Source: Parvularculales bacterium (GTDB lineage: Bacteria > Pseudomonadota > Alphaproteobacteria > JAPOUT01 > JBAJNM01). From it: DNA of 64,000 nt. Shown here one piece after another: positions 1 through 64,000 of the stretch (positions are counted from its first letter, which is position 1; each line of letters begins with the position of its first letter). The stretch is taken from positions 22,847 to 86,846 of the forward strand of contig JBAJNM010000001.1 in the NCBI GenBank assembly GCA_036881865.1, read 5' to 3'. The notes beneath the pieces were generated by a model. That model did no database searches and had not been told where the DNA came from. It saw only the letters and a list, made by a program, of their open reading frames with translations. A program made the position numbers and the translations under genes.

Positions 1-1
1 T

Positions 2-262
2 GAGGGGGATGAAGGCTGGATACATCATAGTCTGCTAGATGGCGTGCGCCATGTTCTGGTGAAGAGAACACAAGATGGAACCCTTGCACCACTTTACGAA
101 GCGGATGAGGGAAAGGATCGTGTTGCTCAAGTGCAACTGGGTGTTGTTGGACGCCTTCTAGAGTGTAATTCTACTCGTTGCAGGGTTTCTGTTAGTGGTG
201 AGCGAGGTTGGATTGACAAGACTCAGCTGTGGGGTGTTTATCCTCATGAAGAGCTGGAGTAG
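2..262 (+). CDS. SH3b-domain protein, C-terminal fragment (continues upstream of window)
   Basis: Frame is open from the window edge. Two bacterial SH3-like repeats end in GWIHHSLLDG and GWIDKTQLWGVYP. Confidence 0.45.
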   Translation, partial: EGDEGWIHHSLLDGVRHVLVKRTQDGTLAPLYEADEGKDRVAQVQLGVVGRLLECNSTRCRVSVSGERGWIDKTQLWGVYPHEELE

Positions 263-303
263 GGTTTAATCTGTCATTCAAAATCCGCCGCTAACGCGCC
301 CCG

Positions 304-486
304 CTACACCTCACTCAACACAGCCATGTGGCTATAATTCTCATGGGCCAACCCCAACAATGCCTGCCCATCAAGAGATCGAAACGCTGCAATATGCTCA
401 GATGTAAAATCAAAATGAAGAAAATGCACCGATGACGTCTTGCCATCCGCTATCTTGCGCTCAACATCGTGCTCTGGACGCGCCAT
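304..486 (-). CDS. hypothetical small protein (60 aa)
   Basis: ORF preceded by AGGAG. No recognisable family. Sits in a low-coding region. Confidence 0.2.
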   Translation of the reverse strand: MARPEHDVERKIADGKTSSVHFLHFDFTSEHIAAFRSLDGQALLGLAHENYSHMAVLSEV

Positions 487-1076
487 ACTCCTAACATCCC
501 CAACCTTCTATAAAGGCCGTTAGTTTCACATCTCCCAACCGCATCAAAACAGCACGACAATGGGCCTCATCATCAATTTCAAACATCAACGTTGCTACTA
601 ACTCCGCCTCTTAAGGAATAAGAGGATTATACGCTGCTCATTCATCAGCAATTTGTTCGTCACCACAACACTCTATGTGTAGCATCTCACGAATCTGCTG
701 AAGCACGTGTCGAAATTTTTTAATATAAAATGTAGGGGACTTATATACATCCGTAAATAGACTAGCATATCATTTTCTAGTCAACGATTGTTATGTGAAA
801 TAGACCCATAGATTTATTGGAGGCTGTGCCCAGTTCGCCTATAGACTAAAATCAGGTGTGAAGAGATAAATACCGTTATGGAAACTGTAAACGATAGTAA
901 GAGCGAAGCCACTTAATTGTATAGAAGCCTGAAAGCGTCCAATAGCGCTCTATGAAAGCAGCTAACGAAATTGATGGTTGGATCAGAAGAAGAGCGATTA
1001 GAGGAGTACCCAAAGGGGGAAACCGAATTAGTTCTTCCACTTTGACCAATGAATTCAGACGGTGTGTTATCGCTAA

Positions 1077-3254
<2,178 letters not shown>

Positions 3255-3423
3255 CTACGGCGTCAGAAAAGTCTCCATAATCAAATGCCACAAATCAGTT
3301 TCATACAAGACATCAAACGACTAACGAGCTACCCCAGTTTGGGCTTAACGTCAACTTTAGAATTAAAATAATAATTACCGCACGTCACTACTGTCAATAG
3401 ATTTTTTATACTATTTCTCGCTA

Positions 3424-3921
3424 TTATTCAGCATCCTCAACAGGCGACGCCGTCAACCGAACCATAACATCCACTCTAGAAACCTTCATCCCCGAGGGAA
3501 CATTCTGCCCCCCAGAAAACACCTCGCCAATTTTTAAACTCTCATGCCCCCATTCAACGTCAACCAGTATCCCTTCATCCTCAAGAAAATAATGATAGTG
3601 GGGCGACAAATTAGTATCAAAATAAACACCAGAATTATCCACAATTACTTCCTTGAGCAATCCAGCCTCTGTAAATTGACGAAGTGCATTGTAGACTGTC
3701 GCCAAAGAAACCCCCACGCCAGAATCCAATGCTTCACGATACAGGCTATCCGCCGTAACATGCCGTACTCCCTGCTCAAACAAAAGCCGTCCCAGAGCCA
3801 TACGCTGACGTGTCGGGCGCAGCCCAGCCTGCCGTAACTGCTCAAACACCGAGGTAAAAGCACGCTTTTTCTGTGCGCCTTGCTTGTAGTCTTTTGTCTT
3901 CATAAGGTACATTCTACACAA
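3424..3921 (-). CDS. irr: Fur-family iron response regulator (Irr-like)
   Basis: LRPTRQRMALGRLLF...VSLATVYNALRQFTEAGLL...YFDTN...GM.V..VDVMVRL matches rhizobial Irr. Divergent from fabA, as in Rhizobiales. The true start may be the internal MKTKDYK (about 3903). Confidence 0.8.
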   Translation of the reverse strand: MCRMYLMKTKDYKQGAQKKRAFTSVFEQLRQAGLRPTRQRMALGRLLFEQGVRHVTADSLYREALDSGVGVSLATVYNALRQFTEAGLLKEVIVDNSGVYFDTNLSPHYHYFLEDEGILVDVEWGHESLKIGEVFSGGQNVPSGMKVSRVDVMVRLTASPVEDAE

Positions 3922-4093
3922 ATACCTCTATCTACTCAATAAACAACGCCAGCATTTCTCATAACCCCCCAACGCCCATAAAAAAAGCCACAAAAAAGCG
4001 TGTGTCAGGGTTTTCTTAGCCCGATAGCGCCCTATTATAATAGTATACGGGCCTTAGAGCACGTATCACATTGACAGAAAGCAATTCGGAAAC

Positions 4094-4621
4094 ATGACCG
4101 CATCCCAACCCTATCCTTCTAGTTTTAATAAAGACGCCCTGCTTGAGTGCGGTCATGGAAACCTATTCGGCCCCAACAATGCCCAACTGCCCCTGCCACC
4201 TATGTTGATGTTTGATCGCATTACAGAAATCAGCCACAATGGCGGCGATAACGACAAGGGGTATATGAAGGCCGAGATGGATAATCACCCTGACTTATGG
4301 TTTTACGATTGCCATTTTCGTGGTGATCCGGTTATGCCCGGGTGCTTAGGTGTTGATGCTTTGTGGCAGCTTTTGGGATTTTTTCTGGCTTGGGCGGGAG
4401 GCAAAGGCCGAGGACGTGCGTTGGGGGTTGGAGAAATCAAATTTATCAACATGATAAATCCTGAAACTGAAAAAATAGAATATCATGTTCACATGAAGAG
4501 AGTCATAATGAGGCGTCTGGTTGTTGGAGTTGGCGATGGCCTCTTGATTGCCGATGGCGAAACGGTATACACCGCCACTGACCTCAAGGTTGGGCTGTTT
4601 ACCTCCGATACTGTTTCCTAA
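4094..4621 (+). CDS. fabA: 3-hydroxydecanoyl-ACP dehydratase/isomerase FabA
   Basis: FabA hotdog-fold sequence ([22 protein letters not shown]). Confidence 0.93.
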
Positions 4622-4665
4622 AGCGGGGAACACATTAAGATGAGCAACACAGGAAAGATGTAATA

Positions 4666-5880
4666 ATGAGACGAGTCGCCGTAACAGGTATGGGAATTGT
4701 ATCTTGCATTGGCAATAACTCTCAGGAAGTGCTGGCAAGCCTCCGAGAAGGTCGCTCTGGCATTACCGCCGCCGATGATCATAAAGAGTATGGCTTTCGC
4801 AGTCAGGTTCACGGTCGCCCAACGCTGGCCATAGAAGAGGTCGTTGATCGTCGTGCTCGTCGCTTTATGGGGGACGGTGCTGCTTGGAATTATGTGGCCA
4901 TGGAGCAAGCTATCCAAGATGCCGGTCTTGAAAATGGTGATATTCAAAATGAGCGCACCGGCATGGTGATGGGTTCCGGGGGCCCCTCAGTGAGTACTAT
5001 TGTTCAAGCTGCCGATACAACCCGTGAAAAAGGCCCAAAAAAAGTAAGCCCCATGGCAGTGCCCAAAGCCATGTCCAGCACAAATTCAGCCACCCTTGCA
5101 ACGCCGTTTGGTATTCATGGTGTTAATTATTCCATTTCATCTGCATGTGCTACGTCAACCCACTGCATTGGCAATGCCGCTGAACTCATCCAATGGGGCA
5201 AGCAGGATGTTATGTTTGCCGGTGGGGGAGAAAGTTTGGACTGGGCACTCTCTGTCATGTTTGATGCTATGGGGGCTATGTCATCTAACTACAATGATAC
5301 ACCGTCTACCGCTAGTCGTGCTTATGACAAAAATCGTGATGGTTTTGTTATTGCAGGCGGAGCGGGAGTTCTTATTTTGGAGGAGCTTGAGCGTGCCAAA
5401 GCACGGGGGGCTAAAATATATGCTGAAGTTGCAGGCTATGGCGCTACGTCAGATGGTCACGACATGGTGCAGCCCAGTGGCGAGGGGGGTGTGCGATGCA
5501 TGAAGATGGCCATGGCCAATTTAGACCAGCCTGTTGATTATATTAACCCTCATGCCACCTCCACACCGGTGGGAGATGTTATAGAAATTGATGGATTACG
5601 GGAAGTCTTTGGCGATGACATGCCGCCCATTAGTGCGACAAAATCCTTAACCGGACACTCTCTTGGGGCGGCAGGCGTTCAAGAGGCTATTTATTCTCTT
5701 TTGATGATGAATAATAGTTTCATTTGCCCCTCAGCTCATATTGAAGAAATGGACCCAGCGTTTACAGATATTCCTATTATTCAATCGCGATGTGATGATG
5801 TGCGCATTGATTGTATACTCTCGAATAGTTTTGGTTTTGGTGGCACTAACGGAACGCTAGTCTTTACGCGCTATGACTAA
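4666..5880 (+). CDS. fabB: beta-ketoacyl-ACP synthase I FabB
   Basis: 404 aa [18 protein letters not shown]-terminus and the active-site region; follows fabA. Confidence 0.93.
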
Positions 5881-6727
5881 TAAAACTGCAGGGCCTGCCA
5901 TGTCCCCCCCCAGCCCCCTAATGGCGGGGCGGCGAGGCCTTGTTATGGGGGTTGCTAATGACCATTCCATTGCGTGGGGTATTGCACAGTTGCTTGCCAG
6001 CCACGGAGCCGAAATGGCTTTTACCTATCAGGGTGACGCTTTGTTGCGGCGCGTTAAACCTTTAGCTGAAAGCCTTAACGCTCCTCTTATCTTGCCGTGC
6101 GATGTAACCAACGATAATGATTTGGATCAACTCTTGAGCACCCTTGAAAGAGAATGGCAAACGTTAGATTTTGTAGTGCACGCCATTGCGTGGTCCGGGA
6201 AAGATCAACTCCAAGGGGCTTATATCAATACTGATAGAGATAGTTTTCTCAAAACTATGGATATATCCTGCTATTCCCTAACGGCTATAGCACAACGCAT
6301 AGCACCCTTAATGACGGGCGAGACAGGGGGGGGAATAATCACGCTCAGCTACGGAGGCAGTGAGCGTGTCATGCCCAGCTACAACGTCATGGGGGTCGCT
6401 AAGGCTGCTCTTGAATCTAGCGTGCGATATTTGGCTGCGGACTTAGGTCCGCAAGGTGTGCGCATTAATGCTATTTCGGCAGGGCCAGTGCGCACCTTGT
6501 CGGGGGCAGCCGTTGCCGGAGCACGTAGAGTTGCCAAATGGAGCCAACGCCATGCAGCTTTACCGGACGTTACAATCGAGCCTGACCATGTAGCCGGAGC
6601 CGCTCTTTATTTGCTCAGCGACTTATCAACCAGGGTAACCGGTGAAGTTTTATATGTAGATGCCGGATACCGCACCATGGGGATGCCCCGCGGAGACAGT
6701 CTAGCTACCTTGACAGACGATGCCTAG
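5873..6727 (+). CDS. fabI: enoyl-ACP reductase (NADH) FabI
   Basis: [18 protein letters not shown] Rossmann motif and the [22 protein letters not shown] catalytic region. The start is probably internal. Confidence 0.9.
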
Positions 6728-6755
6728 CATCAAAACAACGCTGGCTTAACGCATC

Positions 6756-8900
6756 TTAATTGTTTTCGCGGCCACGACGGGGAGGGTGGTCTTCGCCAGA
6801 CATTTCCTCACCAGTTTCTTGATCTACAACTTTCATAGACAGGCGAATCTTACCCCTATCATCAAAGCCTAACAATTTAACCTTCACCGTGTCGCCCTCA
6901 TTGACGATATCCGTCACCTTATTGACTCGATAGGATGCCAACTGAGAGATATGCACTAGTCCATCCCGGCGGCCAAAGAAGTTCACGAAAGCTCCGAAAT
7001 CCATAACCTTAACCACACGGCCTTCATAAATGGTGCCAACTTCAGGCTCTGCCACAATGGATTTAATCCAATTAATTGCGGCCTTAATCACTTCCGGATC
7101 GCTAGAGGCCACTTTAATGGCCCCATCATCGGAAATATCCACTTTAGCTCCTGTAGTCTCCACAATCTCCCGAACCACCTTGCCACCAGAACCTATTACA
7201 TCACGGATTTTATCGACCGGCACATTAATCACCTCAATGCGCGGCACATATTCACCCATTTCCTCACGGGCCGTACCAAGAGTGCGATTCATTTCTGAGA
7301 GTATATGCATCCGGCCTTGTTTTGCCTGACTAAGAGCCTGAGACATAACATCTTCCGTGATGCCGGTTATTTTTATATCCATCTGTAGTGCCGTAACACC
7401 TATGTCAGTGCCAGCCACTTTGAAGTCCATATCGCCTAGATGATCTTCATCGCCTAGAATGTCAGAGAGAACCGCAAAGCGATCTCCTTCCTTAATCAGC
7501 CCCATGGCTATACCAGCTACTGGCCGTCCCAACGGCACACCCGCATCCATCACGGCTAGTGATCCACCGCAAACGGTTGCCATGGATGATGACCCGTTGG
7601 ACTCTGTTATCTCAGAGACCACCCGCATAGTGTAGGGAAAATCTGCATGGCCCGGCAACATGGCCCGCAACGCCCGCCAAGCCAATTTGCCATGACCCAC
7701 CTCGCGACGACCCGTAAATCCTACTCGCCCTGTTTCACCAACCGAATAGGGGGGGAAATTATAATGAAGTAGAAAATGCTCCCTATAGGTCTTATCCAAC
7801 CCATCTACAAATTGCTCATCTTCACTGGTGCCCAACGTGGTAACCACCAATGCTTGGGTCTCACCACGGGTAAACAACGCGCTGCCATGGGCACGAGGCA
7901 AAATACCAACCTCACAACTTATGGGGCGTACTGTTTCAAGGTCGCGACCATCAATGCGCCGTTTGTTATCCAGAATAGCGGTGCGGACAACATCCTTTTC
8001 CAACTTGCCAAACACCTCACTAGCCACAGGGTCATGCCCATCAGCATATGCCGGCTCACCAAGAGATGCCAGCACCGTATCGCGCACTTGAGCTACAGCA
8101 CTTTGCCGCTCTTTTTTATCAGCAATAGTATAAGCGCTCTTCAAGTTCTCTTCGGCTAAGGTACGTATTTTCACCACCAAATCTCTATAGTCTACCGCCT
8201 CTACTTCACGAGGCGGCTTAGCGCACGTCTTAGCCATACGAACAATTGCCTCAATTACCGGCTGCATAGAGCGATGCCCAAACATAACCGCCCCCAACAT
8301 ATTCTCTTCAGACAATTCTTTAGCTTCCGATTCAACCATCAACACAGCATCTCTCACCCCAGCTACAACCAAATCAAGATCACTCTCCATTACCTGACCT
8401 ATAGTGGGATTTAAGACAAAATCACCATCCATGTAGCCAACACGAGCCGCCCCGATTGGCCCTAAAAAAGGAATGCCGGAAAAGGTCAGCGCCGCAGAGG
8501 TTGCCACCATAGCCACAATGTCAGGATCATTTTCTAGATCATGAGACAACACCATGGCTATCACCTGAGTATCGTTTTTGAACTCCTTAGCAAACAAAGG
8601 ACGAATGGGCCTGTCAATCAACCGTGAGACCAGTGTTTCTTTTTCTGAAGGGCGTCCCTCGCGCTTGAAATAACCGCCAGGGATTTTCCCAGCCGCATAG
8701 GTTTTTTCCTGATAATTCACTGTAAGAGGAAAGAAATTTGCTCCCACTCTAGGCTGGCGCTCTGCCACCACTGTCGCCAAAACTGTTGTATCACCATAGG
8801 TGACCACAGCGGCACCATCCGCTTGACGGGCTATTTTCCCCGTTTCAATTACAAGAGGCCTACCACCCCAATCTAATTCTTCACGCACTACGTCAAACAT
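6756..8900 (-). CDS. pnp: polynucleotide phosphorylase
   Basis: 714 aa with two RNase PH domains plus KH and S1 domains. Lies downstream of rpsO. Confidence 0.95.
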
Positions 8901-9019
8901 ACCTTTTTCCTATCTTTCCATCATGCAATGATCGTCATTACTCAACATTATTATTTACATCACTTAGCCTTGCCTTCAGAAACCTGCACAACTAACCTGT
9001 TTGTCAATTTGTTTGCTAC

Positions 9020-9289
9020 CTAGCGCCTTAATCCCAACCGTTCAACGAGAGCCTCATAACGCGCGACATCGCGTGACTTTACATAGTCCAATAGTTTGCG
9101 CCTCTTGCTTACCATCTTCAAAAGACCGCGCCTCGAATGATTATCCTTAGCGTGAGATTTGAAATGCCCGGTCAGGGTTTTGATGCGATCTGTCAAAATG
9201 GCGACCTGCACCTCTGGTGAACCTGTATCTTTATCAGCTCGCGCATATTCTTTTATTATGTCTTGTTTTCTTTCAGGTGTAATAGACAT
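9020..9289 (-). CDS. rpsO: 30S ribosomal protein S15
   Basis: 89 aa canonical S15. Confidence 0.95.
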
Positions 9290-9328
9290 CCTATATCTCC
9301 TGCCAACTCTCCTGTTTCTTACCCGTTT

Positions 9329-10255
9329 TCACCCAGCATTATTGAAAACCCGCGAAGGTTTCATTTCACCGCATTCATAATCTACTAATGCCACCGGATT
9401 CCCTGCAACAACCGCTACCACCTCACCGCTTTGAGCCGGCGCATCGCAACTGCGCAACACAACCGCTTGTCCTTGCCTGAGGCGCGCCGCATCCCCATCG
9501 CTGACTGTCAAGGTCGGCACACCCACAAGAACCGCAGAAAGCGGCTTCAAACAAGCAACCAAGTCCAGCGTCTTCGTCTCACTATGGCCCAACGCGACCA
9601 ACTTATCCAGCGGAATTGAATGAGACTCATCAAAAATGCCCAATCTGGTGCGACGCAATGCCGTCACATGGCCATAAGTACCCAACATCCGCCCCAAATC
9701 CCGCGCTAACGCCCGAATATAAAACCCTGTGCCACAAGTCACTTCCATTTCAGTTTCGTCCGCTGAAACCATGGACAGCACCTTACCGCCCATAAACTGG
9801 ACAGAACGAGGTGCTAACTCTGTGTCTATCCCCTGACGTGCCAAGTCATACGCCCGACGCCCCTGCACCCAAACCGCCGAATACCGCGGTGGGATCTGAG
9901 CCAACACTTCGTCAAAACTGCCAAGAGCGGCTACAATCTCTTCTCTGTGGGGCCGCTTATTACTTTCAGATATAATTTTTCCCATGACATCATCGGTATC
10001 CGTTTCCTGCCCCCAACGTACCGTAAACTGATAGGTCTTATCGAACCTCGTCACAAACCGCATGACTTTAGTAGCCTCTCCCAAAGCAACCGGCAAAATA
10101 CCGGTCGCCAAAGGATCAAGCGTTCCCCCATGACCCGCCTTTGCCGCCTTAAAGAGACAACGTACCTTGCCCACCACCGCCGTAGAAGTGGAGCCCCCTG
10201 GCTTGTCCACAACGACCCAGCCAGTAATAGGCTCACATTTATTCTGCCGTCTCAT
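9329..10255 (-). CDS. truB: tRNA pseudouridine(55) synthase TruB
   Basis: GWVVVDKPGGSTS...GHGGTLDPLATGILPVALGEATK catalytic motif. Confidence 0.93.
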   Translation of the reverse strand: MRRQNKCEPITGWVVVDKPGGSTSTAVVGKVRCLFKAAKAGHGGTLDPLATGILPVALGEATKVMRFVTRFDKTYQFTVRWGQETDTDDVMGKIISESNKRPHREEIVAALGSFDEVLAQIPPRYSAVWVQGRRAYDLARQGIDTELAPRSVQFMGGKVLSMVSADETEMEVTCGTGFYIRALARDLGRMLGTYGHVTALRRTRLGIFDESHSIPLDKLVALGHSETKTLDLVACLKPLSAVLVGVPTLTVSDGDAARLRQGQAVVLRSCDAPAQSGEVVAVVAGNPVALVDYECGEMKPSRVFNNAG

Positions 10256-10698
10256 TGCCCTGTCTCACTGGCCGTATCTGCGTATGTTGAGGCCAACAGG
10301 CGATTCATCTTTTCTACATTCTCAAACGAGCGATCTACCACAAAAGAAAGTGCTGGTGTGTTTTTAAGACGAATACGGCACCCCAATTCATACCGTAACG
10401 CACCTCGCACACGCATCAACGCCGCTACTGCTTCTTCTACATGATGACCACCAAGGGTAATGACAAAAACTGTGGCGTTTTTTAAGTCAGGACTAACCCG
10501 TACTTCCGTAATGGTTATGTTTGCTTTTTCCAATACACGGTCATAAAGACTACCCGAGCGCACAATCTCGCACAGCACCTGACGCAACAATTCGCCAACC
10601 CGTAAACATCTCTGGCTTGGTGCTCCAACGGAAGCACTGGACGTAAATCTTCTCGTCATACCGTTGTCCTCTTGAAATGCAAAATGCTGCCGGAGCAT
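10252..10698 (-). CDS. rbfA: ribosome-binding factor A
   Basis: RbfA KH-like domain. Position between infB and truB. Confidence 0.9.
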   Translation of the reverse strand: MLRQHFAFQEDNGMTRRFTSSASVGAPSQRCLRVGELLRQVLCEIVRSGSLYDRVLEKANITITEVRVSPDLKNATVFVITLGGHHVEEAVAALMRVRGALRYELGCRIRLKNTPALSFVVDRSFENVEKMNRLLASTYADTASETGQ

Positions 10699-13338
10699 CT
10701 ACAGGCTACGCTCAATACGTTCTACCTCAAAACATTCAATAACATCGCCCTGTTTGACGTCTTGATAATTTTCAAGAGAGATGCCGCATTCTTGGCCCGT
10801 TGCAACCTCGGCCACATCATCCGTAAACCGCTTTAAGGTCGCCAACGCCCCTTGATGAACGACTGTATCATCACGAATAAGACGAACATGAGTACCACGG
10901 CGCACTGAGCCCTCACGAACCTGACAGCCCGCAACCCGACCCGCTTTAGAGACAGTAAACGTCTCCAACACTGCCGCTTTACCAATAACATTTTCTCGCA
11001 TTTCTGGTTCCAAAAAGCCGCTCATTACTTTTCGCATATCATCAATGAGTTCATAGATAACCGAATAACACCGAACATCAACGCCCGCTTTTTGTGCTGC
11101 CTCACGAGCTAATGCATTGGGCCTCACATTAAAAGCCAAAATGAGCCCTTCACTTGCAGAGGCTAACGCTACATCAGATTCTGTAATACCACCTGCACCT
11201 ACATGGATGACACGAACCTTCACTTCATCAGAACCCGCCCCCAACCTATCCAACCCCTGAGCGATCGCCTCACCAGAGCCTTGAGCATCAGCCTTAATTA
11301 CCACTGGCAGTTCGCAGCTTTCTTTTTTGCCCACCTGATTCATTAAACTTGCCAACGACCCTCGTACAACATTGCCGGCGCGTCTTTCGCGAAGTTGTCG
11401 TTGACGATATTCCGTAATTTCACGGGCTCGAGCTTCATTTTCTACTACATGAAATTGATCCCCCGATACTGGCATTCCATTCATGCCCAAAACCTCAACC
11501 GGCATAGAAGGATACGCTTCTTTTACGGCTTCACCCTTGTCATCTATTAATGTGCGCACCCGCCCCCATTCAGCACCAGCGACGAAAATATCACCAGCCC
11601 GCAATGTCCCGCGTTGCACCAGCACGGTGGCTACCTGTCCACGGCCTCTATCCAACCGTGCATCAATAATAACACCGTCTGCCGTGCGTGTTGGATTGGC
11701 TTTTAGTTCCAAAATCTCAGCTTGCAACAAAACAGCCTCTGTAAGTTTATCTACCCCATCACCAGTTTCGGCAGAAACCTCCACGCACAAGACAGCCCCC
11801 CCTCCAGCTTCCGTAATCACGCCATGTTGCAACAATTCACCACGTACCTTATCAGGATCAGCCTCCGGCTTGTCCATCTTGTTAAGGGCTACAATGATTG
11901 GAACACCAGCCGCGAGGGCATGATTGATAGATTCTATAGTTTGCGGCATGACTCCGTCATCAGCTGCCACAACAAGAATGACAATATCGGTTACCATAGT
12001 GCCTCGGGCGCGCATGGATGTAAAAACCTCATGGCCTGGCGTATCAAGAAATGTAATACGCGTACCACCCTCAAGGGTTACCTGATAGGCTCCTATGTGC
12101 TGGGTAATGCCGCCTGCTTCTCCTGCCGCTATATCCGTGCGTCGCAGGATGTCCAAAAGAGATGTTTTGCCGTGGTCAACATGACCCATGATGGTCACAA
12201 CCGGTGCGCGGGAAACTATATCTTCTGGGTTATCTTCTTCACCACCAAGCCCTTCCTCCACGTCAGATTCTGCCACACGCACCACCTTATGCCCTAATTC
12301 TTCGGCAATCAGCTGGGCGGTATCTGAATCAATAACGTCATTGATTTTAGCCATAGTTCCTTGTTGCATTAGAATTTTTATTATATCCACCGCCCGTTCA
12401 GCCATGCGGTTTGCCAACTCCTGAATCGTAATTACTTCCGGAATAACAACTTCACGAGAAACTTTCTTGGTAGGCATTTCCACACCAGAGGCTTTCAACG
12501 CCTGTTTTTTTTCGCGCTCTCGATGGCGACGTATGGCTGCCATAGAACGCTGACGACTATCATCCTTCAGAGCATTAGCGATGGTTAATTTGCCCGCACG
12601 GCGGGGACGCTCTTCCCGGCGACCCTGAGAGGGCTTGCGGGGCGAGGCTCTCTCATCACGCCGTCCACGGCCTGACCCACCTTCACTATCGGTATCCACC
12701 CCTTCGTTGCTATCAGAGGCTTTCAGACGCCTTGCCGCTTCCATCTCGGCAGCTTGTCGGGCGGTTTCTTCCTCAGCCTTGCGGCGGGCTTCTTCTTCCT
12801 CACGATGGCTAGCCTCGGCAGCTTCTCGCTCCCGGCGTACACTTTCTTCTTGTTCGCGAACCCGTGCCTCTTCAGCTTTTCGACGGTCTTCTGCTTCTCG
12901 GATACGAGCTTGATCCAACGCTGAGGCACGTGCTTTTTTTTCCTCAGCCGTTAGTGTCCGCAGCACAACGCCGGGCCTGGCTCCCTCTCCTGCTCCTTCT
13001 GGTGTGATATTTTCTATTGTATTTTCTATGGATGATGCCCGTTTAGGAGTATCCCGATAGCGCTCAGCCCGCACTGCTGGTGTCGGCGAAAGCGTACCTC
13101 CCTTAGAGGAAACTGATTTTTTCGGTTCCGGTGCTGGTGTTGCAATCGCCTCTTTGGACTTAGCATCCATAGATGACGATTTAGAGACAACAACCGTGCG
13201 ACGACGCTTTTTTTCCACCACCACAGATTTGGAGCGCCCACGTGAAAAACTTTGTTGCACCTGACTGCCGTCCGTTTGCGCTTTTAAAGTGCGCCGCCCA
13301 CCGCCTGTTTTACTTTCTCTATCATCAGAATCTGTCAT
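10699..13338 (-). CDS. infB: translation initiation factor IF-2
   Basis: 879 aa. GTPase G-motifs ([21 protein letters not shown]) and an E/A/R-rich low-complexity N-terminal region. Confidence 0.96.
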
Positions 13339-15005
13339 AACGCGCTCTCGCCTTTTTCTGCTTGTGCCGCCTCGCTAGAACTTCCTTCTAATCCATTTGA
13401 CTCTTCTACCTCACTCTCTTTTACCTCTTGGTCTTCTGCCTCCATAGCAGCTAAGTCTTCCGCCGTAACCCAACCCGCAGCCAGACGCGCATTCATCACA
13501 AGTGCTTCTGCATCCTCAATCTCAAGGGAAAACTCTTCCAAAATCCCCGGCTCGCGACGACGCTCTCCATCAACAAACTCAACCCACCCCCTCAAGTCAT
13601 CACTCGCACACCCGGCCAAATCTTCAATCGTACGGATTTCATTTTTTCCGAACGTAACCAACATGGGTAGCGTGACACCCTCAACCTCAGCAAGGGAATC
13701 CTCAACACCCAAAGAGCGCCGTTCTTCTTCCATCTCTGCGTTGCGACGTTCTATGCAATCATGCGCCCGCGATTGCAGCTCAGCTACCATGTCTGCATCA
13801 AAGCCCTCTATCTCTGTAATCTCATCGGGAGACACAAACGCTACTTCATCAATGGTGCTGAAGCCTTCTGAAGCCAACAGCTGAGCGATGACGCTGTCTA
13901 CATCCAGTTCTTCCATAAAGAGATCACGGCGCTCGGCGAATTCTTTTTGACGGCGCTCTGATTCTTCAGCTTCTGTGAGAATATCTATCGTCCAACCAGA
14001 GAGTTTAGATGCTAGTCGCACATTCTGTCCACGCCGCCCAATGGCCAAACTGAGTTGATCATCAGGGACCACCACTTCAATGCAACGGTCGTCTTCGTCC
14101 ATCACCACCTTAGAGACCGCCGCCGGTGCTAGCGCATTGACGATAAACGTCGCTGGATCATCAGCCCAGGTGATAATGTCGATTTTCTCGCCTTGGAGTT
14201 CATTGACCACCGCTTGGACACGACTGCCTCTCATACCTACACATGCACCTACCGGATCAACGGAGAAATCGTTGGAGATGACGGCAATTTTGGCGCGACT
14301 ACCCGGATCACGAGCGATGTGTCGGATTTCTATGATGCCATCGTAAATCTCCGGCACCTCTTGCGAAAACAAACCGGCCATAAACTCCGGACGTGTGCGA
14401 GAGAGAAAAATCTGCGGCCCATGAGTTTCACGACGCACGTCATAGATGATAGCGCGAATGCGATCACCCGTGCGAAACATCTCCCGCGGCAACCCCTCGT
14501 CACGACGCATCATGCCTTCGCCACGACCCATATCTACTACTACATTGCCATATTCGGCTCGCTTAACAATACCATTTACAATTTCACCGACACGGTCTTT
14601 ATATTCTTCGTATTGTTGCTCACGCTCGGCCTCACGCACCTTCTGCACAATAACCTGCTTGGCGGCTTGCGCAGCAATACGACTAAAATCAACCGGTGGC
14701 AAATCATCTGCAATCCAATCGCCCACCGTTGCCGCCGGATTACGCACTCGTGCGCCATCAATGGAGATCTGTATTGCGTCATTGTCGACCACATCCACCA
14801 CCTCAAGCAGACGTGCTAAACGCACCTCACCGGTCTTGGGATTAATCTCTGCGCGAATTTCATTTTCCGACCCATATCGCGAGCGCGCCGCACGCTGAAT
14901 GGCTTCTTCCATAGCATCAATCACAATCGCCTGATCAATAGACTTCTCACGTGCAACTGCATCGGCGATTTGTATTAATTCAAGCCTGTTTGCGCTTACT
15001 GCCAT
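13335..15005 (-). CDS. nusA: transcription termination/antitermination factor NusA
   Basis: S1, KH and AR (HhH) domains. Acidic C-terminal tail typical of alphaproteobacteria. Confidence 0.95.
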
Positions 15006-15034
15006 AATAATCTCCTGTAAAAAAACCTATAATA

Positions 15035-15673
15035 TCAGGCCTGTGACTGCATCATACTCTGTTTTTTCAAACTTTTCCGCATCATTTCATCGGTCGCAGT
15101 AAGGCGTGCCCGAACCAACGTCTCAAAGGGCATACGCACTATTCCTTGTGTATCTGGTGTATCAAGAAGCACAATATCTCCCTCAATACCCCTTAATATG
15201 CCACGCCAATTGCGACGGTTACCTTCCGTGGAAGAGTCGGTGACTCCCTCAAGGGAGACCTCGTAGCCCACCCAGCGCTCAAAATCTTGCATACGAGAAA
15301 GGGGACGCTCAAGCCCAGGCGAAGAGACCTCTAAAACATAAGACCCTGAAACCGCATCTTCTACATCCAACAGCGCTGACAGGGCCCGGCTCAACTGTTC
15401 GCAGTCCTCAACGACCATGGTTCCGTCAAGCCGCTCGGCCATAATCTGAAGGGTCTGTCCATCCGAACCAGAAAACCGCACCCGCACCAGAACAAAGCCC
15501 ATATCCTCTGCCAGAGGAGCTAAAAGGGTAGCAATCCTCACAGCGGAGCCATTTGCCACAAGATGGGTTATCTCCTGACTTGGGTGCGGAGCTTTGTCTT
15601 TGCTCTCAAATCCAGAATGGTCATTGGCCACTTTTTTATAGTTCATAGTTCCCGTTTTTGCAGACTGACTCAT
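15035..15673 (-). CDS. rimP: ribosome maturation factor RimP
   Basis: DMGFVLVRVRF...LEVSSPGLERPL motif. The start is possibly internal (MNYKK, about 15646). Confidence 0.85.
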   Translation of the reverse strand: MSQSAKTGTMNYKKVANDHSGFESKDKAPHPSQEITHLVANGSAVRIATLLAPLAEDMGFVLVRVRFSGSDGQTLQIMAERLDGTMVVEDCEQLSRALSALLDVEDAVSGSYVLEVSSPGLERPLSRMQDFERWVGYEVSLEGVTDSSTEGNRRNWRGILRGIEGDIVLLDTPDTQGIVRMPFETLVRARLTATDEMMRKSLKKQSMMQSQA

Positions 15674-15685
15674 TATAGTTAAAGA

Positions 15686-15735
15686 TAATAAAAAAGCGGG
15701 ATACTGCCTTCGGCGTTACCCGAGGACAGCCCGCT
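15686..15735 (-). terminator. GC-rich hairpin plus U-tract (intrinsic-terminator-like) in the 5' leader of rimP-nusA-infB
   Basis: On the minus strand, AGCGGGCUGUCCUCGGG-uaacg-CCGAAGGCAGUAUCCCGCU is followed by UUUUUUAUUAUC and ends about 12 nt before the rimP ATG. Confidence 0.45.
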
Positions 15736-15897
15736 TAAAAAGCCGGATTGTCATGTTCTCTCATTACCCTATAGATACTTAAGAACACCCCTTTTTTATA
15801 GCACCTTACCCATCACACTTCAACCATAGCTATGGTAAAATATAGCCTTAGAGTTACAGAACCGAGATTTTGCAATATTGCTATATAATCTATCCCC

Positions 15898-16683
15898 ATG
15901 GTTGCGCACCCCTCATCACAAGAACTTACGGAGCAATTGTGCGCACTAGCCGTAGAGGCTGGTGCCGCCATCATGGACTGCTACGAAAGCCGCCACGAAG
16001 CCGTGGAAAAAGAGGATCATTCTCCGGTCACCCTAGCAGACAAGCAAAGCGACCGGACAATCACCACCGGCCTTGCCGCTATAACATCAAACATTCCAAT
16101 TGTATCAGAAGAGTCAATGCCAACTCTTGAATCCAACCCCCGATATTTCTTTCTCGTAGACCCCCTAGATGGCACCAAAGAATTCATCAACGGCACACAA
16201 GAGTTCACCGTCAACATAGCCCTGATTGATAACCATGAGCCTGTTTTGGGAGTCATCTATGCTCCCGCCATGAATTGCCTGTTTTTTGCCACAGAAACTC
16301 AAGCCTTTACTCAAGAGATTACCCCCGATGGTAAAACCGCCCACGCCCCCCGTACCATAACTGTGCGGCGGCCACCCCCTGAGGGTCTTGTCGCGCTGGT
16401 TAGCCGTTCTCACCGCACCCCAGAGACAGACGATTATTTGCAGACCCACAAAGTGAGCCGTTTCAAATCCATTGGCTCCTCCCTTAAGTTTTGCCTCATC
16501 GCCCGAGGAGATGCCGATATCTACCCTCGCCACAGCCCTACCATGGCGTGGGATACTGCCGCCGGTCACGCCATCCTCAAATCTGCGGGTGGTAGCGTTA
16601 CCACCCTCAACGGACAGCCGCTACTCTATGGAAAAGAACGCAGCTTCCTCAAAAATCCCGCCTTTATCGCCTGCGGCTCCTGA
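15898..16683 (+). CDS. cysQ: 3'(2'),5'-bisphosphate nucleotidase (inositol monophosphatase family)
   Basis: DPLDGTKEF and WDTAAGHAIL motifs. Confidence 0.8.
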   Translation: MVAHPSSQELTEQLCALAVEAGAAIMDCYESRHEAVEKEDHSPVTLADKQSDRTITTGLAAITSNIPIVSEESMPTLESNPRYFFLVDPLDGTKEFINGTQEFTVNIALIDNHEPVLGVIYAPAMNCLFFATETQAFTQEITPDGKTAHAPRTITVRRPPPEGLVALVSRSHRTPETDDYLQTHKVSRFKSIGSSLKFCLIARGDADIYPRHSPTMAWDTAAGHAILKSAGGSVTTLNGQPLLYGKERSFLKNPAFIACGS

Positions 16684-16765
16684 AGGCCACATACGTCAAT
16701 ATTCCCTTTAATATGGCTTTTTTGGAGTTCCACCCATGACATAAGTCTAAAAATCAGATACGTTT

Positions 16766-16793
16766 CTTGAAAAGGAAACTTTTCCCCCCATAT
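16766..16793 (+). promoter_or_regulatory. sigma-32 (RpoH) heat-shock promoter upstream of dnaK
   Basis: CTTGAAA, then 13 nt, then CCCCATAT. Located about 85 nt upstream of the dnaK ATG. Confidence 0.7.
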
Positions 16794-16877
16794 ACAATGG
16801 CGGTCACTGGCTATCATCTGATGCCAATGGCTTTCATTCATACCAACCACAAACACAACATCAGAGGATACAGATAG

Positions 16878-18830
16878 ATGAGCAAGGTTATTGGCATTGA
16901 CCTTGGAACCACAAATTCCTGCGTAGCCGTTATGGACGGGGCGCAAGCCAAAGTCATTGAAAACGCAGAAGGGTTTCGCACAACACCCTCCATGGTCGCC
17001 TTTAGTGAAGACAACGAACGTCTTACCGGTCAACCAGCAAAACGCCAGGCAGTCACGAATCCTGAAAATACGTTTTTTGCTATCAAACGCTTAATCGGTC
17101 GCTCCTATGAGGACCCCACTGTAGCCAAAGATAGAGATATGGTGCCCTACCACATCGTCAAGGCGGATAATGGTGACGCGTGGATTGAGGGGCGCGGCGA
17201 AAAATATTCTCCTTCGCAGATTTCTGCTTTCATCCTCCAGAAGATGAAAGAAACTGCCGAAACTTATCTCGGTGAAAAAGTTGAAAAAGCGGTCATCACC
17301 GTACCTGCCTACTTTAACGATGCCCAACGTCAGGCTACCAAAGATGCGGGCAAGATTGCCGGTCTTGAGGTTTTGCGCATTATCAATGAGCCCACGGCGG
17401 CCTCGCTTGCCTACGGCCTTGATAAAAAAGAAGGGAAAACCATTGCCGTTTATGATTTAGGCGGGGGTACCTTTGACGTATCAATTTTGGAGATTGGTGA
17501 TGGGATCTTTGAGGTTAAGGCCACTAATGGCGATACCTTTTTGGGTGGAGAAGATTTTGACCTCCGGCTGGTTGATTATTTCGCTGACGAGTTCAAACAG
17601 GAAAACGGTATTGATTTAAGAGGCGACAAACTAGCTCTGCAACGCCTCAAGGAGGCCGCCGAAAAAGCCAAGGTAGAGCTTTCATCAGCCCAACAAACAG
17701 AAGTGAACCTGCCTTTTATTACGGCAGATCAGTCAGGGCCGAAGCATTTAACCATGAAGTTGACGCGTGCCAAGCTGGAATCTCTCGTAGATGCTCTTGT
17801 AGAGCGCACCCGTACGCCGTGTCAGGCGGCTTTGAAGGATGCTGGTCTAACAGCCGGAGAAATTGATGAAGTGGTGTTGGTGGGTGGACAAACCCGCATG
17901 CCGCGAATTCAGACATTCGTTAAAGAATTATTCGGCTCAGAACCCAACACAAGCGTTAATCCTGATGAGGTGGTCGCCATGGGCGCGGCCATTCAAGCGG
18001 GTGTATTGCAGGGCGACGTCAAAGATGTGTTGTTGCTTGATGTAACCCCCTTGTCTCTCGGCATCGAAACTTTGGGTGGGGTGTTCACCCGGTTAATTGA
18101 TCGCAATACGACTATTCCCACGAAGAAATCGCAGACTTTTTCAACGGCGGAAGATAATCAATCAGCCGTAACCATTCGAGTCTTTCAAGGCGAACGCGAA
18201 ATGGCAAGCGACAATAAGTTGCTAGCCTCTTTTGATTTGGTAGGCATCCCGGCAGCGCCACGCGGCGTACCTCAAATTGAAGTCTCTTTTGATATTGATG
18301 CAAACGGCATCGTCAATGTGTCGGCCAAAGACACGGCTACCGGAAAAGAGCAACAGATTCGCATTGAAGCCTCCGGCGGCTTGAGTGATGACGATATTGA
18401 CTCCATGGTCAAGGATGCAGAGACCCACGCCGAGGAAGATAAAAAGAGACGGGAAACAGTCGAGATAAGAAATCAGGCGGAGAGTTTAATCCACACCACA
18501 GAAAAAACCTTGACCGAGGCGGGCGATAAAGTAGGCGAGGACCAACGCCAGACCGTAGAGGCAGCCATAACCGCGCTCAAATCTGCTCTTGAGGATGAAA
18601 GCGCCAGCGGGGATAACATTAAAGAAAAATCAGCCGCCCTAGCGCAAGCTTCTATGGCGGTGGGTGAAGCGCTTTACAAAGCGCAACAGGAGAGCCAGAG
18701 TGAAGAGGATGGCGCCGGTGGTGATACGGCGGACGATAGCACCGGAAGTAATAATGGCGATGATGTCGTAGAGGCCGACTTTGAACCTCTTGATGACGAA
18801 CAAGATGAAAAGAAAAACAGAGCCTCTTAA
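16878..18830 (+). CDS. dnaK: chaperone DnaK (Hsp70)
   Basis: 650 aa. [15 protein letters not shown]-terminus and Hsp70 signatures. Confidence 0.97.
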
Positions 18831-18927
18831 TTCAGCGCAACCGCGGACGGTGGGATGCGGTAGGGAGCTGGAAGCCGGTTAGAACAAGCGGCGCGCTCAT
18901 GCAGGCAGGACAAACAATACAAGCGCT

Positions 18928-20094
18928 ATGGCCAAACGTGATTTTTATGAGGTGCTCAATGTTGATCGCACCGCCTCTCAGAATGACTTAAAAAAGGCGT
19001 ATCGTACGCTGGCCAAAAAATATCACCCCGACCGTAACGCCAATAATCCGGAAGCCGAGAAGCACTTTAAAGAAATCAATGAAGCCTATGATATCTTAAA
19101 AGATGATCAAGCACGGGCAGCCTACGACCAGTTTGGTCATGCAGCCTTTGAAGGAGGTGGAAGGCCCGGCCAAAGCGGTTTTCAGAGCGGTGGTTTTGGC
19201 GCAGGGACTTCTAATTTTCCCGATTTTTCCTCTGTATTTGAAGATTTGTTTGGTGGTATCGGCGGTGGACACCAAAGTCCGCGAGGTCGTCGCGGGGGAC
19301 AACACCGCCGTGGCAACGATTTGCAGTTTGACATGACCATTTCTCTGGAGGATGCCGCCCGAGGCAAAGAAGCCCATATCAAAGTCCCCACCGCTGTTGC
19401 GTGTGATGCTTGCGGGGGCAAGGGTGCGGCCCCCGGCACAGAGCCGGTATCGTGTCCTACGTGTGGCGGGGCGGGAGTTACTCATGCCAGCCAAGGTTTT
19501 TTCACCATAGAGCGCACTTGTCCGCATTGTCAGGGCGGGGGACAAATTATTAAAAGCCCGTGCATCCAATGTCATGGACGCGGGCGGGTTAGCCGAACAC
19601 GAGAACTCTCAGTTAAAATCCCTGCCGGTGTTAGAGATGGCAACCGCATTCGCATGGCCGGAGAAGGAGAGGCGGGGCCTCAAGGGGGAACAGCAGGGGA
19701 TTTATACATTTTTCTGTCTGTCCGTCCTCATGATTTATTTCAACGGGATGGCGATAATTTGTTTTGCGATATGCCCATCACCATGACCACCGCTGCATTG
19801 GGGGGTGACATTGAAGTACCCACTTTGATTAACGGCAAAGTCCGGTTGCGTATACCGGCGGGCAGCCAGACAGGTCGGCGTTTCCGTCTTAAGGGACAGG
19901 GCATGCCAATTATGCGCTCAAGTGCTCACGGGGATCTTTATGTGCGTGTAACTGTGGAAACGCCGGTTAATCTTAGCGATAGCCAACGGGCTCTTCTGCA
20001 AGAATTTGCTGAAAGCGCGGGTGAAAAAACCCATCCTGAAAGTCATGGCTTTTTGCATCGAGTGAAGGAGTTTTTTGACGGGATTGGAGAATAA
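18928..20094 (+). CDS. dnaJ: chaperone DnaJ
   Basis: J-domain (HPD), G/F region, four CxxCxGxG zinc repeats and a C-terminal domain. Confidence 0.95.
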   Translation: MAKRDFYEVLNVDRTASQNDLKKAYRTLAKKYHPDRNANNPEAEKHFKEINEAYDILKDDQARAAYDQFGHAAFEGGGRPGQSGFQSGGFGAGTSNFPDFSSVFEDLFGGIGGGHQSPRGRRGGQHRRGNDLQFDMTISLEDAARGKEAHIKVPTAVACDACGGKGAAPGTEPVSCPTCGGAGVTHASQGFFTIERTCPHCQGGGQIIKSPCIQCHGRGRVSRTRELSVKIPAGVRDGNRIRMAGEGEAGPQGGTAGDLYIFLSVRPHDLFQRDGDNLFCDMPITMTTAALGGDIEVPTLINGKVRLRIPAGSQTGRRFRLKGQGMPIMRSSAHGDLYVRVTVETPVNLSDSQRALLQEFAESAGEKTHPESHGFLHRVKEFFDGIGE

Positions 20095-20131
20095 TGCAAC
20101 TCGTCTGACATTACGAAAACAGCGCCCTCCG

Positions 20132-21412
20132 TTAACCACCACCCTTAGCCTGATTGCATTTCGGACAGGCGACCTGTCCGTTAGAGACAATCGTCTTCCC
20201 ACCCTTGGTGTGCGGGACGATATGGTCAGCGTGCCACTCATGCCAACCAAGCTTCTCCCCACCACAATGCATTTTTATCTGGCAAACACCTTTACCCCGT
20301 CTAAAGATCGCCAGCCGTTGCTCATGTGAGAATGCCCGGGTCTCATCCTTGAACTCAATGTCAGGGAAATCAGAGAAGAATCGACGCTCGACATAATCCA
20401 ATCTCCCCTGAATAGATTCTCTCGAATCGGTCGAAGAGCTGGTTAACCCTTTATATTCGATGAGGCTCGGGTCCCGTTCTTCCTCGTCAAGATTATCGTT
20501 GTCCCTTCGCTTCTTTTCGAAGTCAATAAACCACTGGGACAGTTTGACCTCGGTTTCTTCATGGACATAGCGACCTATGAGAGTTGAGCCGAGGCAGTAG
20601 AGAGTGATCGCGTTGTAGCGTTCCAGTTCGGGCGTTTTTTCTGGAAAGGCCCGATGGAGGTAGTCAAGCACATGGATGACCTTCTTTGCATCCTTGCAGT
20701 TGTCATCAAACCGGGTGTTTTCCTGATACATTCGGTTCAAGTCGCCATCGCGAATACTGGTAGGTCCACCGGCTATCTCCAAGCAGATCATCTGAGCCGC
20801 CACAAGGTCAAATGTAAATCTAGAATTGGTGAACTTGCAGTTTTCGAAAAACGGATGCTCTGCTATCCTCTTCACGAAATCCCGCATCTGCCCTGACATC
20901 GCGTTCCGTTTCTCCTGAGCCTTCAGCGTGGTCCCGTTCTGCAAACGTAGGAACATCTCCCGCACTTCGTCTTCTTCATCCGTCTTAACGGCGTCCTCAA
21001 CGACAACCACATCAAGCACATATATGTCAAAGTTCCTGCGAAGATCAAAATCCAGATCATTATAATGTTTTCCAGCTATCTCATAACTTTTTCCAGCTTT
21101 ATTCACGTCAACGACTGGGTCAGCGTCCTTGGCCAATGGAAATTCGCCATCACAGAACTCCCAGAGAGTTCGAAGCCGTTGTTGTCCGTCAACTACGGCG
21201 AACTCGTGTTGTGAATCATCGTCCAGCCGTTGCCAGTACATTTTGGGAATGTCATACCCACGCAGAATAGTATCAATCAGAAGCTGTTTCTGCTTTTGTG
21301 TCCAAACGGGTGGTCTCTGGTAATCCGGGGTCGGATCAACTATATTTTTGAGACCGCAAAGCGTAGGGATGGGATATCTTTCTTTACTTGTCCGCATGAA
21401 GTAACTCCTCAA
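20132..21412 (-). CDS. DUF262 (ParB/Srx-like, DGQQR) N-terminal domain fused to a C-terminal Cys4 HNH endonuclease; GmrSD-like type IV restriction candidate
   Basis: N-terminus has DYQRPPVW...FAVVDGQQRLRTL, the DUF262 signature. C-terminus has C-x6-C...HADHIVPHTKGG...N...CPKCN, an HNH zinc finger. Own SD (GAGGAG). Convergent with dnaJ and not part of the core synteny. Confidence 0.8.
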   Translation of the reverse strand: MRSYFMRTSKERYPIPTLCGLKNIVDPTPDYQRPPVWTQKQKQLLIDTILRGYDIPKMYWQRLDDDSQHEFAVVDGQQRLRTLWEFCDGEFPLAKDADPVVDVNKAGKSYEIAGKHYNDLDFDLRRNFDIYVLDVVVVEDAVKTDEEDEVREMFLRLQNGTTLKAQEKRNAMSGQMRDFVKRIAEHPFFENCKFTNSRFTFDLVAAQMICLEIAGGPTSIRDGDLNRMYQENTRFDDNCKDAKKVIHVLDYLHRAFPEKTPELERYNAITLYCLGSTLIGRYVHEETEVKLSQWFIDFEKKRRDNDNLDEEERDPSLIEYKGLTSSSTDSRESIQGRLDYVERRFFSDFPDIEFKDETRAFSHEQRLAIFRRGKGVCQIKMHCGGEKLGWHEWHADHIVPHTKGGKTIVSNGQVACPKCNQAKGGG

Positions 21413-21694
21413 AACAATGAATTACAATCTTCCGTGAGCCTCAACATAACATCTAAAAAAAAGCCTTTTTCAAAAGCATTTGGCCTATTGCTATGACCAC
21501 CATAGCCCTCTACCGCCCAACTGTGGAAAACCATGATGTTATTTGGGTCTTTTTCTAATCCTTACCATTTACCAACCAGGGTACATCAATAATATTATTA
21601 AAAATCAACCCCTTATGAATGTCTGTTTGCCCAGCGCAACCACCCTACCTCTTAAAGGATTGGGGATAAATCTGTGGGTTTGTATTTTATGTTC

Positions 21695-21720
21695 TCAAAA
21701 ATATACGCCTTTTTAAAGGC
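21695..21720 (-). terminator. possible weak intrinsic terminator after hslU
   Basis: Minus strand reads GCCUUUAAAAAGGC followed by GUAUAUUUUU. The stem is short. Confidence 0.3.
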
Positions 21721-21738
21721 TTAAAGGATCTGCGTACC

Positions 21739-23067
21739 CTAAAGCACAAAACGGGAGAGGTCCGTGTTGTCTTTCAAATCACCTATATTGTGAGCTACAA
21801 AATCTGCATCCACCACAATGTTATCCCCGGTCCGCTCTGTAGCCGTAAAACTAATCTCATCCAAAACCCGCTCCAATACCGTATGCAACCGCCGGGCGCC
21901 TATATTTTCTACTTGCGTGTTAACCGCTACCGCAATATCCGCCAAAGCATCAATACCGTCCTCACTAAAAGTCAACGTTACCCCCTCCGTTTTCATCAGC
22001 GCTTCATACTGACGGATCAAACTCGCCTCAGGATCTGTGAGAATAAGACGGAAATCATCCCGACTTAACGGATTTAATGTCACCCGAATAGGCAACCGCC
22101 CCTGCATCTCCGGCAATAGGTCAGAAGGTTTAGCTACATGAAATGCACCCGATGCAATAAAAAGAATATGATTGGTACGCACTATCCCATGTTTGGTTGC
22201 TACCGTCGCACCTTCCAACAAAGGCAACAAATCACGTTGCACTCCCTCGCGACTCACATCACCACCAGCATGATCACTACGGGCACATATTTTGTCTACC
22301 TCATCCAGAAAAACAATACCATTATTTTCGACCGCCTTTAAAGCTTCTTGAGTCATCTGGTCTTCGTCAAGTAGATTATCCGCTTCCTCCGCCGTTAAAA
22401 TCTCATGCGATTCACTCACGCTTACACGCCGCTTGCGGGTACGTTGCCCCATGGCCTTGCCAAACAAATCTCCAACGTCAAACATACCCATCTGCGCACC
22501 CGGCATACCCGGAATATCAAGTGCCGCTAAAGGATTACGGTTGTCGGCTATCTCTATTTCAATTTCCTGATTGTCCAACTCACCGGCACGCAACTGACGG
22601 CGCACATTATCACACTCCTCACGGGAAGCATTTTTGCCCGCCAACGCCTTTAAAACCCGCTCTTCAGCACGAACATGAGCCTGTGCTCTTACTTCCCGAT
22701 GGCGCCGCTCCCGCACCATGGCGATGCCTTCCGCCACCAAATCACGAATAATCTGCTCAACATCCCGCCCCACATAACCTACCTCCGTAAAGCGGGTGGC
22801 CTCAACTTTAACAAACGGCGCTTGCGCCAACCGGGCCAACCGCCGCGATATTTCCGTCTTTCCAACACCCGTAGGCCCAATCATCAAAATGTTCTTAGGT
22901 AATACCTCCTCACGCAAATTATCATCCAAATGCTGGCGACGCCAACGATTACGCAAAGCAATAGCAACCGCGCGTTTTGCATCGGCTTGTCCAACAATAT
23001 GTCGATTGAGTTCGGATACAATCTCACGAGGACTAAAAGCAACCGAATCCGTAACTGTACGCATCAT
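21739..23067 (-). CDS. hslU: ATP-dependent protease ATPase subunit HslU
   Basis: 442 aa AAA+ protein with Walker [16 protein letters not shown]. Confidence 0.95.
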
Positions 23068-23086
23068 ACCCCTGCCTAACTATAAA

Positions 23087-23650
23087 TCAGTGAGCCCCTT
23101 CAATGCTCTCCATTGTCAACGTCTTGTTGGTGAAAACACAAATCTCAGAGGCAATATCCATAGAACGCCGCGCAATAGTTTCAGCATCCATAGACGAATC
23201 CATCAACGCCCGAGCCGCCGCCAACGCATACGCCCCCCCGGACCCTATACCCACAACACCGCCTTCCGGCTCCAGCACATCACCGGCACCCGTCAACACA
23301 AAGCTCGCCTGCTCATCGGCTACAATCATCATAGCCTCCAAACGCCGTAAGAAACGATCCGTCCGCCAATCCTTCGCCAACTCCACACACGCTCTCATCA
23401 ACTGTCCCGGGTATTGCTCCAACTTGGCCTCAAGGCGCTCAAAAAGAGTAAGAGCATCAGCCGTAGCCCCTGCAAACCCCGCTACAACATTTTGATCCGC
23501 CGCTCCCAAACGCCGAACCTTACGAGCATTGTTCTTCATAATAATGTTGCCGGTGCTTACCTGACCATCACCCACCATCACCAGCCTACTATCCTTGCGA
23601 ACACATAAAATCGTTGTACCATGCCACGGCGACGCACCAGAGGTTGACAT
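23087..23650 (-). CDS. hslV: ATP-dependent protease subunit HslV
   Basis: [20 protein letters not shown]...GDGQVS with the Thr active site. The track ORF extends to 23734, but homologues begin about 10 aa before GTTIL, so the start is placed at the internal Met (23650). Confidence 0.88.
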
Positions 23651-23875
23651 TTCAGAAAAAATCATAGCGCCAAAACCACATCCAAATGAAAAAAGAACTA
23701 TGCCCTTCATGTGGCTTTTCTTATCTCCGGTCAAGGGTCTTAGGCGTTTTTCATGGGAGATGGGCGGTTTTATAAGGAATCAGGCTGGCACAACCGCCCA
23801 AGACCTGATAGAACGCCTGAATATGTAAAGCAAATGGTGTAACATTAATCTGCCCTCAGGGAGCACCCACGGCCC

Positions 23876-24493
23876 ATGACTCAAAAAACGCCCGCTCGAA
23901 CCGCCCAGCTGGACCGGAAAACAAAAGAAACGCAGATATCCGTCAACCTTAATCTGGATGGCACAGGTCAATATGATATCAGTACCGGCATTGGATTTCT
24001 AGACCACATGTTAGAGCAGTTAGCGCGGCATTCTCTTGTTGATCTTGATGTAAAAGCCACCGGCGATTTGCACATAGACCAGCATCACACCACAGAGGAC
24101 ACCGGCATTGTGATTGGCAGCGCGCTAGCTAGTGCCCTTGGCGAATATCGGGGCATTTGCCGCTTTGCTCATGCTCTTATTCCTATGGATGAAGCATGCA
24201 CTCGGGTGGCGTTAGACATTTCTGGACGCTCGAGTCTTGTCTGGCGGGTTGACATGCCTCACGCAAAAGTAGGTGAAATGGACACTGAATTGTTTCGGGA
24301 ATGGTTTCAGGCGTTTGCTCAATCAGCCGGCGTGACACTCCATGTTGAAAATCTGTACGGAATCAACACTCACCATATTATTGAGTCATGCTATAAAGGT
24401 CTGGCTCGGGCGCTCAAAGATGCAGTAACTATAGATCCACGCCAGCAAAGCGCCTTACCCTCCACAAAGGGTGTTCTTGGTAGTGTGAGATAA
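23876..24493 (+). CDS. hisB: imidazoleglycerol-phosphate dehydratase
   Basis: [16 protein letters not shown]...GFLDHML...HHTTEDTGI motifs. Confidence 0.93.
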
Positions 24494-24526
24494 GTGGAAT
24501 AAAAGCCCATTTAGGAGAACGCCCAA

Positions 24527-25021
24527 ATGCGTAGTTATACAACTTACAAAAATTCTCTTATGGGATACGACGATGCAGGAACGTTTCTGATTAAAGAAGG
24601 TTTCAGTTGGTTTGGTATTTTTATTCCACTGTTTTTTCTTCTCTATCATAAAATGTGTCGGGTGGCAGGCGGTTTGCTGGTGACACGTTTTGGTGTTGAC
24701 CTTATCGGGGCTAGCTTGTTTAGCAAGTATGTAGCTGGTGTAGCACCTATGCTCGCCGATGCTATTAATGTGTTAATGGGTTATGAGGGAAATAATCTAC
24801 GCCGTTGGACTCTTAACCGATTGGGATATCGTATTGTAGCTGTAGTTGTGACCTCCGATTTGTTTCAGGCCGAGAGGCGATATTTTGCCAACAGCAACCC
24901 CTTGATAGGGCTTCCCCCCACGCAAACATACTCTCCTGAAAGCGTACGATACACCGTCCCTTTCCATAGTTATTATGAATCAGCCTTTGGTGTCTTTCCG
25001 CCATACGGCAGCGTTGTGTGA
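24527..25021 (+). CDS. DUF2628-like small membrane protein between hisB and hisH
   Basis: Two predicted TM helices. Conserved position inside rhizobial his clusters. Confidence 0.55.
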   Translation: MRSYTTYKNSLMGYDDAGTFLIKEGFSWFGIFIPLFFLLYHKMCRVAGGLLVTRFGVDLIGASLFSKYVAGVAPMLADAINVLMGYEGNNLRRWTLNRLGYRIVAVVVTSDLFQAERRYFANSNPLIGLPPTQTYSPESVRYTVPFHSYYESAFGVFPPYGSVV

Positions 25022-25737
25022 GTTCCGTCTCTGTAAACCATGTCTCCATGAACGATATTTCTGTCGCCATTATTGATTATGGCTCCGGCAATCTTCATTC
25101 TGCGGCCAAAGCGTTCGAGCGTGTAGCCCACGAACAGGGTGTAGGTGGTGCCGTTCAAGTAATAGCAAAACCGGAAGATGTCTTGAGAGCAACACGAATT
25201 GTGTTGCCCGGGGTGGGAGCTTTTGGAGATTGCCAAACAGGCCTTTCACAATATGAGGGCATGATTGAAGCTCTTACCGAATCTGTTGTAAAGGCTGGAC
25301 GACCTTTTCTTGGTATTTGTGTAGGTATGCAGCTCATGGCCACCCACAGCCACGAGCATGGTCGTCGTCATGATGGGTTCGGTTGGTTGCCGGGCGATGT
25401 TATAGCCCTTGACCCCCAAGACTCTCAGGTGTCACCAAAACCAAAAAAAGAAAGTATCGCCTTGCCCGTTAAGGTCCCACACATGGGCTGGAATAATTTA
25501 CGTATTCTTAATGGGCATCCGGTCTTAGAGGGTTTGGACAATACTAATTTCTATTTTGCGCATAGTTATCACTTAAAGCCCGCATCTTCTAAGCATCTTC
25601 TGGCAGAGGTTGACCATGGCAGGCGGGTGACAGCCGTTGCAGGGCGCGATAATATCATCGGCTTGCAATGCCATCCGGAAAAAAGCCAACATGCAGGCCT
25701 ACGGCTTATTCATAACTTCCTGCGCTGGACGCCCTAA
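25018..25737 (+). CDS. hisH: imidazole glycerol phosphate synthase, glutamine amidotransferase subunit HisH
   Basis: [19 protein letters not shown], catalytic Cys (GICVGMQ) and HPE. The true start is possibly at 25048. Confidence 0.9.
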
Positions 25738-25744
25738 GAGTCTC

Positions 25745-26491
25745 ATGGTTTTATTTCCCGCTATTGACTTGAAGGACGGGGCCTGTGTACGGCTTAAGCA
25801 AGGCGACATGGCACAGGCAACGGTATTTAATGATGCACCGGCCAAACAGGCTCAGGCGTTTGAGGGGCTGGGGTTTTCGTGGTTGCATGTTGTAGATCTT
25901 AACGGGGCCTTTGTAGGGCGGCCTGTTAATGATGCCGCCGTTGACGCTATCCTCGGAGGTTGTTCTTTGCCGGTTCAGTTGGGTGGAGGCATACGGGATA
26001 GAAAAACCATTGATATGTGGCTTGAAAAAGGCGTGCAACGTGTTGTTATCGGTACCAGTGCGGTGCGGGATCCGGTTTTGGTGCGGGAGGCAGCTCGTGA
26101 TTGGGAGGGTCGCATCGCGGTAGCGCTGGATGCCCGAGAAGGGCGTGTAGCGGTTGACGGATGGGTCAATGCCAGCGACCTTTCTGCCACAGAGATGGCG
26201 TTGCGGTTTGAGGACGCGAAAGTAGCGGCCATCATTCACACAGATATTGACCGCGATGGGGTTCTCACCGGCTTAAACATTGAGGCTCATGTTGCACTGT
26301 CAAAAACGGTTACCGTTCCTGTGATTGCCTCGGGAGGTCTGGCGGGCATGGGCGATCTTAAAGCGCTTAAAACAGCCAACGCTGAAGGCATTGTTGGTGT
26401 TATTGCCGGACGCGCCCTCTATGACGGACGGCTTGATGCCCGTGAAGCGCTGGCGTTTTTAGCTATCAATGAAGGCCAAACGCCATGTTGA
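25745..26491 (+). CDS. hisA: 1-(5-phosphoribosyl)-5-[(5-phosphoribosylamino)methylideneamino]imidazole-4-carboxamide isomerase HisA
   Basis: [17 protein letters not shown] start. The track ORF begins at 25637 inside hisH, so the start is trimmed to the internal Met. Confidence 0.9.
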
Positions 26492-27261
26492 AAGCGCGGC
26501 TTATTCCCTGCCTTGATGTAAAACAGGGGCGGATAGTCAAGGGTGTACGGTTTGTCGATTTGCGCGATGCGGGAGACCCGGTGGCTGCCGCCATGGCTTA
26601 TGATGCTGCCGGTGCTGATGAATTGTGCTTTTTTGATATAACAGCGAGCCATGAAGAACGTGGTATTTTATTGGATGTGGTACACCGCACGGCAGAAGCT
26701 TGTTTTATGCCTTTGACGGTAGGTGGCGGTATACGCACCTTGGGTGATATTCGCGAACTTCTTCTAGCAGGCGCAGACAAAGTTTCTATTAACACAGCAG
26801 CTGTTGAAGATAAGTATTTTGTGCAGAGGGCGGCAGATAAGTTTGGCTCTCAATGTATTGTAGCTGCCATAGATGCCCGTCAAGATACACCCGGGCGTTG
26901 GATGGTTTACACCCATGGGGGCCGGCACCCAACAGGACTTGATGCTATTGCCCACGCCCGTAACCTAACAGATCTTGGGGCCGGGGAAATCTTGCTTACC
27001 TCAATGGATCGGGATGGCACGCGGGAGGGGTTTGATTTAGAGCTAACCCGTGCCGTATCAGACGCCGTCCCCACACCCATTATTGCCAGTGGTGGTGTAG
27101 GAACGTTGGATCACTTGGTAGCAGGCGTTCGGGAGGGGCGTGCCGAGGCTGTTTTGGCGGCTTCTATTTTTCACTTTGGTGAACACACCATAGCCGATGC
27201 CAAAAACCACATGGCACGAGCGGGGATTCCTGTGCGCTTGGCAGATATTTATCAGGCCTGA
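26485..27261 (+). CDS. hisF: imidazole glycerol phosphate synthase cyclase subunit HisF
   Basis: [16 protein letters not shown]...IASGGVG motifs. Confidence 0.93.
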
Positions 27262-27346
27262 TTGTGGTTATTATAGGCGGCGTGTGATAGGTTTGCCGCC
27301 TGTGCTTCCGTAAACTCAGGTTACACCACAAACAGGAGGGGAACCT

Positions 27347-27667
27347 ATGGTATCCGCCACTCATCTTGATGATCTTGAGCGCCTTGTACAATCACGCCAG
27401 AAGGCCTCCCCGGATACATCCTACACGGCCCAGCTGTTTGCAGAAGGTGTGCCTGTCTGCGCGCGTAAGTTTGGCGAAGAAGCTGTAGAAACTATTATCG
27501 CCGCTACTACCGGCAGCACTGATGAGTTGGTGCGCGAATCGGCCGACCTGCTCTATCACTGGATCGTTTTACTGGCAGCAAGGGGGGTAAGTGCTGATAG
27601 GGTCTATGATGAACTGGCAAGACGGGCGGGCACATCTGGCCTTGATGAAAAATCCACCCGCCGTTAA
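27347..27667 (+). CDS. hisE: phosphoribosyl-ATP pyrophosphatase HisE
   Basis: 106 aa MazG-like HisE fold (TSYTAQLF...EEAVETIIAA). Confidence 0.88.
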   Translation: MVSATHLDDLERLVQSRQKASPDTSYTAQLFAEGVPVCARKFGEEAVETIIAATTGSTDELVRESADLLYHWIVLLAARGVSADRVYDELARRAGTSGLDEKSTRR

Positions 27668-27677
27668 TCGCTGAGAT

Positions 27678-28661
27678 TTGAAGTTCATGTCTAACAGCCA
27701 ACAAAAACTGGCATTACCCGAGGTGGGGAAACCCCTTACCTATCGCCGCTTTTCAGCTAGGGAGTGGGGGGCGTTACGAGCCGAAACTCCGCTTCCCCTC
27801 TCAGAAGACGAGCTAGCCCAACTCCGCGGACGCGGCGAAACCATTTCGCTCAGCGAAGTAGAACAAATTTATCTACCCCTCTCGCGATTACTCAATCTTT
27901 ATATAGCTGCTACCCAAACCTTATATGAAAGCGAGCGAGAGTTTCTTGGAACCAGTCACGCTAAAACGCCTTATATTGTCGGCCTTGCAGGTAGTGTGGC
28001 GGTTGGCAAAAGCACAACCGCACGCATATTACGCACTCTTTTGGCACGCTGGCCCAACCACCCCAGAGTAAACCTTGTTACAACAGATGGATTTCTTTAT
28101 CCCAATGCAGTGCTGGAACGCCGTGGATTAATGAGCCGGAAGGGATTTCCAGAAAGTTTTGATGTATCCGCTCTCATTGATTTTTTATCAGACGTAAAAT
28201 CCGGCCTATCAGGTGTTAGCGTCCCAGTTTACTCTCACGCCTCTTATGACATTGTGCCAGACGAAACGCTCACCATTGACCAATCCGATATTTTGATCGT
28301 TGAGGGGCTTAACGTTCTTCAAACATCTCGCCACGGACAAAGCTATGACATACAACCCTACGTTTCTGACTTTTTTGACTTTTCTGTTTTTCTGGATGCC
28401 GATGAAGAAATTATCCGGCACTGGTATATTGATCGTTTTCTAGAGTTGAGACGCACAGCCTTTCGTGATCCTAATGCTTACTTTCACCGATACGCTGCCC
28501 TCAATGATGATGAAACCAAAGAGGTCGCCAACGACATATGGACAAGTATAAATTTGGTGAACTTACAACGCAACATTCTACCAACCCGTGCGCGGGCTGA
28601 TTTAGTGTTGCGCAAAAGCGCCGACCATGCCATCAATGAAGTATGGCTCCGCAAACTATAG
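27678..28661 (+). CDS. coaA: type I pantothenate kinase
   Basis: P-loop [17 protein letters not shown] and conserved CoaA regions. hisE-coaA adjacency is typical of Rhizobiales. Confidence 0.9.
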
Positions 28662-28670
28662 AGGTATTTA

Positions 28671-29744
28671 TTAGGTAGGCGCTTTGGCAGAATCCTCCGC
28701 AAGATCCGCAAGGGAGGTATGAGGTCGCGCTCCATAATGACTAATCGCTTCTGCCGCCGCCAACGAGCCAAGCCAGCCGCACGAAGGCATATCATCTCCC
28801 CTTACAAACCCATAAAGAAACCCCGCTGCATAAAGGTCGCCCGCACCAGTGGTATCAACTAAGTGGTCAGTAGGATGGGTCTCAACAGGATAGACCTCTC
28901 CCTCCCGAACAATCACAGACCCCCACTCAGAACGGGTTATCACCATAGTGCAATGCTCCTCGCGTGCGGCATGTAGGGCCTTGTCAAAATTATCAACTTC
29001 ATACAAAGCCATCACTTCAACTTCATTGCCAAACATAATATCTGCTCCTTGCTTGAGAAGATTAAGAAAATCTGAGCGGTGGCGATCAACACAAAAAACA
29101 TCAGACAAACAAAAAGCCACAAGCCCCCCCGCCTGATACACAATTTTTTGAGCCTCACGAAACGCTAGCTGCGCACCAGCTATATCCCATAAATATCCCT
29201 CCATACAAAGCACCGCCGCCTGGCTCACTAAATCTTCGGATATGTCCTGCGGCATCAATCCAACGCTAGCCCCAAGATACGTGCTCATACTGCGTTGTGC
29301 ATCTTGCGTTACCAACACAAGACACCGTGCGGTAGCGGCCCCATCACTTGCCGGTAGGGTTTCAAAGTGTACACCTTGTGCGCGAATATCATGAGTAAAG
29401 ACCGTTCCCAGCTGATCATCACGTACTTTGCCAATAAAAGCTGCCCGCCCCCCAAAAGATGCTAACCCCGACACCATATTAGCTACACTCCCGCCAGACA
29501 TTTCCATCGCAGGTCCCATACGGGAATACAATACGTCAGCTTTGTTTTCATCAATCAGAGTCATGGTTCCTTTTACAATATTCTCACGTTCTAAAAACTC
29601 ATCGTCCGCCTCGGCGATAATATCCACAATAGCGTTACCAATCGCCACAACATCAAATGCTTTTTCTCTCATTATACTCCTGTTTTTTGGCGTTTTTCTG
29701 TAGGCCTGTTCCATCATAATATAAACATCTTTTACCAACTCCAA
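28671..29744 (-). CDS. PfkB-family carbohydrate/adenosine kinase
   Basis: DVVAIGNAIVDII N-motif and DTTGAGD C-motif. The start is probably the internal MREKAF (about 29672). Confidence 0.8.
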   Translation of the reverse strand: MELVKDVYIMMEQAYRKTPKNRSIMREKAFDVVAIGNAIVDIIAEADDEFLERENIVKGTMTLIDENKADVLYSRMGPAMEMSGGSVANMVSGLASFGGRAAFIGKVRDDQLGTVFTHDIRAQGVHFETLPASDGAATARCLVLVTQDAQRSMSTYLGASVGLMPQDISEDLVSQAAVLCMEGYLWDIAGAQLAFREAQKIVYQAGGLVAFCLSDVFCVDRHRSDFLNLLKQGADIMFGNEVEVMALYEVDNFDKALHAAREEHCTMVITRSEWGSVIVREGEVYPVETHPTDHLVDTTGAGDLYAAGFLYGFVRGDDMPSCGWLGSLAAAEAISHYGARPHTSLADLAEDSAKAPT

Positions 29745-29949
29745 AAATCAGCCATGGTAATTTTATTTCGTAGCGTTTTATTCTCTTCCCTGACGCTAAC
29801 AACCACACACACGATTCCCTTAAACGAGGCGAATTGTTTGCAGTACAGCCATCGTGGACAGGTTTTTGTGACAGGCTTTATCATTACCTTATCATACTCG
29901 TACCCGTTCTTAATGTCATAACACCTCAGCGCTCTACATAGCTGCGTCA

Positions 29950-30606
29950 TTATTTGGTAGCGGTTGTTTTACCCTCCCAACCACAAATGTTATGAACGAC
30001 ACACTCATCACAACGAGGCTTACGTGCCGTACACACATAACGGCCATGAAGAATAAGCCAGTGATGGGCATGGAGGCGATATTTTTTCGGTACACATTTA
30101 TCCAGTGCATTTTCCACCTCAAGAGGCGTTTTGCCGGGAGCAAGACCTGTACGATTGCTCACCCTAAAGACATGAGTATCAACCGCCATGGTGGGTAATC
30201 CAAAAGCGATGTTCAGCACCACGTTGGCAGTCTTACGTCCAACGCCCGGCAGGGCTTCCAAGGCTTCTCTATCGGATGGCACACCCCCATCGTGCTTATC
30301 AAGAAGTTGGCGAGACAAAGCAATTACATTTTTGGCCTTGTTACGATAAAGACCGATGGTCTTGATATAATCCTGCAAACGCGCTTCGCCGAGACGCACC
30401 ATTTTGTCAGGTGTTGTAACAGACTTAAACAATTTTTCCGTTGCTTTATTGACGCCTTTATCAGTCGCTTGCGCTGATAAGACTACCGCGACTAAAAGTG
30501 TGTAGGGGTTGACGTGATCCAACTCACCGGTGGGCTTCGGGCGCTGTTCCTCCAGACGCTTAAAAAATGTGCCTATTTTACGGGCCTCCATTTTGTTATT
30601 CTCCAT
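29950..30606 (-). CDS. nth: endonuclease III
   Basis: HhH-GPD domain and a C-terminal 4Fe-4S cluster (C-x6-C-x2-C-x5-C). Confidence 0.93.
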   Translation of the reverse strand: MENNKMEARKIGTFFKRLEEQRPKPTGELDHVNPYTLLVAVVLSAQATDKGVNKATEKLFKSVTTPDKMVRLGEARLQDYIKTIGLYRNKAKNVIALSRQLLDKHDGGVPSDREALEALPGVGRKTANVVLNIAFGLPTMAVDTHVFRVSNRTGLAPGKTPLEVENALDKCVPKKYRLHAHHWLILHGRYVCTARKPRCDECVVHNICGWEGKTTATK

Positions 30607-30766
30607 ATCTTTTTCTCCCCCGTTTTCCTCTGCTACTCTGGGTTACTTATAACAAGAAACGGGTGGCGGGAGGCGACTCTCATCCAATAAAGTGCTCCAA
30701 GTTGATAGTTCGTAGTGAAATATTTGCTGGAATCCCCATAAGTCCAATTTCGGAGTTTATGTTACC

Positions 30767-31624
30767 ATGCCGCTTTCCTCTTCCATACTCCCTTCCCCCA
30801 CCTCCCAAGACTATGACCGCATCGCCAGTGCCATAGAGTATATTCAGGCCCATTATCGCGATCAGCCTTCTCTTGATGATATTGCTACCCACATTGGCTT
30901 AAGCCCTCATCATTTTCAGAAATTGTTTTCACGCTGGGCGGGTATTAGCCCAAAGGCCTTTGTTCAATCTTTAACCTTGAATCACGCTCAGCGTTTGCTT
31001 CGGGATACGGCGTCGATTTTGGAAGCCTCCCTTGAGTCTGGGCTTTCCGGACCCGGGCGGCTACATGATTTATTTATCACCCATGAGGCTATGACCCCTG
31101 GGGATTGGAAATCCCATGGGTATGGTCTTGAGATGTTTTATGGGTTTCACCACAGCCCCTTTGGGGCGTGTCTTTTGATGGCCACAGAGCGAGGGCTTGC
31201 CGGGGTAGCCTTTGCAGATAACACAAAAGTGTCGCATACAGCCACCCTTGAGGATATGACCCGCCGTTGGCCACGGGCGCGGTTTATAGAAAATCCATCA
31301 AAAGTTGCACCCTATGCAGATAGGCTTTTTTTTACACCAACCGACAAAACACCGCTTCATCTGATTTTAATAGGCACAGATTTTCAAATTCAGGTCTGGC
31401 GAGCCTTGCTTGCCATTCCCCGTGGTGTCCTAGCCACCTATACCGATGTTGCCCGCACAGCCGGAGCCGGGAAAGCCGCCCGCGCTGTTGGTAGTGCTGT
31501 AGGCCGCAACCCCTTGTCTTATGTTGTGCCTTGTCATCGGGTTGTACGCCGCGATGGTGAATTGGGCGGATATCATTGGGGTTTGGTGCGCAAGCGCGCA
31601 CTCTTAGCTTTTGAAACCGCGTAG
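30767..31624 (+). CDS. AraC-type HTH fused to methylated-DNA-protein-cysteine methyltransferase (Ada-like)
   Basis: N-terminal AraC HTH (YIQAHYRDQPSLDDIATHIGLSPHHFQKLF). C-terminal MGMT with the PCHRV active site. No N-terminal Zn methylphosphotriester-repair domain. Confidence 0.85.
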   Translation: MPLSSSILPSPTSQDYDRIASAIEYIQAHYRDQPSLDDIATHIGLSPHHFQKLFSRWAGISPKAFVQSLTLNHAQRLLRDTASILEASLESGLSGPGRLHDLFITHEAMTPGDWKSHGYGLEMFYGFHHSPFGACLLMATERGLAGVAFADNTKVSHTATLEDMTRRWPRARFIENPSKVAPYADRLFFTPTDKTPLHLILIGTDFQIQVWRALLAIPRGVLATYTDVARTAGAGKAARAVGSAVGRNPLSYVVPCHRVVRRDGELGGYHWGLVRKRALLAFETA

Positions 31625-31644
31625 CGGAACTAGCTTGGGGGTTT

Positions 31645-32286
31645 TTAAATTTTCAGGACCTCTTTGCTGGTAACAACACCAGTTGCCCCTACCCTATAAA
31701 TATAAGGCTCACCAGTACCTATATTAAGAGAAAGCACCTGATCAGAGGTCATACCCTCCAAACTCATAGACAACGCCCGCAAACTATTTCCGTGAGCGGT
31801 TACGAGTACCGTTTCTCCAGCCTCAATCCGTGGCGCAATGGCCTCTTTATAGTAAGGCAGAACACGAGCGGCGGTATCTTTTAAACTCTCACCACCAGGT
31901 GGGGGGATGTCATAACTACGCCGCCAGATATGAATCTGCTCCTTTCCCCAGCGTTTGCGGGCAGCATCTTTGTTAAGACCCGACAATTCGCCATAATCCC
32001 GTTCATTCAAAGATGCATCCACCACCACAGACTTGTCAGTCTGACCTAACACCTCAAGAATAATCCGATTGGTGTGTTGAGCGCGCCTCAATGCCGAGGT
32101 GAACACCCAATCAAAAACAAACCCTAGTTCCTTAAGAGCATAACCCGCTTGTCGAGCTTCCTCTTTACCTAGTGCTGTTAGATCTGGATCACACCAACCA
32201 GTAAACAGATTTTGCTCATTCCATTCGCTTTGTCCATGGCGGACCAAAACAAGACATCCACTATTCTCTGCATTTTTGGTGCTCAT
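31645..32286 (-). CDS. gpmA: 2,3-bisphosphoglycerate-dependent phosphoglycerate mutase
   Basis: [12 protein letters not shown] histidine phosphatase motif. Confidence 0.9.
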
Positions 32287-33149
32287 CCCCTACCATCCCG
32301 ATCAGATAAATTCAGAACATCCTCCATGGTATAAAGACCCGGAGAGCGTCCCCTTCCCCATAAACAGGCCGCCACCGCACCACGCGCAAAAATACTTCGG
32401 TCTTCCGCTACATGTGCTAACCGAAGGTGCTCTTTTTCTGTAGCAAAAATAACGTCATGGTTTCCTGTTACACTACCTCCCCGAAGCACAGAAAAACCAA
32501 TACCCCCCTCAGGACGCAGGCCGGGTTGCCCATCACGACCACGCAATACAACCTCCTCAAAAGAAACCCCTCGACCCGTAGCAGCAGCCTCCCCTAAAAG
32601 AAGTGCTGTGCCAGAAGGCGCATCCACCTTGTGGCGATGGTGAAATTCTGTAATTTCAATATCCCATGCCTCTCCCAATACCCCCGCTGCATGACGCACT
32701 AACCCCGCCAATAGCGTTATCCCAAGGCTCATATTTCCAGATTTAACAATCACTCCATGGTGAGCGGCAGCCCTGATACGCTCCTCATCAGCACCTGCAA
32801 ACCCTGTTGTGCCTACAACACAAACAATGCGTGCTTGTGCTGCCAACGCTACCGACCTAAGACTCGTCTCGGGCGTAGAAAAATCAATAATGCCATCTAC
32901 CTCTGCTACAACCGGTGCGGGATCATCCGTAACCACAGCTCCCACAGGAGCGAGACCTGCCTGTACACCGATATCTTCTCCGAGAACTTTTGACCCAGCT
33001 GATTCAAATCCTCCGCTTATGACGACGCCCGGTGTTTCTGCTAGTTGCCGGATTACAGCCTGCCCCATGCGCCCAGCGCATCCTGCTATTGCAATTTTCA
33101 TATCACTCATATCTATTTCGCACTTCTTAACCGCACTTTTGATCGCCAT
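32283..33149 (-). CDS. dapB: 4-hydroxy-tetrahydrodipicolinate reductase
   Basis: [16 protein letters not shown]-binding N-terminus and the [18 protein letters not shown] motif. The start is probably internal (about 33101). Confidence 0.9.
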
Positions 33150-33208
33150 GTGATATTATGAATCATATCACAGTATTTTAGAAAAAATCTGCTAACGACA
33201 GAATCGGA

Positions 33209-34342
33209 TTATTGTACTGGAAGCAAAATAGCAAGACGACCCGGCGCACTCATTTTACCCGCCCTGAATGCGGCCTCATCGCCGAATCCGAAAAATATAT
33301 CGCCCCGCACAACACCCCGAATAGCAGAGCCAGTATCTTGGGCTACCATAAGCCGCCGCCAAAGATGCTGGCCACCACCCGGTACGGAAACTTGGGTTTC
33401 CACCCACAACGGCACGCCTAAAGAAAACACAGATTGATCAACCGCCAAAGAGCGCTCTGGAATTAGCGGAACTCCCGCCGCCCCTACCGGACCGGTATCA
33501 TCGGGCTTGAGGGCTTCCGGACGGAAGAAAATATATGCCTCGTTTTCCGCCATAACTGATGCTGCTTTATCGGGGTGCGCTTTAAGCCATGCACGGATGG
33601 ATTGCATTGAGACCTTTTCTTTTTCAAGGGCACCACGGGCTACCAGAACCCGTCCGATGGGGGTATAAGGCCGCCCGGTCTTGCCCTCAAAAGCTACCCG
33701 TATCTCCTCTCCTCCCTCAAGGCGCACCCGACCAGAGCCTTGAATGTGTAAAAAAAAGGCTGCCACCGGGTCATCCACCCACACAAAAGCTAAATCACGA
33801 ACCTCCGGTGCTTGTGCCGCTATAGCTTCTTCGATAATGGTACGGGCAGGCCAGACCCGTGTATTAAGATCTGGTGGGCGGCGCAATAAAGGGGTTTGAT
33901 AAGTTCCACCTTGACTATAGGAACCATTAAGTATGGGTTCGTAATAGCCTGTAAAAAGACTGGTGGTCTGAGAAGGCGACATAATAAAATGCGGCTGAAA
34001 ATAATCTTCAAAAAAGCGTTGCGCCGCCTTATCATTATACCCCGCAGATTTTATAGCACGAGCGGCCCTACAACTGTTGCCCCAGATTTCTTCCGGCAAC
34101 AATAAACAAGAACGCTTATACGCTTTAAGGGCTTGTATATGATTATCACCGTGCCATGCCTCTAGATCTTCAAAAGATGCGGGCTCTAAAGTATATCCAT
34201 CCGGAAAAGAAAGGGGTGTTTCGTAGTATCTCCAGTCTGCGTATGCCATATTTAATGCATCCTGCCACCCTGCATCACACGCCGCTAGCACAAGCGCTAA
34301 GGTTAGCATACACAATCTGAAGGCACACCCACCATATAACAT
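33209..34342 (-). CDS. mltA: membrane-bound lytic murein transglycosylase A
   Basis: Lipoprotein signal (LAAC). MltA and 3D domain similarity. Confidence 0.82.
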   Translation of the reverse strand: MLYGGCAFRLCMLTLALVLAACDAGWQDALNMAYADWRYYETPLSFPDGYTLEPASFEDLEAWHGDNHIQALKAYKRSCLLLPEEIWGNSCRAARAIKSAGYNDKAAQRFFEDYFQPHFIMSPSQTTSLFTGYYEPILNGSYSQGGTYQTPLLRRPPDLNTRVWPARTIIEEAIAAQAPEVRDLAFVWVDDPVAAFFLHIQGSGRVRLEGGEEIRVAFEGKTGRPYTPIGRVLVARGALEKEKVSMQSIRAWLKAHPDKAASVMAENEAYIFFRPEALKPDDTGPVGAAGVPLIPERSLAVDQSVFSLGVPLWVETQVSVPGGGQHLWRRLMVAQDTGSAIRGVVRGDIFFGFGDEAAFRAGKMSAPGRLAILLPVQ

Positions 34343-34351
34343 TAAGAAAAA

Positions 34352-35071
34352 TTAATGGGCAGCACTAGTAGCTACTAATTTCCAGTTTGGATTGCGAGAG
34401 TTCACACTGCGCTCAAAGGTCCACACATCAATGGCCTCACGAACAGAGATGGCATCGCCTTCAATAACCCGCCCCTCGCCATCTTTCACACATGACGTCA
34501 TCTCGCTGACAAACTTAACAGTTACCTGCGCTTTTTCTTGAATAATAACGGCTTTCACAATATCGGCGCTTTTTAAGCCTACAAAACTATACTCAACACT
34601 CTCTACACGCTCCTCACGTTGCGTTATAATGGAATCAAAGCTTTCAAAAACCTGCGCCGACAAAAGACCACGCAACGTTTCTCTGTCCCCACGGGGAAAC
34701 GCATTAACGATGAGTTCGTGCGCTGCCTGCGCACCTGATAAAAACCCTTCAGGAGTAAACTCACTGTCCACTTCACTAATATCAACAAGTCCCTGAGAGG
34801 CCGAGCCCCAATCGCTTTTATCTCTTGCCCCCCATTGATGGGCACCCTCAGCGGAGCTGACACTTTCGGTAGAGCTTTTATCCGCCCCTGTCTTGACATC
34901 AACACCAACCTTAGCGTCAACAGAAGTATCCCTACCTGTAAAGTGGTCTGTCTGAGGTCGGCGCTCATGGCCAGTCCTACGCCCTAAAACACTACGTAAC
35001 TTCAGGAAAACAACAACCGCTAAAACCAGAAAAACGATATTGACAAGGTCAAATACATTTTCCATGGGCAA
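34352..35071 (-). CDS. Tim44-like domain protein
   Basis: N-terminal TM helix and a C-terminal Tim44-like fold. Conserved neighbour of mltA in Rhizobiales. Confidence 0.75.
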   Translation of the reverse strand: MPMENVFDLVNIVFLVLAVVVFLKLRSVLGRRTGHERRPQTDHFTGRDTSVDAKVGVDVKTGADKSSTESVSSAEGAHQWGARDKSDWGSASQGLVDISEVDSEFTPEGFLSGAQAAHELIVNAFPRGDRETLRGLLSAQVFESFDSIITQREERVESVEYSFVGLKSADIVKAVIIQEKAQVTVKFVSEMTSCVKDGEGRVIEGDAISVREAIDVWTFERSVNSRNPNWKLVATSAAH

Positions 35072-35303
35072 CGCTTTCTATTATGGTGAAGTTGGCTAAC
35101 ATAAAGACCACTCTACGCTTCTTTGACAAACAGAGTAAATAGAAAACAGGCTACACAAGGATAATCCCTACCTCTATCGTAGCCGAACTTGTAGCTGGCC
35201 TTGTAAAACAACCTATTATACATCATATTTTCACTGTATTTCCATTAGGGTTTTGCTGTGATGCTTAAATTATGAACAGAGCCGCCTTACAATGCCCTAA
35301 AAC

Positions 35304-35831
35304 TTGAGAAAAGGCTATATTTTGCGCAGGTTTGTTCTTCCGCTTGTCATAGCATTCCCGTTTATTGAGATTGCCCTGTTTATTGAAGTAGGCAGCCTTA
35401 TAGGCGTAGGCGCTACACTGTTTCTGGTGATTTTATCAACAATGCTGGGCTTTAGCTTACTGCGCTATCACGGTTATATTACCTTTGCCCACCTACGGGC
35501 AGTACAGAATACTGATGAAAGCCCCGCAACCGGCTTTCTTAAAAAAGCCCTTGGCACCGCTAGCGCTATTCTTTTAATAATCCCCGGGTTTCTAACCGAT
35601 GCTCTTGGGCTTTTACTCTTAGTGCCTATGTTACGGGAAACCATAGCCCGCCACATATTGACCTCCTCTATAGTTCAAAGCCGCTCTCCCCCAGGAACAC
35701 AAAGACCAGAAAAATCAGGGGGATTTGTGATTGATGCCGAAGACTGGCATGAAATCTCCACCCCTAATTCTGCTCAATCCCGTGACGATGGCAACAGCCA
35801 AAACGGATCGTCTTCTCCATGGCAACCCTAA
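35304..35831 (+). CDS. fxsA: FxsA family membrane protein
   Basis: PFIEIALFIEVGSLIGV and PGFLTDALGLLLLVP segments. Confidence 0.75.
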   Translation: MRKGYILRRFVLPLVIAFPFIEIALFIEVGSLIGVGATLFLVILSTMLGFSLLRYHGYITFAHLRAVQNTDESPATGFLKKALGTASAILLIIPGFLTDALGLLLLVPMLRETIARHILTSSIVQSRSPPGTQRPEKSGGFVIDAEDWHEISTPNSAQSRDDGNSQNGSSSPWQP

Positions 35832-35867
35832 ACCCCAACAAAAAGTCATAGAAATAGAGAGGCGCTT

Positions 35868-36419
35868 ATGTCTGACGCTCCCCCTGAAGGACAACAAAAT
35901 CAATCCCCCGCCAAAAAGCAAGAAAATCTGCACCCTGCGACACAGATGCGTATCCTATCGCAATATGTGCGGGATTTATCTTTTGAAAATCCGGATGCGC
36001 CACATAATTTGACAGATTTCTCAAACAAAGACCCAAAAATCGACGTCCAAATTAATGTCAATGGGAGGCGCTTAGCTGAAACCGATTACACCATAGACTT
36101 AAAAATAGAAGTTACTGCCAAATCCGGTGACTCAAGCAAAGGGACTAATACATTCTTTATGGTGGAACTTGTTTATGGCGGCCTATTCAGGCTCATTAAT
36201 GTTCCGGAAGACGCTCTTCAACAGGTTATTATGGTGGAGTGTCCTAGGCATTTGTTTCCCTATGCCAGACGAGTTCTAGCAGATGCCGTTCGGGATGGTG
36301 GCTTTCCCCCTGTTATGTTAGACCCTGTGGATTTTGGACAATTATATGCTTCCCGCGTCAAGCATGACACAGTAAACACACCGGAGCCTTCACACATTAA
36401 CGGATCGGGAACAGTATAA
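35868..36419 (+). CDS. secB: protein-export chaperone SecB
   Basis: Full-length SecB similarity. Confidence 0.92.
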   Translation: MSDAPPEGQQNQSPAKKQENLHPATQMRILSQYVRDLSFENPDAPHNLTDFSNKDPKIDVQINVNGRRLAETDYTIDLKIEVTAKSGDSSKGTNTFFMVELVYGGLFRLINVPEDALQQVIMVECPRHLFPYARRVLADAVRDGGFPPVMLDPVDFGQLYASRVKHDTVNTPEPSHINGSGTV

Positions 36420-36434
36420 TAACTCCTTTAAGAA

Positions 36435-37172
36435 TTACCCGTCGCTAGAGAGACGCTTCCAGAGTGGAACAATGCCATCTGCAGCATCACGGGCTAGGCT
36501 TTCAACAAAAATATCATGAGATTTACGATCTTCATCGCTCAATCGTGGGGGCAACGGATGCAGCCGTGCCACACAGGCTGCCGTTGCAATACCACCATTT
36601 TGCCCACCATCGACCATTCCGCCGTCAGATGCCCCCATACTGACAAGCCCTAAATCCGGTTCACGACCTCCTAAAAGTTTCAGATAAACCTCGGCTAGAA
36701 GTTTAGCATCAAGTAAGGCGGAATGTTTTTCTCGCCCAGACAGGTCAATCTTAAAGCGCCTACATAGAGCATCCAGATTATTAGGACGACCTGGATATTT
36801 GCGTCGCGCTATCTCCAACGTATCAATGGCTCGATCTTCCGGAAACGGTGGCCAGTCAAGACGCTTAAGCTCCGCATTAAGAAAGCCCATATCAAAAGGC
36901 GCATTATGCATCACCAAAGGGGCTTCCCCTATAAACGATAAAAAATCCTCTACAATATCAGTAAAGACTGGTTGGTCAGCCAGAAACGTATCATCCAGAC
37001 CATGGACCTTCCAGGCGACCTCCGGCATGGCACGCTCCGGATTAACATAGGTATGATACTGTTCTCCCGTTGGCACATAATTGATTAATTCTATACAACC
37101 AATCTCAACAATGCGGTGATCTTCATCCACTTCAAGGCCGGTGGTCTCTGTATCCAGAACAATCTCTCTCAT
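36435..37172 (-). CDS. dnaQ: DNA polymerase III epsilon subunit (3'-5' exonuclease)
   Basis: LDTETTGL, HNAPFDMGFL and HSALLDA Exo motifs. Confidence 0.93.
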   Translation of the reverse strand: MREIVLDTETTGLEVDEDHRIVEIGCIELINYVPTGEQYHTYVNPERAMPEVAWKVHGLDDTFLADQPVFTDIVEDFLSFIGEAPLVMHNAPFDMGFLNAELKRLDWPPFPEDRAIDTLEIARRKYPGRPNNLDALCRRFKIDLSGREKHSALLDAKLLAEVYLKLLGGREPDLGLVSMGASDGGMVDGGQNGGIATAACVARLHPLPPRLSDEDRKSHDIFVESLARDAADGIVPLWKRLSSDG

Positions 37173-37183
37173 ATCTCTCTTTT

Positions 37184-37852
37184 CTAATTTCGCTGCATCG
37201 CTTGTTCACGCAGTTGTGCTACTATTTTTTTCACCTGCTTAAAAGCATAATCAAGCCCCTGACTACTATCTACAATATAATCAGCCCGCTCCCGTTTTTC
37301 TTCATCAGGCATTTGAAGAGCTAAGATAGACTCGAACTTCTCCTCCGTCATACCCTCCCGCACCAAAGCCCGCTCTCGTTGCATATCAGCAGGTGCACTT
37401 ACCACAACCACAGCCTCAACCCTTTCCTCCCCTCCAGTTTCAAACAACAAAGGAATATCCATAACCACCAGCGCCTGAGCTTGCGATATAGCGGTTTTTA
37501 AAAAATCACGCCGACCCGCCTCAACAAAAGGGTGAACAATGTCCTCAAGACGGCTGACCGCCACTTTATCTCCCAAAACCAATTTCGAAAGCACCACCCT
37601 GTCAATCCCCCCACCTGCATCCACAACGCCCGGAAAGGCAGCAGCGATAGCCGTGACAGCCGCTCCACCCGGGGCATACAACTCTCCCACCACCGCATCA
37701 GCATCGTACACCGGAACCCCGAGACTCTGAAACATTTTAGCCGTTTCCGACTTGCCCATTGCAATAGAGCCGGTCAACCCCACAACAAAGGGACGACCGG
37801 ACAAAGGACGAAACGTAGAAGTAGAAGACGGCATAAGACTCTGTTCTATCAC
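37184..37852 (-). CDS. coaE: dephospho-CoA kinase
   Basis: P-loop VGLTGSIAMGKS. Confidence 0.9.
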   Translation of the reverse strand: MIEQSLMPSSTSTFRPLSGRPFVVGLTGSIAMGKSETAKMFQSLGVPVYDADAVVGELYAPGGAAVTAIAAAFPGVVDAGGGIDRVVLSKLVLGDKVAVSRLEDIVHPFVEAGRRDFLKTAISQAQALVVMDIPLLFETGGEERVEAVVVVSAPADMQRERALVREGMTEEKFESILALQMPDEEKRERADYIVDSSQGLDYAFKQVKKIVAQLREQAMQRN

Positions 37853-38724
37853 AAAGATAGACGATCGATAATATGGCGTCTCAACTCTTCTGTGACCTCA
37901 GGGTGCACTCCGAACCATGCCTCAAACCCAGGCACCGCTTGATGCAACAACATACCCAAGCCGTCTACCACCCTAAGACCTCTAGCCGCCGCCGCCTGCA
38001 AAAGGGGTGTTTCAAGTGGCGTATAAACAACGTCACAAACCACTGCTTCCCGAGGTAGCATCGCAATATCGAACTCAAGGGGCGGGGCACCTGTCATACC
38101 CAACGTGCTGGTGTTAACCAAAAGGCTGGCGTTGGTAAGACAAGAAGATAAGCGCTCTTTATCACCAAAGGACAAGACGTCCCCTGCCACCCCTAAATCA
38201 TCCATAATTGCTTGACCCTTAGAAAGGGTACGATTGACCACAGAAAAAAATGACACGCCAGAATCCGCTAAAGCCCCGATAACCGCCCGCGCCGCACCGC
38301 CTGCTCCTATAATAACCACCGGCCCTACCTGCCATGTTGGGGTCTGGCTTTGAAGCCCTGCTATAAACCCGACCCCGTCTGTATTGTACCCTATCACATT
38401 ATCGTGGGTAAAAACGAGAGTGTTAACCGCCCCCAAATGGTGGGCAGCTTTGTCCAATTTTCCATATTTTTGCACATAATCAAAAACTGCTATTTTGTGA
38501 GGAACCGTTACATTAACCCCCGCATAGTCTTGTGCACGCATATCATTCAAAGCGCTTTCTATGTCATCAGGTTTTATGGCGATGGCCTCGTAACGTCCCT
38601 GAGTTATGCCATAAGTGCGCAACCAAAATTGATGAATAAGAGGTGAGCGGCTATGCTCTATAGGCCAACCTATAACCCCTGCTCGTATTTCTGCCGCATT
38701 ATTCTTATTCACTACATCAGGCAC
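37849..38724 (-). CDS. aroE: shikimate dehydrogenase
   Basis: GVIGWPIEHSRSP substrate motif and GAGGAARAV NADP motif. Confidence 0.9.
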   Translation of the reverse strand: MPDVVNKNNAAEIRAGVIGWPIEHSRSPLIHQFWLRTYGITQGRYEAIAIKPDDIESALNDMRAQDYAGVNVTVPHKIAVFDYVQKYGKLDKAAHHLGAVNTLVFTHDNVIGYNTDGVGFIAGLQSQTPTWQVGPVVIIGAGGAARAVIGALADSGVSFFSVVNRTLSKGQAIMDDLGVAGDVLSFGDKERLSSCLTNASLLVNTSTLGMTGAPPLEFDIAMLPREAVVCDVVYTPLETPLLQAAAARGLRVVDGLGMLLHQAVPGFEAWFGVHPEVTEELRRHIIDRLSL

Positions 38725-39383
38725 TATGAACCCACCACCCCCCGATGACGTAAGGCCTCCAGCAGTGGCAAGAGGGGGAATCCTAAAACTGTAAAATAAC
38801 TGCCTTCAATTTTGTCAAAAAGCTGAACGCCCACGCCCTCCAGATGATAACAGCCAACACTACCTAGAATATCCTCCCCGACTCTCTCTAAATATTCCTC
38901 TAAGAAACCATCACTAACTAAGCGCATAGTCAGCACAGCTCGGTCACAAAAACGCCATTCTATCATGCCAGCTCGAGCTATAACTACAGCACTATAGAGT
39001 TCATGAGAGCGACCTCGCAACGCCTCCAGCGTACGCCGTGCGCCTGCCATATCTTTGGCTTTGTCAAAAAAATCACCTTCACACCATAAAATCTGGTCGG
39101 CTCCAATGACAAAAGAAGCCGGCTCTTCACTACTGACCGCTAGCGCTTTAGCTTCAGCTAATGCGCTCGCCAAAGTTTTAGGGGCAACCCCCTCAAGTTG
39201 ATCCTTTATCGCAGCCTCATCAACGCCAGATGCCTGCACGGTGCATATTAGCCCTGCACTCTCAGCAAGTCGTCTGCGGCTTACGCTGGTGGATGCCAAA
39301 ATCAAAGGCACACTCCTATCAAGGTGCATAATCTTCCTGACGCTTTGAGTACAAATCAAGTATGGCGGCTGCAGTCTCCTCAA
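38724..39383 (-). CDS. maf: Maf-like nucleoside triphosphate pyrophosphatase
   Basis: LILASTSVSRRRL N-terminus. Confidence 0.87.
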   Translation of the reverse strand: MRRLQPPYLICTQSVRKIMHLDRSVPLILASTSVSRRRLAESAGLICTVQASGVDEAAIKDQLEGVAPKTLASALAEAKALAVSSEEPASFVIGADQILWCEGDFFDKAKDMAGARRTLEALRGRSHELYSAVVIARAGMIEWRFCDRAVLTMRLVSDGFLEEYLERVGEDILGSVGCYHLEGVGVQLFDKIEGSYFTVLGFPLLPLLEALRHRGVVGS

Positions 39384-40152
39384 CCGAGCGGCGGGTCACA
39401 TCAATCACCGCCCATCCCCAGCGCGTAAAAAGTCGACGCGCATCCTGCACTTCATCATTTACTAGATCTTTATCTACGTAATTGGTTTGTCGGTTTTCTA
39501 CTAAAACCGACATGCGATTGCGCCTCACCTCAATCAAGCGTTCCGGATTTGTTGTTAACCCCACTATGAGAGGATGCTTAACCTCCCCGAGGATAGGGTC
39601 TAGTGGAATTCCCGGTACAATAGGTACATTAGCTGCCCGAATACCTCGATGAGCCAGATACATGCAGGTTGGAGTTTTTGACGTGCGGCTAACTCCCACG
39701 AGGATAACATCAGCTTCGTTTAAGGTCTCAGTCATCTGTCCGTCATCGTGAGCGATGGTATAATCAAGAGCCGCCATACGTTTAAAATATTCTGAATTCA
39801 TAACATGTTGACCTCCCGGGCGATGAGTAGACTCGCTACCTAGGTAGTGACCAAGAGCTTCAATAGCTGGGTCCAGAACTGATACATGAGGTATAGACAG
39901 AATATGGCATTGGCTTTCCAGTTGACGGCGCAAGTTATTATCAACCAGTGTGTACATAACCATACCGGGTTTTTCTTGAATAGCAGAACACACTCGCTCT
40001 AGTTGACGAGCACTCCTCACAAGAACATGAACGTGTTCAACGGGGTTCGCCATATCATATTGGGCACATGCAGCGCGAGCTATGGTATTGAGCGTTTCAC
40101 CAGTTGAGTCCGATATAAGATGGAGGTGAAAGATATCCTTATTATCAGACAT
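39319..40152 (-). CDS. pyruvate, phosphate dikinase regulatory protein (DUF299 kinase/phosphotransferase)
   Basis: FHLHLISDSTGET and P-loop GVSRTSKTPTCMYLA. This is the DUF299 gene that flanks the origin in Caulobacter. Confidence 0.87.
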   Translation of the reverse strand: MSDNKDIFHLHLISDSTGETLNTIARAACAQYDMANPVEHVHVLVRSARQLERVCSAIQEKPGMVMYTLVDNNLRRQLESQCHILSIPHVSVLDPAIEALGHYLGSESTHRPGGQHVMNSEYFKRMAALDYTIAHDDGQMTETLNEADVILVGVSRTSKTPTCMYLAHRGIRAANVPIVPGIPLDPILGEVKHPLIVGLTTNPERLIEVRRNRMSVLVENRQTNYVDKDLVNDEVQDARRLFTRWGWAVIDVTRRSVEETAAAILDLYSKRQEDYAP

Positions 40153-40644
40153 AAAAATAATAACTTTCGAATACTAGAGCCTCTATGAAGTGGGAAAACA
40201 TAGTTAATATCAAGTTAATAAACTGTACATTTTATAGTCGGAGGACCTCAATTCAAAAACAGTTAGAATATGTCCTCTGTTCTCCCTTACTTTTTTCCAC
40301 CGGAAAAAATACATATCCAGCCTTTACGGAATAATGTGGAGAAGAATAATTCACGATTATAGCATATTTTCCCACATCTCTCTTTTAATTATTGGCTCCA
40401 TTAATCAATGAAATAGACAAGAGAACATATGAAAATCATCGTGTAAGTTTCCATCTACGCCTATTGTCCACATAGTTCTAAAATACTTAAGACTTCTTTT
40501 AAACATGAGAAGCCGTAACTTCGCTGTACACAAGTTCAGGAGAATTTATGATATACACATGACCCACAGGGATTCACATCTATCTACTCCTTATATTATA
40601 AGACTCTATATATTACAAAGGAGATAAACAGATAACAAGGAAAC
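40153..40644. other. candidate chromosomal replication origin (oriC) in the AT-rich hemE/DUF299 intergenic region
   Basis: About 33% GC against about 50% in the flanks. TTAATATCAAGTTAA (TTAA-N7-TTAA, 40204-40218). DnaA-box-like 9-mers TTGTCCACA (40464-40472), TGACCCACA (40560-40568) and TTCTCCACA (complement of 40336-40344). Confidence 0.6.
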
Positions 40645-41703
40645 ATGACAGAACATTATCTAAACAATACAAAACATTTTCATTCTGTTTTCTCAGATGA
40701 AATTAATTTTTCAAGACCTCCACCGGTATGGTTTATGAGACAAGCAGGGCGCTACTTACCGGAATACAAATCATTACGCGCACAAGCAAAAGATTTTCTG
40801 GATTTTTGTTTTACTCCCTCTCTTGCAGCAGAAGCAACTTTGCAGCCTATTAGGAGATTTAATTTTGATGCAGCTATTCTCTTTGCAGATATTCTTCTTG
40901 TTCCATATGCGTTAGGACAGTCTGTACGTTTTGAAGAAAACATTGGGCCTGTTCTTGAATCTCTTAGCGGTAACCCAACCCTTCTCAGTAGATTGTCTCC
41001 TGATAATGTCATGGGATGTCTTGACTGTGTTTATGAGACAGTATCTCGTGTAAAATCAGAGCTTCCATCTGATGTTGCTCTGATTGGTTTTGCCGGTGCG
41101 CCGTGGACGGTTGCCACTTATATGATTGGTGGGAGAAGCACAAAGGACCGTGCTCCTGCTCTTGCATATGCTTCTAGGAAACCACAGGAGTTAACCTTTT
41201 TATTAGATATGTTGGTTGAGGCCACGGTTCCTTATCTTGAAGGACAGATAAAAGCAGGCGCTGAGGTTATTCAGTTGTTTGACACGTGGGCAGGGGATTT
41301 ATCAGAATTTGATTTTGAGTCTTATGTTATCAAGCCTACTGCTGAGATTGTTCGACGGCTTAGAAGTAAATACCCTCATGTGGATATAATTGGATTTCCT
41401 CGTGGGGTTGGTAATCTCTATGTGGACTATGTCAAACGGACTGGTGTTTCGGGGATTAGTATTGATGCTAGTGTTGAACCTTCATGGGCGGCACAGCATC
41501 TTTGTCCTTTAGGAGTGGTTCAGGGTAATATTGACCCTGAGGTGGTGGTACTGGGGGGTGAGGTGATGGAGGCCAGCGTTGCTAGATTGCGAGAAACCCT
41601 TTATGGGTTGCGTTTTATTGCAGGCCTTGGCCATGGTATTCTACCTCACACACCACCAGAGCATGTAGCAGAACTGGTAGATGAGATAAGACGTATGCCA
41701 TGA
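40645..41703 (+). CDS. hemE: uroporphyrinogen decarboxylase
   Basis: PVWFMRQAGRYLPEY URO-D signature. Confidence 0.93.
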   Translation: MTEHYLNNTKHFHSVFSDEINFSRPPPVWFMRQAGRYLPEYKSLRAQAKDFLDFCFTPSLAAEATLQPIRRFNFDAAILFADILLVPYALGQSVRFEENIGPVLESLSGNPTLLSRLSPDNVMGCLDCVYETVSRVKSELPSDVALIGFAGAPWTVATYMIGGRSTKDRAPALAYASRKPQELTFLLDMLVEATVPYLEGQIKAGAEVIQLFDTWAGDLSEFDFESYVIKPTAEIVRRLRSKYPHVDIIGFPRGVGNLYVDYVKRTGVSGISIDASVEPSWAAQHLCPLGVVQGNIDPEVVVLGGEVMEASVARLRETLYGLRFIAGLGHGILPHTPPEHVAELVDEIRRMP

Positions 41704-41712
41704 GGGGAAACC

Positions 41713-42801
41713 GTGAGCGCCCAACTAAGTAAGAAAGGGGAAAAAGAGAGATGGGCAGTTGTTCTGCTTAATTTGGGCGGACCGGATAGTCTTAAATCTG
41801 TGCGTCCATTTCTGTTTAATTTATTCAGAGATAGGGCAATTATCCGTGCGCCGACTTTAGTGAGGTTGCCCCTTGCGTGGTTGATTTCAACACGCCGTGC
41901 TCCCGTAGCCCGCGCTATATACGAAGAGATAGGTGGACGCTCTCCTATTTTGAAAGAGACTCAGGCTCAGGCCCAGTCCCTTGAATCTCACATAACAGAA
42001 GAAGTAAACAACGTAAAAATCCGCGCGTTTATTGCCATGCGATATTGGCATCCCCGCGCCTATGAAACGGCACAAGCGGTGGCCGCCTTCAAACCTGACC
42101 GCCTTATTGTGTTGCCATTATATCCACATTATTCAACCACCACCACGGAATCCTCTCTACAAGACTGGAATAAAGCTGCTTACAGTGCAGGCCTTAACAT
42201 TCCCACTCATGATATTCATATTGTGTGTTGCTATCCCGAAGAGCCGGATTTCATAATTGCCCATGCTGAACTCATAGTCCCCCATCTTGCCGTTTCTCCT
42301 GAAAGTAACACTCGCCTTTTATTTTCAGCACACGGTTTGCCAGAGAGAATTGTGGCCGCCGGTGATCCCTATCCCCACCAAATGAGAAAGACGTGTGAGA
42401 GCGTTATTAAAGCCTTGAGGTCATTAAGAGCAGGTTCCCCTGACCCGGAATGGAAACTTTGTTATCAAAGTCGGGTAGGACCCCTTGCATGGATTGGTCC
42501 CTATACGGAAGATGAGATTATCCGTGCGTCTAATGAGAAAAAAAATATTGTCATAGCTCCTATATCTTTTGTTTCAGAGCATTCTGAAACCCTTGTGGAA
42601 CTGGATATTGAATATAAACATTTGGCCGACGCTCATGGGGCTGCAAGCTACCGACGCGTACCGGCCTTGGGGACAAATCCGGCGTTTATAAAAGCTTTAG
42701 GGAGTCTTGTCAGGCGTGCGGTCAAGAAAGAAGGGTTAATGTGCCCTGAAGATACGCCAGGCTTTCCCTGTGCAGCGGATGCTCTACAGGCTGTGTTATG
42801 A
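41713..42801 (+). CDS. hemH: ferrochelatase
   Basis: VLLNLGGPDS N-terminus and the FSAHGLP motif. Confidence 0.93.
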   Translation: MSAQLSKKGEKERWAVVLLNLGGPDSLKSVRPFLFNLFRDRAIIRAPTLVRLPLAWLISTRRAPVARAIYEEIGGRSPILKETQAQAQSLESHITEEVNNVKIRAFIAMRYWHPRAYETAQAVAAFKPDRLIVLPLYPHYSTTTTESSLQDWNKAAYSAGLNIPTHDIHIVCCYPEEPDFIIAHAELIVPHLAVSPESNTRLLFSAHGLPERIVAAGDPYPHQMRKTCESVIKALRSLRAGSPDPEWKLCYQSRVGPLAWIGPYTEDEIIRASNEKKNIVIAPISFVSEHSETLVELDIEYKHLADAHGAASYRRVPALGTNPAFIKALGSLVRRAVKKEGLMCPEDTPGFPCAADALQAVL

Positions 42802-43256
42802 GCGCTGTTGTAACGTTTCTTGAGAACTCGTATGTATGGCTTAAGGCTTTTCATGTAATCGCTGTTGTGTTTTGGATGGCGGCGTTGTTTTATTTGCCGA
42901 GGTTGTTTGTCTACCACGCAGAAGCGGGGGATGATGCCGTACGTGGTGTGGCGTTTAAAACTATGGAGAGGCGTCTGCGACGCGGCATTATGACTCCGGC
43001 TATGATAGTTGCGTGGCTCTTAGGGGGTCTGCTTTTAGTGGCCGGAGGATTTAGTGTTTTTGGAGAGGGTTGGTTTTGTCTGAAAATCATTTTTTTATTG
43101 GGGTTAACAGGGTTTCATGGTTTTTTAGCTCGTTGTCGGCGGGGTTTTGAGAGAGATGCCAATCGTTACAGTCCCCTTTTTTACCGTTTTGTTAACGAAG
43201 TGCCACCACTTTTAGCAATCTTTGTTATTGTTTTGGCTATTGTGCGTCCTTTTTGA
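42798..43256 (+). CDS. hemJ: protoporphyrinogen oxidase HemJ (UPF0093/CopD-like)
   Basis: KAFHVIAVVFWMAALFYLPRLFVYH segment. Four TM helices. Follows hemH. Confidence 0.8.
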   Translation: MSAVVTFLENSYVWLKAFHVIAVVFWMAALFYLPRLFVYHAEAGDDAVRGVAFKTMERRLRRGIMTPAMIVAWLLGGLLLVAGGFSVFGEGWFCLKIIFLLGLTGFHGFLARCRRGFERDANRYSPLFYRFVNEVPPLLAIFVIVLAIVRPF

Positions 43257-43575
43257 GCATGCAAACAATATCGCGCTCTAGGTTGCAGTTTTCCTCTGTA
43301 TTTTTTGCTTGCAACAAGACTTTCATCATTATATAAAGGGGATACCTAACTGGTAAACAAAAGCCGTTCTGATTTGCGCTTTGGATACCTTTCATAATCT
43401 TCTTTATCTGTTTTCCTTGACGTCAAGCTTCTGTGCGAAAAGCATGTGCTAGGCGACATGCGTCCGGCAGGATGCTTAGAGGTCAGATTATCCCCCTATT
43501 GTCATCGGCACATTAGTGCTACGCCCCTAAAAATTTTCCCCACAACATACCTTAAATTATAAGTGAGGCACCATT

Positions 43576-44844
43576 ATGCAGAAAATGAAACTGCAAGAAC
43601 TAAAGGCCAAACAACCAACAGAACTCCTAGCTTTTGCCGAAGAACTGGAAATTGAAAATGCCAGTGCCCTGCGTAAACAGGATATGATATTTGCCATATT
43701 AAAAAAACTGGCCGAACAGGAGGTTAGTATTTTCAGTGAGGGTGTTGTTGAGGTTGTGCAAGACGGCTTTGGATTTTTGCGCTCAAAGGAAGCCAACTAT
43801 TTACCCGGTCCTGATGATATCTACATAAGTCCCAATCTGGTAAGGCGGTTTTCATTGCGCACAGGTGATACGGCAGAAGGAGAAATCACCGCGCCTCGCG
43901 ATGGAGAGCGTTATTTTGCCTTAAACAAGGTAACCTCTATCAATTTTGAAGACCCTGAAAAAACCCGCCATAAAATCCATTTTGACAATCTAACGCCTTT
44001 GTATCCCGATGAGGGAGTGGTCATGGAGATTGATAATACCGATGATAAAAAAGATTTATCAACCCGCGTCATTGATATTGTAGCCCCTCTGGGCAAGGGA
44101 CAGCGTGCCCTTATTGTAGCCCCCCCCCGCACCGGCAAAACAGTTCTTCTGCAAAACATAGCTCACTCAATTACGGCTAATCACCCGGAATGTTATCTGA
44201 TTGTGTTGTTGATTGACGAGCGTCCGGAAGAGGTGACTGATATGCAACGCTCTGTTCAGGGGGAGGTTATCTCGTCCACGTTTGACGAGCCTGCCACCCG
44301 TCACGTGCAAGTAGCGGAAATGGTCATCGAAAAAGCCAAACGCCTTGTGGAGCATGGTCGTGATGTTGTTATTTTGTTGGATAGCATCACCCGTTTAGGG
44401 AGAGCCTATAATACGGTGGTGCCTTCTTCCGGTAAGGTGTTGACCGGTGGTGTGGATGCCAATGCTTTGCAACGCCCAAAGAGGTTTTTTGGGGCGGCCC
44501 GTAACATAGAAGAGGGGGGATCCTTGACGATTGTATCCACAGCGCTGATTGACACAGGCTCTCGTATGGACGAGGTGATTTTTGAAGAGTTCAAGGGAAC
44601 CGGTAATTCAGAACTGGTGCTAGACCGAAAGGTAGCGGACAAGCGTGTGTTTCCGTCAATTGATATCCTCAAATCAGGCACCCGTAAGGAGGAGTTACTG
44701 GTGGACAAAGCAGCTCTTCAGAAAATGTACATTTTGCGCCGGATTCTTAATCCTATGGGATCGGTGGATGCTATTGAATTTCTGCTGGATAAACTCCGCT
44801 CTACCAAGACTAACAATGAGTTCTTTGACTCTATGAATACATGA
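43576..44844 (+). CDS. rho: transcription termination factor Rho
   Basis: 422 aa with RNA-binding OB domain, Walker A and Q/R loops. Confidence 0.97.
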
Positions 44845-44903
44845 AAGCGCTGATAATTACCACGACTATGGGTAGCGTTGTAGGCTAGTGCTAGTTACGG
44901 TTT

Positions 44904-45623
44904 GTGCTGGACAAACAAGCCTTATCTGGAAATAATAGGGAACAGTGTCTAAAGCGGAGCATGGAGTCCGTAGAAACCAGAGAAGGAGTATCCATCATGG
45001 TTAGCAATGTCTCTTACCCCTCTTCTGTATCCTCCCCTGTTGATTCCAAGGAGCGTGCAGTCTTTACTGCCATGGATCATAGTACGGCGGAAGATTGGAT
45101 GAAAATAGGTGCCGCCGCCCATCCCTTTCAGGCGGGGCTTGCTGATAGAGTTTTATCTCATCTTAAATTACTGGATGGTGATTTCGGGGGTTTTGCCGTT
45201 GACCGGTTAACTCACTCGCTACAATCGGCGACATTGGCTCACAAGGCAGGTAAGGATGAGGAATATGTTGTGTGTGCGTTGTTGCACGATATGGGCGACA
45301 CGCTAGGATGTTATAATCATGCCGATATTGCTGCAGCTGTCTTGAAGCCGTTTGTTTCAGAGAAAAACCATTGGATGGTTGAGAAGCACGGTATCTTTCA
45401 AGGCTATTATTTTTTCCATCATCTGGGTCTTGACCGGGAAATGCGCGAACAGTTTAGAGGCCATCCTCATTTTGAGTATACGGCGCAGTTTTGTCATTTA
45501 TATGATCAAAACGCGTTTGACCCATCGTATGAAACTATGCCGTTGTCAGCTTTCGAGCCGATGGTGAAACGGGTTTTTGAGCGTCCTAAAAACAGCATCT
45601 ACAAACGCGAAGCAGCTGAATAG
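44904..45623 (+). CDS. HD-domain protein (PhnZ/MIOX-like metal-dependent phosphohydrolase/oxygenase family)
   Basis: His/Asp ligand motifs (HSLQSA...LLHDMGD...H...H). The start is possibly the internal MDHSTAEDW. Confidence 0.65.
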   Translation: MLDKQALSGNNREQCLKRSMESVETREGVSIMVSNVSYPSSVSSPVDSKERAVFTAMDHSTAEDWMKIGAAAHPFQAGLADRVLSHLKLLDGDFGGFAVDRLTHSLQSATLAHKAGKDEEYVVCALLHDMGDTLGCYNHADIAAAVLKPFVSEKNHWMVEKHGIFQGYYFFHHLGLDREMREQFRGHPHFEYTAQFCHLYDQNAFDPSYETMPLSAFEPMVKRVFERPKNSIYKREAAE

Positions 45624-45650
45624 CAAGCCGTTTTATAGCATCAAGTAAGC

Positions 45651-45692
45651 AAGGCCGGACTCAGGAAATATGAGGCTGGCCTTTATTACTTT
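45651..45692 (+). terminator. possible intrinsic terminator after the HD-domain gene
   Basis: AAGGCCGGACTCA-ggaaata-TGAGGCTGGCCTT hairpin followed by TATTACTTT. Confidence 0.4.
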
Positions 45693-45829
45693 AGTAAGAG
45701 GATATTTGAGTTCCTAAATACAGATAACCAATACAATCTTGGGGAGATGTAAAGAGTGGTCGTGAATATGAACGGTTGGCATCGTGTAAGCTACACAAGA
45801 CAATAAAAAACTAGGAAACTCTCTATAAA

Positions 45830-48658
45830 ATGCGTTTGTCCTGGAATGAGATTCGTATCCGTGCCGCTGCCTTTGCTAAGGATTGGGAAGGTGAGGGCTA
45901 TGAAAAGGGGCAAACGCAGCTTTTCTACCGCGACTTTTTCAAGGTCTTTGGTGTGTCCGTCCGTCGTGTCGCCAGCTTTGAAGAGCCGGTTAAGAATTTG
46001 GGCGACAGGCGCGGTTTTATCGACCTGTTCTGGAAAGGTGTCGTTCTGGTTGAACAAAAAAGCATCGGGCGGAATCTTAAGAAGGCAAAGATACAGGCGT
46101 TAGATTATTTCCCGGGTCTGAAAGATACGGATCTTCCCCGTTGCATTCTTCTCAGCGACTTCCAGAGCTTTGAGTTGTACGATCTGGAGGAAGATGACGC
46201 GCTCTCAATAACGATTGCCGACCTGCCAAAACATGTGGAAAAATTCGGTTTTATTCTTGGAGTACAGAAACGCTCATTTAAGGATCAGGATCCGGTAAAC
46301 ATTCAAGCGTCCGAACTGGTCGATAAACTACACGACGCACTTGAGGATGTCGGGTATACAGGCCATGATCTTGAGCAGTTTCTTGTCCGCACTGTTTTTT
46401 GCTTATTTGCGGACGATACCGGCATTTTCGAGCCGCGCGATATCTTTCTTGACCTTCTGGAAAACCGAACCCGCGAGGATGGTTCCGACCTTGGCGGCTG
46501 GTTATCTCAGTTGTTCCAGATACTGAATACACCTGAAGACAAACGCCCCAAGAACCTTGATTTGGATCTTGCCCGCTTTCCGTACGTGAATGGTGATTTA
46601 TTCCGTGACCCTTTGCTGATCCCGTCTTTTGATACCGTCATGCGGCGCAAGCTGATTGATGCTTGTCAATTTGATTGGTCTGGTATATCCCCTGCGATAT
46701 TCGGTTCACTTTTTCAGTCGGTGATGGATAAAGATGAACGTCGTGCACAAGGTGCACATTACACGACCGAGAAGAACATCCTCAAGGTAATCGAGCCCCT
46801 CTTTTTAACCGATCTTAGAGACGAGTTTGACCGCCTCAGGGTCCGCAAGGACAGTCGACGTCGTGTCGAATTGCAGGCATTTCATAAACGTCTGGCCGCT
46901 CTGACATTTTTTGATCCGGCCTGCGGCTGTGGCAACTTCCTGATTATTACCTATCGTGAATTGCGGGTTCTTGAGATCGATTTGATCCGCGAGCTTCGCG
47001 CTTACCGCACTAGTGAAGACCAGCAAGAGCTGGACGCCGCTGATCTGTCACTTTTGAACGTCGATCAGTTTTACGGGATTGAGATTGGCGAATTTCCCGT
47101 TCGTATCGCTGAAACCGCGCTGTGGATGATTGACCACATCATGAACAATAGGCTCAGCTTGGAGTTCGGGCAGAATTTTGTGCGTATTCCGCTCAGGAAA
47201 TCGCCGCATATTGTCCATGGTGATGCACTGGAAACAGATTGGGCCAGCGTTCTGCCGCCCTCAAAATGCAGTTTCATTTTGGGCAATCCACCTTTTAGTG
47301 GTGCGAAGCATCAAAAGGACGAGCAACGCTCACAGGTTCACGCCATTGCGGCCTTGGGCAAGTCTGGGGGTACATTGGATTATGTCACTGCGTGGTTCAT
47401 TAAGGCAGGTGAGTATGTAAAAGGCACGTCTATACACATTGGTTTCGTGTCAACTAATTCCATAACCCAAGGTGATTAGGTAGCACAGCTTTGGCCAATC
47501 CTGTTTGAGCGCTACAAGCTGGAAATTACCTTTGCCCATCGCACCTTCGTCTGGGGTTCTGATGTGCGCGGCAAGGCTCATGTGCGTGTTGTCATCATCG
47601 GGCTAACAGAATCCAAGGCTGTTCCAAAGGATCGGCGGTTGTTTTCCTATGATGACATTAACGGCGAACCCCATGAAAGTGTACACACTGCCCTATCACC
47701 CTACCTGTTCGACGCAAGCGGCTTGTTTGATTCGCACATTGCGGTACGGGAAGAGAGCCAACCTATAAATGGTTTGCCGAAATTAATTACAGGATCTCAG
47801 CCAATTGACGATGGAAATTTCATTATAGGTTCTGAAGAATACCATCCATTGAAGAAAGAAAACCCTGAGTTTGCATCTTGGTTTCGGCCGTTTATAGGTG
47901 CACGGGAATTTATTCAGGGTTCAAAACGTTATATTGTTCACCCTGCTTCAATACCACCGCAGATAGCTAAAAAATTAAACGGATTGAGCAGGCGCCTTGA
48001 GGCCGTTCGAAAATTTCGTCATGCAAGCAAGAGAATATCAACAAAAGCGATTGCCGATAGTCCAGGCGAATTCGGCGTCACAGTCATTCCAGACGAGCCA
48101 TTTCTCGCGATTCCGCAGGTGAGCAGTGAACGCCGTCAATATGCGCCTATCGGCTGAATTAATCCGCCATTAATGCCGAGTGATAAGCTCCGTGTTTTAC
48201 TCGGCGCTACAAAACCTCTATTTGGCGTCTTAACCTCGTCAATGCACATGGCTTGGATGCGCCTTGTCACAGGGCGTCTGGAAAGCCGTTACATGTATTC
48301 TGTCGGCGTGGTTTACAACACCTTTCCAATGCCACCAGTTTCTGAATTTGTTTTAGGGAAATTGGAGCCTTTGGCTCAGGCCGTGCTTGATGCCCGTGCG
48401 GCGCACCCAGATTCAACGTTAGCGGATCTGTATGATCCCGACCTGATGTCATCGGTGTTGCGTAAAGCCCATCAGGCACTTGACCGCTCCGTCGACGGTC
48501 TTTACCGCAAACAGGCCTTTTCATCGGACCGTGAAAGAGTAGAGCATCTGCTGGCGATGTATGAAAAAATGAAAGCCCCTCTGGCAGATAAGAGTGGAAA
48601 GAAGACCATTGCAAGAAAGCAGACTACTAAGAAAATCAAAACACGAGTTGATTCATGA
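45830..48658 (+). pseudogene. MmeI-like type IIL/IIG restriction-modification enzyme (nuclease + N6-adenine MTase + TRD), inactivated by two in-frame nonsense codons
   Basis: ORFs 45830-47479, 47564-48157 and 48173-48658 share one reading frame. They are separated only by TAG (47477-47479) and TGA (48155-48157). N-terminal MmeI-type nuclease region (GFIDLFWKGVVLVEQKS). MTase motif I FDPACGCGNFLI and motif IV LGNPPF. Total 943 codons. Confidence 0.8.
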
Positions 48659-48700
48659 TACTTAAACTGAATTCAATAGACGGTTTTTATGAACTGTGGA

Positions 48701-49414
48701 TTAACGCATATGCGTATTGAAAAAATCTGCGGTACGATTGTTGGCGAGTTTAGCTGCAGCTTCATCAAAATGAGCCCCGCCCTGCCGTGCAAAGGCGTGG
48801 TCCTGGCCCTCGTAAACATGAATACTGGTGTGAGTATTTTTATCTAACCCGGCGCGTATCTGAGCCTGAGCCTCCGGAGGCACGAATTCATCTTTGGAAG
48901 CTATATGGAGCATAAGGGGATTTTTTATCTGCACTGCTTCTGTTAAATAGTTTTGAATGTTGACACCGTAATATCCAACACTGGTATTGATATCGGTGCG
49001 ACAGGCTGTAAGGTATGCCAGAAGTCCTCCCAGACAATAGCCCACTGCGCCAACTTTGCCTGTGCAACTATCAAGACTGCGCAGATGACTTATAGTATCG
49101 GCGATATCATCAACACCACCATCTACATCAAAACGTCCGAACAGGTCAAAGGCTTGCTGCCAGTCTTGCTCGTTTTGATCTGTGAGTTCAATGTCGGGTT
49201 CAAGCCGCCAGAATAAATCCGGACAAAGGGCTGTGAAACCTGCGCCGGCAAGATTATCGGCAATGCCACGTATGACGGCATTAACGCCGAATATTTCCTG
49301 AATAACAACAATACCAGGACCTCGTCCGCTGTCCGGTGTTGCCAGATAGCCGCTAAACGAACCGGCACGACCTTTGATAGTTATAGATGTTCCGCTCATA
49401 GGTGAATCCTTCAT
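48701..49414 (-). CDS. dienelactone hydrolase family protein
   Basis: DLH fold with nucleophile elbow GYCLGG. Start placed at the internal MKDSPMSG; the track ORF extends to 49576. Confidence 0.8.
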   Translation of the reverse strand: MKDSPMSGTSITIKGRAGSFSGYLATPDSGRGPGIVVIQEIFGVNAVIRGIADNLAGAGFTALCPDLFWRLEPDIELTDQNEQDWQQAFDLFGRFDVDGGVDDIADTISHLRSLDSCTGKVGAVGYCLGGLLAYLTACRTDINTSVGYYGVNIQNYLTEAVQIKNPLMLHIASKDEFVPPEAQAQIRAGLDKNTHTSIHVYEGQDHAFARQGGAHFDEAAAKLANNRTADFFNTHMR

Positions 49415-49457
49415 ATTTTGTGTTGCCAGATGAGTTTGGCGGGGGAAAGAGGCCTCG

Positions 49458-51494
49458 TCAAGAGCGGGGTCTGAGCGCCTGTATGATAGCCTCCGGCGTC
49501 TTAAGACGAGGCGTACACATCTGGCCACGGCAGATAATAACCCCGGCAGGGGAGGTGGAGTCATAACGCACAACATGAGCCGGTGGTGCGGCCTTTAGAG
49601 CAACCGCATGTAAAGATTGCGCGACCTTTCCTCCACACAAAGTTATCTCTACGGCGTTGAACAGTTGGTCCATACCGTTAAGAAAGCCCGCCATGGCAAA
49701 AGCATTGTTGGCAGAATCTCCTGAAAATGCCCGTGTGTGAGTTTCTGTCCGTGCTTGCCAGTCTGCCTCGTCATCAAGGGAGTTAAGACGTGCAAAAACA
49801 TCTACCATCACCCCATTGGCGGCCGGGGTAGCATTATCGTGGGTTGGACGGGTGTGCACAATGAGGGCTTCGGCATCGGAGGCGGTATAAAAATAACCTC
49901 CCCGTTCTTTGTCCCGATAGTAATGATCAAACAGAGTAAGCCAATCTGTTGCCGTGGCGAGATATTTATTGTCTCCGGTGGTCTCAAACAGCATAAGAGC
50001 AGCGCGTATCATGTTGGCGTAATCATCGGAGACTGCAAGCCCGCCGCATTTTCCAGCACACCATGAGTGATGCAACCGTCCATCTTGCATCATAGCATTG
50101 ACCACAAAGTCAAAAGCCTTGAGAGCGGCGTCAAGCCAGTCCGGCCTGTTGAAAGTAAGACCCGCCTGCGCCAAGGCCTGGATGGCAAGACCGTTCCAGT
50201 CAGCCAGCACTTTGTCGTCTAAAGCAGGGGCTATGCGTTGAGCGCGGACAGCAAACAAACGAGCGTGGGCTTCAGAAAACCGGCTTTCTGTTTCCTCTGC
50301 GAGTTCTGTGTCTTTTTTTGGGGATGTGTTGATGTCTAAGCGGTTTAGAATGTTGACATTTTCCCAATTGCCCTGGGGAGTTATGTCATAGGCCTTGCAA
50401 AAATCCTCTGCATCTACCCCTAAAACCGAGAGTACCTCGTCATAGGACCACGTATAAAACCTACCTTCACCTCCATTGCTGTCCGCATCAAGAGAGGCTG
50501 CAAACGCTCTCCCCGGCAGAGTCATCTCGCGTATCATCCAGTCTATAGTTTCACTAACCTGTAGCCGATAATGTTCCCTACCGGTGGTGCGCCACACTGT
50601 GGTGAGGAGAGAGACCAACAGAGCATTGTCGTAAAGCATTTTTTCAAAATGAGAGGCTAACCACCTCCTCGTCCGTTGAATAACGTGCAAACCCTCCCCC
50701 TAAATGATCATAAATACCGCCTGCACACATACCATCCAGAGCTCGCGTGACGGCATTTTGAAGATCTGTATCATTTGTGCGCACTCCAACCCGCCATATG
50801 AGTTCTAAAATCATCGGTTGAGGAAACTTGGGTGCTCCTTTAACGCCACCATGAACAGGATCCATGATGGTAAGCAAACGCTGCGCTGCTTTATCAGGTA
50901 GGTCTTGCATGGGTTCTACAAGAGGGGGTGCACTTTCTTTAAGACGGGAGAGATGGTGCAACAGGATAGCGTAATTTTTCTCTATTTTTCCGGAGCTTCC
51001 CTATAAAGACGGGCAATCTCCTCCAGTAAATTAACAAAACCGGGCCGTCCATAGCGAGGTGTTTTCGGAAAATATGTACCTCCGAAAAATGGCTCTCCCT
51101 TTGAGGTGAGAAACATGGTCAAAGGCCAACCACCCTGCTCTCCCAAACCATGAAGGGCGCTCATGTATATGCTATCAATGTCGGGACGCTCTTCACGGTC
51201 CACTTTTATATTGATGAAATGGCAGTTCATAACATCGGCAACGGAAGTGTCTTCAAAACTTTCATGCGCCATAATGTGATACCAATGACAGGCCGCATAA
51301 CCTACAGAAAGTAAAATGGGTTTATTGTCCGCTTGCGCTGCTGCAAGGGCATCAACCCCCCAAGGCCGCCAATGAACAGGGTTATCTTTATGCTGCCGCA
51401 GATAGGGACTGGTTTCTTGTTCTAAAAGATTGCTTGCCGTGTGGGTCATGATAGGTTCAGCGTTCATTTGACCGTATGCTGTTGTCGGATGCAA
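49458..51494 (-). pseudogene. DUF255 thioredoxin-domain protein (YyaL/SPATA20-like) split by two compensating frameshifts
   Basis: Homology continues across three ORFs (50982-51494, 50644-50961, 49458-50690) in frames 0, +1, 0. Breaks lie at an A5 run near 50975 and at GAGGAGG near 50665. Confidence 0.7.
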
Positions 51495-51508
51495 TCCTGT
51501 TATGATAA

Positions 51509-52843
51509 ATGAATAAAACCTCTACCATTGTCGCTTTGTCCACACCTCCTGGCCAGGGAGGAATTGCAGTGGTACGCCTGTCCGGTCCTCAAAGCGGAGC
51601 AGCCATTGAAGCCTTGACCGGCAAATCTCCTGCAGAGCCGCGCCGTGCGGTGTTGCGGTCTTTATATGATGATGCGGGTGCACTACTGGATAAAGGATTA
51701 GTGCTGTTTTTTTCTGCCCCTGCCAGCGCTACAGGCGAGGACATGGCCGAGTTTCATGTCCATGGGGGGCCGGCGGTTGTAGCGGGAGTTTTGGAAAGTC
51801 TTACAGGGTTATCGGGTATTGATCTTGCAGAGCCGGGGGATTTTACGCGCCGCGCTTTTGAAGCCGGTCGCTTGGATTTAACGGCGGTGGAAGGATTGGC
51901 AGATCTGATAGCCGCTGATACAAAAGCTCAGCATCGTCAGGCGGTGCGTCAGATGAACGGCGCACTGGCACATTTGTGTGATGGCTGGCGGGATCAGTTG
52001 GTGAAGGCGTTGGCGTATCTGGAGGCGGAGATCGATTTTCCTGATGAGGATTTACCGGAGGCTTTGTCAGCTGAAGTTGTATCTCCCTTAATGGCGGTAG
52101 TAGAAGATATGGAGCGTACGTTGAACCGTGTTGGAGGCGAGCGCATCCGTGAGGGTGTTCAGGTAGCCATCATAGGTCCACCCAATGTTGGTAAGTCTAG
52201 CCTTCTTAATGCATTAGCGCGGCGTGAAGCAGCGATTGTGGCGGACGAATCAGGCACCACGCGGGATGTTATAGAAGTTGCTCTTGATCTTGGGGGCATG
52301 CCGGTTGTGTTGTTTGATACGGCGGGCTTGCGGGAGGTTGAAGAGGGTGTGGAGGCGGAAGGTGTGCGACGGGCGCGCGTTAGGGCAGATCAGGCGGATA
52401 TACGCCTTATCATGGTGTCGGTGGAAACATCAGTAGAGGATGCGCGGGATGTTCTTGCTTTGCGCCGTTCTGGTGATGTGGTTGTTGTGAACAAACAGGA
52501 TTTGGGGAGGCACAACACTATAGAAGGAGCTTATCCGTTATCTGTTTTAACAAGTCAAGGTTTAGAGATGTTAGAAGAGGTATTGGTGCAAGCGGTTACA
52601 GAGCTGGCAGGTGAAGGGGAGGGTACTGTGGTGACGCGGTTGCGTCATCGGGAGGCGCTGGGGGCGGCACATAGAGCATGCGCACGGGCGCTTGAGGTTT
52701 TGTCATCGGGAGGTAGCGCCAAAGTAGAACTGGCAGCAGAGGATGTACGGCTTGGTGTGCGGGCGTTGGGCCGTCTTGTGGGTCGGGTAGATGTGGATGA
52801 TATTTTAGACGTTATTTTTCGCGATTTTTGCATCGGCAAGTAA
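51509..52843 (+). CDS. mnmE: tRNA modification GTPase MnmE
   Basis: G-domain (GPPNVGKSSLLN) and the C-terminal CIGK tetrapeptide. Confidence 0.95.
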   Translation: MNKTSTIVALSTPPGQGGIAVVRLSGPQSGAAIEALTGKSPAEPRRAVLRSLYDDAGALLDKGLVLFFSAPASATGEDMAEFHVHGGPAVVAGVLESLTGLSGIDLAEPGDFTRRAFEAGRLDLTAVEGLADLIAADTKAQHRQAVRQMNGALAHLCDGWRDQLVKALAYLEAEIDFPDEDLPEALSAEVVSPLMAVVEDMERTLNRVGGERIREGVQVAIIGPPNVGKSSLLNALARREAAIVADESGTTRDVIEVALDLGGMPVVLFDTAGLREVEEGVEAEGVRRARVRADQADIRLIMVSVETSVEDARDVLALRRSGDVVVVNKQDLGRHNTIEGAYPLSVLTSQGLEMLEEVLVQAVTELAGEGEGTVVTRLRHREALGAAHRACARALEVLSSGGSAKVELAAEDVRLGVRALGRLVGRVDVDDILDVIFRDFCIGK

Positions 52844-52892
52844 TCGCCGAACTGTTTTTGACGTATTCCATGGCTTCCGCTAAAGAATACTT

Positions 52893-54794
52893 GTGGATGC
52901 ACGGGCACATAATAACACTCCGAAGCGGCGTTTTGATGTTATCGTCGTTGGCGCGGGCCATGCAGGATGCGAGGCTGCTGCTGCTGCCGCCCGCATGGGT
53001 GCTGATACGTTGCTCGTAACCCATAAGTGGGAAACTATTGGAGAAATGTCTTGTAATCCGGCCATAGGAGGGTTGGGTAAGGGACATCTGGTGCGGGAAA
53101 TTGATGCGCTGGATGGTTTGATGGGGCGTGTTGCCGATGCGGCAGGTATTCAGTTTAGGCTTTTGAATCGTAGTAGGGGGCCAGCGGTGCGTGGGCCCCG
53201 GGCGCAGGCTGACCGTGCTTTATATAAGCATGCCATGCAGGAGACGCTGGCGACAGTGTCGGGGCTCAGCATTCATGTGGGTGGGGTGGAAGATATTATA
53301 AGAGAAGGCTCGCCGGACACAGAAGAACATGTGGCGGGAGTTGTGCTGGTAGATGGAACACGGCTTTTTGCCGGCGCTGTAGTTTTGACCACGGGCACAT
53401 TTTTGAGAGGTATGATTCACATCGGTTCGGAGCGTATTCCTGCCGGTCGAGTGGGAGACGCACCGGCGGTTGGATTGGCGCGTACTCTTGAAGAGCTGGG
53501 GTTTCCTTTGGGACGGTTGAAAACCGGTACCCCGCCTCGTCTAGTGGCAGGCTCTCTTGATTTTGACCGTCTTAAAGTACAACAGGGGGATAAGAAACCT
53601 ATGCCGTTTTCTTTTATGACAACGGAAATTACAACCCCTCAGACGGTATGTCATATTACGGAAACAACACCACAAACCCATGAAATCATTATAAAAAATA
53701 TAAAAAAATCGGCTCTTCATGCAGGCCAGATTGGAGGTCCGGGGCCACGCTATTGCCCGTCCATTGAAGATAAGGTGGTGCGGTTTTCTACCCGCGATGA
53801 ACATCAGATTTTTCTTGAGCCGGAGGGGTTAGATGATGACACCATATATCCCAATGGTATTTCCACATCTCTTCCGGCGGCAGTTCAAGAGGCTTTTGTG
53901 CGGACTATTCCCGGTCTTGAGAAAGCGGTCGTGCGACGTCCGGGTTATGCTATTGATTATGATTACGTAGATCCGCGCTCTTTATACAGAACGCTGGAAA
54001 CGAAGCGTCTACGAGGGTTGTTTTTGGCAGGACAGATTAACGGCACAACAGGCTATGAAGAAGCCGCTGCTCAAGGATTATTGGCGGGGGCCAATGCGTC
54101 CACGGTGGCAGGAGGCAGCGGCCATGGTGAGGGGCTGATTATTTCCCGCGCCGACGCTTACTTGGGGGTATTGGTGGATGATTTGGTCACCCGTGGGGTT
54201 TCTGAGCCGTATCGGATGTTTACCTCACGGGCTGAATATCGCCTGACGTTGCGGGCAGATAATGCCGATCAGCGGCTAACACCTTTAGGGATATCCCATG
54301 GCTTGGTGGGACCGGAGCGCGCCGCTCATTTTTCCGCTAAAATGGGTGTTTTGGAACAAGCGCAACAGACTCTGGAAGCGTTATCATTGACCCCTGATGA
54401 AGCGAGTCGTTATGGATTGGTTATCAATCAGGATGGTCGGCGGCGGGGAGGTTTGGCGTTGTTGGCGTATCCGGAGGTAACGGTAGCGCGTCTGGCGAAA
54501 ATTTGGCCTCAGTTGGAGATTATTCCGGTGGCCATTGCGACCCAATTGGAGTGTGAGGCGTGTTATTCCGGCTATTTGGAAAGGCAAGTAGCAGATATTC
54601 GGGCTTTTCGGCGGGATGAGGCGTTAAATCTGTCGCCAAAATTGAATTATGACCAGATTCCGGGTTTATCTTCTGAGGCTCGACAAAAACTGGCAACTAT
54701 ACGGCCGGTGACTTTGGGACAGGCGGCTCGTATTGAGGGAGTAACACCTGCCGCGCTAACAGCGCTTTTGGCCCATGTTAAAAAGCGGGCGTGA
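52893..54794 (+). CDS. mnmG: tRNA uridine 5-carboxymethylaminomethyl modification enzyme MnmG (GidA)
   Basis: [19 protein letters not shown] motif. 633 aa. Confidence 0.95.
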
Positions 54795-55479
54795 TTTTGG
54801 GCCGCTTGATTTTCAGCGCGCCACGGATGTTTCACATGAAACAATGGCGCGTCTTGCTTGCTATATTGATCTTTTAAAGCGCTGGAATCAGCATATAAAC
54901 CTTGTCTCTCCCCAAAGTATAACTTCTTTGTGGTGGCGGCATATGTTGGATTCCGCCCAGCTGTTTCCACTGGCATCGCCAGAGGCCCGTCACTGGTTAG
55001 ATGTGGGAAGCGGCGGAGGCTTTCCGGCTATGGTGCTGGCCATTATGGCTATGGAGCGTATCCATGAGGCAACAATCTTGCCCTTTTCTTTTGCCCTTGT
55101 GGAAAGTGATAACCGTAAAGCCGCTTTTTTGCGGGAAGTCACCCGCCAGACCGGCGCGCCGGCAAAGATTTATGCTGATCGGGTTGAAAATCTGGAATCC
55201 ATAGACATCTTCGAAGAAGGAGTAGATGTAGTGACAGCACGTGCTTGCGCTCCCCTGCCCCGGCTTTTAGAATGGGTGCTGCCTTTTTTTGGGGAAAATA
55301 CAGTGGGGGTTTTTCCTGTAGGTCAATATATAGTAGATATAAAAAACCAATCTACTATATATAGTACGAACAAGGTGCAATTTACCATAGAACACCTAAC
55401 GAGTCGCACGGATCCATCATCAACAATCCTGAAAATCCGTCGCATTCTTACACCGTTAAGGCGTAACCTCAAAGTGTAA
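54775..55479 (+). CDS. rsmG: 16S rRNA (guanine527-N7)-methyltransferase RsmG (GidB)
   Basis: [13 protein letters not shown]...[12 protein letters not shown] motif. Confidence 0.87.
54818..54833. promoter_or_regulatory. parS-like centromere site inside the rsmG 5' end
   Basis: TGTTTCACATGAAACA, one mismatch from the TGTTTCACGTGAAACA consensus. Lies 650 bp upstream of parA. Confidence 0.5.
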
Positions 55480-55482
55480 ATC

Positions 55483-56286
55483 ATGACAGATGCCCCCCGA
55501 AAACTCGTGTTAGCCAACCAAAAAGGTGGTGTTGGTAAAACTACCGTGGCTATTAATCTAGGAACGGCACTAGCCTCTATCGGTAAAAAAGTTCTGCTAT
55601 TGGACCTTGACCCTCAAGGCAATGCCAGCACAGGCCTTGGCGTTAATCCGCAACAACGGAGGCTCTCGTCTTATGAGTTGTTAACGGAGGATATACGCCT
55701 TAAAGAGGTTATACTGTCAACCGCCGTCTCAGGTCTGGATTTGATACCCGCAAGTCTTGATTTATTAGGGGTGGAACTGGAACTGGCCGAAGCTCCACAT
55801 CGTGCTCATCGATTGGCTTCGGCGCTAACGGAGAATCGTGCTGCTGTAGACTTTTATGATTATATTTTTATGGACTGCCCCCCTTCTCTTAACCTTTTGA
55901 CCATAAATGCTATGACCGCCAGTGATGCTATTTTGGTACCGCTACAAAGTGAGTTTTTTGCGCTGGAGGGGTTAAGTCAACTTCTGAGCACCGTTGAGCA
56001 GGTGCGTAGTAATTTGAATGAACGTCTTACCATTCAGGGTATTGTACTAACTATGTATGATCAGCGTAATAATTTGTGCGAACAAGTGGCGACGGATGTC
56101 CGTCAGGTCTTGGGAGATAAAGTGTATGACACAATAATTCCTCGCAATGTCCGCATATCGGAGGCCCCGTCTCATGGGATGCCGGTTTTGGTGTACGACC
56201 ACCAGTGTGCCGGAAGTCGTTCCTTTATGAAATTGGCTGCCGAACTCATGATGCGCGAGGAAAACGCGCATCATGAAAAGGGATAA
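55483..56286 (+). CDS. parA: chromosome partitioning ATPase ParA
   Basis: Deviant Walker A KGGVGKTT. Confidence 0.93.
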   Translation: MTDAPRKLVLANQKGGVGKTTVAINLGTALASIGKKVLLLDLDPQGNASTGLGVNPQQRRLSSYELLTEDIRLKEVILSTAVSGLDLIPASLDLLGVELELAEAPHRAHRLASALTENRAAVDFYDYIFMDCPPSLNLLTINAMTASDAILVPLQSEFFALEGLSQLLSTVEQVRSNLNERLTIQGIVLTMYDQRNNLCEQVATDVRQVLGDKVYDTIIPRNVRISEAPSHGMPVLVYDHQCAGSRSFMKLAAELMMREENAHHEKG

Positions 56287-57257
56287 TGATGGCAAAAAAA
56301 ACGGATAATGAGTCTGCAAACACGGATACGTCCAGTTCAACCTCTATCTTGGGCCGGGGCCAAGAACGCGGGTTGGGACGCGGGCTGGCCTCTCTGATTG
56401 GTGCAAATAAAGAACAGCTGCCCCACGCTACCGCCTCCGGTTCGGGTGTGAGAACAGTACCGGTAGCGTGGCTTTATCCCTCCACTTTGCAACCACGCCG
56501 CCACATGACTGACGATGCACTAGCGGCTTTGGCGCAATCTATTCAGGAGCATGGTGTGGTGCAGCCCATTGTGGTGCGACCACACCCCTCTATAGAAGAG
56601 CGCTATGAAATCATTGCCGGTGAACGGCGCTGGAGGGCGGCTCAAAAAATTCAGCGTCATGAAGTGCCGGTGGTCATCCGCGAAATGGATGATGAGGAAG
56701 CTTTTGAGGTCGCGGTTGTTGAGAATGTCCAAAGGGCCGACTTGGATGCTGTTGAAGAGGCATTGGCCTACCGAAAAATGGTGGATGAGTTTAAGCACTC
56801 TCAGGAACAAGTGGCAAAAATTATCGGCAAAAGCCGCGCTCATATAGCTAACATGATACGCTTATTAACATTGCCGGCGGAGGTGCAGGAAATGCTCATT
56901 GAAGGAGTGCTGACAGCCGGTCACGCCCGTGCTTTGGTGGGAGTCTCTGACGCGGTTAATCTGGCCCGACAAATTGTCTCCCAAGGCCTATCGGTTCGGG
57001 CGGTAGAACGTCTTGTAGCCAAACGCCGTGCAGATAAAACCAAGGACAAAAATAAACCTGCTGCCACAACCCACACTGCAAAAGGGAGCGAGGCCGATAT
57101 ACAGCAGCTAGAGCGTTCTCTTTCCCTTGCGTTGGGCTTATCTGTTTCCCTGACCCATAACAGTGAGACCGGTAGCGGTGCAGTGCGTATTATCTGGCGC
57201 ACAACAGAACAGTTTGATGCTCTCCATTCTCGCCTTATGAGCCCGCCCTCTACCTAA
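56286..57257 (+). CDS. parB: chromosome partitioning protein ParB
   Basis: ParB box GERRWRAA plus HTH. Confidence 0.93.
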   Translation: MMAKKTDNESANTDTSSSTSILGRGQERGLGRGLASLIGANKEQLPHATASGSGVRTVPVAWLYPSTLQPRRHMTDDALAALAQSIQEHGVVQPIVVRPHPSIEERYEIIAGERRWRAAQKIQRHEVPVVIREMDDEEAFEVAVVENVQRADLDAVEEALAYRKMVDEFKHSQEQVAKIIGKSRAHIANMIRLLTLPAEVQEMLIEGVLTAGHARALVGVSDAVNLARQIVSQGLSVRAVERLVAKRRADKTKDKNKPAATTHTAKGSEADIQQLERSLSLALGLSVSLTHNSETGSGAVRIIWRTTEQFDALHSRLMSPPST

Positions 57258-57262
57258 GTCGG

Positions 57263-57285
57263 TGTTGCCAGCCTTGCGGCAACAC
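57263..57285 (+). terminator. possible hairpin after parB
   Basis: GTGTTGCC-agccttgc-GGCAACAC. Weak T-tract. Confidence 0.25.
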
Positions 57286-57356
57286 AATATACTTAAAACA
57301 ACATTAAATGATTTTCTCGTCTTCCCTTCATTAATAACCGTTGATCTTCTGTAATT

Positions 57357-57824
57357 ATGGCGTGGTTTTTCCGTCTCTCTTTTGGGCCATCTCTCAGCGT
57401 GGCCGTATGTCTTGTTGCTGTAGCACTCTTGGGGGCGTGTGGAGGGGCCTCTCGGGAAACGACGTATCCAGAATATGGTGAGGGTCAGGGCCGAGCCAAT
57501 GTATTTTTATGGGATGCGACGCTGAAAACGTTATCTTTTGCACCCCTATCTTCTGCTGAACGCTCAAGCGGTGTGGTTATCACCAAGTGGTATAGGCTGC
57601 CTGATAATGAAAATGAGCGGTTCAAAATCATGGCCTACATATTAAGCAACCAATTGCAGTCAAGCGCGCTGAGGGTGACACTCCTTCGCCAGATTCGCAC
57701 TGCGCCGGGTTCGGGGTGGGGCGAAGCGGTTGTTTCTCAGGAAACCGTGACGGAGTTAGAAAATATTATCCTACGGCGCGCTAGGACGTTACGGGTTGAG
57801 GCGGAGGCCGATAAAGACAATTGA
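57357..57824 (+). CDS. DUF3576-like lipoprotein
   Basis: Signal peptide with LGAC lipobox. Conserved position upstream of leuS in Rhizobiales. Confidence 0.55.
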
Positions 57825-60424
57825 CGGACGCCGACACATCAGGCCATATTGATATTAGCAATAGTGAGGCCCATTGGCAGAGCGCCTGGGAGGCGGCAGA
57901 TGCCTTTAAGCCCGGTACTCCGAATGATCCCCGGCCTAAATATTATGTGTTGGAGATGTTTCCCTATCCATCAGGGCGGCTTCACATGGGCCATGTGCGT
58001 AATTACACAATGGGCGATGTTGTTGCACGTTTCAGGCGCGCACGGGGGTTTAATGTGTTGCATCCCATGGGGTGGGATGCCTTTGGGTTACCCGCTGAAA
58101 ATGCGGCTATAAATAAGAGTGTTCATCCGGCTCAATGGACTAAGACCAATATTGAATCTATGCGTGTTCAGATGAAAGCGTTGGGATTGTCTTTGAACTG
58201 GGACAGAGAGATTACTACGTGTAATGTGTCTTATTATCGCCATCAGCAGTCGTTGTTTTTGGATTTTCTAGATCGGGGTCTTGTTTATCGGGGCGTTCGT
58301 GATGTTAATTGGGATCCGGTAGAGCGTACGGTACTAGCCAATGAGCAGGTCATAGACGGGCGTGGCTGGCGCTCCGGTGCGGTGGTTGAGCGCCGTTCTC
58401 TGGCGCAATGGTTTTTGGCGATTACAAAAGCGGGCGAGTCGTTGCTGACAAGTCTTGACGGTCTAAAGCGGTGGCCGGAAAAAGTACGTGTCATGCAGGA
58501 GAACTGGATTGGTCGATCTGAGGGTCTGACCATGCGCTTTGTTTTGTCCAACGTGCCACCTGATGGCGGGAGTGAAGAAGATGTTCTCGAGATATATACC
58601 ACCCGACATGATACGATTTTTGGAGCAAGCTTTTGTGCTATAGCGCCGGATCATCCGTTGGCGGTGCGTTTGGCGCAGGGTAATTCTGGGCTACGGGATT
58701 TTATAACCTCGTGTAAAAGTCAGGATACGAGCGAGGTTTCCCGGAGTATTATGGAAAAGAAGGGGTTTGATACAGGTGTTGTAGCGAGTCATCCTTTTAA
58801 TGAGGCTCAGGCATTGCCGGTTTATGTGGCCAATTTTGTACTGATGGATTATGGAACGGGTGCTATTTTTGGGTGTCCGGCGCATGACCAACGAGATTTA
58901 GAATTTGCGCACAAATATAATTTGCCGGTCTTGCCGGTGGTTATTCCTGAGGGGGAAAACCCGGACAGTTTTGCTATCGGAGATGAGGCGTTTACGGGTG
59001 TTGGGGTGTTGCGACACTCGGCTTTTTTAGAGGGCATGACCCCTGAGGAGGGCAGAGAAGAAATTGCCTGTCGTATGGAAGATACAGGATGTGGCTGGCG
59101 GACCATTCATTATCGCTTGCGGGACTGGGGGGTTTCCCGTCAGCGTTATTGGGGTTGTCCTATTCCTATTATTCATTGTGAGGTGTGCGGTATCGTTCCA
59201 GTGTCTCGTGAGGATTTGCCAGTGCAGTTGCCGGATGATGTTTCATTTGATGAGCCGGGCAATCCGTTGGAGAATCATCCCACATGGAAAAATGTGCTGT
59301 GTTCCCGCTGTGGAGTTGAGGCTACGCGCGAAACTGATACGCTTGATACATTTGTGGATTCATCGTGGTACTTTGCCCGCTTTTGTGCCCCTCAATCTGA
59401 TACTCCCACAGACACCGAGGCGGTTAACTACTGGCTTCCTGTAGACCAATATATTGGCGGTATTGAGCACGCTATTTTGCATCTTCTTTATTCGCGTTAT
59501 TTCACGCGCGCCATGAAAGAGACGGGCCATGTAACGCTGGATGAGCCTTTTGAGGGTTTGTTTACTCAGGGCATGGTCTGCCACGAGACGTATCAAACGG
59601 CGGATGGACGTTTTGTTGAACCTGACGATGTTGTTCGTCGCGAGGGTAAGGTTTTTTTTAGTGATGATCCCAAGACAGAAGTGACCGTGGGACCATCAGA
59701 AAAAATGTCAAAATCCAGAAGCAATATTGTCAATCCGGATGTTGTAGTTGCTCGTTATGGTGCAGATGTAGCGCGATGGTTTATGTTGTCTGATTCACCA
59801 CCGGAGCGAGATGTCTATTGGACCGAGGCGGGTATAGAGGGAGCAGCGCGCTTTCGCAGACGTTTTTGGCGTCTGGTAGAAGCGGCGGGTGATGATTTAT
59901 GTCCACCTGAGAGCCCCATGCCAGCACTGGAGGGTGAGGCGGCTGAAATGCGTCGTGCTGTTCATCGTATTGTGGCGGCAGTGACGGATGAGTTGGAAAG
60001 GTTGCGGTTTAATCGCGCCGTTGCTCATATTTATGAGTTGGTCAATGATGTTGCGGGGTTTCAGGAGCAAGGTGCAGGGGCTGCATGGGTGCGGCGGGAG
60101 GCTTTGGAGTTTTTGGTAAAGATTACGGCTCCTGCCATGCCTCACTTGGCTGAAAGTGCGTGGCGGGCCTTGGGACATGATACACTGGTGGCTTTGTTGC
60201 CGTGGCCGATTGTTGATGACAGTCTGCTGGTAGATAATATGGTGACCATGGCGGTTCAGGTGAACGGTAAGCGTCGTAGTGAAATCACTGTAGTGCGAGG
60301 TGCTTCGCAAGACCACATAGCACAAGAGGCGTTGGCGTGTGACAAGGTGGAGAAAATTGTTGATGGCAGAGAAATACGCAATCTTATTGTGGTGCCGGAC
60401 AGGATTGTCAACATTGTGGTCTAA
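57821..60424 (+). CDS. leuS: leucyl-tRNA synthetase
   Basis: TTG start. HMGH and KMSKS motifs. 867 aa. Confidence 0.95.
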
Positions 60425-60941
60425 AATATTGCACGGGAGTTTCTTGTGCGGTGTTTTTGTGTTATCGACGGGCTGCGGCTTTCAGCCTCTTTATGGAGAC
60501 CGGGGAAGTGGGGTGCCCTCGCTGGCGCAACAGATGGCGTCTGTTGAGGTGAAAGCGCCCTCCACCCGAACAGGGTTTCTGGTGCAGCGTCGTTTGTTGT
60601 ATGGTTTGTCGGCAGAGGGTAAGGCGGTAGCCTCTCAGGATTATGTGCTGGATATAGCTATAAACCAATGGGAGGAGGATGTTCTGCTCCAACAAGATGC
60701 CGATGTGAGCCGCCGTAACGTTGTCGTTGAGGCCTATTACACACTGGCGGATGCGGGCACGGGCCAGTATCTTTATCGCAGTAATAATAGAGCCGTTGCG
60801 GGATACAACCGATTTGATTCTGACTTTGCCAATATTGCTGCCGCTCAATCTGCTGAAATGCGGGCAGCGGAAACTGTAGCGGATAGTATCGCTACCCGCC
60901 TTGCTCTTTATTTCAGCAAAAGTGAGGAAGATACTTCATGA
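60339..60941 (+). CDS. lptE: LPS-assembly lipoprotein LptE
   Basis: Lipobox [12 protein letters not shown]. The ORF overlaps leuS by about 85 nt, so the true start is probably a TTG/GTG near 60415. Confidence 0.65.
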
Positions 60942-62005
60942 AACTAAACCGCAGTGATATGCAGCGCTTTTTGAAATCACCCTGTGCGGGTGTTCGTCTA
61001 GCGTTAGTTTATGGTCCAGACAGAGGTTTGGCTCATGATAGGGCCAGTCATTTAGTGCGGGCGGTTGCGGGTAATGTGGATGATCCGTTTCAGGTTGCTA
61101 CCTTAACGGAGGGGGATTTAGAAAAAGACCCCGCACGTCTTGTAGATGAAGCATTGTCATTGTCTATGACCGGTGGGCGTCGTGTGGTGTGGGTGAGACA
61201 TGGTGGCAGGCGTACGGCAGAGCAGGTAGCGGCGTTATTAAAACGGCCTGTTTCTGAATCAGATGAGAGTGCTTTTGTTGTTGTGGAAGCGGGGGATTTA
61301 GCACCGTCTTCGGGTTTGCGTAAGGCCGCAGAAAAAGCAGGTGATGCTGTAGTGCTGCCTTGTTACAACGATGACAGCCAGACGTTGGGGCAGTTGGTGC
61401 GGGGTATATTAAAGGAGCATTCTCTTGTTATAGAGCCAGAGGCGCTGGATTATTTAATCACTCACTTGGGCTCAGACCGAGGGGTGACTCGCCGCGAGGT
61501 GGAAAAACTTGTGCTTTATATGGGGGGTGGTTCTGGAGAGGGGGCAGAGGAGGCTTGGGTGAGTTTGGAAGATGCCCAAACGGTTGTAGGCGACACATCA
61601 GTGTGGCGGTTGGATGCTATTGCGGATGCTACCGCCGAGGGAAACGCAGCGGCTTTGGGTCCCTCTTTGGATAGGGCTTTTATGGCTGGCACAAATCCTG
61701 TTGCTGTGTTGGCTTCCGTTTCGGAGCATTTGCGACGGTTACATTATATTGCTGTGAGGGCTGAAAAGGGCACACCTCCCGCTGTGACTATAAAATCATT
61801 GCGCCCGCCAGTGCATTTTACCCGTGCTCCTTCTGTGGCGCGGCAAATGGGGCGGTGGTCTCGTGCTCGTTTGGATAGAGCACTGGCTCTTATCACTCAA
61901 GCTGATGCGGATTGTCGCCGCACCGGTACGCCCACTCAGGCTTTGTGCGGACAGGTTCTTGTCACCATTGCCAATTTTGCGCTTGCTGCCCAAAAAAGGG
62001 GATAA
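60938..62005 (+). CDS. holA: DNA polymerase III delta subunit
   Basis: HolA-like fold. leuS-lptE-holA order is conserved. Confidence 0.82.
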   Translation: MKLNRSDMQRFLKSPCAGVRLALVYGPDRGLAHDRASHLVRAVAGNVDDPFQVATLTEGDLEKDPARLVDEALSLSMTGGRRVVWVRHGGRRTAEQVAALLKRPVSESDESAFVVVEAGDLAPSSGLRKAAEKAGDAVVLPCYNDDSQTLGQLVRGILKEHSLVIEPEALDYLITHLGSDRGVTRREVEKLVLYMGGGSGEGAEEAWVSLEDAQTVVGDTSVWRLDAIADATAEGNAAALGPSLDRAFMAGTNPVAVLASVSEHLRRLHYIAVRAEKGTPPAVTIKSLRPPVHFTRAPSVARQMGRWSRARLDRALALITQADADCRRTGTPTQALCGQVLVTIANFALAAQKRG

Positions 62006-62066
62006 ACAGGGCGTACATCCTAAGATTTCTTGCGCTGTGGGAAGCAAACTGTTAAGTCTGCGTAGA

Positions 62067-62747
62067 ATGGTAGCATCGGTTAAAATATCTCCCTCTATTC
62101 TGGCTGCCGATTTTTCTCAGCTGGGCGAGGAGGTGCGTGCATTGGATGCCGCTGGTGCAGACATTATTCACATGGATATTATGGATGGGCATTATGTGCC
62201 CAATCTCACCATAGGCCCGGGGGTTATGAAGGCTATACGGCCGTGTTCACAAAAACCTTTTGATGTGCATTTGATGATAAGCCCCGTGGATAATTTCATC
62301 GTGCCTTTTGTTGAGGCAGGGGCGGATAGTATTACGTTTCATCCGGAGGCCAGCCGTCACGCGCATCGTACGCTACAACTCATTAAGGCTACGGGATGTC
62401 GTGCTGGGGTGTCTCTTAATCCAGGAACCTCTGTGGAGTGTGTGATGCCCATGCTGGACATGATAGACTTGGTTTTGGTGATGAGTGTCAATCCGGGGTT
62501 TGGGGGGCAGACTTTTTTGGGGAGTCAGATTGGAAAAATTGAAAAATTGTCAAAGATAATAAAAGCCTCGGGTCGGGATATTGACCTACAGGTAGATGGT
62601 GGCGTGACCGTTCAGAATGCCCATCTGGTTATTGGGGCGGGGGCTACAACGTTGGTTGCGGGTACGGCGGTGTTTCAGGGGGGGGCTGAGTCTTATGAGA
62701 GCAACATTAAGGCGTTGCGATCACCAATGGGGTTACGAGCGGGGTGA
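62067..62747 (+). CDS. rpe: ribulose-phosphate 3-epimerase
   Basis: MVASVKISPSILAADF...HMDIMDGHYVPN motifs. Start trimmed from the track ORF at 61824. Confidence 0.9.
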   Translation: MVASVKISPSILAADFSQLGEEVRALDAAGADIIHMDIMDGHYVPNLTIGPGVMKAIRPCSQKPFDVHLMISPVDNFIVPFVEAGADSITFHPEASRHAHRTLQLIKATGCRAGVSLNPGTSVECVMPMLDMIDLVLVMSVNPGFGGQTFLGSQIGKIEKLSKIIKASGRDIDLQVDGGVTVQNAHLVIGAGATTLVAGTAVFQGGAESYESNIKALRSPMGLRAG

Positions 62748-62781
62748 TGCTTGCCCCAAGCTATAAGACGGAGTTCTGGGC

Positions 62782-64000
62782 GTGTGGCCTCGCCTGATAA
62801 GTAGGCTTATCCTTGTTTGGGGGAATCGGCTGTATGGGAGCAGGCTTTACAATTTGACTCTGGCAGGACCGATGCCCGATTTAGGCATAACCGGCCCGCC
62901 CAGTCTTCGGTCGGGACAAGCAGATATTGCAGAGTCTATTGTGAGGGGGGTTTATCTTTTGCCCGGAGGGCGGGTTGATACGCAAGGGCAATCACCGTTT
63001 TCTGTAAGACCACCAGATAGATTATGGGCAGAAAGCCTGAACGGGTTTAACTGGCTTACTCATTGCGCCACTGCCGATAGTGATAAGGCACGGGTGATTG
63101 CACGACACTGTGTTAGTGATTGGGTAGATCGGTGTGGCCGATGGGAAGCGGTGGCGTGGGAACCCCATATCATAGGTCGGAGATTGCTATCGTGGTTCAC
63201 CCATACGCATCTTTTGATTCAAAATACAGAGATGGTTTATCGCTCCAAAGTTATTCGTTCTATGGGACAGCAGGCGCGACATCTTACGCGGGTTGCCAAT
63301 GGTGCACCTAGTGGTCTTCCTCGATTGACAGCAGCGATGGGAGTTGTGTTGTCGGGATTGTGTTTGTCGGGAGGAGCTAAGAGGATTCCCATCGGATTAG
63401 ATTTGATGAAACGTGAATTGCAGGGGCAAATCTTGCCCGATGGGGTTCATGCTAGTCGTAATCCGGCGCTTCATTTAGACGTACTTCTTGATCTCGTGTC
63501 TATAGAGAAAGCCTTTGCGCTTGCGGGGCGCACATCGCCTGAATTTTTGAAAGAATCTATCAGGCGTTTGAGTCTTATGGTGCAATTTTTTCTCCATAGT
63601 GATGGGCGATTGGCGGTCTTTCAGGGTGGCAATGAATGTTGGGCAGATGAAATTAAGGCTGTTCTTCCTCAGGGGAACGGGTCGCAGATACCGTCTTCCG
63701 GTTTTGCACCATGGGCAGGGTATCAACGTCTACAAGGTGGTGAGACTGTGGTTCTGGTAGAAACCGGATCTGGTGAGGTGGCTTCCAAACAGGTGCCCGC
63801 TGTAGTGCCACGTCTGGCGTTTGAAATGAGCGCCGGAACTGACCGAATTATCGTGAATTGCGGAAATACGTCTTTTTTTGGTCATAAGTGGGCTGAGGCC
63901 ATGTGGTTGCCCTCGGCTCTTTCTACGTTGACCATGAATACTCAGTCCACAGGTCTTGGCTCTATGGGCGTTGGACGGTTTGCGTTTAGGGGTGCGGTCA
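62782..64000 (+). CDS. heparinase II/III-like family protein, 5' partial (runs off window)
   Basis: Open frame from about 62780 to the window end. Typical rhizobial rpe-heparinaseII/III-purH context. Start approximate. Confidence 0.45.
   Translation, partial: MWPRLISRLILVWGNRLYGSRLYNLTLAGPMPDLGITGPPSLRSGQADIAESIVRGVYLLPGGRVDTQGQSPFSVRPPDRLWAESLNGFNWLTHCATADSDKARVIARHCVSDWVDRCGRWEAVAWEPHIIGRRLLSWFTHTHLLIQNTEMVYRSKVIRSMGQQARHLTRVANGAPSGLPRLTAAMGVVLSGLCLSGGAKRIPIGLDLMKRELQGQILPDGVHASRNPALHLDVLLDLVSIEKAFALAGRTSPEFLKESIRRLSLMVQFFLHSDGRLAVFQGGNECWADEIKAVLPQGNGSQIPSSGFAPWAGYQRLQGGETVVLVETGSGEVASKQVPAVVPRLAFEMSAGTDRIIVNCGNTSFFGHKWAEAMWLPSALSTLTMNTQSTGLGSMGVGRFAFRGAV

Follow-up and report, generated by a model that had tools for sequence, protein, structure and literature searches.

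An open reading frame encoding a DUF262 domain fused to an HNH nuclease domain (DUF262-HNH) is found on the minus strand between dnaJ and hslU, both of them housekeeping genes (Table 1), in the 64-kb window, i.e. the whole stretch of DNA analysed (64,000 nt). The open reading frame is intact, without any disruption. As a first-pass annotation made from the letters had reported, it converges with dnaJ, and a scan of the gap between the two stop codons found no terminator-like structure. No tRNA or ncRNA was found around the gene.

Table 1. Features of the DUF262-HNH locus (window coordinates)
Feature	Position	Strand	Remarks
Gap between convergent stops, dnaJ / DUF262-HNH gene	20095..20131	.	37 bp
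DUF262-HNH coding sequence	20132..21397	-	421 aa from ATG 21397; stop TAA 20132-20134
Cys4 zinc-finger HNH (His-Me finger) nuclease, C-terminal	20141..20269	-	Pfam PF01844
All-helical middle domain	20318..20884	-	about aa 172-350; AlphaFold2, 9 helices
DUF262 / GmrSD_N (ParB/Srx-like NTPase), N-terminal	20900..21331	-	Pfam PF03235, aa 28-171
Shine-Dalgarno-like GAGGAG	21405..21410	-	7 nt 5' of ATG 21397; read from sequence
AT-rich spacer, hslU stop to open reading frame	21413..21738	.	326 bp, GC 0.38

The mechanical open reading frame (20132..21412, minus strand, 426 aa) starts from TTG 21412. This frame and its own Shine-Dalgarno sequence had both been described before and both exist, but ATG 21397 is the likelier start, because the TTG overlaps the Shine-Dalgarno sequence, the ATG follows the GAGGAG by 7 nt, and the equivalent position, M(K/R)MSK, is the start of all homologues in the family alignment.

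The spacer has the length and AT-richness first reported (GC for the whole window is 0.492), but it is situated upstream of the open reading frame, between it and hslU, and not after it. It presumably holds the promoter of the DUF262-HNH gene; a promoter scan detected no sigma-70-like site on its minus strand. A possible hslU terminator had also been proposed, and a weak terminator-like hairpin (21720-21707) is indeed present just past the hslU stop, inside the spacer, but such sites are no commoner here than in shuffled sequence. Promoter and terminator scans together gave nothing above shuffled expectation, an Rfam search of the spacer gave no match, and a six-frame check showed no long open reading frame in it. 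An independent short-read contig from the same strain stops within the spacer at position 21578, which could be a polymorphism or a mere assembly break.

The HMM search bears out the two-domain architecture first proposed, a DUF262 domain carrying DGQQR and a zinc-finger HNH in place of DUF1524. PF03235 (DUF262/GmrSD_N) scores 81.4 bits (gathering cutoff 33.2; E = 1.3e-22) and PF01844 (HNH) 37.3 bits (cutoff 21.4; E = 2.9e-9). HNH_5 (9.3e-8) and PF14279 HNH also match the C-terminal region, and PF07510/DUF1524 is not among the Pfam matches up to E = 1. With the DUF262 motifs defined as QRxxxW, DGQQR and FxxxN (PMC12065111, PMC4619093), motif I is Q27-R28...W32 and motif II is D70-G-Q-Q-R74 (nt 21190-21176), both invariant across the family. 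A motif III-like stretch, F149LRLQN154, is one residue longer than FxxxN.

The middle domain has no Pfam family match; its pLDDT in the AlphaFold2 model is mostly 85-97. By analogy with GmrSD, BrxU and SspE, it may serve as a linker for DNA binding or dimerisation (PMC12065111). Key residues of the HNH domain are C372, C378, C411 and C414, D391-H392 (in the motif ADHIVPH), N406 and N415. In the family alignment (47 homologues, 59-81% identity, motif residues kept over the full length) N406 is kept in at least 90% of the 47 and all the other key residues are invariant. The window copy retains all 91 family-invariant residues. The HNH domain aligns to D53/H54/N68/N77 of 4H9D (Geobacter HNH) and to the Cas9 HNH domain 8d2k, with the D-H, N and N residues matched in both. 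The HNH region of the AlphaFold2 model has a pLDDT < 50, i.e. the fold is not confidently modelled, and therefore no fold claim is made for this domain. The PADLOC profile REase_II (PDLC03418) matches the protein at 3.5e-19, and no PADLOC or NCBIfam model spans its full length.

The DUF262-HNH gene is one of two defence-type genes in the window and the sole intact one. The other, 24 kb away at 45830-48658, is an MmeI-family type IIG restriction-modification gene with two in-frame stops. An alternative genetic code as an explanation of these stops was rejected, since TAA, TGA and TAG all terminate ordinary genes. The description of every neighbour as housekeeping is therefore right for the flanks and not for the window. 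Likewise, the absence of a methyltransferase holds locally: there is no methyltransferase gene within 24 kb of the DUF262-HNH gene, and the only one in the window is the nonsense-mutated MmeI-type gene. An adjacent cognate DNA methyltransferase, as in a classical restriction-modification pair, is lacking. No ssp, dnd or nsnB/C-type genes are found beside the DUF262-HNH gene or elsewhere in the window. The window also carries a frameshifted yyaL, as well as parAB and mnmEG (an origin-proximal region), and the host is a deep-branching, pseudogene-bearing alphaproteobacterium.

The DUF262-HNH gene looks horizontally acquired, because its product is 63-80% identical to proteins of Hyphomonas, Ensifer, Bradyrhizobium, Sulfitobacter, Brucella and Marinomonas, whereas the nearest match of the host DnaJ is at 60% identity and HslU, 100% in the same strain, is otherwise at most 72% (Parvibaculum and others). 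Its codon usage is also mildly atypical (GC3 z = +1.9, length-adjusted rank 2/51). A homologue is present on a conjugative Rhizobium plasmid as well. Exact-sequence look-ups gave no record for either length of the protein (421 and 426 aa), for DnaJ or for P0013.

A scan of genome contigs with DnaJ gave 80 loci (best 60%), none with hslU or DUF262-HNH downstream of dnaJ, and in two relatives examined (HslU identity ≤72%) hslU is followed by other genes. A dnaJ-hslU adjacency was seen in no relative examined, close relatives being absent from the collections. Judged from gene order, the dnaJ-hslU junction is a lineage-specific synteny breakpoint or rearrangement junction. No meaningful direct or inverted repeats flank the gene, and no target duplication was found. 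Among 2.9 million viral contigs, a single-sequence scan gave 0 matches and a profile scan 2 distant ones; among 50,697 phage genomes there is no full-length match, only partial matches of 24-33% identity, all in phages of Bacillus and related Firmicutes hosts. Phage origin was rejected, as the family is nearly absent from both collections.

The family consists of 756 clusters at 50% identity (E ≤ 1e-30). Thirty-two homologue loci have at least 3 kb on both flanks, and 23 of these show defence-type neighbours within three genes (SNF2/DrmD-like, type III Mod/Res, type IIG, type I, BrxL). The other nine, about a quarter, are solitary. Solitary copies also occur amid metabolic genes, e.g. at locus L131. 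A SNF2 helicase is found 2-3 genes upstream at 14 loci, a type III Mod adjacent or nearby at 11 and a type IIG enzyme at about 15; these type IIG neighbours give full-length matches to REBASE-type RE-MTase models. The upstream neighbour is on the same strand within 100 bp in 30 of 54 cases. In Ensifer, Bradyrhizobium and plasmid p7 of Rhizobium sp. NLR16a the homologue starts 11 bp after Mod and overlaps Res by 4 bp.

Several arrangements recur. SNF2/DrmD-like, MTase_III, homologue and REase_III follow each other at L002-L005, L100 and L172, and the SNF2-type III Mod-homologue-Res order is also found on a conjugative plasmid. HKD-Snf2, a type IIG enzyme, the homologue and an ATPase (Hma/MADS-like) are found at L127, L148 and L134. 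The homologue is situated after BrxL at L136 and after HsdR at L088. The neighbours are N6/N4 methyltransferases, with no phosphorothioation genes. Thus many homologues are embedded in a methylation-based system, but the window copy is not. Solitary copies lend plausibility to the first-pass suggestion that the enzyme acts without partners, but the majority of homologues lie within, or are attached to, methylation-based systems of several genes. Joint arrival of the DUF262-HNH gene with the MmeI-like gene was rejected, because the latter is unlike the type IIG neighbours of homologues (sole match 26% identity, to that of L106).

Our preferred reading, held with a probability of roughly 0.6, is that DUF262-HNH is a single-polypeptide GmrSD-like anti-mobile-element nuclease, horizontally acquired and situated alone at a lineage-specific rearrangement junction. 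That different loci have different classes of neighbour favours an autonomous rider. Independent action has been described for GmrSD-like proteins that are embedded in BREX, Hma and type I systems (Picton 2021, as cited in PMC10952713; bioRxiv 10.1101/2024.01.29.577857). By analogy with BrxU, SspE and GmrSD, the DUF262 ParB/Srx-type domain would bind and hydrolyse NTP through the DGQQR pocket and act as sensor or switch. The helical middle domain may bind DNA and/or mediate dimerisation. The conserved catalytic residues suggest that the zinc-finger HNH would cut or nick DNA by means of D391/H392/N406/N415 and the Cys4 zinc site. By the same analogy the nuclease is probably modification-dependent, and its target would most likely be foreign-marked DNA (modified bases, type IV-like) and not unmethylated DNA, since the gene persists intact without an adjacent methyltransferase and its relatives ride with at least four classes of methylation system, as BrxU does with BREX.

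The tight operon coupling seen in Ensifer, Bradyrhizobium and p7 could instead mean a subunit and not an independent rider. DUF262-HNH would then belong, as integral nuclease subunit or as accessory, to methylation-based restriction systems (SNF2 helicase, methyltransferase and DUF262-HNH, in some cases also Res or an ATPase). It would cut unmethylated DNA, and the host would be protected by the partner methyltransferase. The window copy would be an orphaned remnant that is inactive or tolerated, or against which a methyltransferase encoded elsewhere in the genome gives protection; a partner methyltransferase could be present beyond the 64-kb window. This is consistent with the frequency of SNF2, type III Mod and type IIG neighbours, the closely spaced same-strand upstream genes and the REase_II match, and the decayed MmeI-type gene makes a decaying defence repertoire plausible. 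We nevertheless consider it rather unlikely. The partner class varies (type III with its own Res, type IIG, type I HsdR, BREX BrxL) and the nine solitary loci have no such partner. In addition, the window copy keeps its invariant residues despite pseudogenes nearby, and the MmeI-like gene of the window has no kinship with the type IIG genes beside homologues.

It is improbable, in our estimate, that the family is no classical type IV enzyme but a dedicated back-up nuclease that co-evolved with helicase-methylase systems (Hma/MADS-like, type III, type IIG) and functions as a one-gene system when alone. Such a nuclease might, for example, check whether the host system is intact or how the DNA is methylated, or respond to anti-restriction factors. 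Quite improbable, too, is an effector of the SspE/DndI-like or abortive-infection type, whose DUF262 domain senses a host-specific DNA mark (e.g. phosphorothioate) or another infection cue and whose HNH nicks DNA to arrest replication instead of restricting modified phage DNA, given that the ssp, dnd and nsnB/C-type genes are absent from the window and that homologues adjoin methyltransferases of the N6/N4 type. Finally, a selfish mobile HNH (homing-type) or a housekeeping ParB-like DNA-metabolism protein is highly improbable: HNH domains are common in homing endonucleases and the gene is solitary, at a rearrangement junction and near the origin-proximal region, but it interrupts no other gene, has no flanking repeats or target duplication and belongs to a family nearly absent from viruses, while the patchy HGT-like distribution, the defence-operon context of homologues and a separate canonical parB (56286-57257) speak against housekeeping.

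If the family is active, a compact one-gene module (about 1.3 kb) joins the GmrSD-like NTP-gated nucleases, one in which DUF1524 is replaced by a Cas9/McrA-type zinc-finger HNH. Abundant as the family is, it has no full-length model in PADLOC or NCBIfam, and a literature search found no experimental paper and no biochemical or phenotypic data on any of its members. As homologues recur within SNF2-methylase-(Res/ATPase) cassettes, the family lends itself well to validation by 'guilt by embedding' and to the question of how riders complement methylation-based immunity.

Similarities of DUF262-HNH with known systems involve different parts of the protein. Stand-alone Cys4 HNH nucleases (Geobacter Gme HNH 4H9D, Cas9 HNH, McrA-type) can be aligned to 45-55 residues at the C-terminus, with agreement in the catalytic/structural residues (D-H, N and N) and in the CxxC pair. 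This similarity is restricted to the nuclease core (E about 0.003-0.008), and these nucleases have no DUF262 regulator.

For the N-terminal domain the best PADLOC profiles are NsnA of Menshen (3.9e-29) and PD-T4-2 A (1.5e-14), both matches being confined to about aa 24-193. Like DUF262-HNH, these proteins combine ParB-DUF262 with a helical domain, and they too are without DUF1524, being DUF262 sensors. However, NsnA and PD-T4-2 A are nuclease-less subunits, whose partners are NsnB (ABC ATPase) and NsnC (effector), and PD-T4-2 B, respectively, whereas in DUF262-HNH the nuclease is fused in cis and no Menshen or PD-T4-2 partner genes accompany it. With no NsnB/NsnC match in the window, and dnaJ and hslU as flanks, the gene does not belong to a Menshen (NsnABC) system.

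SspE and DndI depend on DNA modification by sspABCD or dnd genes, which occur neither in the window nor beside homologues. Their nuclease is DUF1524 and not HNH. The kinship with BrxU and SspE first proposed is upheld by fold comparison of the AlphaFold2 model for the N-terminal two-thirds of the protein, which resembles the solved structures of BrxU (7P9K) and SspE (6JIV); 192 residues align to BrxU, middle domain included. PDB profile searches gave no sequence-level link to either protein, and only the fold comparison relates them.

GmrSD/BrxU family proteins, including HEC-05/HEC-06 (Payne et al.), show no sequence-level match beyond DUF262; for HEC-05/06 the values are only 1e-3 to 1e-5 over 30-55 residues. 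They are also larger (about 560-600 aa, compared to about 420 aa) and carry DUF1524 (PF07510) where DUF262-HNH has a compact Cys4 HNH (PF01844, Cas9/McrA-like). In overall design, however, DUF262-HNH is like them: a single polypeptide that begins with a DUF262 displaying QR and DGQQR, continues with a helical linker and ends in a His-Me finger nuclease, whose catalytic motif is (D/E)H(I/L/V)xP, here ADHIVP. Both are horizontally mobile, and relatives of both sit inside methylation-based operons of the BREX, Hma, type I and type III-like kinds.

The interval between dnaJ and hslU holds one long open reading frame, transcribed convergently with dnaJ at a distance of 37 bp. The first-pass annotation had described a 426-aa product with its own Shine-Dalgarno sequence, this convergence and an AT-rich spacer, all of which are found except that the length needs revision. 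A GAGGAG Shine-Dalgarno sequence, read from the sequence, lies 7 nt before ATG 21397, and since the TTG start overlaps it, the real product is most likely the 421-aa chain starting at that ATG. In an alignment of 47 sequences, the homologues all start at the equivalent position. The spacer from the hslU stop to the gene is 326 bp with 38% GC, as opposed to a window average of 49.2%. A short hairpin with a T-run is present directly past hslU (21720-21707). Terminator- and promoter-like matches around the gene are not commoner than in shuffled sequence, an Rfam search of the whole window gave zero matches, and no flanking repeats marking an insertion were found.

Features of the window and their coordinates
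Feature	Position	Strand	Remarks
dnaJ	18928-20094	+	flanking gene
DUF262-HNH ORF	20132-21412	-	single long ORF of the dnaJ-hslU interval; 426 aa from TTG
hslU	21739-23067	-	flanking gene
rho, mnmE, mnmG, rsmG, parA, parB	43576-57257		origin-proximal set
MmeI-family type IIG restriction-modification gene	45830-48658	+	Pfam MmeI_N, _hel, _Mtase, _TRD, _C; PADLOC REase_MTase_IIG 1.6e-211
yyaL/DUF255 thioredoxin-domain gene	49458-51494	-	three ORFs, two frameshifts

The protein shows a GmrSD_N/DUF262 domain at amino acid positions 28–171 (E-value = 1.3e-22, 81 bits, cutoff 33) and an HNH domain, PF01844, at positions 382–424 (E-value = 2.9e-9, 37 bits, cutoff 21); DUF1524 gives no Pfam match even at E=1. 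Thus the proposal that DUF262 is here joined to HNH instead of DUF1524 holds. No PADLOC model covers the protein full-length. NsnA of Menshen scores best (3.9e-29), ahead of one REBASE-derived type II REase model (3.5e-19) and then PD-T4-2 A (1.5e-14), all with top-scoring stretches within the N-terminal domain; only marginal matches come from HEC-05/06 and PtuB, and NCBIfam yields nothing but sub-threshold Cas9d/IscB HNH matches.

Alignment of 47 homologues (59-81% identical) displays 91 invariant columns. These include DUF262 motif I (D25-Y-Q-R-P29...W32), motif II (D70-G-Q-Q-R74) and an MFLRLQNGT block, the counterpart of motif III. In the HNH part C372, C378, D391, H392, C411, C414 and N415 are invariant and N406 is found in at least 90%. 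With HMMER the C-terminus aligns with the Cas9 HNH domain and the Geobacter HNH protein 4H9D, such that the D-H, N and N match D53/H54/N68/N77 of 4H9D, residues whose importance is reported in PMC4619093. The AlphaFold2 model (mean pLDDT 80.5) is confident over positions 1–350, where nine helices come after an alpha/beta ParB-like domain, and is unreliable over the HNH part (pLDDT <50). From the domain matches, conserved residues and model, the protein is therefore of GmrSD-like design: a predicted DUF262 NTPase is joined through a helical linker to a His-Me nuclease.

By word-indexed search, 2,266 proteins match at E<=1e-5, with a top identity of 80%. Profile matches among 1.84 billion cluster representatives, searched exhaustively, number 16,085 at E<=1e-3, 4,335 at 1e-10 and 756 at 1e-30; the top 150 are mostly 400-440 aa and align to the profile end to end. 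Source names are 'DUF262 domain-containing protein', 'HNH endonuclease family protein' and 'GmrSD restriction endonuclease...', and a literature search found no paper characterising the architecture. The family is widespread and already annotated, yet uncharacterised. Viral sequence searches show almost no viral carriage.

The host is an alphaproteobacterium of a poorly sampled, singleton lineage. Among 185,579 species representatives, no DnaJ is more than 60% identical to the host's and no DnaK more than 81%; its HslU is 100% identical to the same strain alone (NCBI contig of 151,486 bp; Logan SRR27962760), the next being 72% (Parvibaculum and relatives). In contrast to the divergent DnaJ and HslU, the DUF262-HNH protein has counterparts at 63-80% identity in Hyphomonas, Tateyamaria, Sulfitobacter, Ensifer, Bradyrhizobium, Erythrobacter, Brucella and the gammaproteobacterium Marinomonas, which indicates probable acquisition by horizontal transfer. 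A conjugative Rhizobium plasmid carries a homologue (64% identical). The window gene is only mildly atypical in its codon usage (GC3 z=+1.9; length-adjusted rank 2/51).

None of 80 dnaJ loci of relatives has hslU or the DUF262-HNH gene downstream. The his-hslVU block is common to the window and Parvibaculum-like relatives; in two relatives a convergent gene lies 41-63 bp past hslU, with Smr, MltA and Tim44 further on and, in one contig (L170), FxsA and SecB beyond these. In the window MltA-Tim44-FxsA-SecB is on the opposite side of the his block (33.2-36.4 kb), a gene order indicating a likely rearrangement with a breakpoint directly past hslU. As the relatives' gene order differs beyond both hslU and dnaJ, the DUF262-HNH gene sits at a lineage-specific synteny breakpoint. 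An independent same-strain short-read contig (L169), 100% identical to window positions 21578-25802, stops in the AT-rich spacer 160 bp past hslU; it may end there through low coverage, or because the sample is heterogeneous for presence of the gene.

The MmeI-type gene is the sole other defence-type gene in the window. Judged from two in-frame stops (TAG 47477, TGA 48155) in its one reading frame, it is a nonsense-mutated pseudogene. Its class is the commonest beside DUF262-HNH homologues, yet it is unrelated to those neighbours. One more window ORF, other than the seven examined one by one, gives a match to PADLOC candidate PDC-S48 (4.4e-36). Several intergenic gaps are long (about 430-1080 bp), which together with the split yyaL and the MmeI pseudogene hints at gene decay or indel errors in the host genome. 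The origin-proximal gene set suggests that the window is near the chromosomal replication origin.

Homologues adjoin varied systems. The closest (80%) is next to a type I system with an embedded Abi_C gene. In Ensifer, Bradyrhizobium and Rhizobium sp. NLR16a plasmid p7 the homologue lies between type III Mod (11-12 bp upstream) and Res (4-bp overlap), with a DrmD-like SNF2 helicase ahead; PADLOC scores are DrmD 1.5e-212, MTase_III 1e-201 and REase_III 2.7e-296. This four-gene arrangement forms a conserved mobile cassette (loci L002-L005, L100, L172) with NYN, recombinase or IS21 genes at its flanks, and no literature description of a type III variant with SNF2 helicase and embedded nuclease was found. 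The Marinomonas homologue lies in an integrase-flanked island, behind a gene for an MmeI/Eco57I-type enzyme of 1,296 aa. Neighbour clustering, which took in 80 metagenomic loci, shows an SNF2 helicase two to three genes upstream in 14, type III Mod in 11, type IIG/PglX-like enzymes in about 15 and type III Res in 5. Operonic upstream neighbours by Pfam are N6_N4 or Eco57I/MmeI methyltransferases, HsdR, ResIII, BrxL and SMC/ABC ATPases. Defence-type neighbours occur within three genes at 23 of the 32 loci whose flanks each span 3 kb or more, some of them near-duplicates, and at 9 there are none; one solitary homologue is behind a DeoC aldolase gene.

The main alternative, which the tight operonic coupling to methylase-system genes would fit, is a true subunit of SNF2-methylase systems, orphaned in the window. 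However, the partner systems are heterogeneous and the window gene is intact. Given that the partners vary, that some copies are solitary and that BrxU and HEC-05/06 set a precedent, we favour a family that would act as an autonomous rider nuclease complementing methylation-based immunity, the window copy being a solo instance. The gene persists with no neighbouring methyltransferase while other window genes decay, from which we infer modified DNA as its probable target. Of the first-pass view of a solitary, modification-dependent (type IV-like) nuclease or stand-alone anti-phage effector, the architecture, the GmrSD/BrxU kinship, an origin outside the host lineage and the defence character of the homologues' neighbourhoods are borne out.

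At some loci the order is HKD-Snf2, type IIG, DUF262-HNH gene, mad3/Ppl-like ATPase, the DUF262-HNH gene being nested or appended. This is the same Hma/MADS-like layout in which Payne et al. (bioRxiv 10.1101/2024.01.29.577857) found embedded GmrSD-like defences. Such helicase, type IIG methylase and ATPase sets are present at loci L127/L128, L134, L148 and L153, and in L126, L127 and L128 a conserved ~180-190-aa protein follows the DUF262-HNH gene. Reviews describe DUF262 either paired with DUF1524, as in GmrSD, BrxU and SspE, or lacking a fused nuclease, as in Menshen, Dazbog and PD-T4-2 (PMC10952713, PMC12065111). The protein shares the overall plan of the GmrSD family, DUF262, helical linker and His-Me nuclease, but falls outside its DUF1524-based definition, as a compact zinc-finger HNH here replaces DUF1524.

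Follow-up and report, generated by a model that had tools for sequence, protein, structure and literature searches.

Where replication of the chromosome starts in an uncultured alphaproteobacterium is the question raised by a short AT-rich gap between two divergent genes, hemE and DUF299, which lies within the 64-kb stretch of DNA analysed here (the window). An initial annotation of this DNA proposed that the gap is the chromosomal origin, oriC, and that it is placed as in Caulobacter. The origin of S. meliloti was also reportedly assigned to a position of the hemE/DUF299 type by Sibley et al. in 2006. For Caulobacter the published record agrees with the proposed placement, as Cori has been mapped experimentally between hemE and duf299 (PMC6393856, PMC1914354). 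A wider class of oriCs, described as the 'alphaproteobacterial-chromosome type', is located upstream of hemE and carries TT(A/T)TNCACA boxes (PMC5144681), and hemE itself serves as an indicator gene for Ori-Finder (PMC2275245).

Position, composition and gene neighbourhood

The gap extends from 40153 to 40644 (492 bp) and is taken here as the minimum bounds of the predicted oriC, which may, by analogy with Cori, reach into the flanking genes. Its left boundary is the DUF299 or kinase-pyrophosphorylase gene (COG1806) at 39319–40152 on the minus strand (PF03618 Kinase-PPPase, E=3.7e-91), and its right boundary is the uroporphyrinogen decarboxylase gene hemE at 40645–41703 on the plus strand (PF01208, E=2.5e-102). 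These Pfam assignments agree with the divergent borders named by the initial annotation, and its estimate of a region of about 490 bp and 33% GC is close to the 492 bp and 32.7% measured. At a GC content of 0.327 against 0.492 for the window, the gap is the lowest-GC 492-bp stretch in the 64 kb, the runner-up having 0.386, and it contains the second, third and fourth least stable 40-mers of the window. An Rfam scan of 39800–41000 identified no known RNA element, its sole return being at chance level (13 bits, where the gathering score is 290).

The genes up to the gap run mltA-Tim44-fxsA-secB-dnaQ-coaE-aroE-maf-DUF299, and those beyond it run hemE-hemH-hemJ-rho, followed at a distance by mnmE-gidA-gidB-parA-parB. 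The gap is therefore situated between hemE and DUF299/COG1806 in a dnaQ-coaE-aroE-maf ... hemH-rho neighbourhood. Downstream of mnmE-gidA-gidB, a parA-parB partition operon occupies 55483–57257 on the plus strand (parA 55483–56286, parB 56286–57257), and a parS-like palindrome, TGTTTCACATGAAACA, with one mismatch to the consensus, is located at 54828–54843. Partition genes and a parS-like site had been described as 15 kb away; both are indeed present, 14–15 kb to the right of the gap. The palindrome is a putative origin-proximal partition site that would be accessory to the origin.

Strand asymmetry

Raw skew is confounded by gene orientation, and GC3 skew was therefore computed gene by gene from third codon positions and expressed on the plus strand. 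Of the 36 genes to the left of the gap, 34 have a negative value, and of the 21 to its right, 18 have a positive one. The sign is independent of gene orientation on both sides: to the left, plus-strand genes give -0.131 and minus-strand genes -0.227, and to the right the corresponding values are +0.244 and +0.121. Because the sign switches in both gene orientations, the cumulative GC3 curve drops to 40152 and climbs from 40645, which places its minimum exactly at the gap. Coding strand usage also changes about this point: left of the gap 64% of coding bases belong to the minus strand, and right of it 88% belong to the plus strand.

The conventional disparity curves give a similar position. Cumulative GC skew (GC disparity) has its window-wide minimum at 40986, and the AT and MK disparities have their maxima at 40793 and 40791 respectively, so that three of the four curves turn less than 350 bp from the gap; the RY disparity minimum, at 43553, falls outside it. 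A skew switch located elsewhere had been named by the initial annotation as one observation that would speak against an origin here. Within the 64-kb window the minimum instead coincides with the gap (GC3) or lies close by at 40986. An excess of G over C rightward of the gap is the polarity of an origin and not of a terminus, and a terminus reading is ruled out as the cumulative skew has a minimum rather than a maximum. Given that 64 kb are visible, the minimum is a local one, and the switch is resolved to a few kb, with near-zero skew in hemH (41713–42801) and in the genes at 45830–48157.

DnaA boxes

Two definitions of a DnaA box were applied. A strict box has at most one mismatch from either TTATCCACA or the Caulobacter G-box TGATCCACA, and a relaxed box retains CACA intact with at most two mismatches in TTAT. 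The gap has three strict boxes, a count reached by 0.46% of 492-bp windows and associated with P=0.0028 in first-order Markov simulations of the gap. Only one other location in the 64 kb, 21178–21701, has three strict boxes per 492 bp, and it is ruled out as an alternative origin by the lack of a skew switch there. Relaxed boxes number seven in the gap, the highest count in the window; simulated sequences contained 1.08 on average, and a count of seven was not attained in any of 5000 (P<2e-4). They start at 40335 (minus strand), 40368, 40464, 40524, 40551, 40560 and 40570, and six of the seven are oriented towards hemE. Among the 18 intergenic regions of at least 100 bp, the gap ranks highest with three strict and seven relaxed boxes, the next best having two and one. 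The gap thus holds a cluster of several matches to TTATNCACA or TGATCCACA above chance expectation. No box within it is a perfect consensus DnaA box, the only perfect TTATCCACA of the window being at 3635, and no dnaA gene is found within the 64 kb.

The two best boxes of the gap are TTCTCCACA at 40335–40343 on the minus strand, with a single mismatch at the tolerant position 3, and TTGTCCACA at 40464–40472 on the plus strand, which is listed in a published box table as a high-affinity box of Mycobacterium and Streptomyces (PMC4285127). They form an inverted pair 120 bp apart within a repeated 15-mer (repeat I5, partner 40464–40478). Nearer to hemE, three DnaA-box-like 9-mers are arranged head to tail at 40551–40578 on the plus strand, all pointing hemE-ward. 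These are ATATACACA (40551–40559), TGACCCACA (40560–40568) and GGATTCACA (40570–40578), the last two separated by a single g. The initial annotation had reported three box-like 9-mers, each with one mismatch. Its positions at 40464–40472 and 40560–40568 hold, while the box on the complement belongs at 40335–40343 and not at 40336–40344. TGACCCACA has one mismatch from the G-box TGATCCACA but two from TTATCCACA.

Weaker elements complete the set. CTGTACACA at 40524–40532 (plus strand) is a relaxed box that is DnaA-box-like. A further weak DnaA-box-like 9-mer, TTTCCCACA, at 40368–40376 on the plus strand, is followed after 5 nt by CTT TTA ATT ATT. The TTTCCCACA region is related to other parts of the gap by two repeats, as a direct repeat (D2) with 40575–40594 and as an inverted 15-mer (I3) with 40187–40201. 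The latter segment, on the minus strand, is an inverted copy of the 15-mer ATRTTTTCCCACWTC with 87% complementarity and includes the box-like TTTCCCACT. Two candidate box-TCTNT-trio-like modules, at 40368–40394 and 40570–40598, are related by direct repeat D2, and the TTTCCCACA region is possibly a second module of box and unwinding type that repeats the layout in weaker form.

Predicted unwinding element

Directly downstream of the tandem boxes lies a predicted DNA unwinding element at 40580–40619, so that an AT-rich and easily melted element adjoins the box cluster. Only one 40-mer in the 64 kb is less stable than this element (-39.7 kcal/mol, where the mean is -54.8), which includes two imperfect 16-nt direct repeats (D3), 17 bp apart, at 40586–40601 and 40603–40618. 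From its sequence properties, 40580–40619 is the likely site of unwinding. The tandem array points into this element and into a G-free tract that resembles DnaA-trios. The trio-like tract, CTA CTC CTT ATA TTA at 40584–40598 on the plus strand, comprises five NTN triplets whose complement reads 3'-GAT GAG GAA TAT AAT-5', and it sits past a GGG junction inside a 30-nt G-free run (40572–40601). The orientation assumed for boxes relative to trios is that of E. coli oriC.

This arrangement is comparable to the basal unwinding system (BUS), for which a published search looks for a DnaA box with no more than two mismatches, followed by a spacer of up to 16 bp and then by three or more trios that share a conserved central A, read as T on the other strand (PMC8287927). 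In the gap the same pattern is found as TGACCCACA, with two mismatches, a 15-nt spacer and the five NTN triplets at 40584–40598. The likeness extends to the tandem of boxes in the same orientation, the GGG junction, triplets that start with CTA (the complement of 3'-GAT-5') and an AT-rich element of low stability. It is incomplete in that the boxes here have two to three mismatches to TTATCCACA and, of the five triplets, the first alone agrees with the trio consensus. The trio-like pattern, with a spacer of 5 or 15 nt, is also permissive, simulations giving P=0.03 per box. A box followed by a G-free run of at least 25 nt has three further occurrences in the 64-kb window, and this part of the arrangement is therefore no more than mildly informative.

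Comparison with distant relatives

An NCBI MAG labelled 'Parvularculales bacterium' encodes a protein with 100% identity to the HemE encoded here; among 5.8 billion proteins, the next best relative is 59% identical. No close relatives for phylogenetic footprinting were found, a scan of genome contigs returning only matches of 30–46%, and the gap was therefore compared with distant loci. These are ten alphaproteobacterial loci including Govanella unica, Parvibaculum, Rhodospirillales MAGs and an AT-rich Stappiaceae MAG. The same organism is represented by one independent Logan assembly (L009, from SRR27962760), which covers 38088–44474 with 3 differences in 6387 bp; a single difference falls in the gap, at 40540, and is outside every box.

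In all ten distant loci the divergent DUF299 and hemE pair is kept, with a gap of 292–547 bp and a HemE that is 46–59% identical to that of the window, and the order dnaQ-coaE-aroE-maf-DUF299 followed across the gap by hemE-hemH-hemJ-rho recurs. Strict boxes are concentrated in these gaps. When the window and the ten loci are pooled, the density of strict boxes is 6.15 per kb in the gaps and 0.43 per kb in their flanks, a 14-fold difference, and the window alone gives 6.1 against 0.50. An unbiased enrichment that excluded the window returned DnaA-box fragments as its top 6-mers, namely ATCCCC/TCCCCA and TTATCC/ATCCAC/TCCACA/CCACAG.

The hemE side of the gap also has a common layout. Eight to nine of the ten relatives share an order in which boxes are followed by GG(C/G), a G-free C/A/T tract and a T/A-rich tract, and in eight of ten the longest G-free run of the gap is at this same place, ending 24–76 nt before hemE. 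The relatives' run comes after a tandem of the form TRATCCYCR, nnATCCACA and GGC, of which the array at 40551–40578 is the positional counterpart. The boxes themselves differ. ATCCCC-type boxes are the top motif in nine of the ten relatives, and some of these loci have several perfect copies of TTATCCACA (four in Govanella unica, L012); the gap of the window has neither. A profile built from the hemE-proximal module of the relatives, searched with nhmmer against the whole window, gave no match at 40550–40620 or elsewhere in the gap, its best hit (E=4) being outside it, and sequence homology of the module was dropped as an explanation for this reason. Together with the lack of ATCCCC-type boxes, this result means that the likeness of the module is one of layout and not of recognisable sequence.

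Discussion

Our results favour the reading that the hemE/DUF299 gap at 40153–40644 is the chromosomal oriC, or its core, of this uncultured alphaproteobacterium and that it belongs to the hemE-linked type first mapped in Caulobacter; we estimate the probability at roughly 85%. Strand asymmetry, DnaA boxes and synteny provide three independent lines of support, in that the skew switches at the gap, its box cluster is the best of 18 intergenic regions and its gene neighbourhood matches a published origin type. The proposal of the initial annotation is in this respect supported. A predicted oriC provides a zero point for mapping the chromosome of an organism whose HemE shares no more than 59% identity with any other in the database, and it enables replication rates to be estimated from metagenomic coverage as a peak-to-trough ratio. 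It would also add one divergent hemE-linked origin that lacks both a consensus box and W-type boxes and whose unwinding end is very AT-rich. The position is the canonical one for the class, and in this sense the finding is an ordinary one that leaves the understanding of alphaproteobacterial origin function unchanged.

The arrangement of elements suggests how such an origin might operate. DnaA-ATP would bind first to the two best boxes, TTCTCCACA at 40335–43 (minus strand) and TTGTCCACA at 40464–72 (plus strand). The weaker boxes of the same orientation may then fill cooperatively, the key set being ATATACACA, TGACCCACA and GGATTCACA at 40551–78, which would direct a growing DnaA oligomer towards hemE. 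On this model the oligomer would cross the GGG junction onto the G-free trio-like tract at 40584–98 and melt the adjacent AT-rich element at 40580–40619. Helicase loading would follow, and two forks would depart in opposite directions. The sequence itself shows where the gap lies, its composition, the clustering of boxes, the low duplex stability, the switch in strand asymmetry and the conservation of the locus; we infer DnaA binding, the order of occupancy and the exact site of unwinding, as well as any part played by CtrA, IHF or CcrM.

Caulobacter is a high-GC organism, and the gap described here differs in having about 33% GC within a genome of about 49% GC. In other respects Caulobacter crescentus Cori is the closest point of reference, being bordered by the same two genes, which are likewise divergent. 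As in Cori, an AT-rich element adjoins hemE and GANTC sites are present within the origin (PMC6393856, PMC4285127). The DnaA boxes are likewise mostly sub-consensus and include one G-box-like 9-mer (TGACCCACA compared with TGATCCACA), and a TTAA-N7-TTAA is overlapped by an IHF-like match, although there is one such site here. In contrast to Cori, with its five CtrA sites, the single CtrA-type site overlaps no DnaA box, there is no W-box (TCCCCA) on either strand of the gap and no exact G-box, and the best boxes have the form TT(C/G)TCCACA. Cori has been mapped by experiment, whereas the present origin is predicted from sequence alone. The gap also resembles the hemE-linked oriCs of S. meliloti, the sphingomonads and the Rickettsiales predictions in that it lies upstream of hemE, contains multiple TT(A/T)TNCACA-like boxes (PMC5144681, PMC1914354) and has few or no CtrA sites (PMC4433202, PMC1914354).

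Two other explanations of the locus need to be weighed. The gap might be a divergent promoter region for DUF299 and hemE in which the boxes act as transcriptional operators, with the origin elsewhere, for example in the hemJ-rho gap (43257–43575) or beyond the window. Caulobacter hemE promoters overlap Cori (PMC6393856), and promoter and origin signals are therefore inseparable by sequence alone. Promoter-like hexamer pairs do occur on both strands of the gap, but at chance level (5 against 4.1 expected), which also leaves unsupported any parallel with the Ps promoter of hemE in Caulobacter (TGTACA-16-TATGAT, 40525–40552). The RY disparity minimum outside the gap, the skew resolution of just a few kb and the lack of perfect consensus boxes are all compatible with a promoter region. 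They are outweighed by the three of four disparity curves that turn at the gap, by the abundance of boxes in the equivalent gap of ten distant relatives and by the experimentally mapped position of the origin in Caulobacter (PMC6393856). Nor is a better candidate found nearby. The hemJ-rho gap has no strict and two relaxed boxes against three and seven here and is ruled out as an alternative origin by its want of strict boxes, which are also missing from every other gap within 19 kb. A function restricted to transcription is consequently very unlikely.

The skew switch could alternatively mark an inversion breakpoint or a mosaic junction rather than an origin, given that the source is a MAG, that such assemblies can be chimeric and that the skew profile is local only. 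This we regard as extremely improbable. Ten independent genomes and metagenomes keep the same gene order through the junction, the independent L009 assembly crosses it almost without change, and an inversion predicts two switches of opposite sign where one is seen in 64 kb.

Within the preferred reading as an oriC, a separate issue is whether initiation is additionally controlled in the manner of Caulobacter. The perfect CtrA-type TTAA-N7-TTAA site claimed by the initial annotation, TTAATATCAAGTTAA, is present at 40204–40218 as a full site of uncertain function. It is found at the DUF299 end of the gap, 5 nt from the weak box-like TTTCCCACT and within the third least stable 40-mer of the window, and is overlapped at 40208–40220 by a loose IHF-type match, TATCAAGTTAATA, to form a candidate CtrA/IHF dual site. 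CtrA~P bound at 40204–40218, perhaps in opposition to IHF at TATCAAGTTAATA, might thereby silence initiation in one cell type. The overlap recalls that of CtrA and IHF sites in Cori (PMC6393856), and some marine Caulobacter origins have gained CtrA sites independently (PMC4468827). Beyond Caulobacter, however, origins generally lack such sites, Rickettsia being a possible exception (PMC4468827), and the S. meliloti origin has none (PMC4433202).

The statistics of the motif also weaken the CtrA role that had been attached to it. At such AT richness one full TTAA-N7-TTAA is expected in the gap by chance with P=0.06, and sites with at most one mismatch are not enriched (2 observed against 1.15 expected, P=0.31). 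Where Cori has five sites spread over the origin, one full site is present here; the gap has no TTAACCAT half-site, and none of the ten orthologous gaps contains a full site. No CtrA site touches or overlaps a G-box TGATCCACA, the G-box-like TGACCCACA being 340 bp from the CtrA-type site, and no ctrA gene is found within the 64-kb window. The strict IHF consensus WATCAANNNNTTR was not found in the gap; the loose consensus WATCAN5WTR has matches there, at 40208 and 40403, but is a permissive pattern where DNA is AT-rich. At 52–66 nt upstream of the DUF299 start codon, TTAATATCAAGTTAA could equally be an ordinary promoter element. Caulobacter-style control of this origin is accordingly possible but unlikely.

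A broader proposal is that the origin of this lineage has diverged in its control logic, with CCCACA/TCCACA boxes replacing those of the ATCCCC/TCCCCA type, two box-TCTNT-trio-like modules and an independently acquired CtrA/IHF dual site. In this combined form the idea is distinctly unlikely. Were it true, it would represent a second, independent recruitment of CtrA to a hemE-type origin outside freshwater Caulobacter.

Methylation may offer a further point of contact with cell-cycle control. GANTC, the CcrM-type methylation motif, is rare across the 64-kb window (144 sites against 220 expected), and such avoidance suggests a CcrM-type cell-cycle methylase, which would be in keeping with control by CtrA. 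The gap has two GANTC sites, a density of 4.1 per kb that is not significantly enriched over the 1.9 per kb of the flanks. One, at 40571–40575, is inside the third tandem box, and the other, at 40602–40606, is inside the predicted unwinding element, where its AAGACTCT context is common to the loci L014 and L015.

Discussion

The distant alphaproteobacterial hemE-type origins (loci L010-L018, which have the same DUF299 and hemE arrangement) share a common module in the final ~100 nt before hemE. This consists of T(A/G)ATCC(C/T)C(G/A) followed by nnATCCACA-GGC, leading into a CTACAAC-like G-free tract and then TTTTTATAA. The first element is reminiscent of the Caulobacter W-box (TCCCCA), and it is this W-box-like element that the window organism lacks. 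In a Stappiaceae MAG with a 1.34-Mb chromosome (L001), the orthologous DUF299-hemE gap (5528-5943) has a GC content of 17% and carries a textbook tandem TTATTCACATTATTCACA immediately upstream of hemE, which runs directly into TTA CTA ATA ATA ACA ACA ATA. Judged by its sequence, this gap is a very clean case of DnaA boxes followed by repeats resembling DnaA-trios, within a reduced genome.

A second cluster of DnaA-box-like sites occurs in the window at 21413-21738, in a low-GC gap downstream of hslU and upstream of the gene for a GmrSD/HNH-type endonuclease (20132-21412). It comprises TTTTCCACA at 21522 and TTATCCCCA at 21661, both on the minus strand, and one further site. No skew switch, the sign change of GC and GC3 skew seen at the DUF299-hemE gap, is found at this cluster. 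The only perfect TTATCCACA in the window (3635-3643) is an isolated box inside a fur-family gene (3424-3921), distant from the skew switch, and is probably a chance or regulatory occurrence.

The CcrM methylation motif GANTC is strongly depleted across the whole window, with 144 sites versus 220 +/- 12.5 expected from dinucleotide-preserving shuffles, and this under-representation would fit the window organism having a CcrM-type methylase. Located 5 kb from the predicted origin (40153-40644), an MmeI-family type IIL restriction-modification gene (45830-48658, plus strand) is broken into three consecutive plus-strand ORFs and is probably decayed. The ORFs encode the N-terminal, helicase-spacer and MTase domains (45830-47479), the TRD (47564-48157), and the TRD end with the C-terminal domain (48173-48658). 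Unlike neighbouring genes, the split gene has a GC3 skew that is negative or close to zero, which hints at a foreign origin.

The least stable 40-mer in the entire window coincides with a perfect 13-bp inverted repeat, ATATATAGTAGAT-N10-ATCTACTATATAT (55327-55362). The repeat lies within the rsmG (gidB) ORF, at its 3' end, ~120 bp upstream of the partition gene parA (55483-56286), and could represent a parA operator or a different protein-binding site.

Follow-up and report, generated by a model that had tools for sequence, protein, structure and literature searches.

A probable young pseudogene of an MmeI-family type IIL restriction-modification enzyme, silenced by two nonsense transitions, in a Parvularculales bacterium

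Three consecutive open reading frames, at positions 45830-47479, 47564-48157 and 48173-48658 of the forward strand, lie in one common frame in the window analyzed here, i.e., the whole stretch of 64,000 nucleotides from a Parvularculales bacterium known only as a metagenome-assembled genome (MAG). This arrangement raises the question whether they are unrelated genes, parts of an enzyme that is still made, or the remains of a single broken gene. Translation of 45830..48658 (+) gave 943 codons, consisting of 940 sense codons, two internal stops and a terminal TGA. The first internal stop is a TAG at 47477-47479 (codon 550, context GAT TAG GTA) and the second a TGA at 48155-48157 (codon 776, context GGC TGA ATT), with in-frame start codons 3' of each (GTG at 47564 and ATG at 48173). 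Based on translation, Pfam and alignment with MmeI, fragment 1 (45830..47479, +; 549 codons plus TAG) encodes nuclease domain and helical spacer, together with about 80% of the methyltransferase domain. Fragment 2 (47480..48157, +; 225 codons plus TGA) encodes the end of the methyltransferase domain including W575, the N-terminal part of the target recognition domain (TRD-N) and the start of its C-terminal part (TRD-C). Fragment 3 (48158..48658, +; 166 codons plus the terminal TGA) encodes the remaining TRD-C, with the specificity positions D785, K786, E818, R820 and M822, and the C-terminal helical bundle.

With the stops bridged, the five Pfam domains MmeI_N, MmeI_hel, MmeI_Mtase, MmeI_TRD and MmeI_C were found in order and above cut-off, at E values from 7e-82 to 3e-26. 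The nuclease domain MmeI_N matched at E 9.5e-43, MmeI_TRD covers residues 636-836 and MmeI_C residues 844-918. A phmmer search against the PDB placed residues 1-920 colinear with residues 1-908 of MmeI (5HR4 chain C; E 6.6e-263), and PADLOC matched the bridged gene to its REase_MTase_IIG model with 1120 bits. By this similarity, which goes far beyond a chance match, the locus at 45830..48658 is an MmeI-family restriction-modification gene. The preliminary description had read the three frames as one 943-codon gene of the MmeI-like type IIL class, which agrees with the translation, the Pfam and PADLOC matches and the end-to-end alignment; the latter spans all three frames as one MmeI homologue. 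TRD and C-terminal bundle are fused to the methyltransferase, no separate methyltransferase or specificity gene is present, and the flanking genes match no defense model. Among the features that define the family, full-length similarity, the N-terminal PD-(D/E)XK motif, methyltransferase motifs I and IV and the adenine box were all found, but the reading frame is not uninterrupted. By descent the gene is a member of the MmeI family, but it is a pseudogene.

The catalytic motifs of both activities are still encoded. The PD-(D/E)XK nuclease motif D65...E75-Q-K77 (46022..46060, +) aligns with D70...E80-M-K82 of MmeI, and D65, E75 and K77 are invariant in a 20-sequence alignment. The catalytic nuclease residues have been named previously (PMC4833311, PMC2731913), and an N-terminal PD-(D/E)XK motif aligned with D70, E80 and K82 of MmeI serves as family criterion in Morgan et al. 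2009 (PMC2731913). Motif I of the gamma-class N6-adenine methyltransferase reads FFDPACGCGNFL at residues 360-371 (46907..46942, +; motif definition in PMC4833311), in the region quoted in the preliminary description as FFDPACGCGNFLII (residues 360-373). Motif IV, NPPF, covers residues 486-489 (47285..47296, +; PMC4833311) within ILGNPPFSG at residues 483-491. In MmeI, the adenine box is formed by His314, Phe484 and Trp570, the last of which is absolutely conserved (PMC4833311). Its counterparts H310, F489 and W575 are all encoded in the DNA; W575 (47552-47554) lies 3' of the first stop and is absent from the translated product.

The residues replaced by the stops were read from the best-scoring 120 intact homologues, all of which are single polypeptides of about 900-960 residues. 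At codon 550 all 120 carry Gln, and at codon 776 Trp is found in 117, Phe in two and Tyr in one. The conserved SITQG-[E/Q] region that the preliminary description places around the TAG proved real: it is an SITQGEQ motif, here NSITQG(E>D)-Q. Homologues encode Glu-Gln at codons 549-550 (GAACAG, GAGCAG, GAGCAA or GAACAA, i.e., GAR CAR), versus GAT TAG in the window gene. The first lesion (47474..47479, +) therefore consists of Gln550 (MmeI Q546) changed to TAG, together with E549D by an adjacent base change in a column that is Glu in 120 of 120 homologues. The second lesion (48155..48157, +) replaces Trp776 (MmeI F764) inside TRD-C, where all eight homologue DNAs read have TGG. Judged from homologue columns and codons, the two stops are the single-base transitions CAG>TAG and TGG>TGA. 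As had been proposed, both are substitutions in non-repetitive sequence and not homopolymer indels, and they are the only lesions of the frame, with no query-specific indel in the 20-sequence alignment.

The ancestral gene encoded about 940 residues, in which a PD-(D/E)XK nuclease was followed by a helical spacer, the gamma-class N6-adenine methyltransferase, the TRD and a C-terminal bundle. Members of the family methylate one strand of an asymmetric site and cleave about 20/18 nt away from it (PMC2731913, PMC4833311); by analogy, the ancestral enzyme would have recognized an asymmetric 6-bp site, methylating a single strand of it and cutting about 20 nt away where the site was unmodified. The transitions at codons 550 and 776 introduced premature stops, of which the first alone ends translation inside the methyltransferase domain, 5' of the recognition domain. 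It removes the conserved adenine-box Trp, the whole TRD and the C-terminal bundle, so the 549-residue product should be inert, as far as domain anatomy can tell. With translation ending before the TRD, targeting of cleavage and methylation would be lost together, a joint loss that the cell would tolerate, since one and the same protein carries out both reactions. We infer that the TAG arose first, and that the second stop, E549D and a small number of further changes at conserved positions may have accumulated later without selection. The main claim of the preliminary description, an MmeI-like gene kept in one frame and silenced by two nonsense substitutions, is supported. Altogether, we assign a probability of roughly 0.86 to the reading that an MmeI-family (type IIL/IIG) enzyme made as a single polypeptide was once encoded here, and that two nonsense transitions have turned its gene into a genuine pseudogene of young evolutionary age.

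Other readings require either that the fragments still work or that the stops are not what they seem. Fragment 1 retains the nuclease motif and methyltransferase motifs I and IV, and the start codons after each stop could allow the downstream pieces to be made as recognition subunits of a split or truncated system, with the N-terminal 549 residues acting as nuclease or methyltransferase. However, neither stop falls on a domain boundary. Codon 550 lies inside the methyltransferase fold (301-620 in MmeI, followed by the TRD at 621-825; PMC4833311), upstream of the W570 equivalent, and codon 776 lies inside TRD-C (746-825). The 28 codons after the TAG, just before W575, would be lost, and W575 with them. 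As noted above, the best-scoring homologues are without exception single polypeptides, and 90%-identity clusters of fragments 1 and 3 hold this MAG's sequences only, fragment 2 not being on record, so the split state is not common to any sampled relative. We therefore give this reading very little credence, and a surviving N-terminal methyltransferase, which had been considered previously, is unlikely given the position of the TAG and the removal of the Trp570 equivalent and the TRD. Somewhat less improbable, though still unlikely, is that metagenome assembly produced the stops, either as an artefact or through a minority or chimeric consensus, and that the gene is intact and active in most cells. 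The sequence of a MAG is indeed a population consensus, a -1 shift in an A-run two genes downstream belongs to a class of change that is sometimes an assembly error, and, according to a proposal of Morgan et al., natural populations contain active alleles alongside inactive ones (PMC2731913). Both lesions, however, are base substitutions in non-repetitive sequence, and about 20 other window genes tested match full-length family profiles. Moreover, Logan contig SRR27962760_9453 (SRR27962760) is 100% identical to window positions 44457-51936 (7480 bp) and contains the same gene fragments, the exact 549-residue product of fragment 1 being called on it as well. This contig possibly stems from the same run as the MAG and is an independent assembly but perhaps not independent data; the identity of a second assembler's contig makes assembler error unlikely as the source of the stops. 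No intact allele above 79% identity was found among 5.8 billion clustered proteins, and a search of JGI metagenome contigs for the sequence surrounding the TAG, in which the two altered positions were allowed to vary, gave 0 exact matches.

Real stops might still be read through. Gln-inserting amber and Trp-inserting opal suppressors would put in exactly the residues that the stops replace, and with the rest of the frame intact, readthrough or suppressor tRNAs could provide full-length enzyme for low-level or conditional restriction. The match to Gln and Trp is, however, expected by chance, since only a few single transitions make a stop, CAG>TAG and TGG>TGA among them, and the frame holds 52 such codons. 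A tRNA scan of the 64-kb window found no tRNA gene and an Rfam scan no element. TAG and TGA end 30 of the 52 large window ORFs (TAA 22, TGA 21, TAG 9), with two stops to be suppressed independently the combined yield would be very low, and E549D at an invariant Glu would persist. The suppressor rescue suggested in the preliminary description thus finds no support in the window, and we hold it to be very improbable. The same Gln and Trp columns could point to a non-standard code in which the gene is intact, TAG-to-Gln and TGA-to-Trp being known reassignments. Against this, TGA (21) and TAG (9) end full-length housekeeping genes at complete-profile positions, e.g., hemE, hemH, infB, rho and mnmG, and no other window gene contains an in-frame TAG or TGA except a frameshifted thioredoxin pseudogene, where it is a by-product of the shifted frame. 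As both codons end ordinary window genes, the genetic code is standard, and an alternative code is effectively refuted by stop-codon usage. A last reading, also very doubtful, follows a speculation of Morgan et al. and sees in the stops part of an on/off state at the level of the population, for an enzyme that modifies a single strand and is a risk to its own cell. Silent alleles would remain one or two reversions away from activity, or be leaky by near-cognate Gln/Trp readthrough, and phage pressure would select them again. In that case the source community would contain intact alleles beside silenced ones.

For the preferred reading of a young pseudogene, signs of decay beyond the stops are slight. 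The window gene carries seven private replacements at columns at least 97% conserved, versus a median of one in the homologues, of which a few intact ones have 8-11; this may point to a weak signal of relaxed selection. Pairwise comparison with homologues gave dN of 0.05-0.15 with saturated dS (pS 0.69-0.85), which suggests a long history under constraint. In the repaired frame, a random base change makes a stop in about 3.1-3.9% of cases, i.e., one stop per 26-33 substitutions. Since dS is saturated versus every available homologue and no relative exceeds 79% identity, the age of the lesions is not directly measurable; we infer an age of roughly 1% neutral divergence.

The gene is chromosomal, in the apparent origin region, where it occupies a variable slot with rho on one side and mnmE on the other. 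It is flanked by genes for an HD-domain hydrolase and a dienelactone hydrolase (DLH), and PADLOC found no defense-model match among the four flanking proteins. Around the window copy no mobile-element genes or flanking repeats were seen, and scans for direct or inverted flanking repeats, for promoters and for terminators gave no signal beyond the chance level. Two genes downstream, a thioredoxin-domain gene is also broken, by a -1 shift in an A-run. Generalized genome erosion was rejected, as about 20 further window genes match full-length family profiles and only this one other broken gene was seen.

The closest intact homologues, P0001 and P0002, are 79% identical and come from MAGs of uncultured marine Alphaproteobacteria. 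Both have the same length (937-939 aa) and the same five domains as the window gene, and P0002 in addition has in common with it the TRD-C signatures IPQVSSERR and ...MYSVGVVYNTFP. Unlike the window gene, both are intact and are carried as cargo beside toxin-antitoxin genes, one on an integrative element with relaxase, T4SS coupling protein, mer operon and integrase, the other in a prophage-like island with integrase, primase, portal and terminase. A scan of GTDB genomes found no relative above 79% overall identity and hence no sister species by which the lesions could be dated. Neither E. coli genomes nor PLSDB plasmids matched the gene in megablast searches, ruling out an enterobacterial or known plasmid gene, and in look-ups of exact-sequence clusters the fragments occurred nowhere but in this MAG and on the one Logan contig.

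The practical significance of the locus is small beyond correct annotation. NCBI annotation currently names only a 109-residue C-terminal piece MmeI, and a single pseudogene entry should take the place of three separately called proteins. The locus adds nothing new on the biology of defense systems.

Among known systems, the methyltransferase PglX of BREX is distantly homologous to the module of MmeI formed by methyltransferase and TRD; it has no PD-(D/E)XK nuclease domain and acts together with further proteins, among them PglZ and BrxC. In contrast, the window gene has a nuclease domain and stands next to HD and dienelactone hydrolase genes without a PADLOC match. Identity with PglX was rejected given this domain, the best PADLOC model (REase_MTase_IIG) and the four flanking proteins without defense match. 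MmeI of Methylophilus methylotrophus (PDB 5HR4; type IIL/IIG) is far closer, with the same five domains in the same order, full-length colinearity, and in common the D...ExK nuclease motif, motif I FDPACGCGNFL, motif IV NPPF and the His/Phe/Trp adenine box. The window gene differs from it by the stops at codons 550 and 776 and by E549D, is shorter by five residues in an N-terminal loop, and deviates at the specificity positions Q763/D785, K786/M822 and T654/Q657, so the ancestral recognition site was probably not TCCRAC. The specificity rules of Morgan and Luyten tentatively predict NN(G?)CAC instead.

The silenced state itself is already documented in other members of the family (PMC2731913), which makes the window gene an ordinary pseudogene and one more natural nonsense-silenced MmeI-family gene. 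The family's founding paper described naturally nonsense-silenced members that were reactivated by one base change (PMC2731913). Genes disrupted in their native hosts include NmeAIII (TAG for Trp at codon 32), DraRI (TAA at codon 841) and ApyPI (frameshift), each with a single lesion and each reactivated experimentally (Morgan et al. 2009, PMC2731913). Like these, the window gene is an otherwise well-conserved MmeI-family reading frame in which the ancestral residue is predictable from family conservation, and repair (TAG>CAG, TGA>TGG and possibly D549E) could recover an enzyme with maybe a new specificity, as with NmeAIII and DraRI. Unlike these single-lesion genes, it carries two stops and a replacement at an invariant Glu.

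Translation of window positions 45830-48658 (+) yielded 943 codons in one reading frame, with exactly two internal stops besides the terminal TGA. The first stop is a TAG at 47477-47479 (...CAA GGT GAT TAG GTA GCA...) and the second a TGA at 48155-48157 (...ATC GGC TGA ATT AAT...); a mechanical ORF list shows three pieces in this single frame at 45830-47479, 47564-48157 and 48173-48658 (+). The preliminary description had located the gene and named both stop codons correctly, and the motifs quoted there, FFDPACGCGNFLI, LGNPPF and SITQG, were all found as stated. In the NCBI annotation (locus tags V6Z81_), only a 109-residue C-terminal piece carries the name 'type IIL restriction-modification enzyme MmeI'.

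Domain and homology searches were run on the protein with its stops bridged. All five Pfam MmeI domains were matched in canonical order with E-values from 7e-82 to 3e-26, namely MmeI_N (residues 11-173), MmeI_hel (179-258), MmeI_Mtase (343-605), MmeI_TRD (636-836) and MmeI_C (844-918). The top PADLOC model was a type IIG REase-MTase fusion (1120 bits, model positions 2-909 of 912), and the only match in a PDB sequence search was MmeI itself (5HR4), with query residues 1-920 aligned to MmeI 1-908 at an E-value of 6.6e-263. The single frame, the five domains and the colinearity with MmeI support the central claim that two stops silence one MmeI-like restriction-modification gene. According to the MmeI (5HR4) alignment and a 20-sequence alignment with intact homologues, the nuclease residues D65...E75-x-K77 (MmeI D70...E80-x-K82), methyltransferase motif I (FFDPACGCGNFL), motif IV (NPPF) and the adenine-box residues H310, F489 and W575 (MmeI H314, F484 and W570) are still encoded; their roles are described in PMC4833311 and PMC2731913.

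To identify the replaced residues, 5.8 billion clustered proteins were searched and 8000 candidates were scored, all of them significant. The best 120 of these 8000, almost all 920-950 residues long (range 901-959) and at most 79% identical to the window protein, were aligned. The TAG column is Gln in 120/120 homologues, and the TGA column is Trp in 117, Phe in two and Tyr in one; MmeI has Phe764 at this position. In homologue DNA, the first site reads GAA or GAG followed by CAG or CAA and the second site TGG, so each lesion is a single transition (CAG>TAG and TGG>TGA). The column preceding the TAG is Glu in all 120 homologues and Asp in the window; the base adjoining the first stop has thus changed as well (47476-47477, GAR CAG > GAT TAG, E549D plus Q550stop), which may reflect one dinucleotide mutation or two separate hits. 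The repaired ORF holds 52 codons (CAG, CAA, CGA or TGG) lying one transition from a stop and, because 48 are Gln or Trp codons, stops at these two residues are no sign of recoding.

An assembly artefact or a minority allele could also produce such stops. The 549-residue N-terminal fragment was located by exact-product look-up on a Logan contig (SRR27962760_9453), which matches window 44457-51936 with 100% identity along 7480 bp. Both stops were therefore reproduced by a second assembler, possibly from shared reads. Together with the nature of the lesions, which are substitutions, this agrees with the earlier judgement that sequencing error is unlikely and leaves an artefact or minority allele improbable. 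The genetic code is standard: the 52 large non-overlapping ORFs of the window end in TAA (22), TGA (21) or TAG (9), and genes ending in TGA or TAG, e.g., hemE, hemH, rho, infB and mnmG, match full-length family profiles, which effectively refutes an alternative code. Rescue by a suppressor or by readthrough, raised in the preliminary description, is highly unlikely, as stop usage is normal, two suppression events would be needed and no tRNA gene was found in the 64-kb window. Rfam elements were likewise absent from these 64 kb.

The possibility that the pieces work as split or truncated products bears on function. In MmeI, the methyltransferase spans residues 301-620, the TRD 621-825 and the C-terminal bundle 826-919, and the absolutely conserved Trp570 serves as a wall of the flipped-adenine pocket (PMC4833311). 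The window TAG aligns with MmeI Q546; the resulting 549-residue product stops ~70 residues short of the end of the methyltransferase fold, with the Trp570 equivalent among the missing ones, and the entire TRD and C-terminal bundle are absent too. Judged from the alignment, it is expected to be incapable of site recognition, and neither directed methylation nor directed cleavage would then take place. The surviving N-terminal methyltransferase fragment envisaged earlier is thus not borne out. The TGA aligns with MmeI F764 inside TRD-C, between the equivalents of specificity residues E751 and N773. Both breaks fall within domains rather than between them, which speaks against a working split enzyme, and the three-piece arrangement is conserved in no sampled relative; we regard working fragments as very improbable. 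Since both activities vanish together, the reasoning that a fused enzyme can be inactivated without self-killing is sound, and their simultaneous loss should be harmless to the host.

No relative closer than 79% identity was found among the best 120 of 8000 clustered-protein homologues or in a GTDB genome scan. In pairwise comparisons with homologues, synonymous sites were saturated (pS 0.69-0.85), and dN/dS is thus unable to time the inactivation. The low dN of 0.05 across the first 549 codons, set against saturated dS, implies purifying selection through nearly all of the lineage's history. Within the 20-sequence alignment, no query-specific indels or frameshifts were seen. Seven private replacements affect columns at least 97% conserved (L129I, M434I, E549D, A574V, A579V, H586R and P874S); the median among the best 120 of 8000 homologues is one, and a few intact ones reach 8-11. 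Random base changes create a stop in the repaired ORF in 3.1-3.9% of cases, i.e., one per 26-33 substitutions, so that one post-inactivation stop corresponds to a few tens of neutral substitutions or ~1% divergence, with wide error. These indirect signs, rough as they are, agree with one another and point to a short neutral period. Overall, a well-characterised enzyme family is represented here by a genuine and fairly young pseudogene, in line with the recently decayed defence system first suggested.

Gene order was assigned with NCBIfam and Pfam. The genes coaE, aroE, maf and a kinase/pyrophosphorylase gene (-) come first, followed by hemE, hemH, hemJ, rho and an HD-domain hydrolase (+) 5' of the pseudogene; 3' of it lie a dienelactone hydrolase and a thioredoxin-domain gene (-), then mnmE, mnmG and three more plus-strand ORFs. 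The HD-domain hydrolase (44904-45623, +) starts with GTG in the ORF list and measures 239 aa, compared with ~195-205 aa in homologues and 208 aa from position 44997 according to NCBI and Logan; translation probably begins further downstream than listed. The Parvibaculaceae complete genome CP126168 shares this backbone. There, three unrelated genes (carbonic-anhydrase-like, alcohol dehydrogenase and LysE-family) fill the slot that separates the HD gene from the dienelactone hydrolase, which makes the position of the pseudogene a variable one within conserved surroundings. The flanks of the pseudogene show no integrase, repeats or other traces of mobile elements. Its GC3 of 0.50, near that of its neighbours (0.30-0.51) and below that of homologues (0.56-0.69), suggests long residence or a compositionally similar donor.

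Cumulative GC skew over window 1-64000 reaches its minimum at ~39-41 kb, and a 492-bp AT-rich gap (40153-40644, GC ~0.42) lies directly upstream of hemE, the usual oriC position in Alphaproteobacteria. The gap contains just two DnaA-box matches, each with one mismatch (40335 and 40464). A replication origin near this gap is plausible from skew and composition, and the MmeI locus would probably lie close to it.

Two genes downstream of the pseudogene, the YyaL/DsbH-type thioredoxin-domain gene (49458-51494, -) is broken too. It is colinear with an intact 674-aa CP126168 protein (45% identity), but residues ~150-262 are in another frame (~50641-50988); the frame slips by -1 within an A-run near 50985-50989 and shifts again in GACGAGGAGGTGG near 50665-50680. 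The CxxC motif of this gene reads CHWYH, not CHWCH. Pseudogenes thus make up two of the five genes in the interval from rho to mnmE. About 20 other window genes tested gave full-length family-profile matches.

Mobile elements carry the two closest intact homologues as defence cargo, next to toxin-antitoxin genes. One (L002, 1-14542) stands beside a PhdYeFM antitoxin on an integrative element that also carries relaxase, T4SS coupling protein and integrase genes and a mer operon; the other (L006, 3000-21514) is flanked by a HigB/HigA pair and an Abi_C gene on a prophage-like island with integrase, primase, portal, capsid and terminase. Such settings are consistent with a defence gene that moves horizontally. 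When the covariation rules from Morgan and Luyten (PMC2731914) are applied to the MmeI (5HR4) alignment, they suggest C at position 6 (E818/R820; MmeI E806/R808) and C at position 4 (K786/M822; MmeI A774/R810), whereas Q763/D785 (MmeI E751/N773) is ambiguous, with a leaning toward G for position 3. One possible recognition site of the ancestral enzyme would resemble NN(G?)CAC.

Three further homologues in the GTDB loci that were fetched appear disrupted, either truly or through MAG errors: frame changes affect L016 (10001-12674, Bacteroidota MAG) and L024 (10001-12773, Alphaproteobacteria MAG), and L021 (10001-13642, Rhizobiaceae MAG) carries a ~0.9 kb insertion near residue ~660. Nonsense-type silencing of MmeI-family genes is already in the literature. 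In the family-defining paper of Morgan et al. 2009 (PMC2731913), three characterised enzymes were disrupted in their native hosts, NmeAIII by TAG in place of Trp at codon 32, DraRI by TAA at codon 841 and ApyPI by a frameshift; resequencing confirmed these disruptions, single-site repair restored activity, and coexisting active and silent alleles were discussed. Its two stops plus E549D are all that sets the window gene apart from these cases. It is thus another instance of a described state and adds a dead member to the well-characterised MmeI family.
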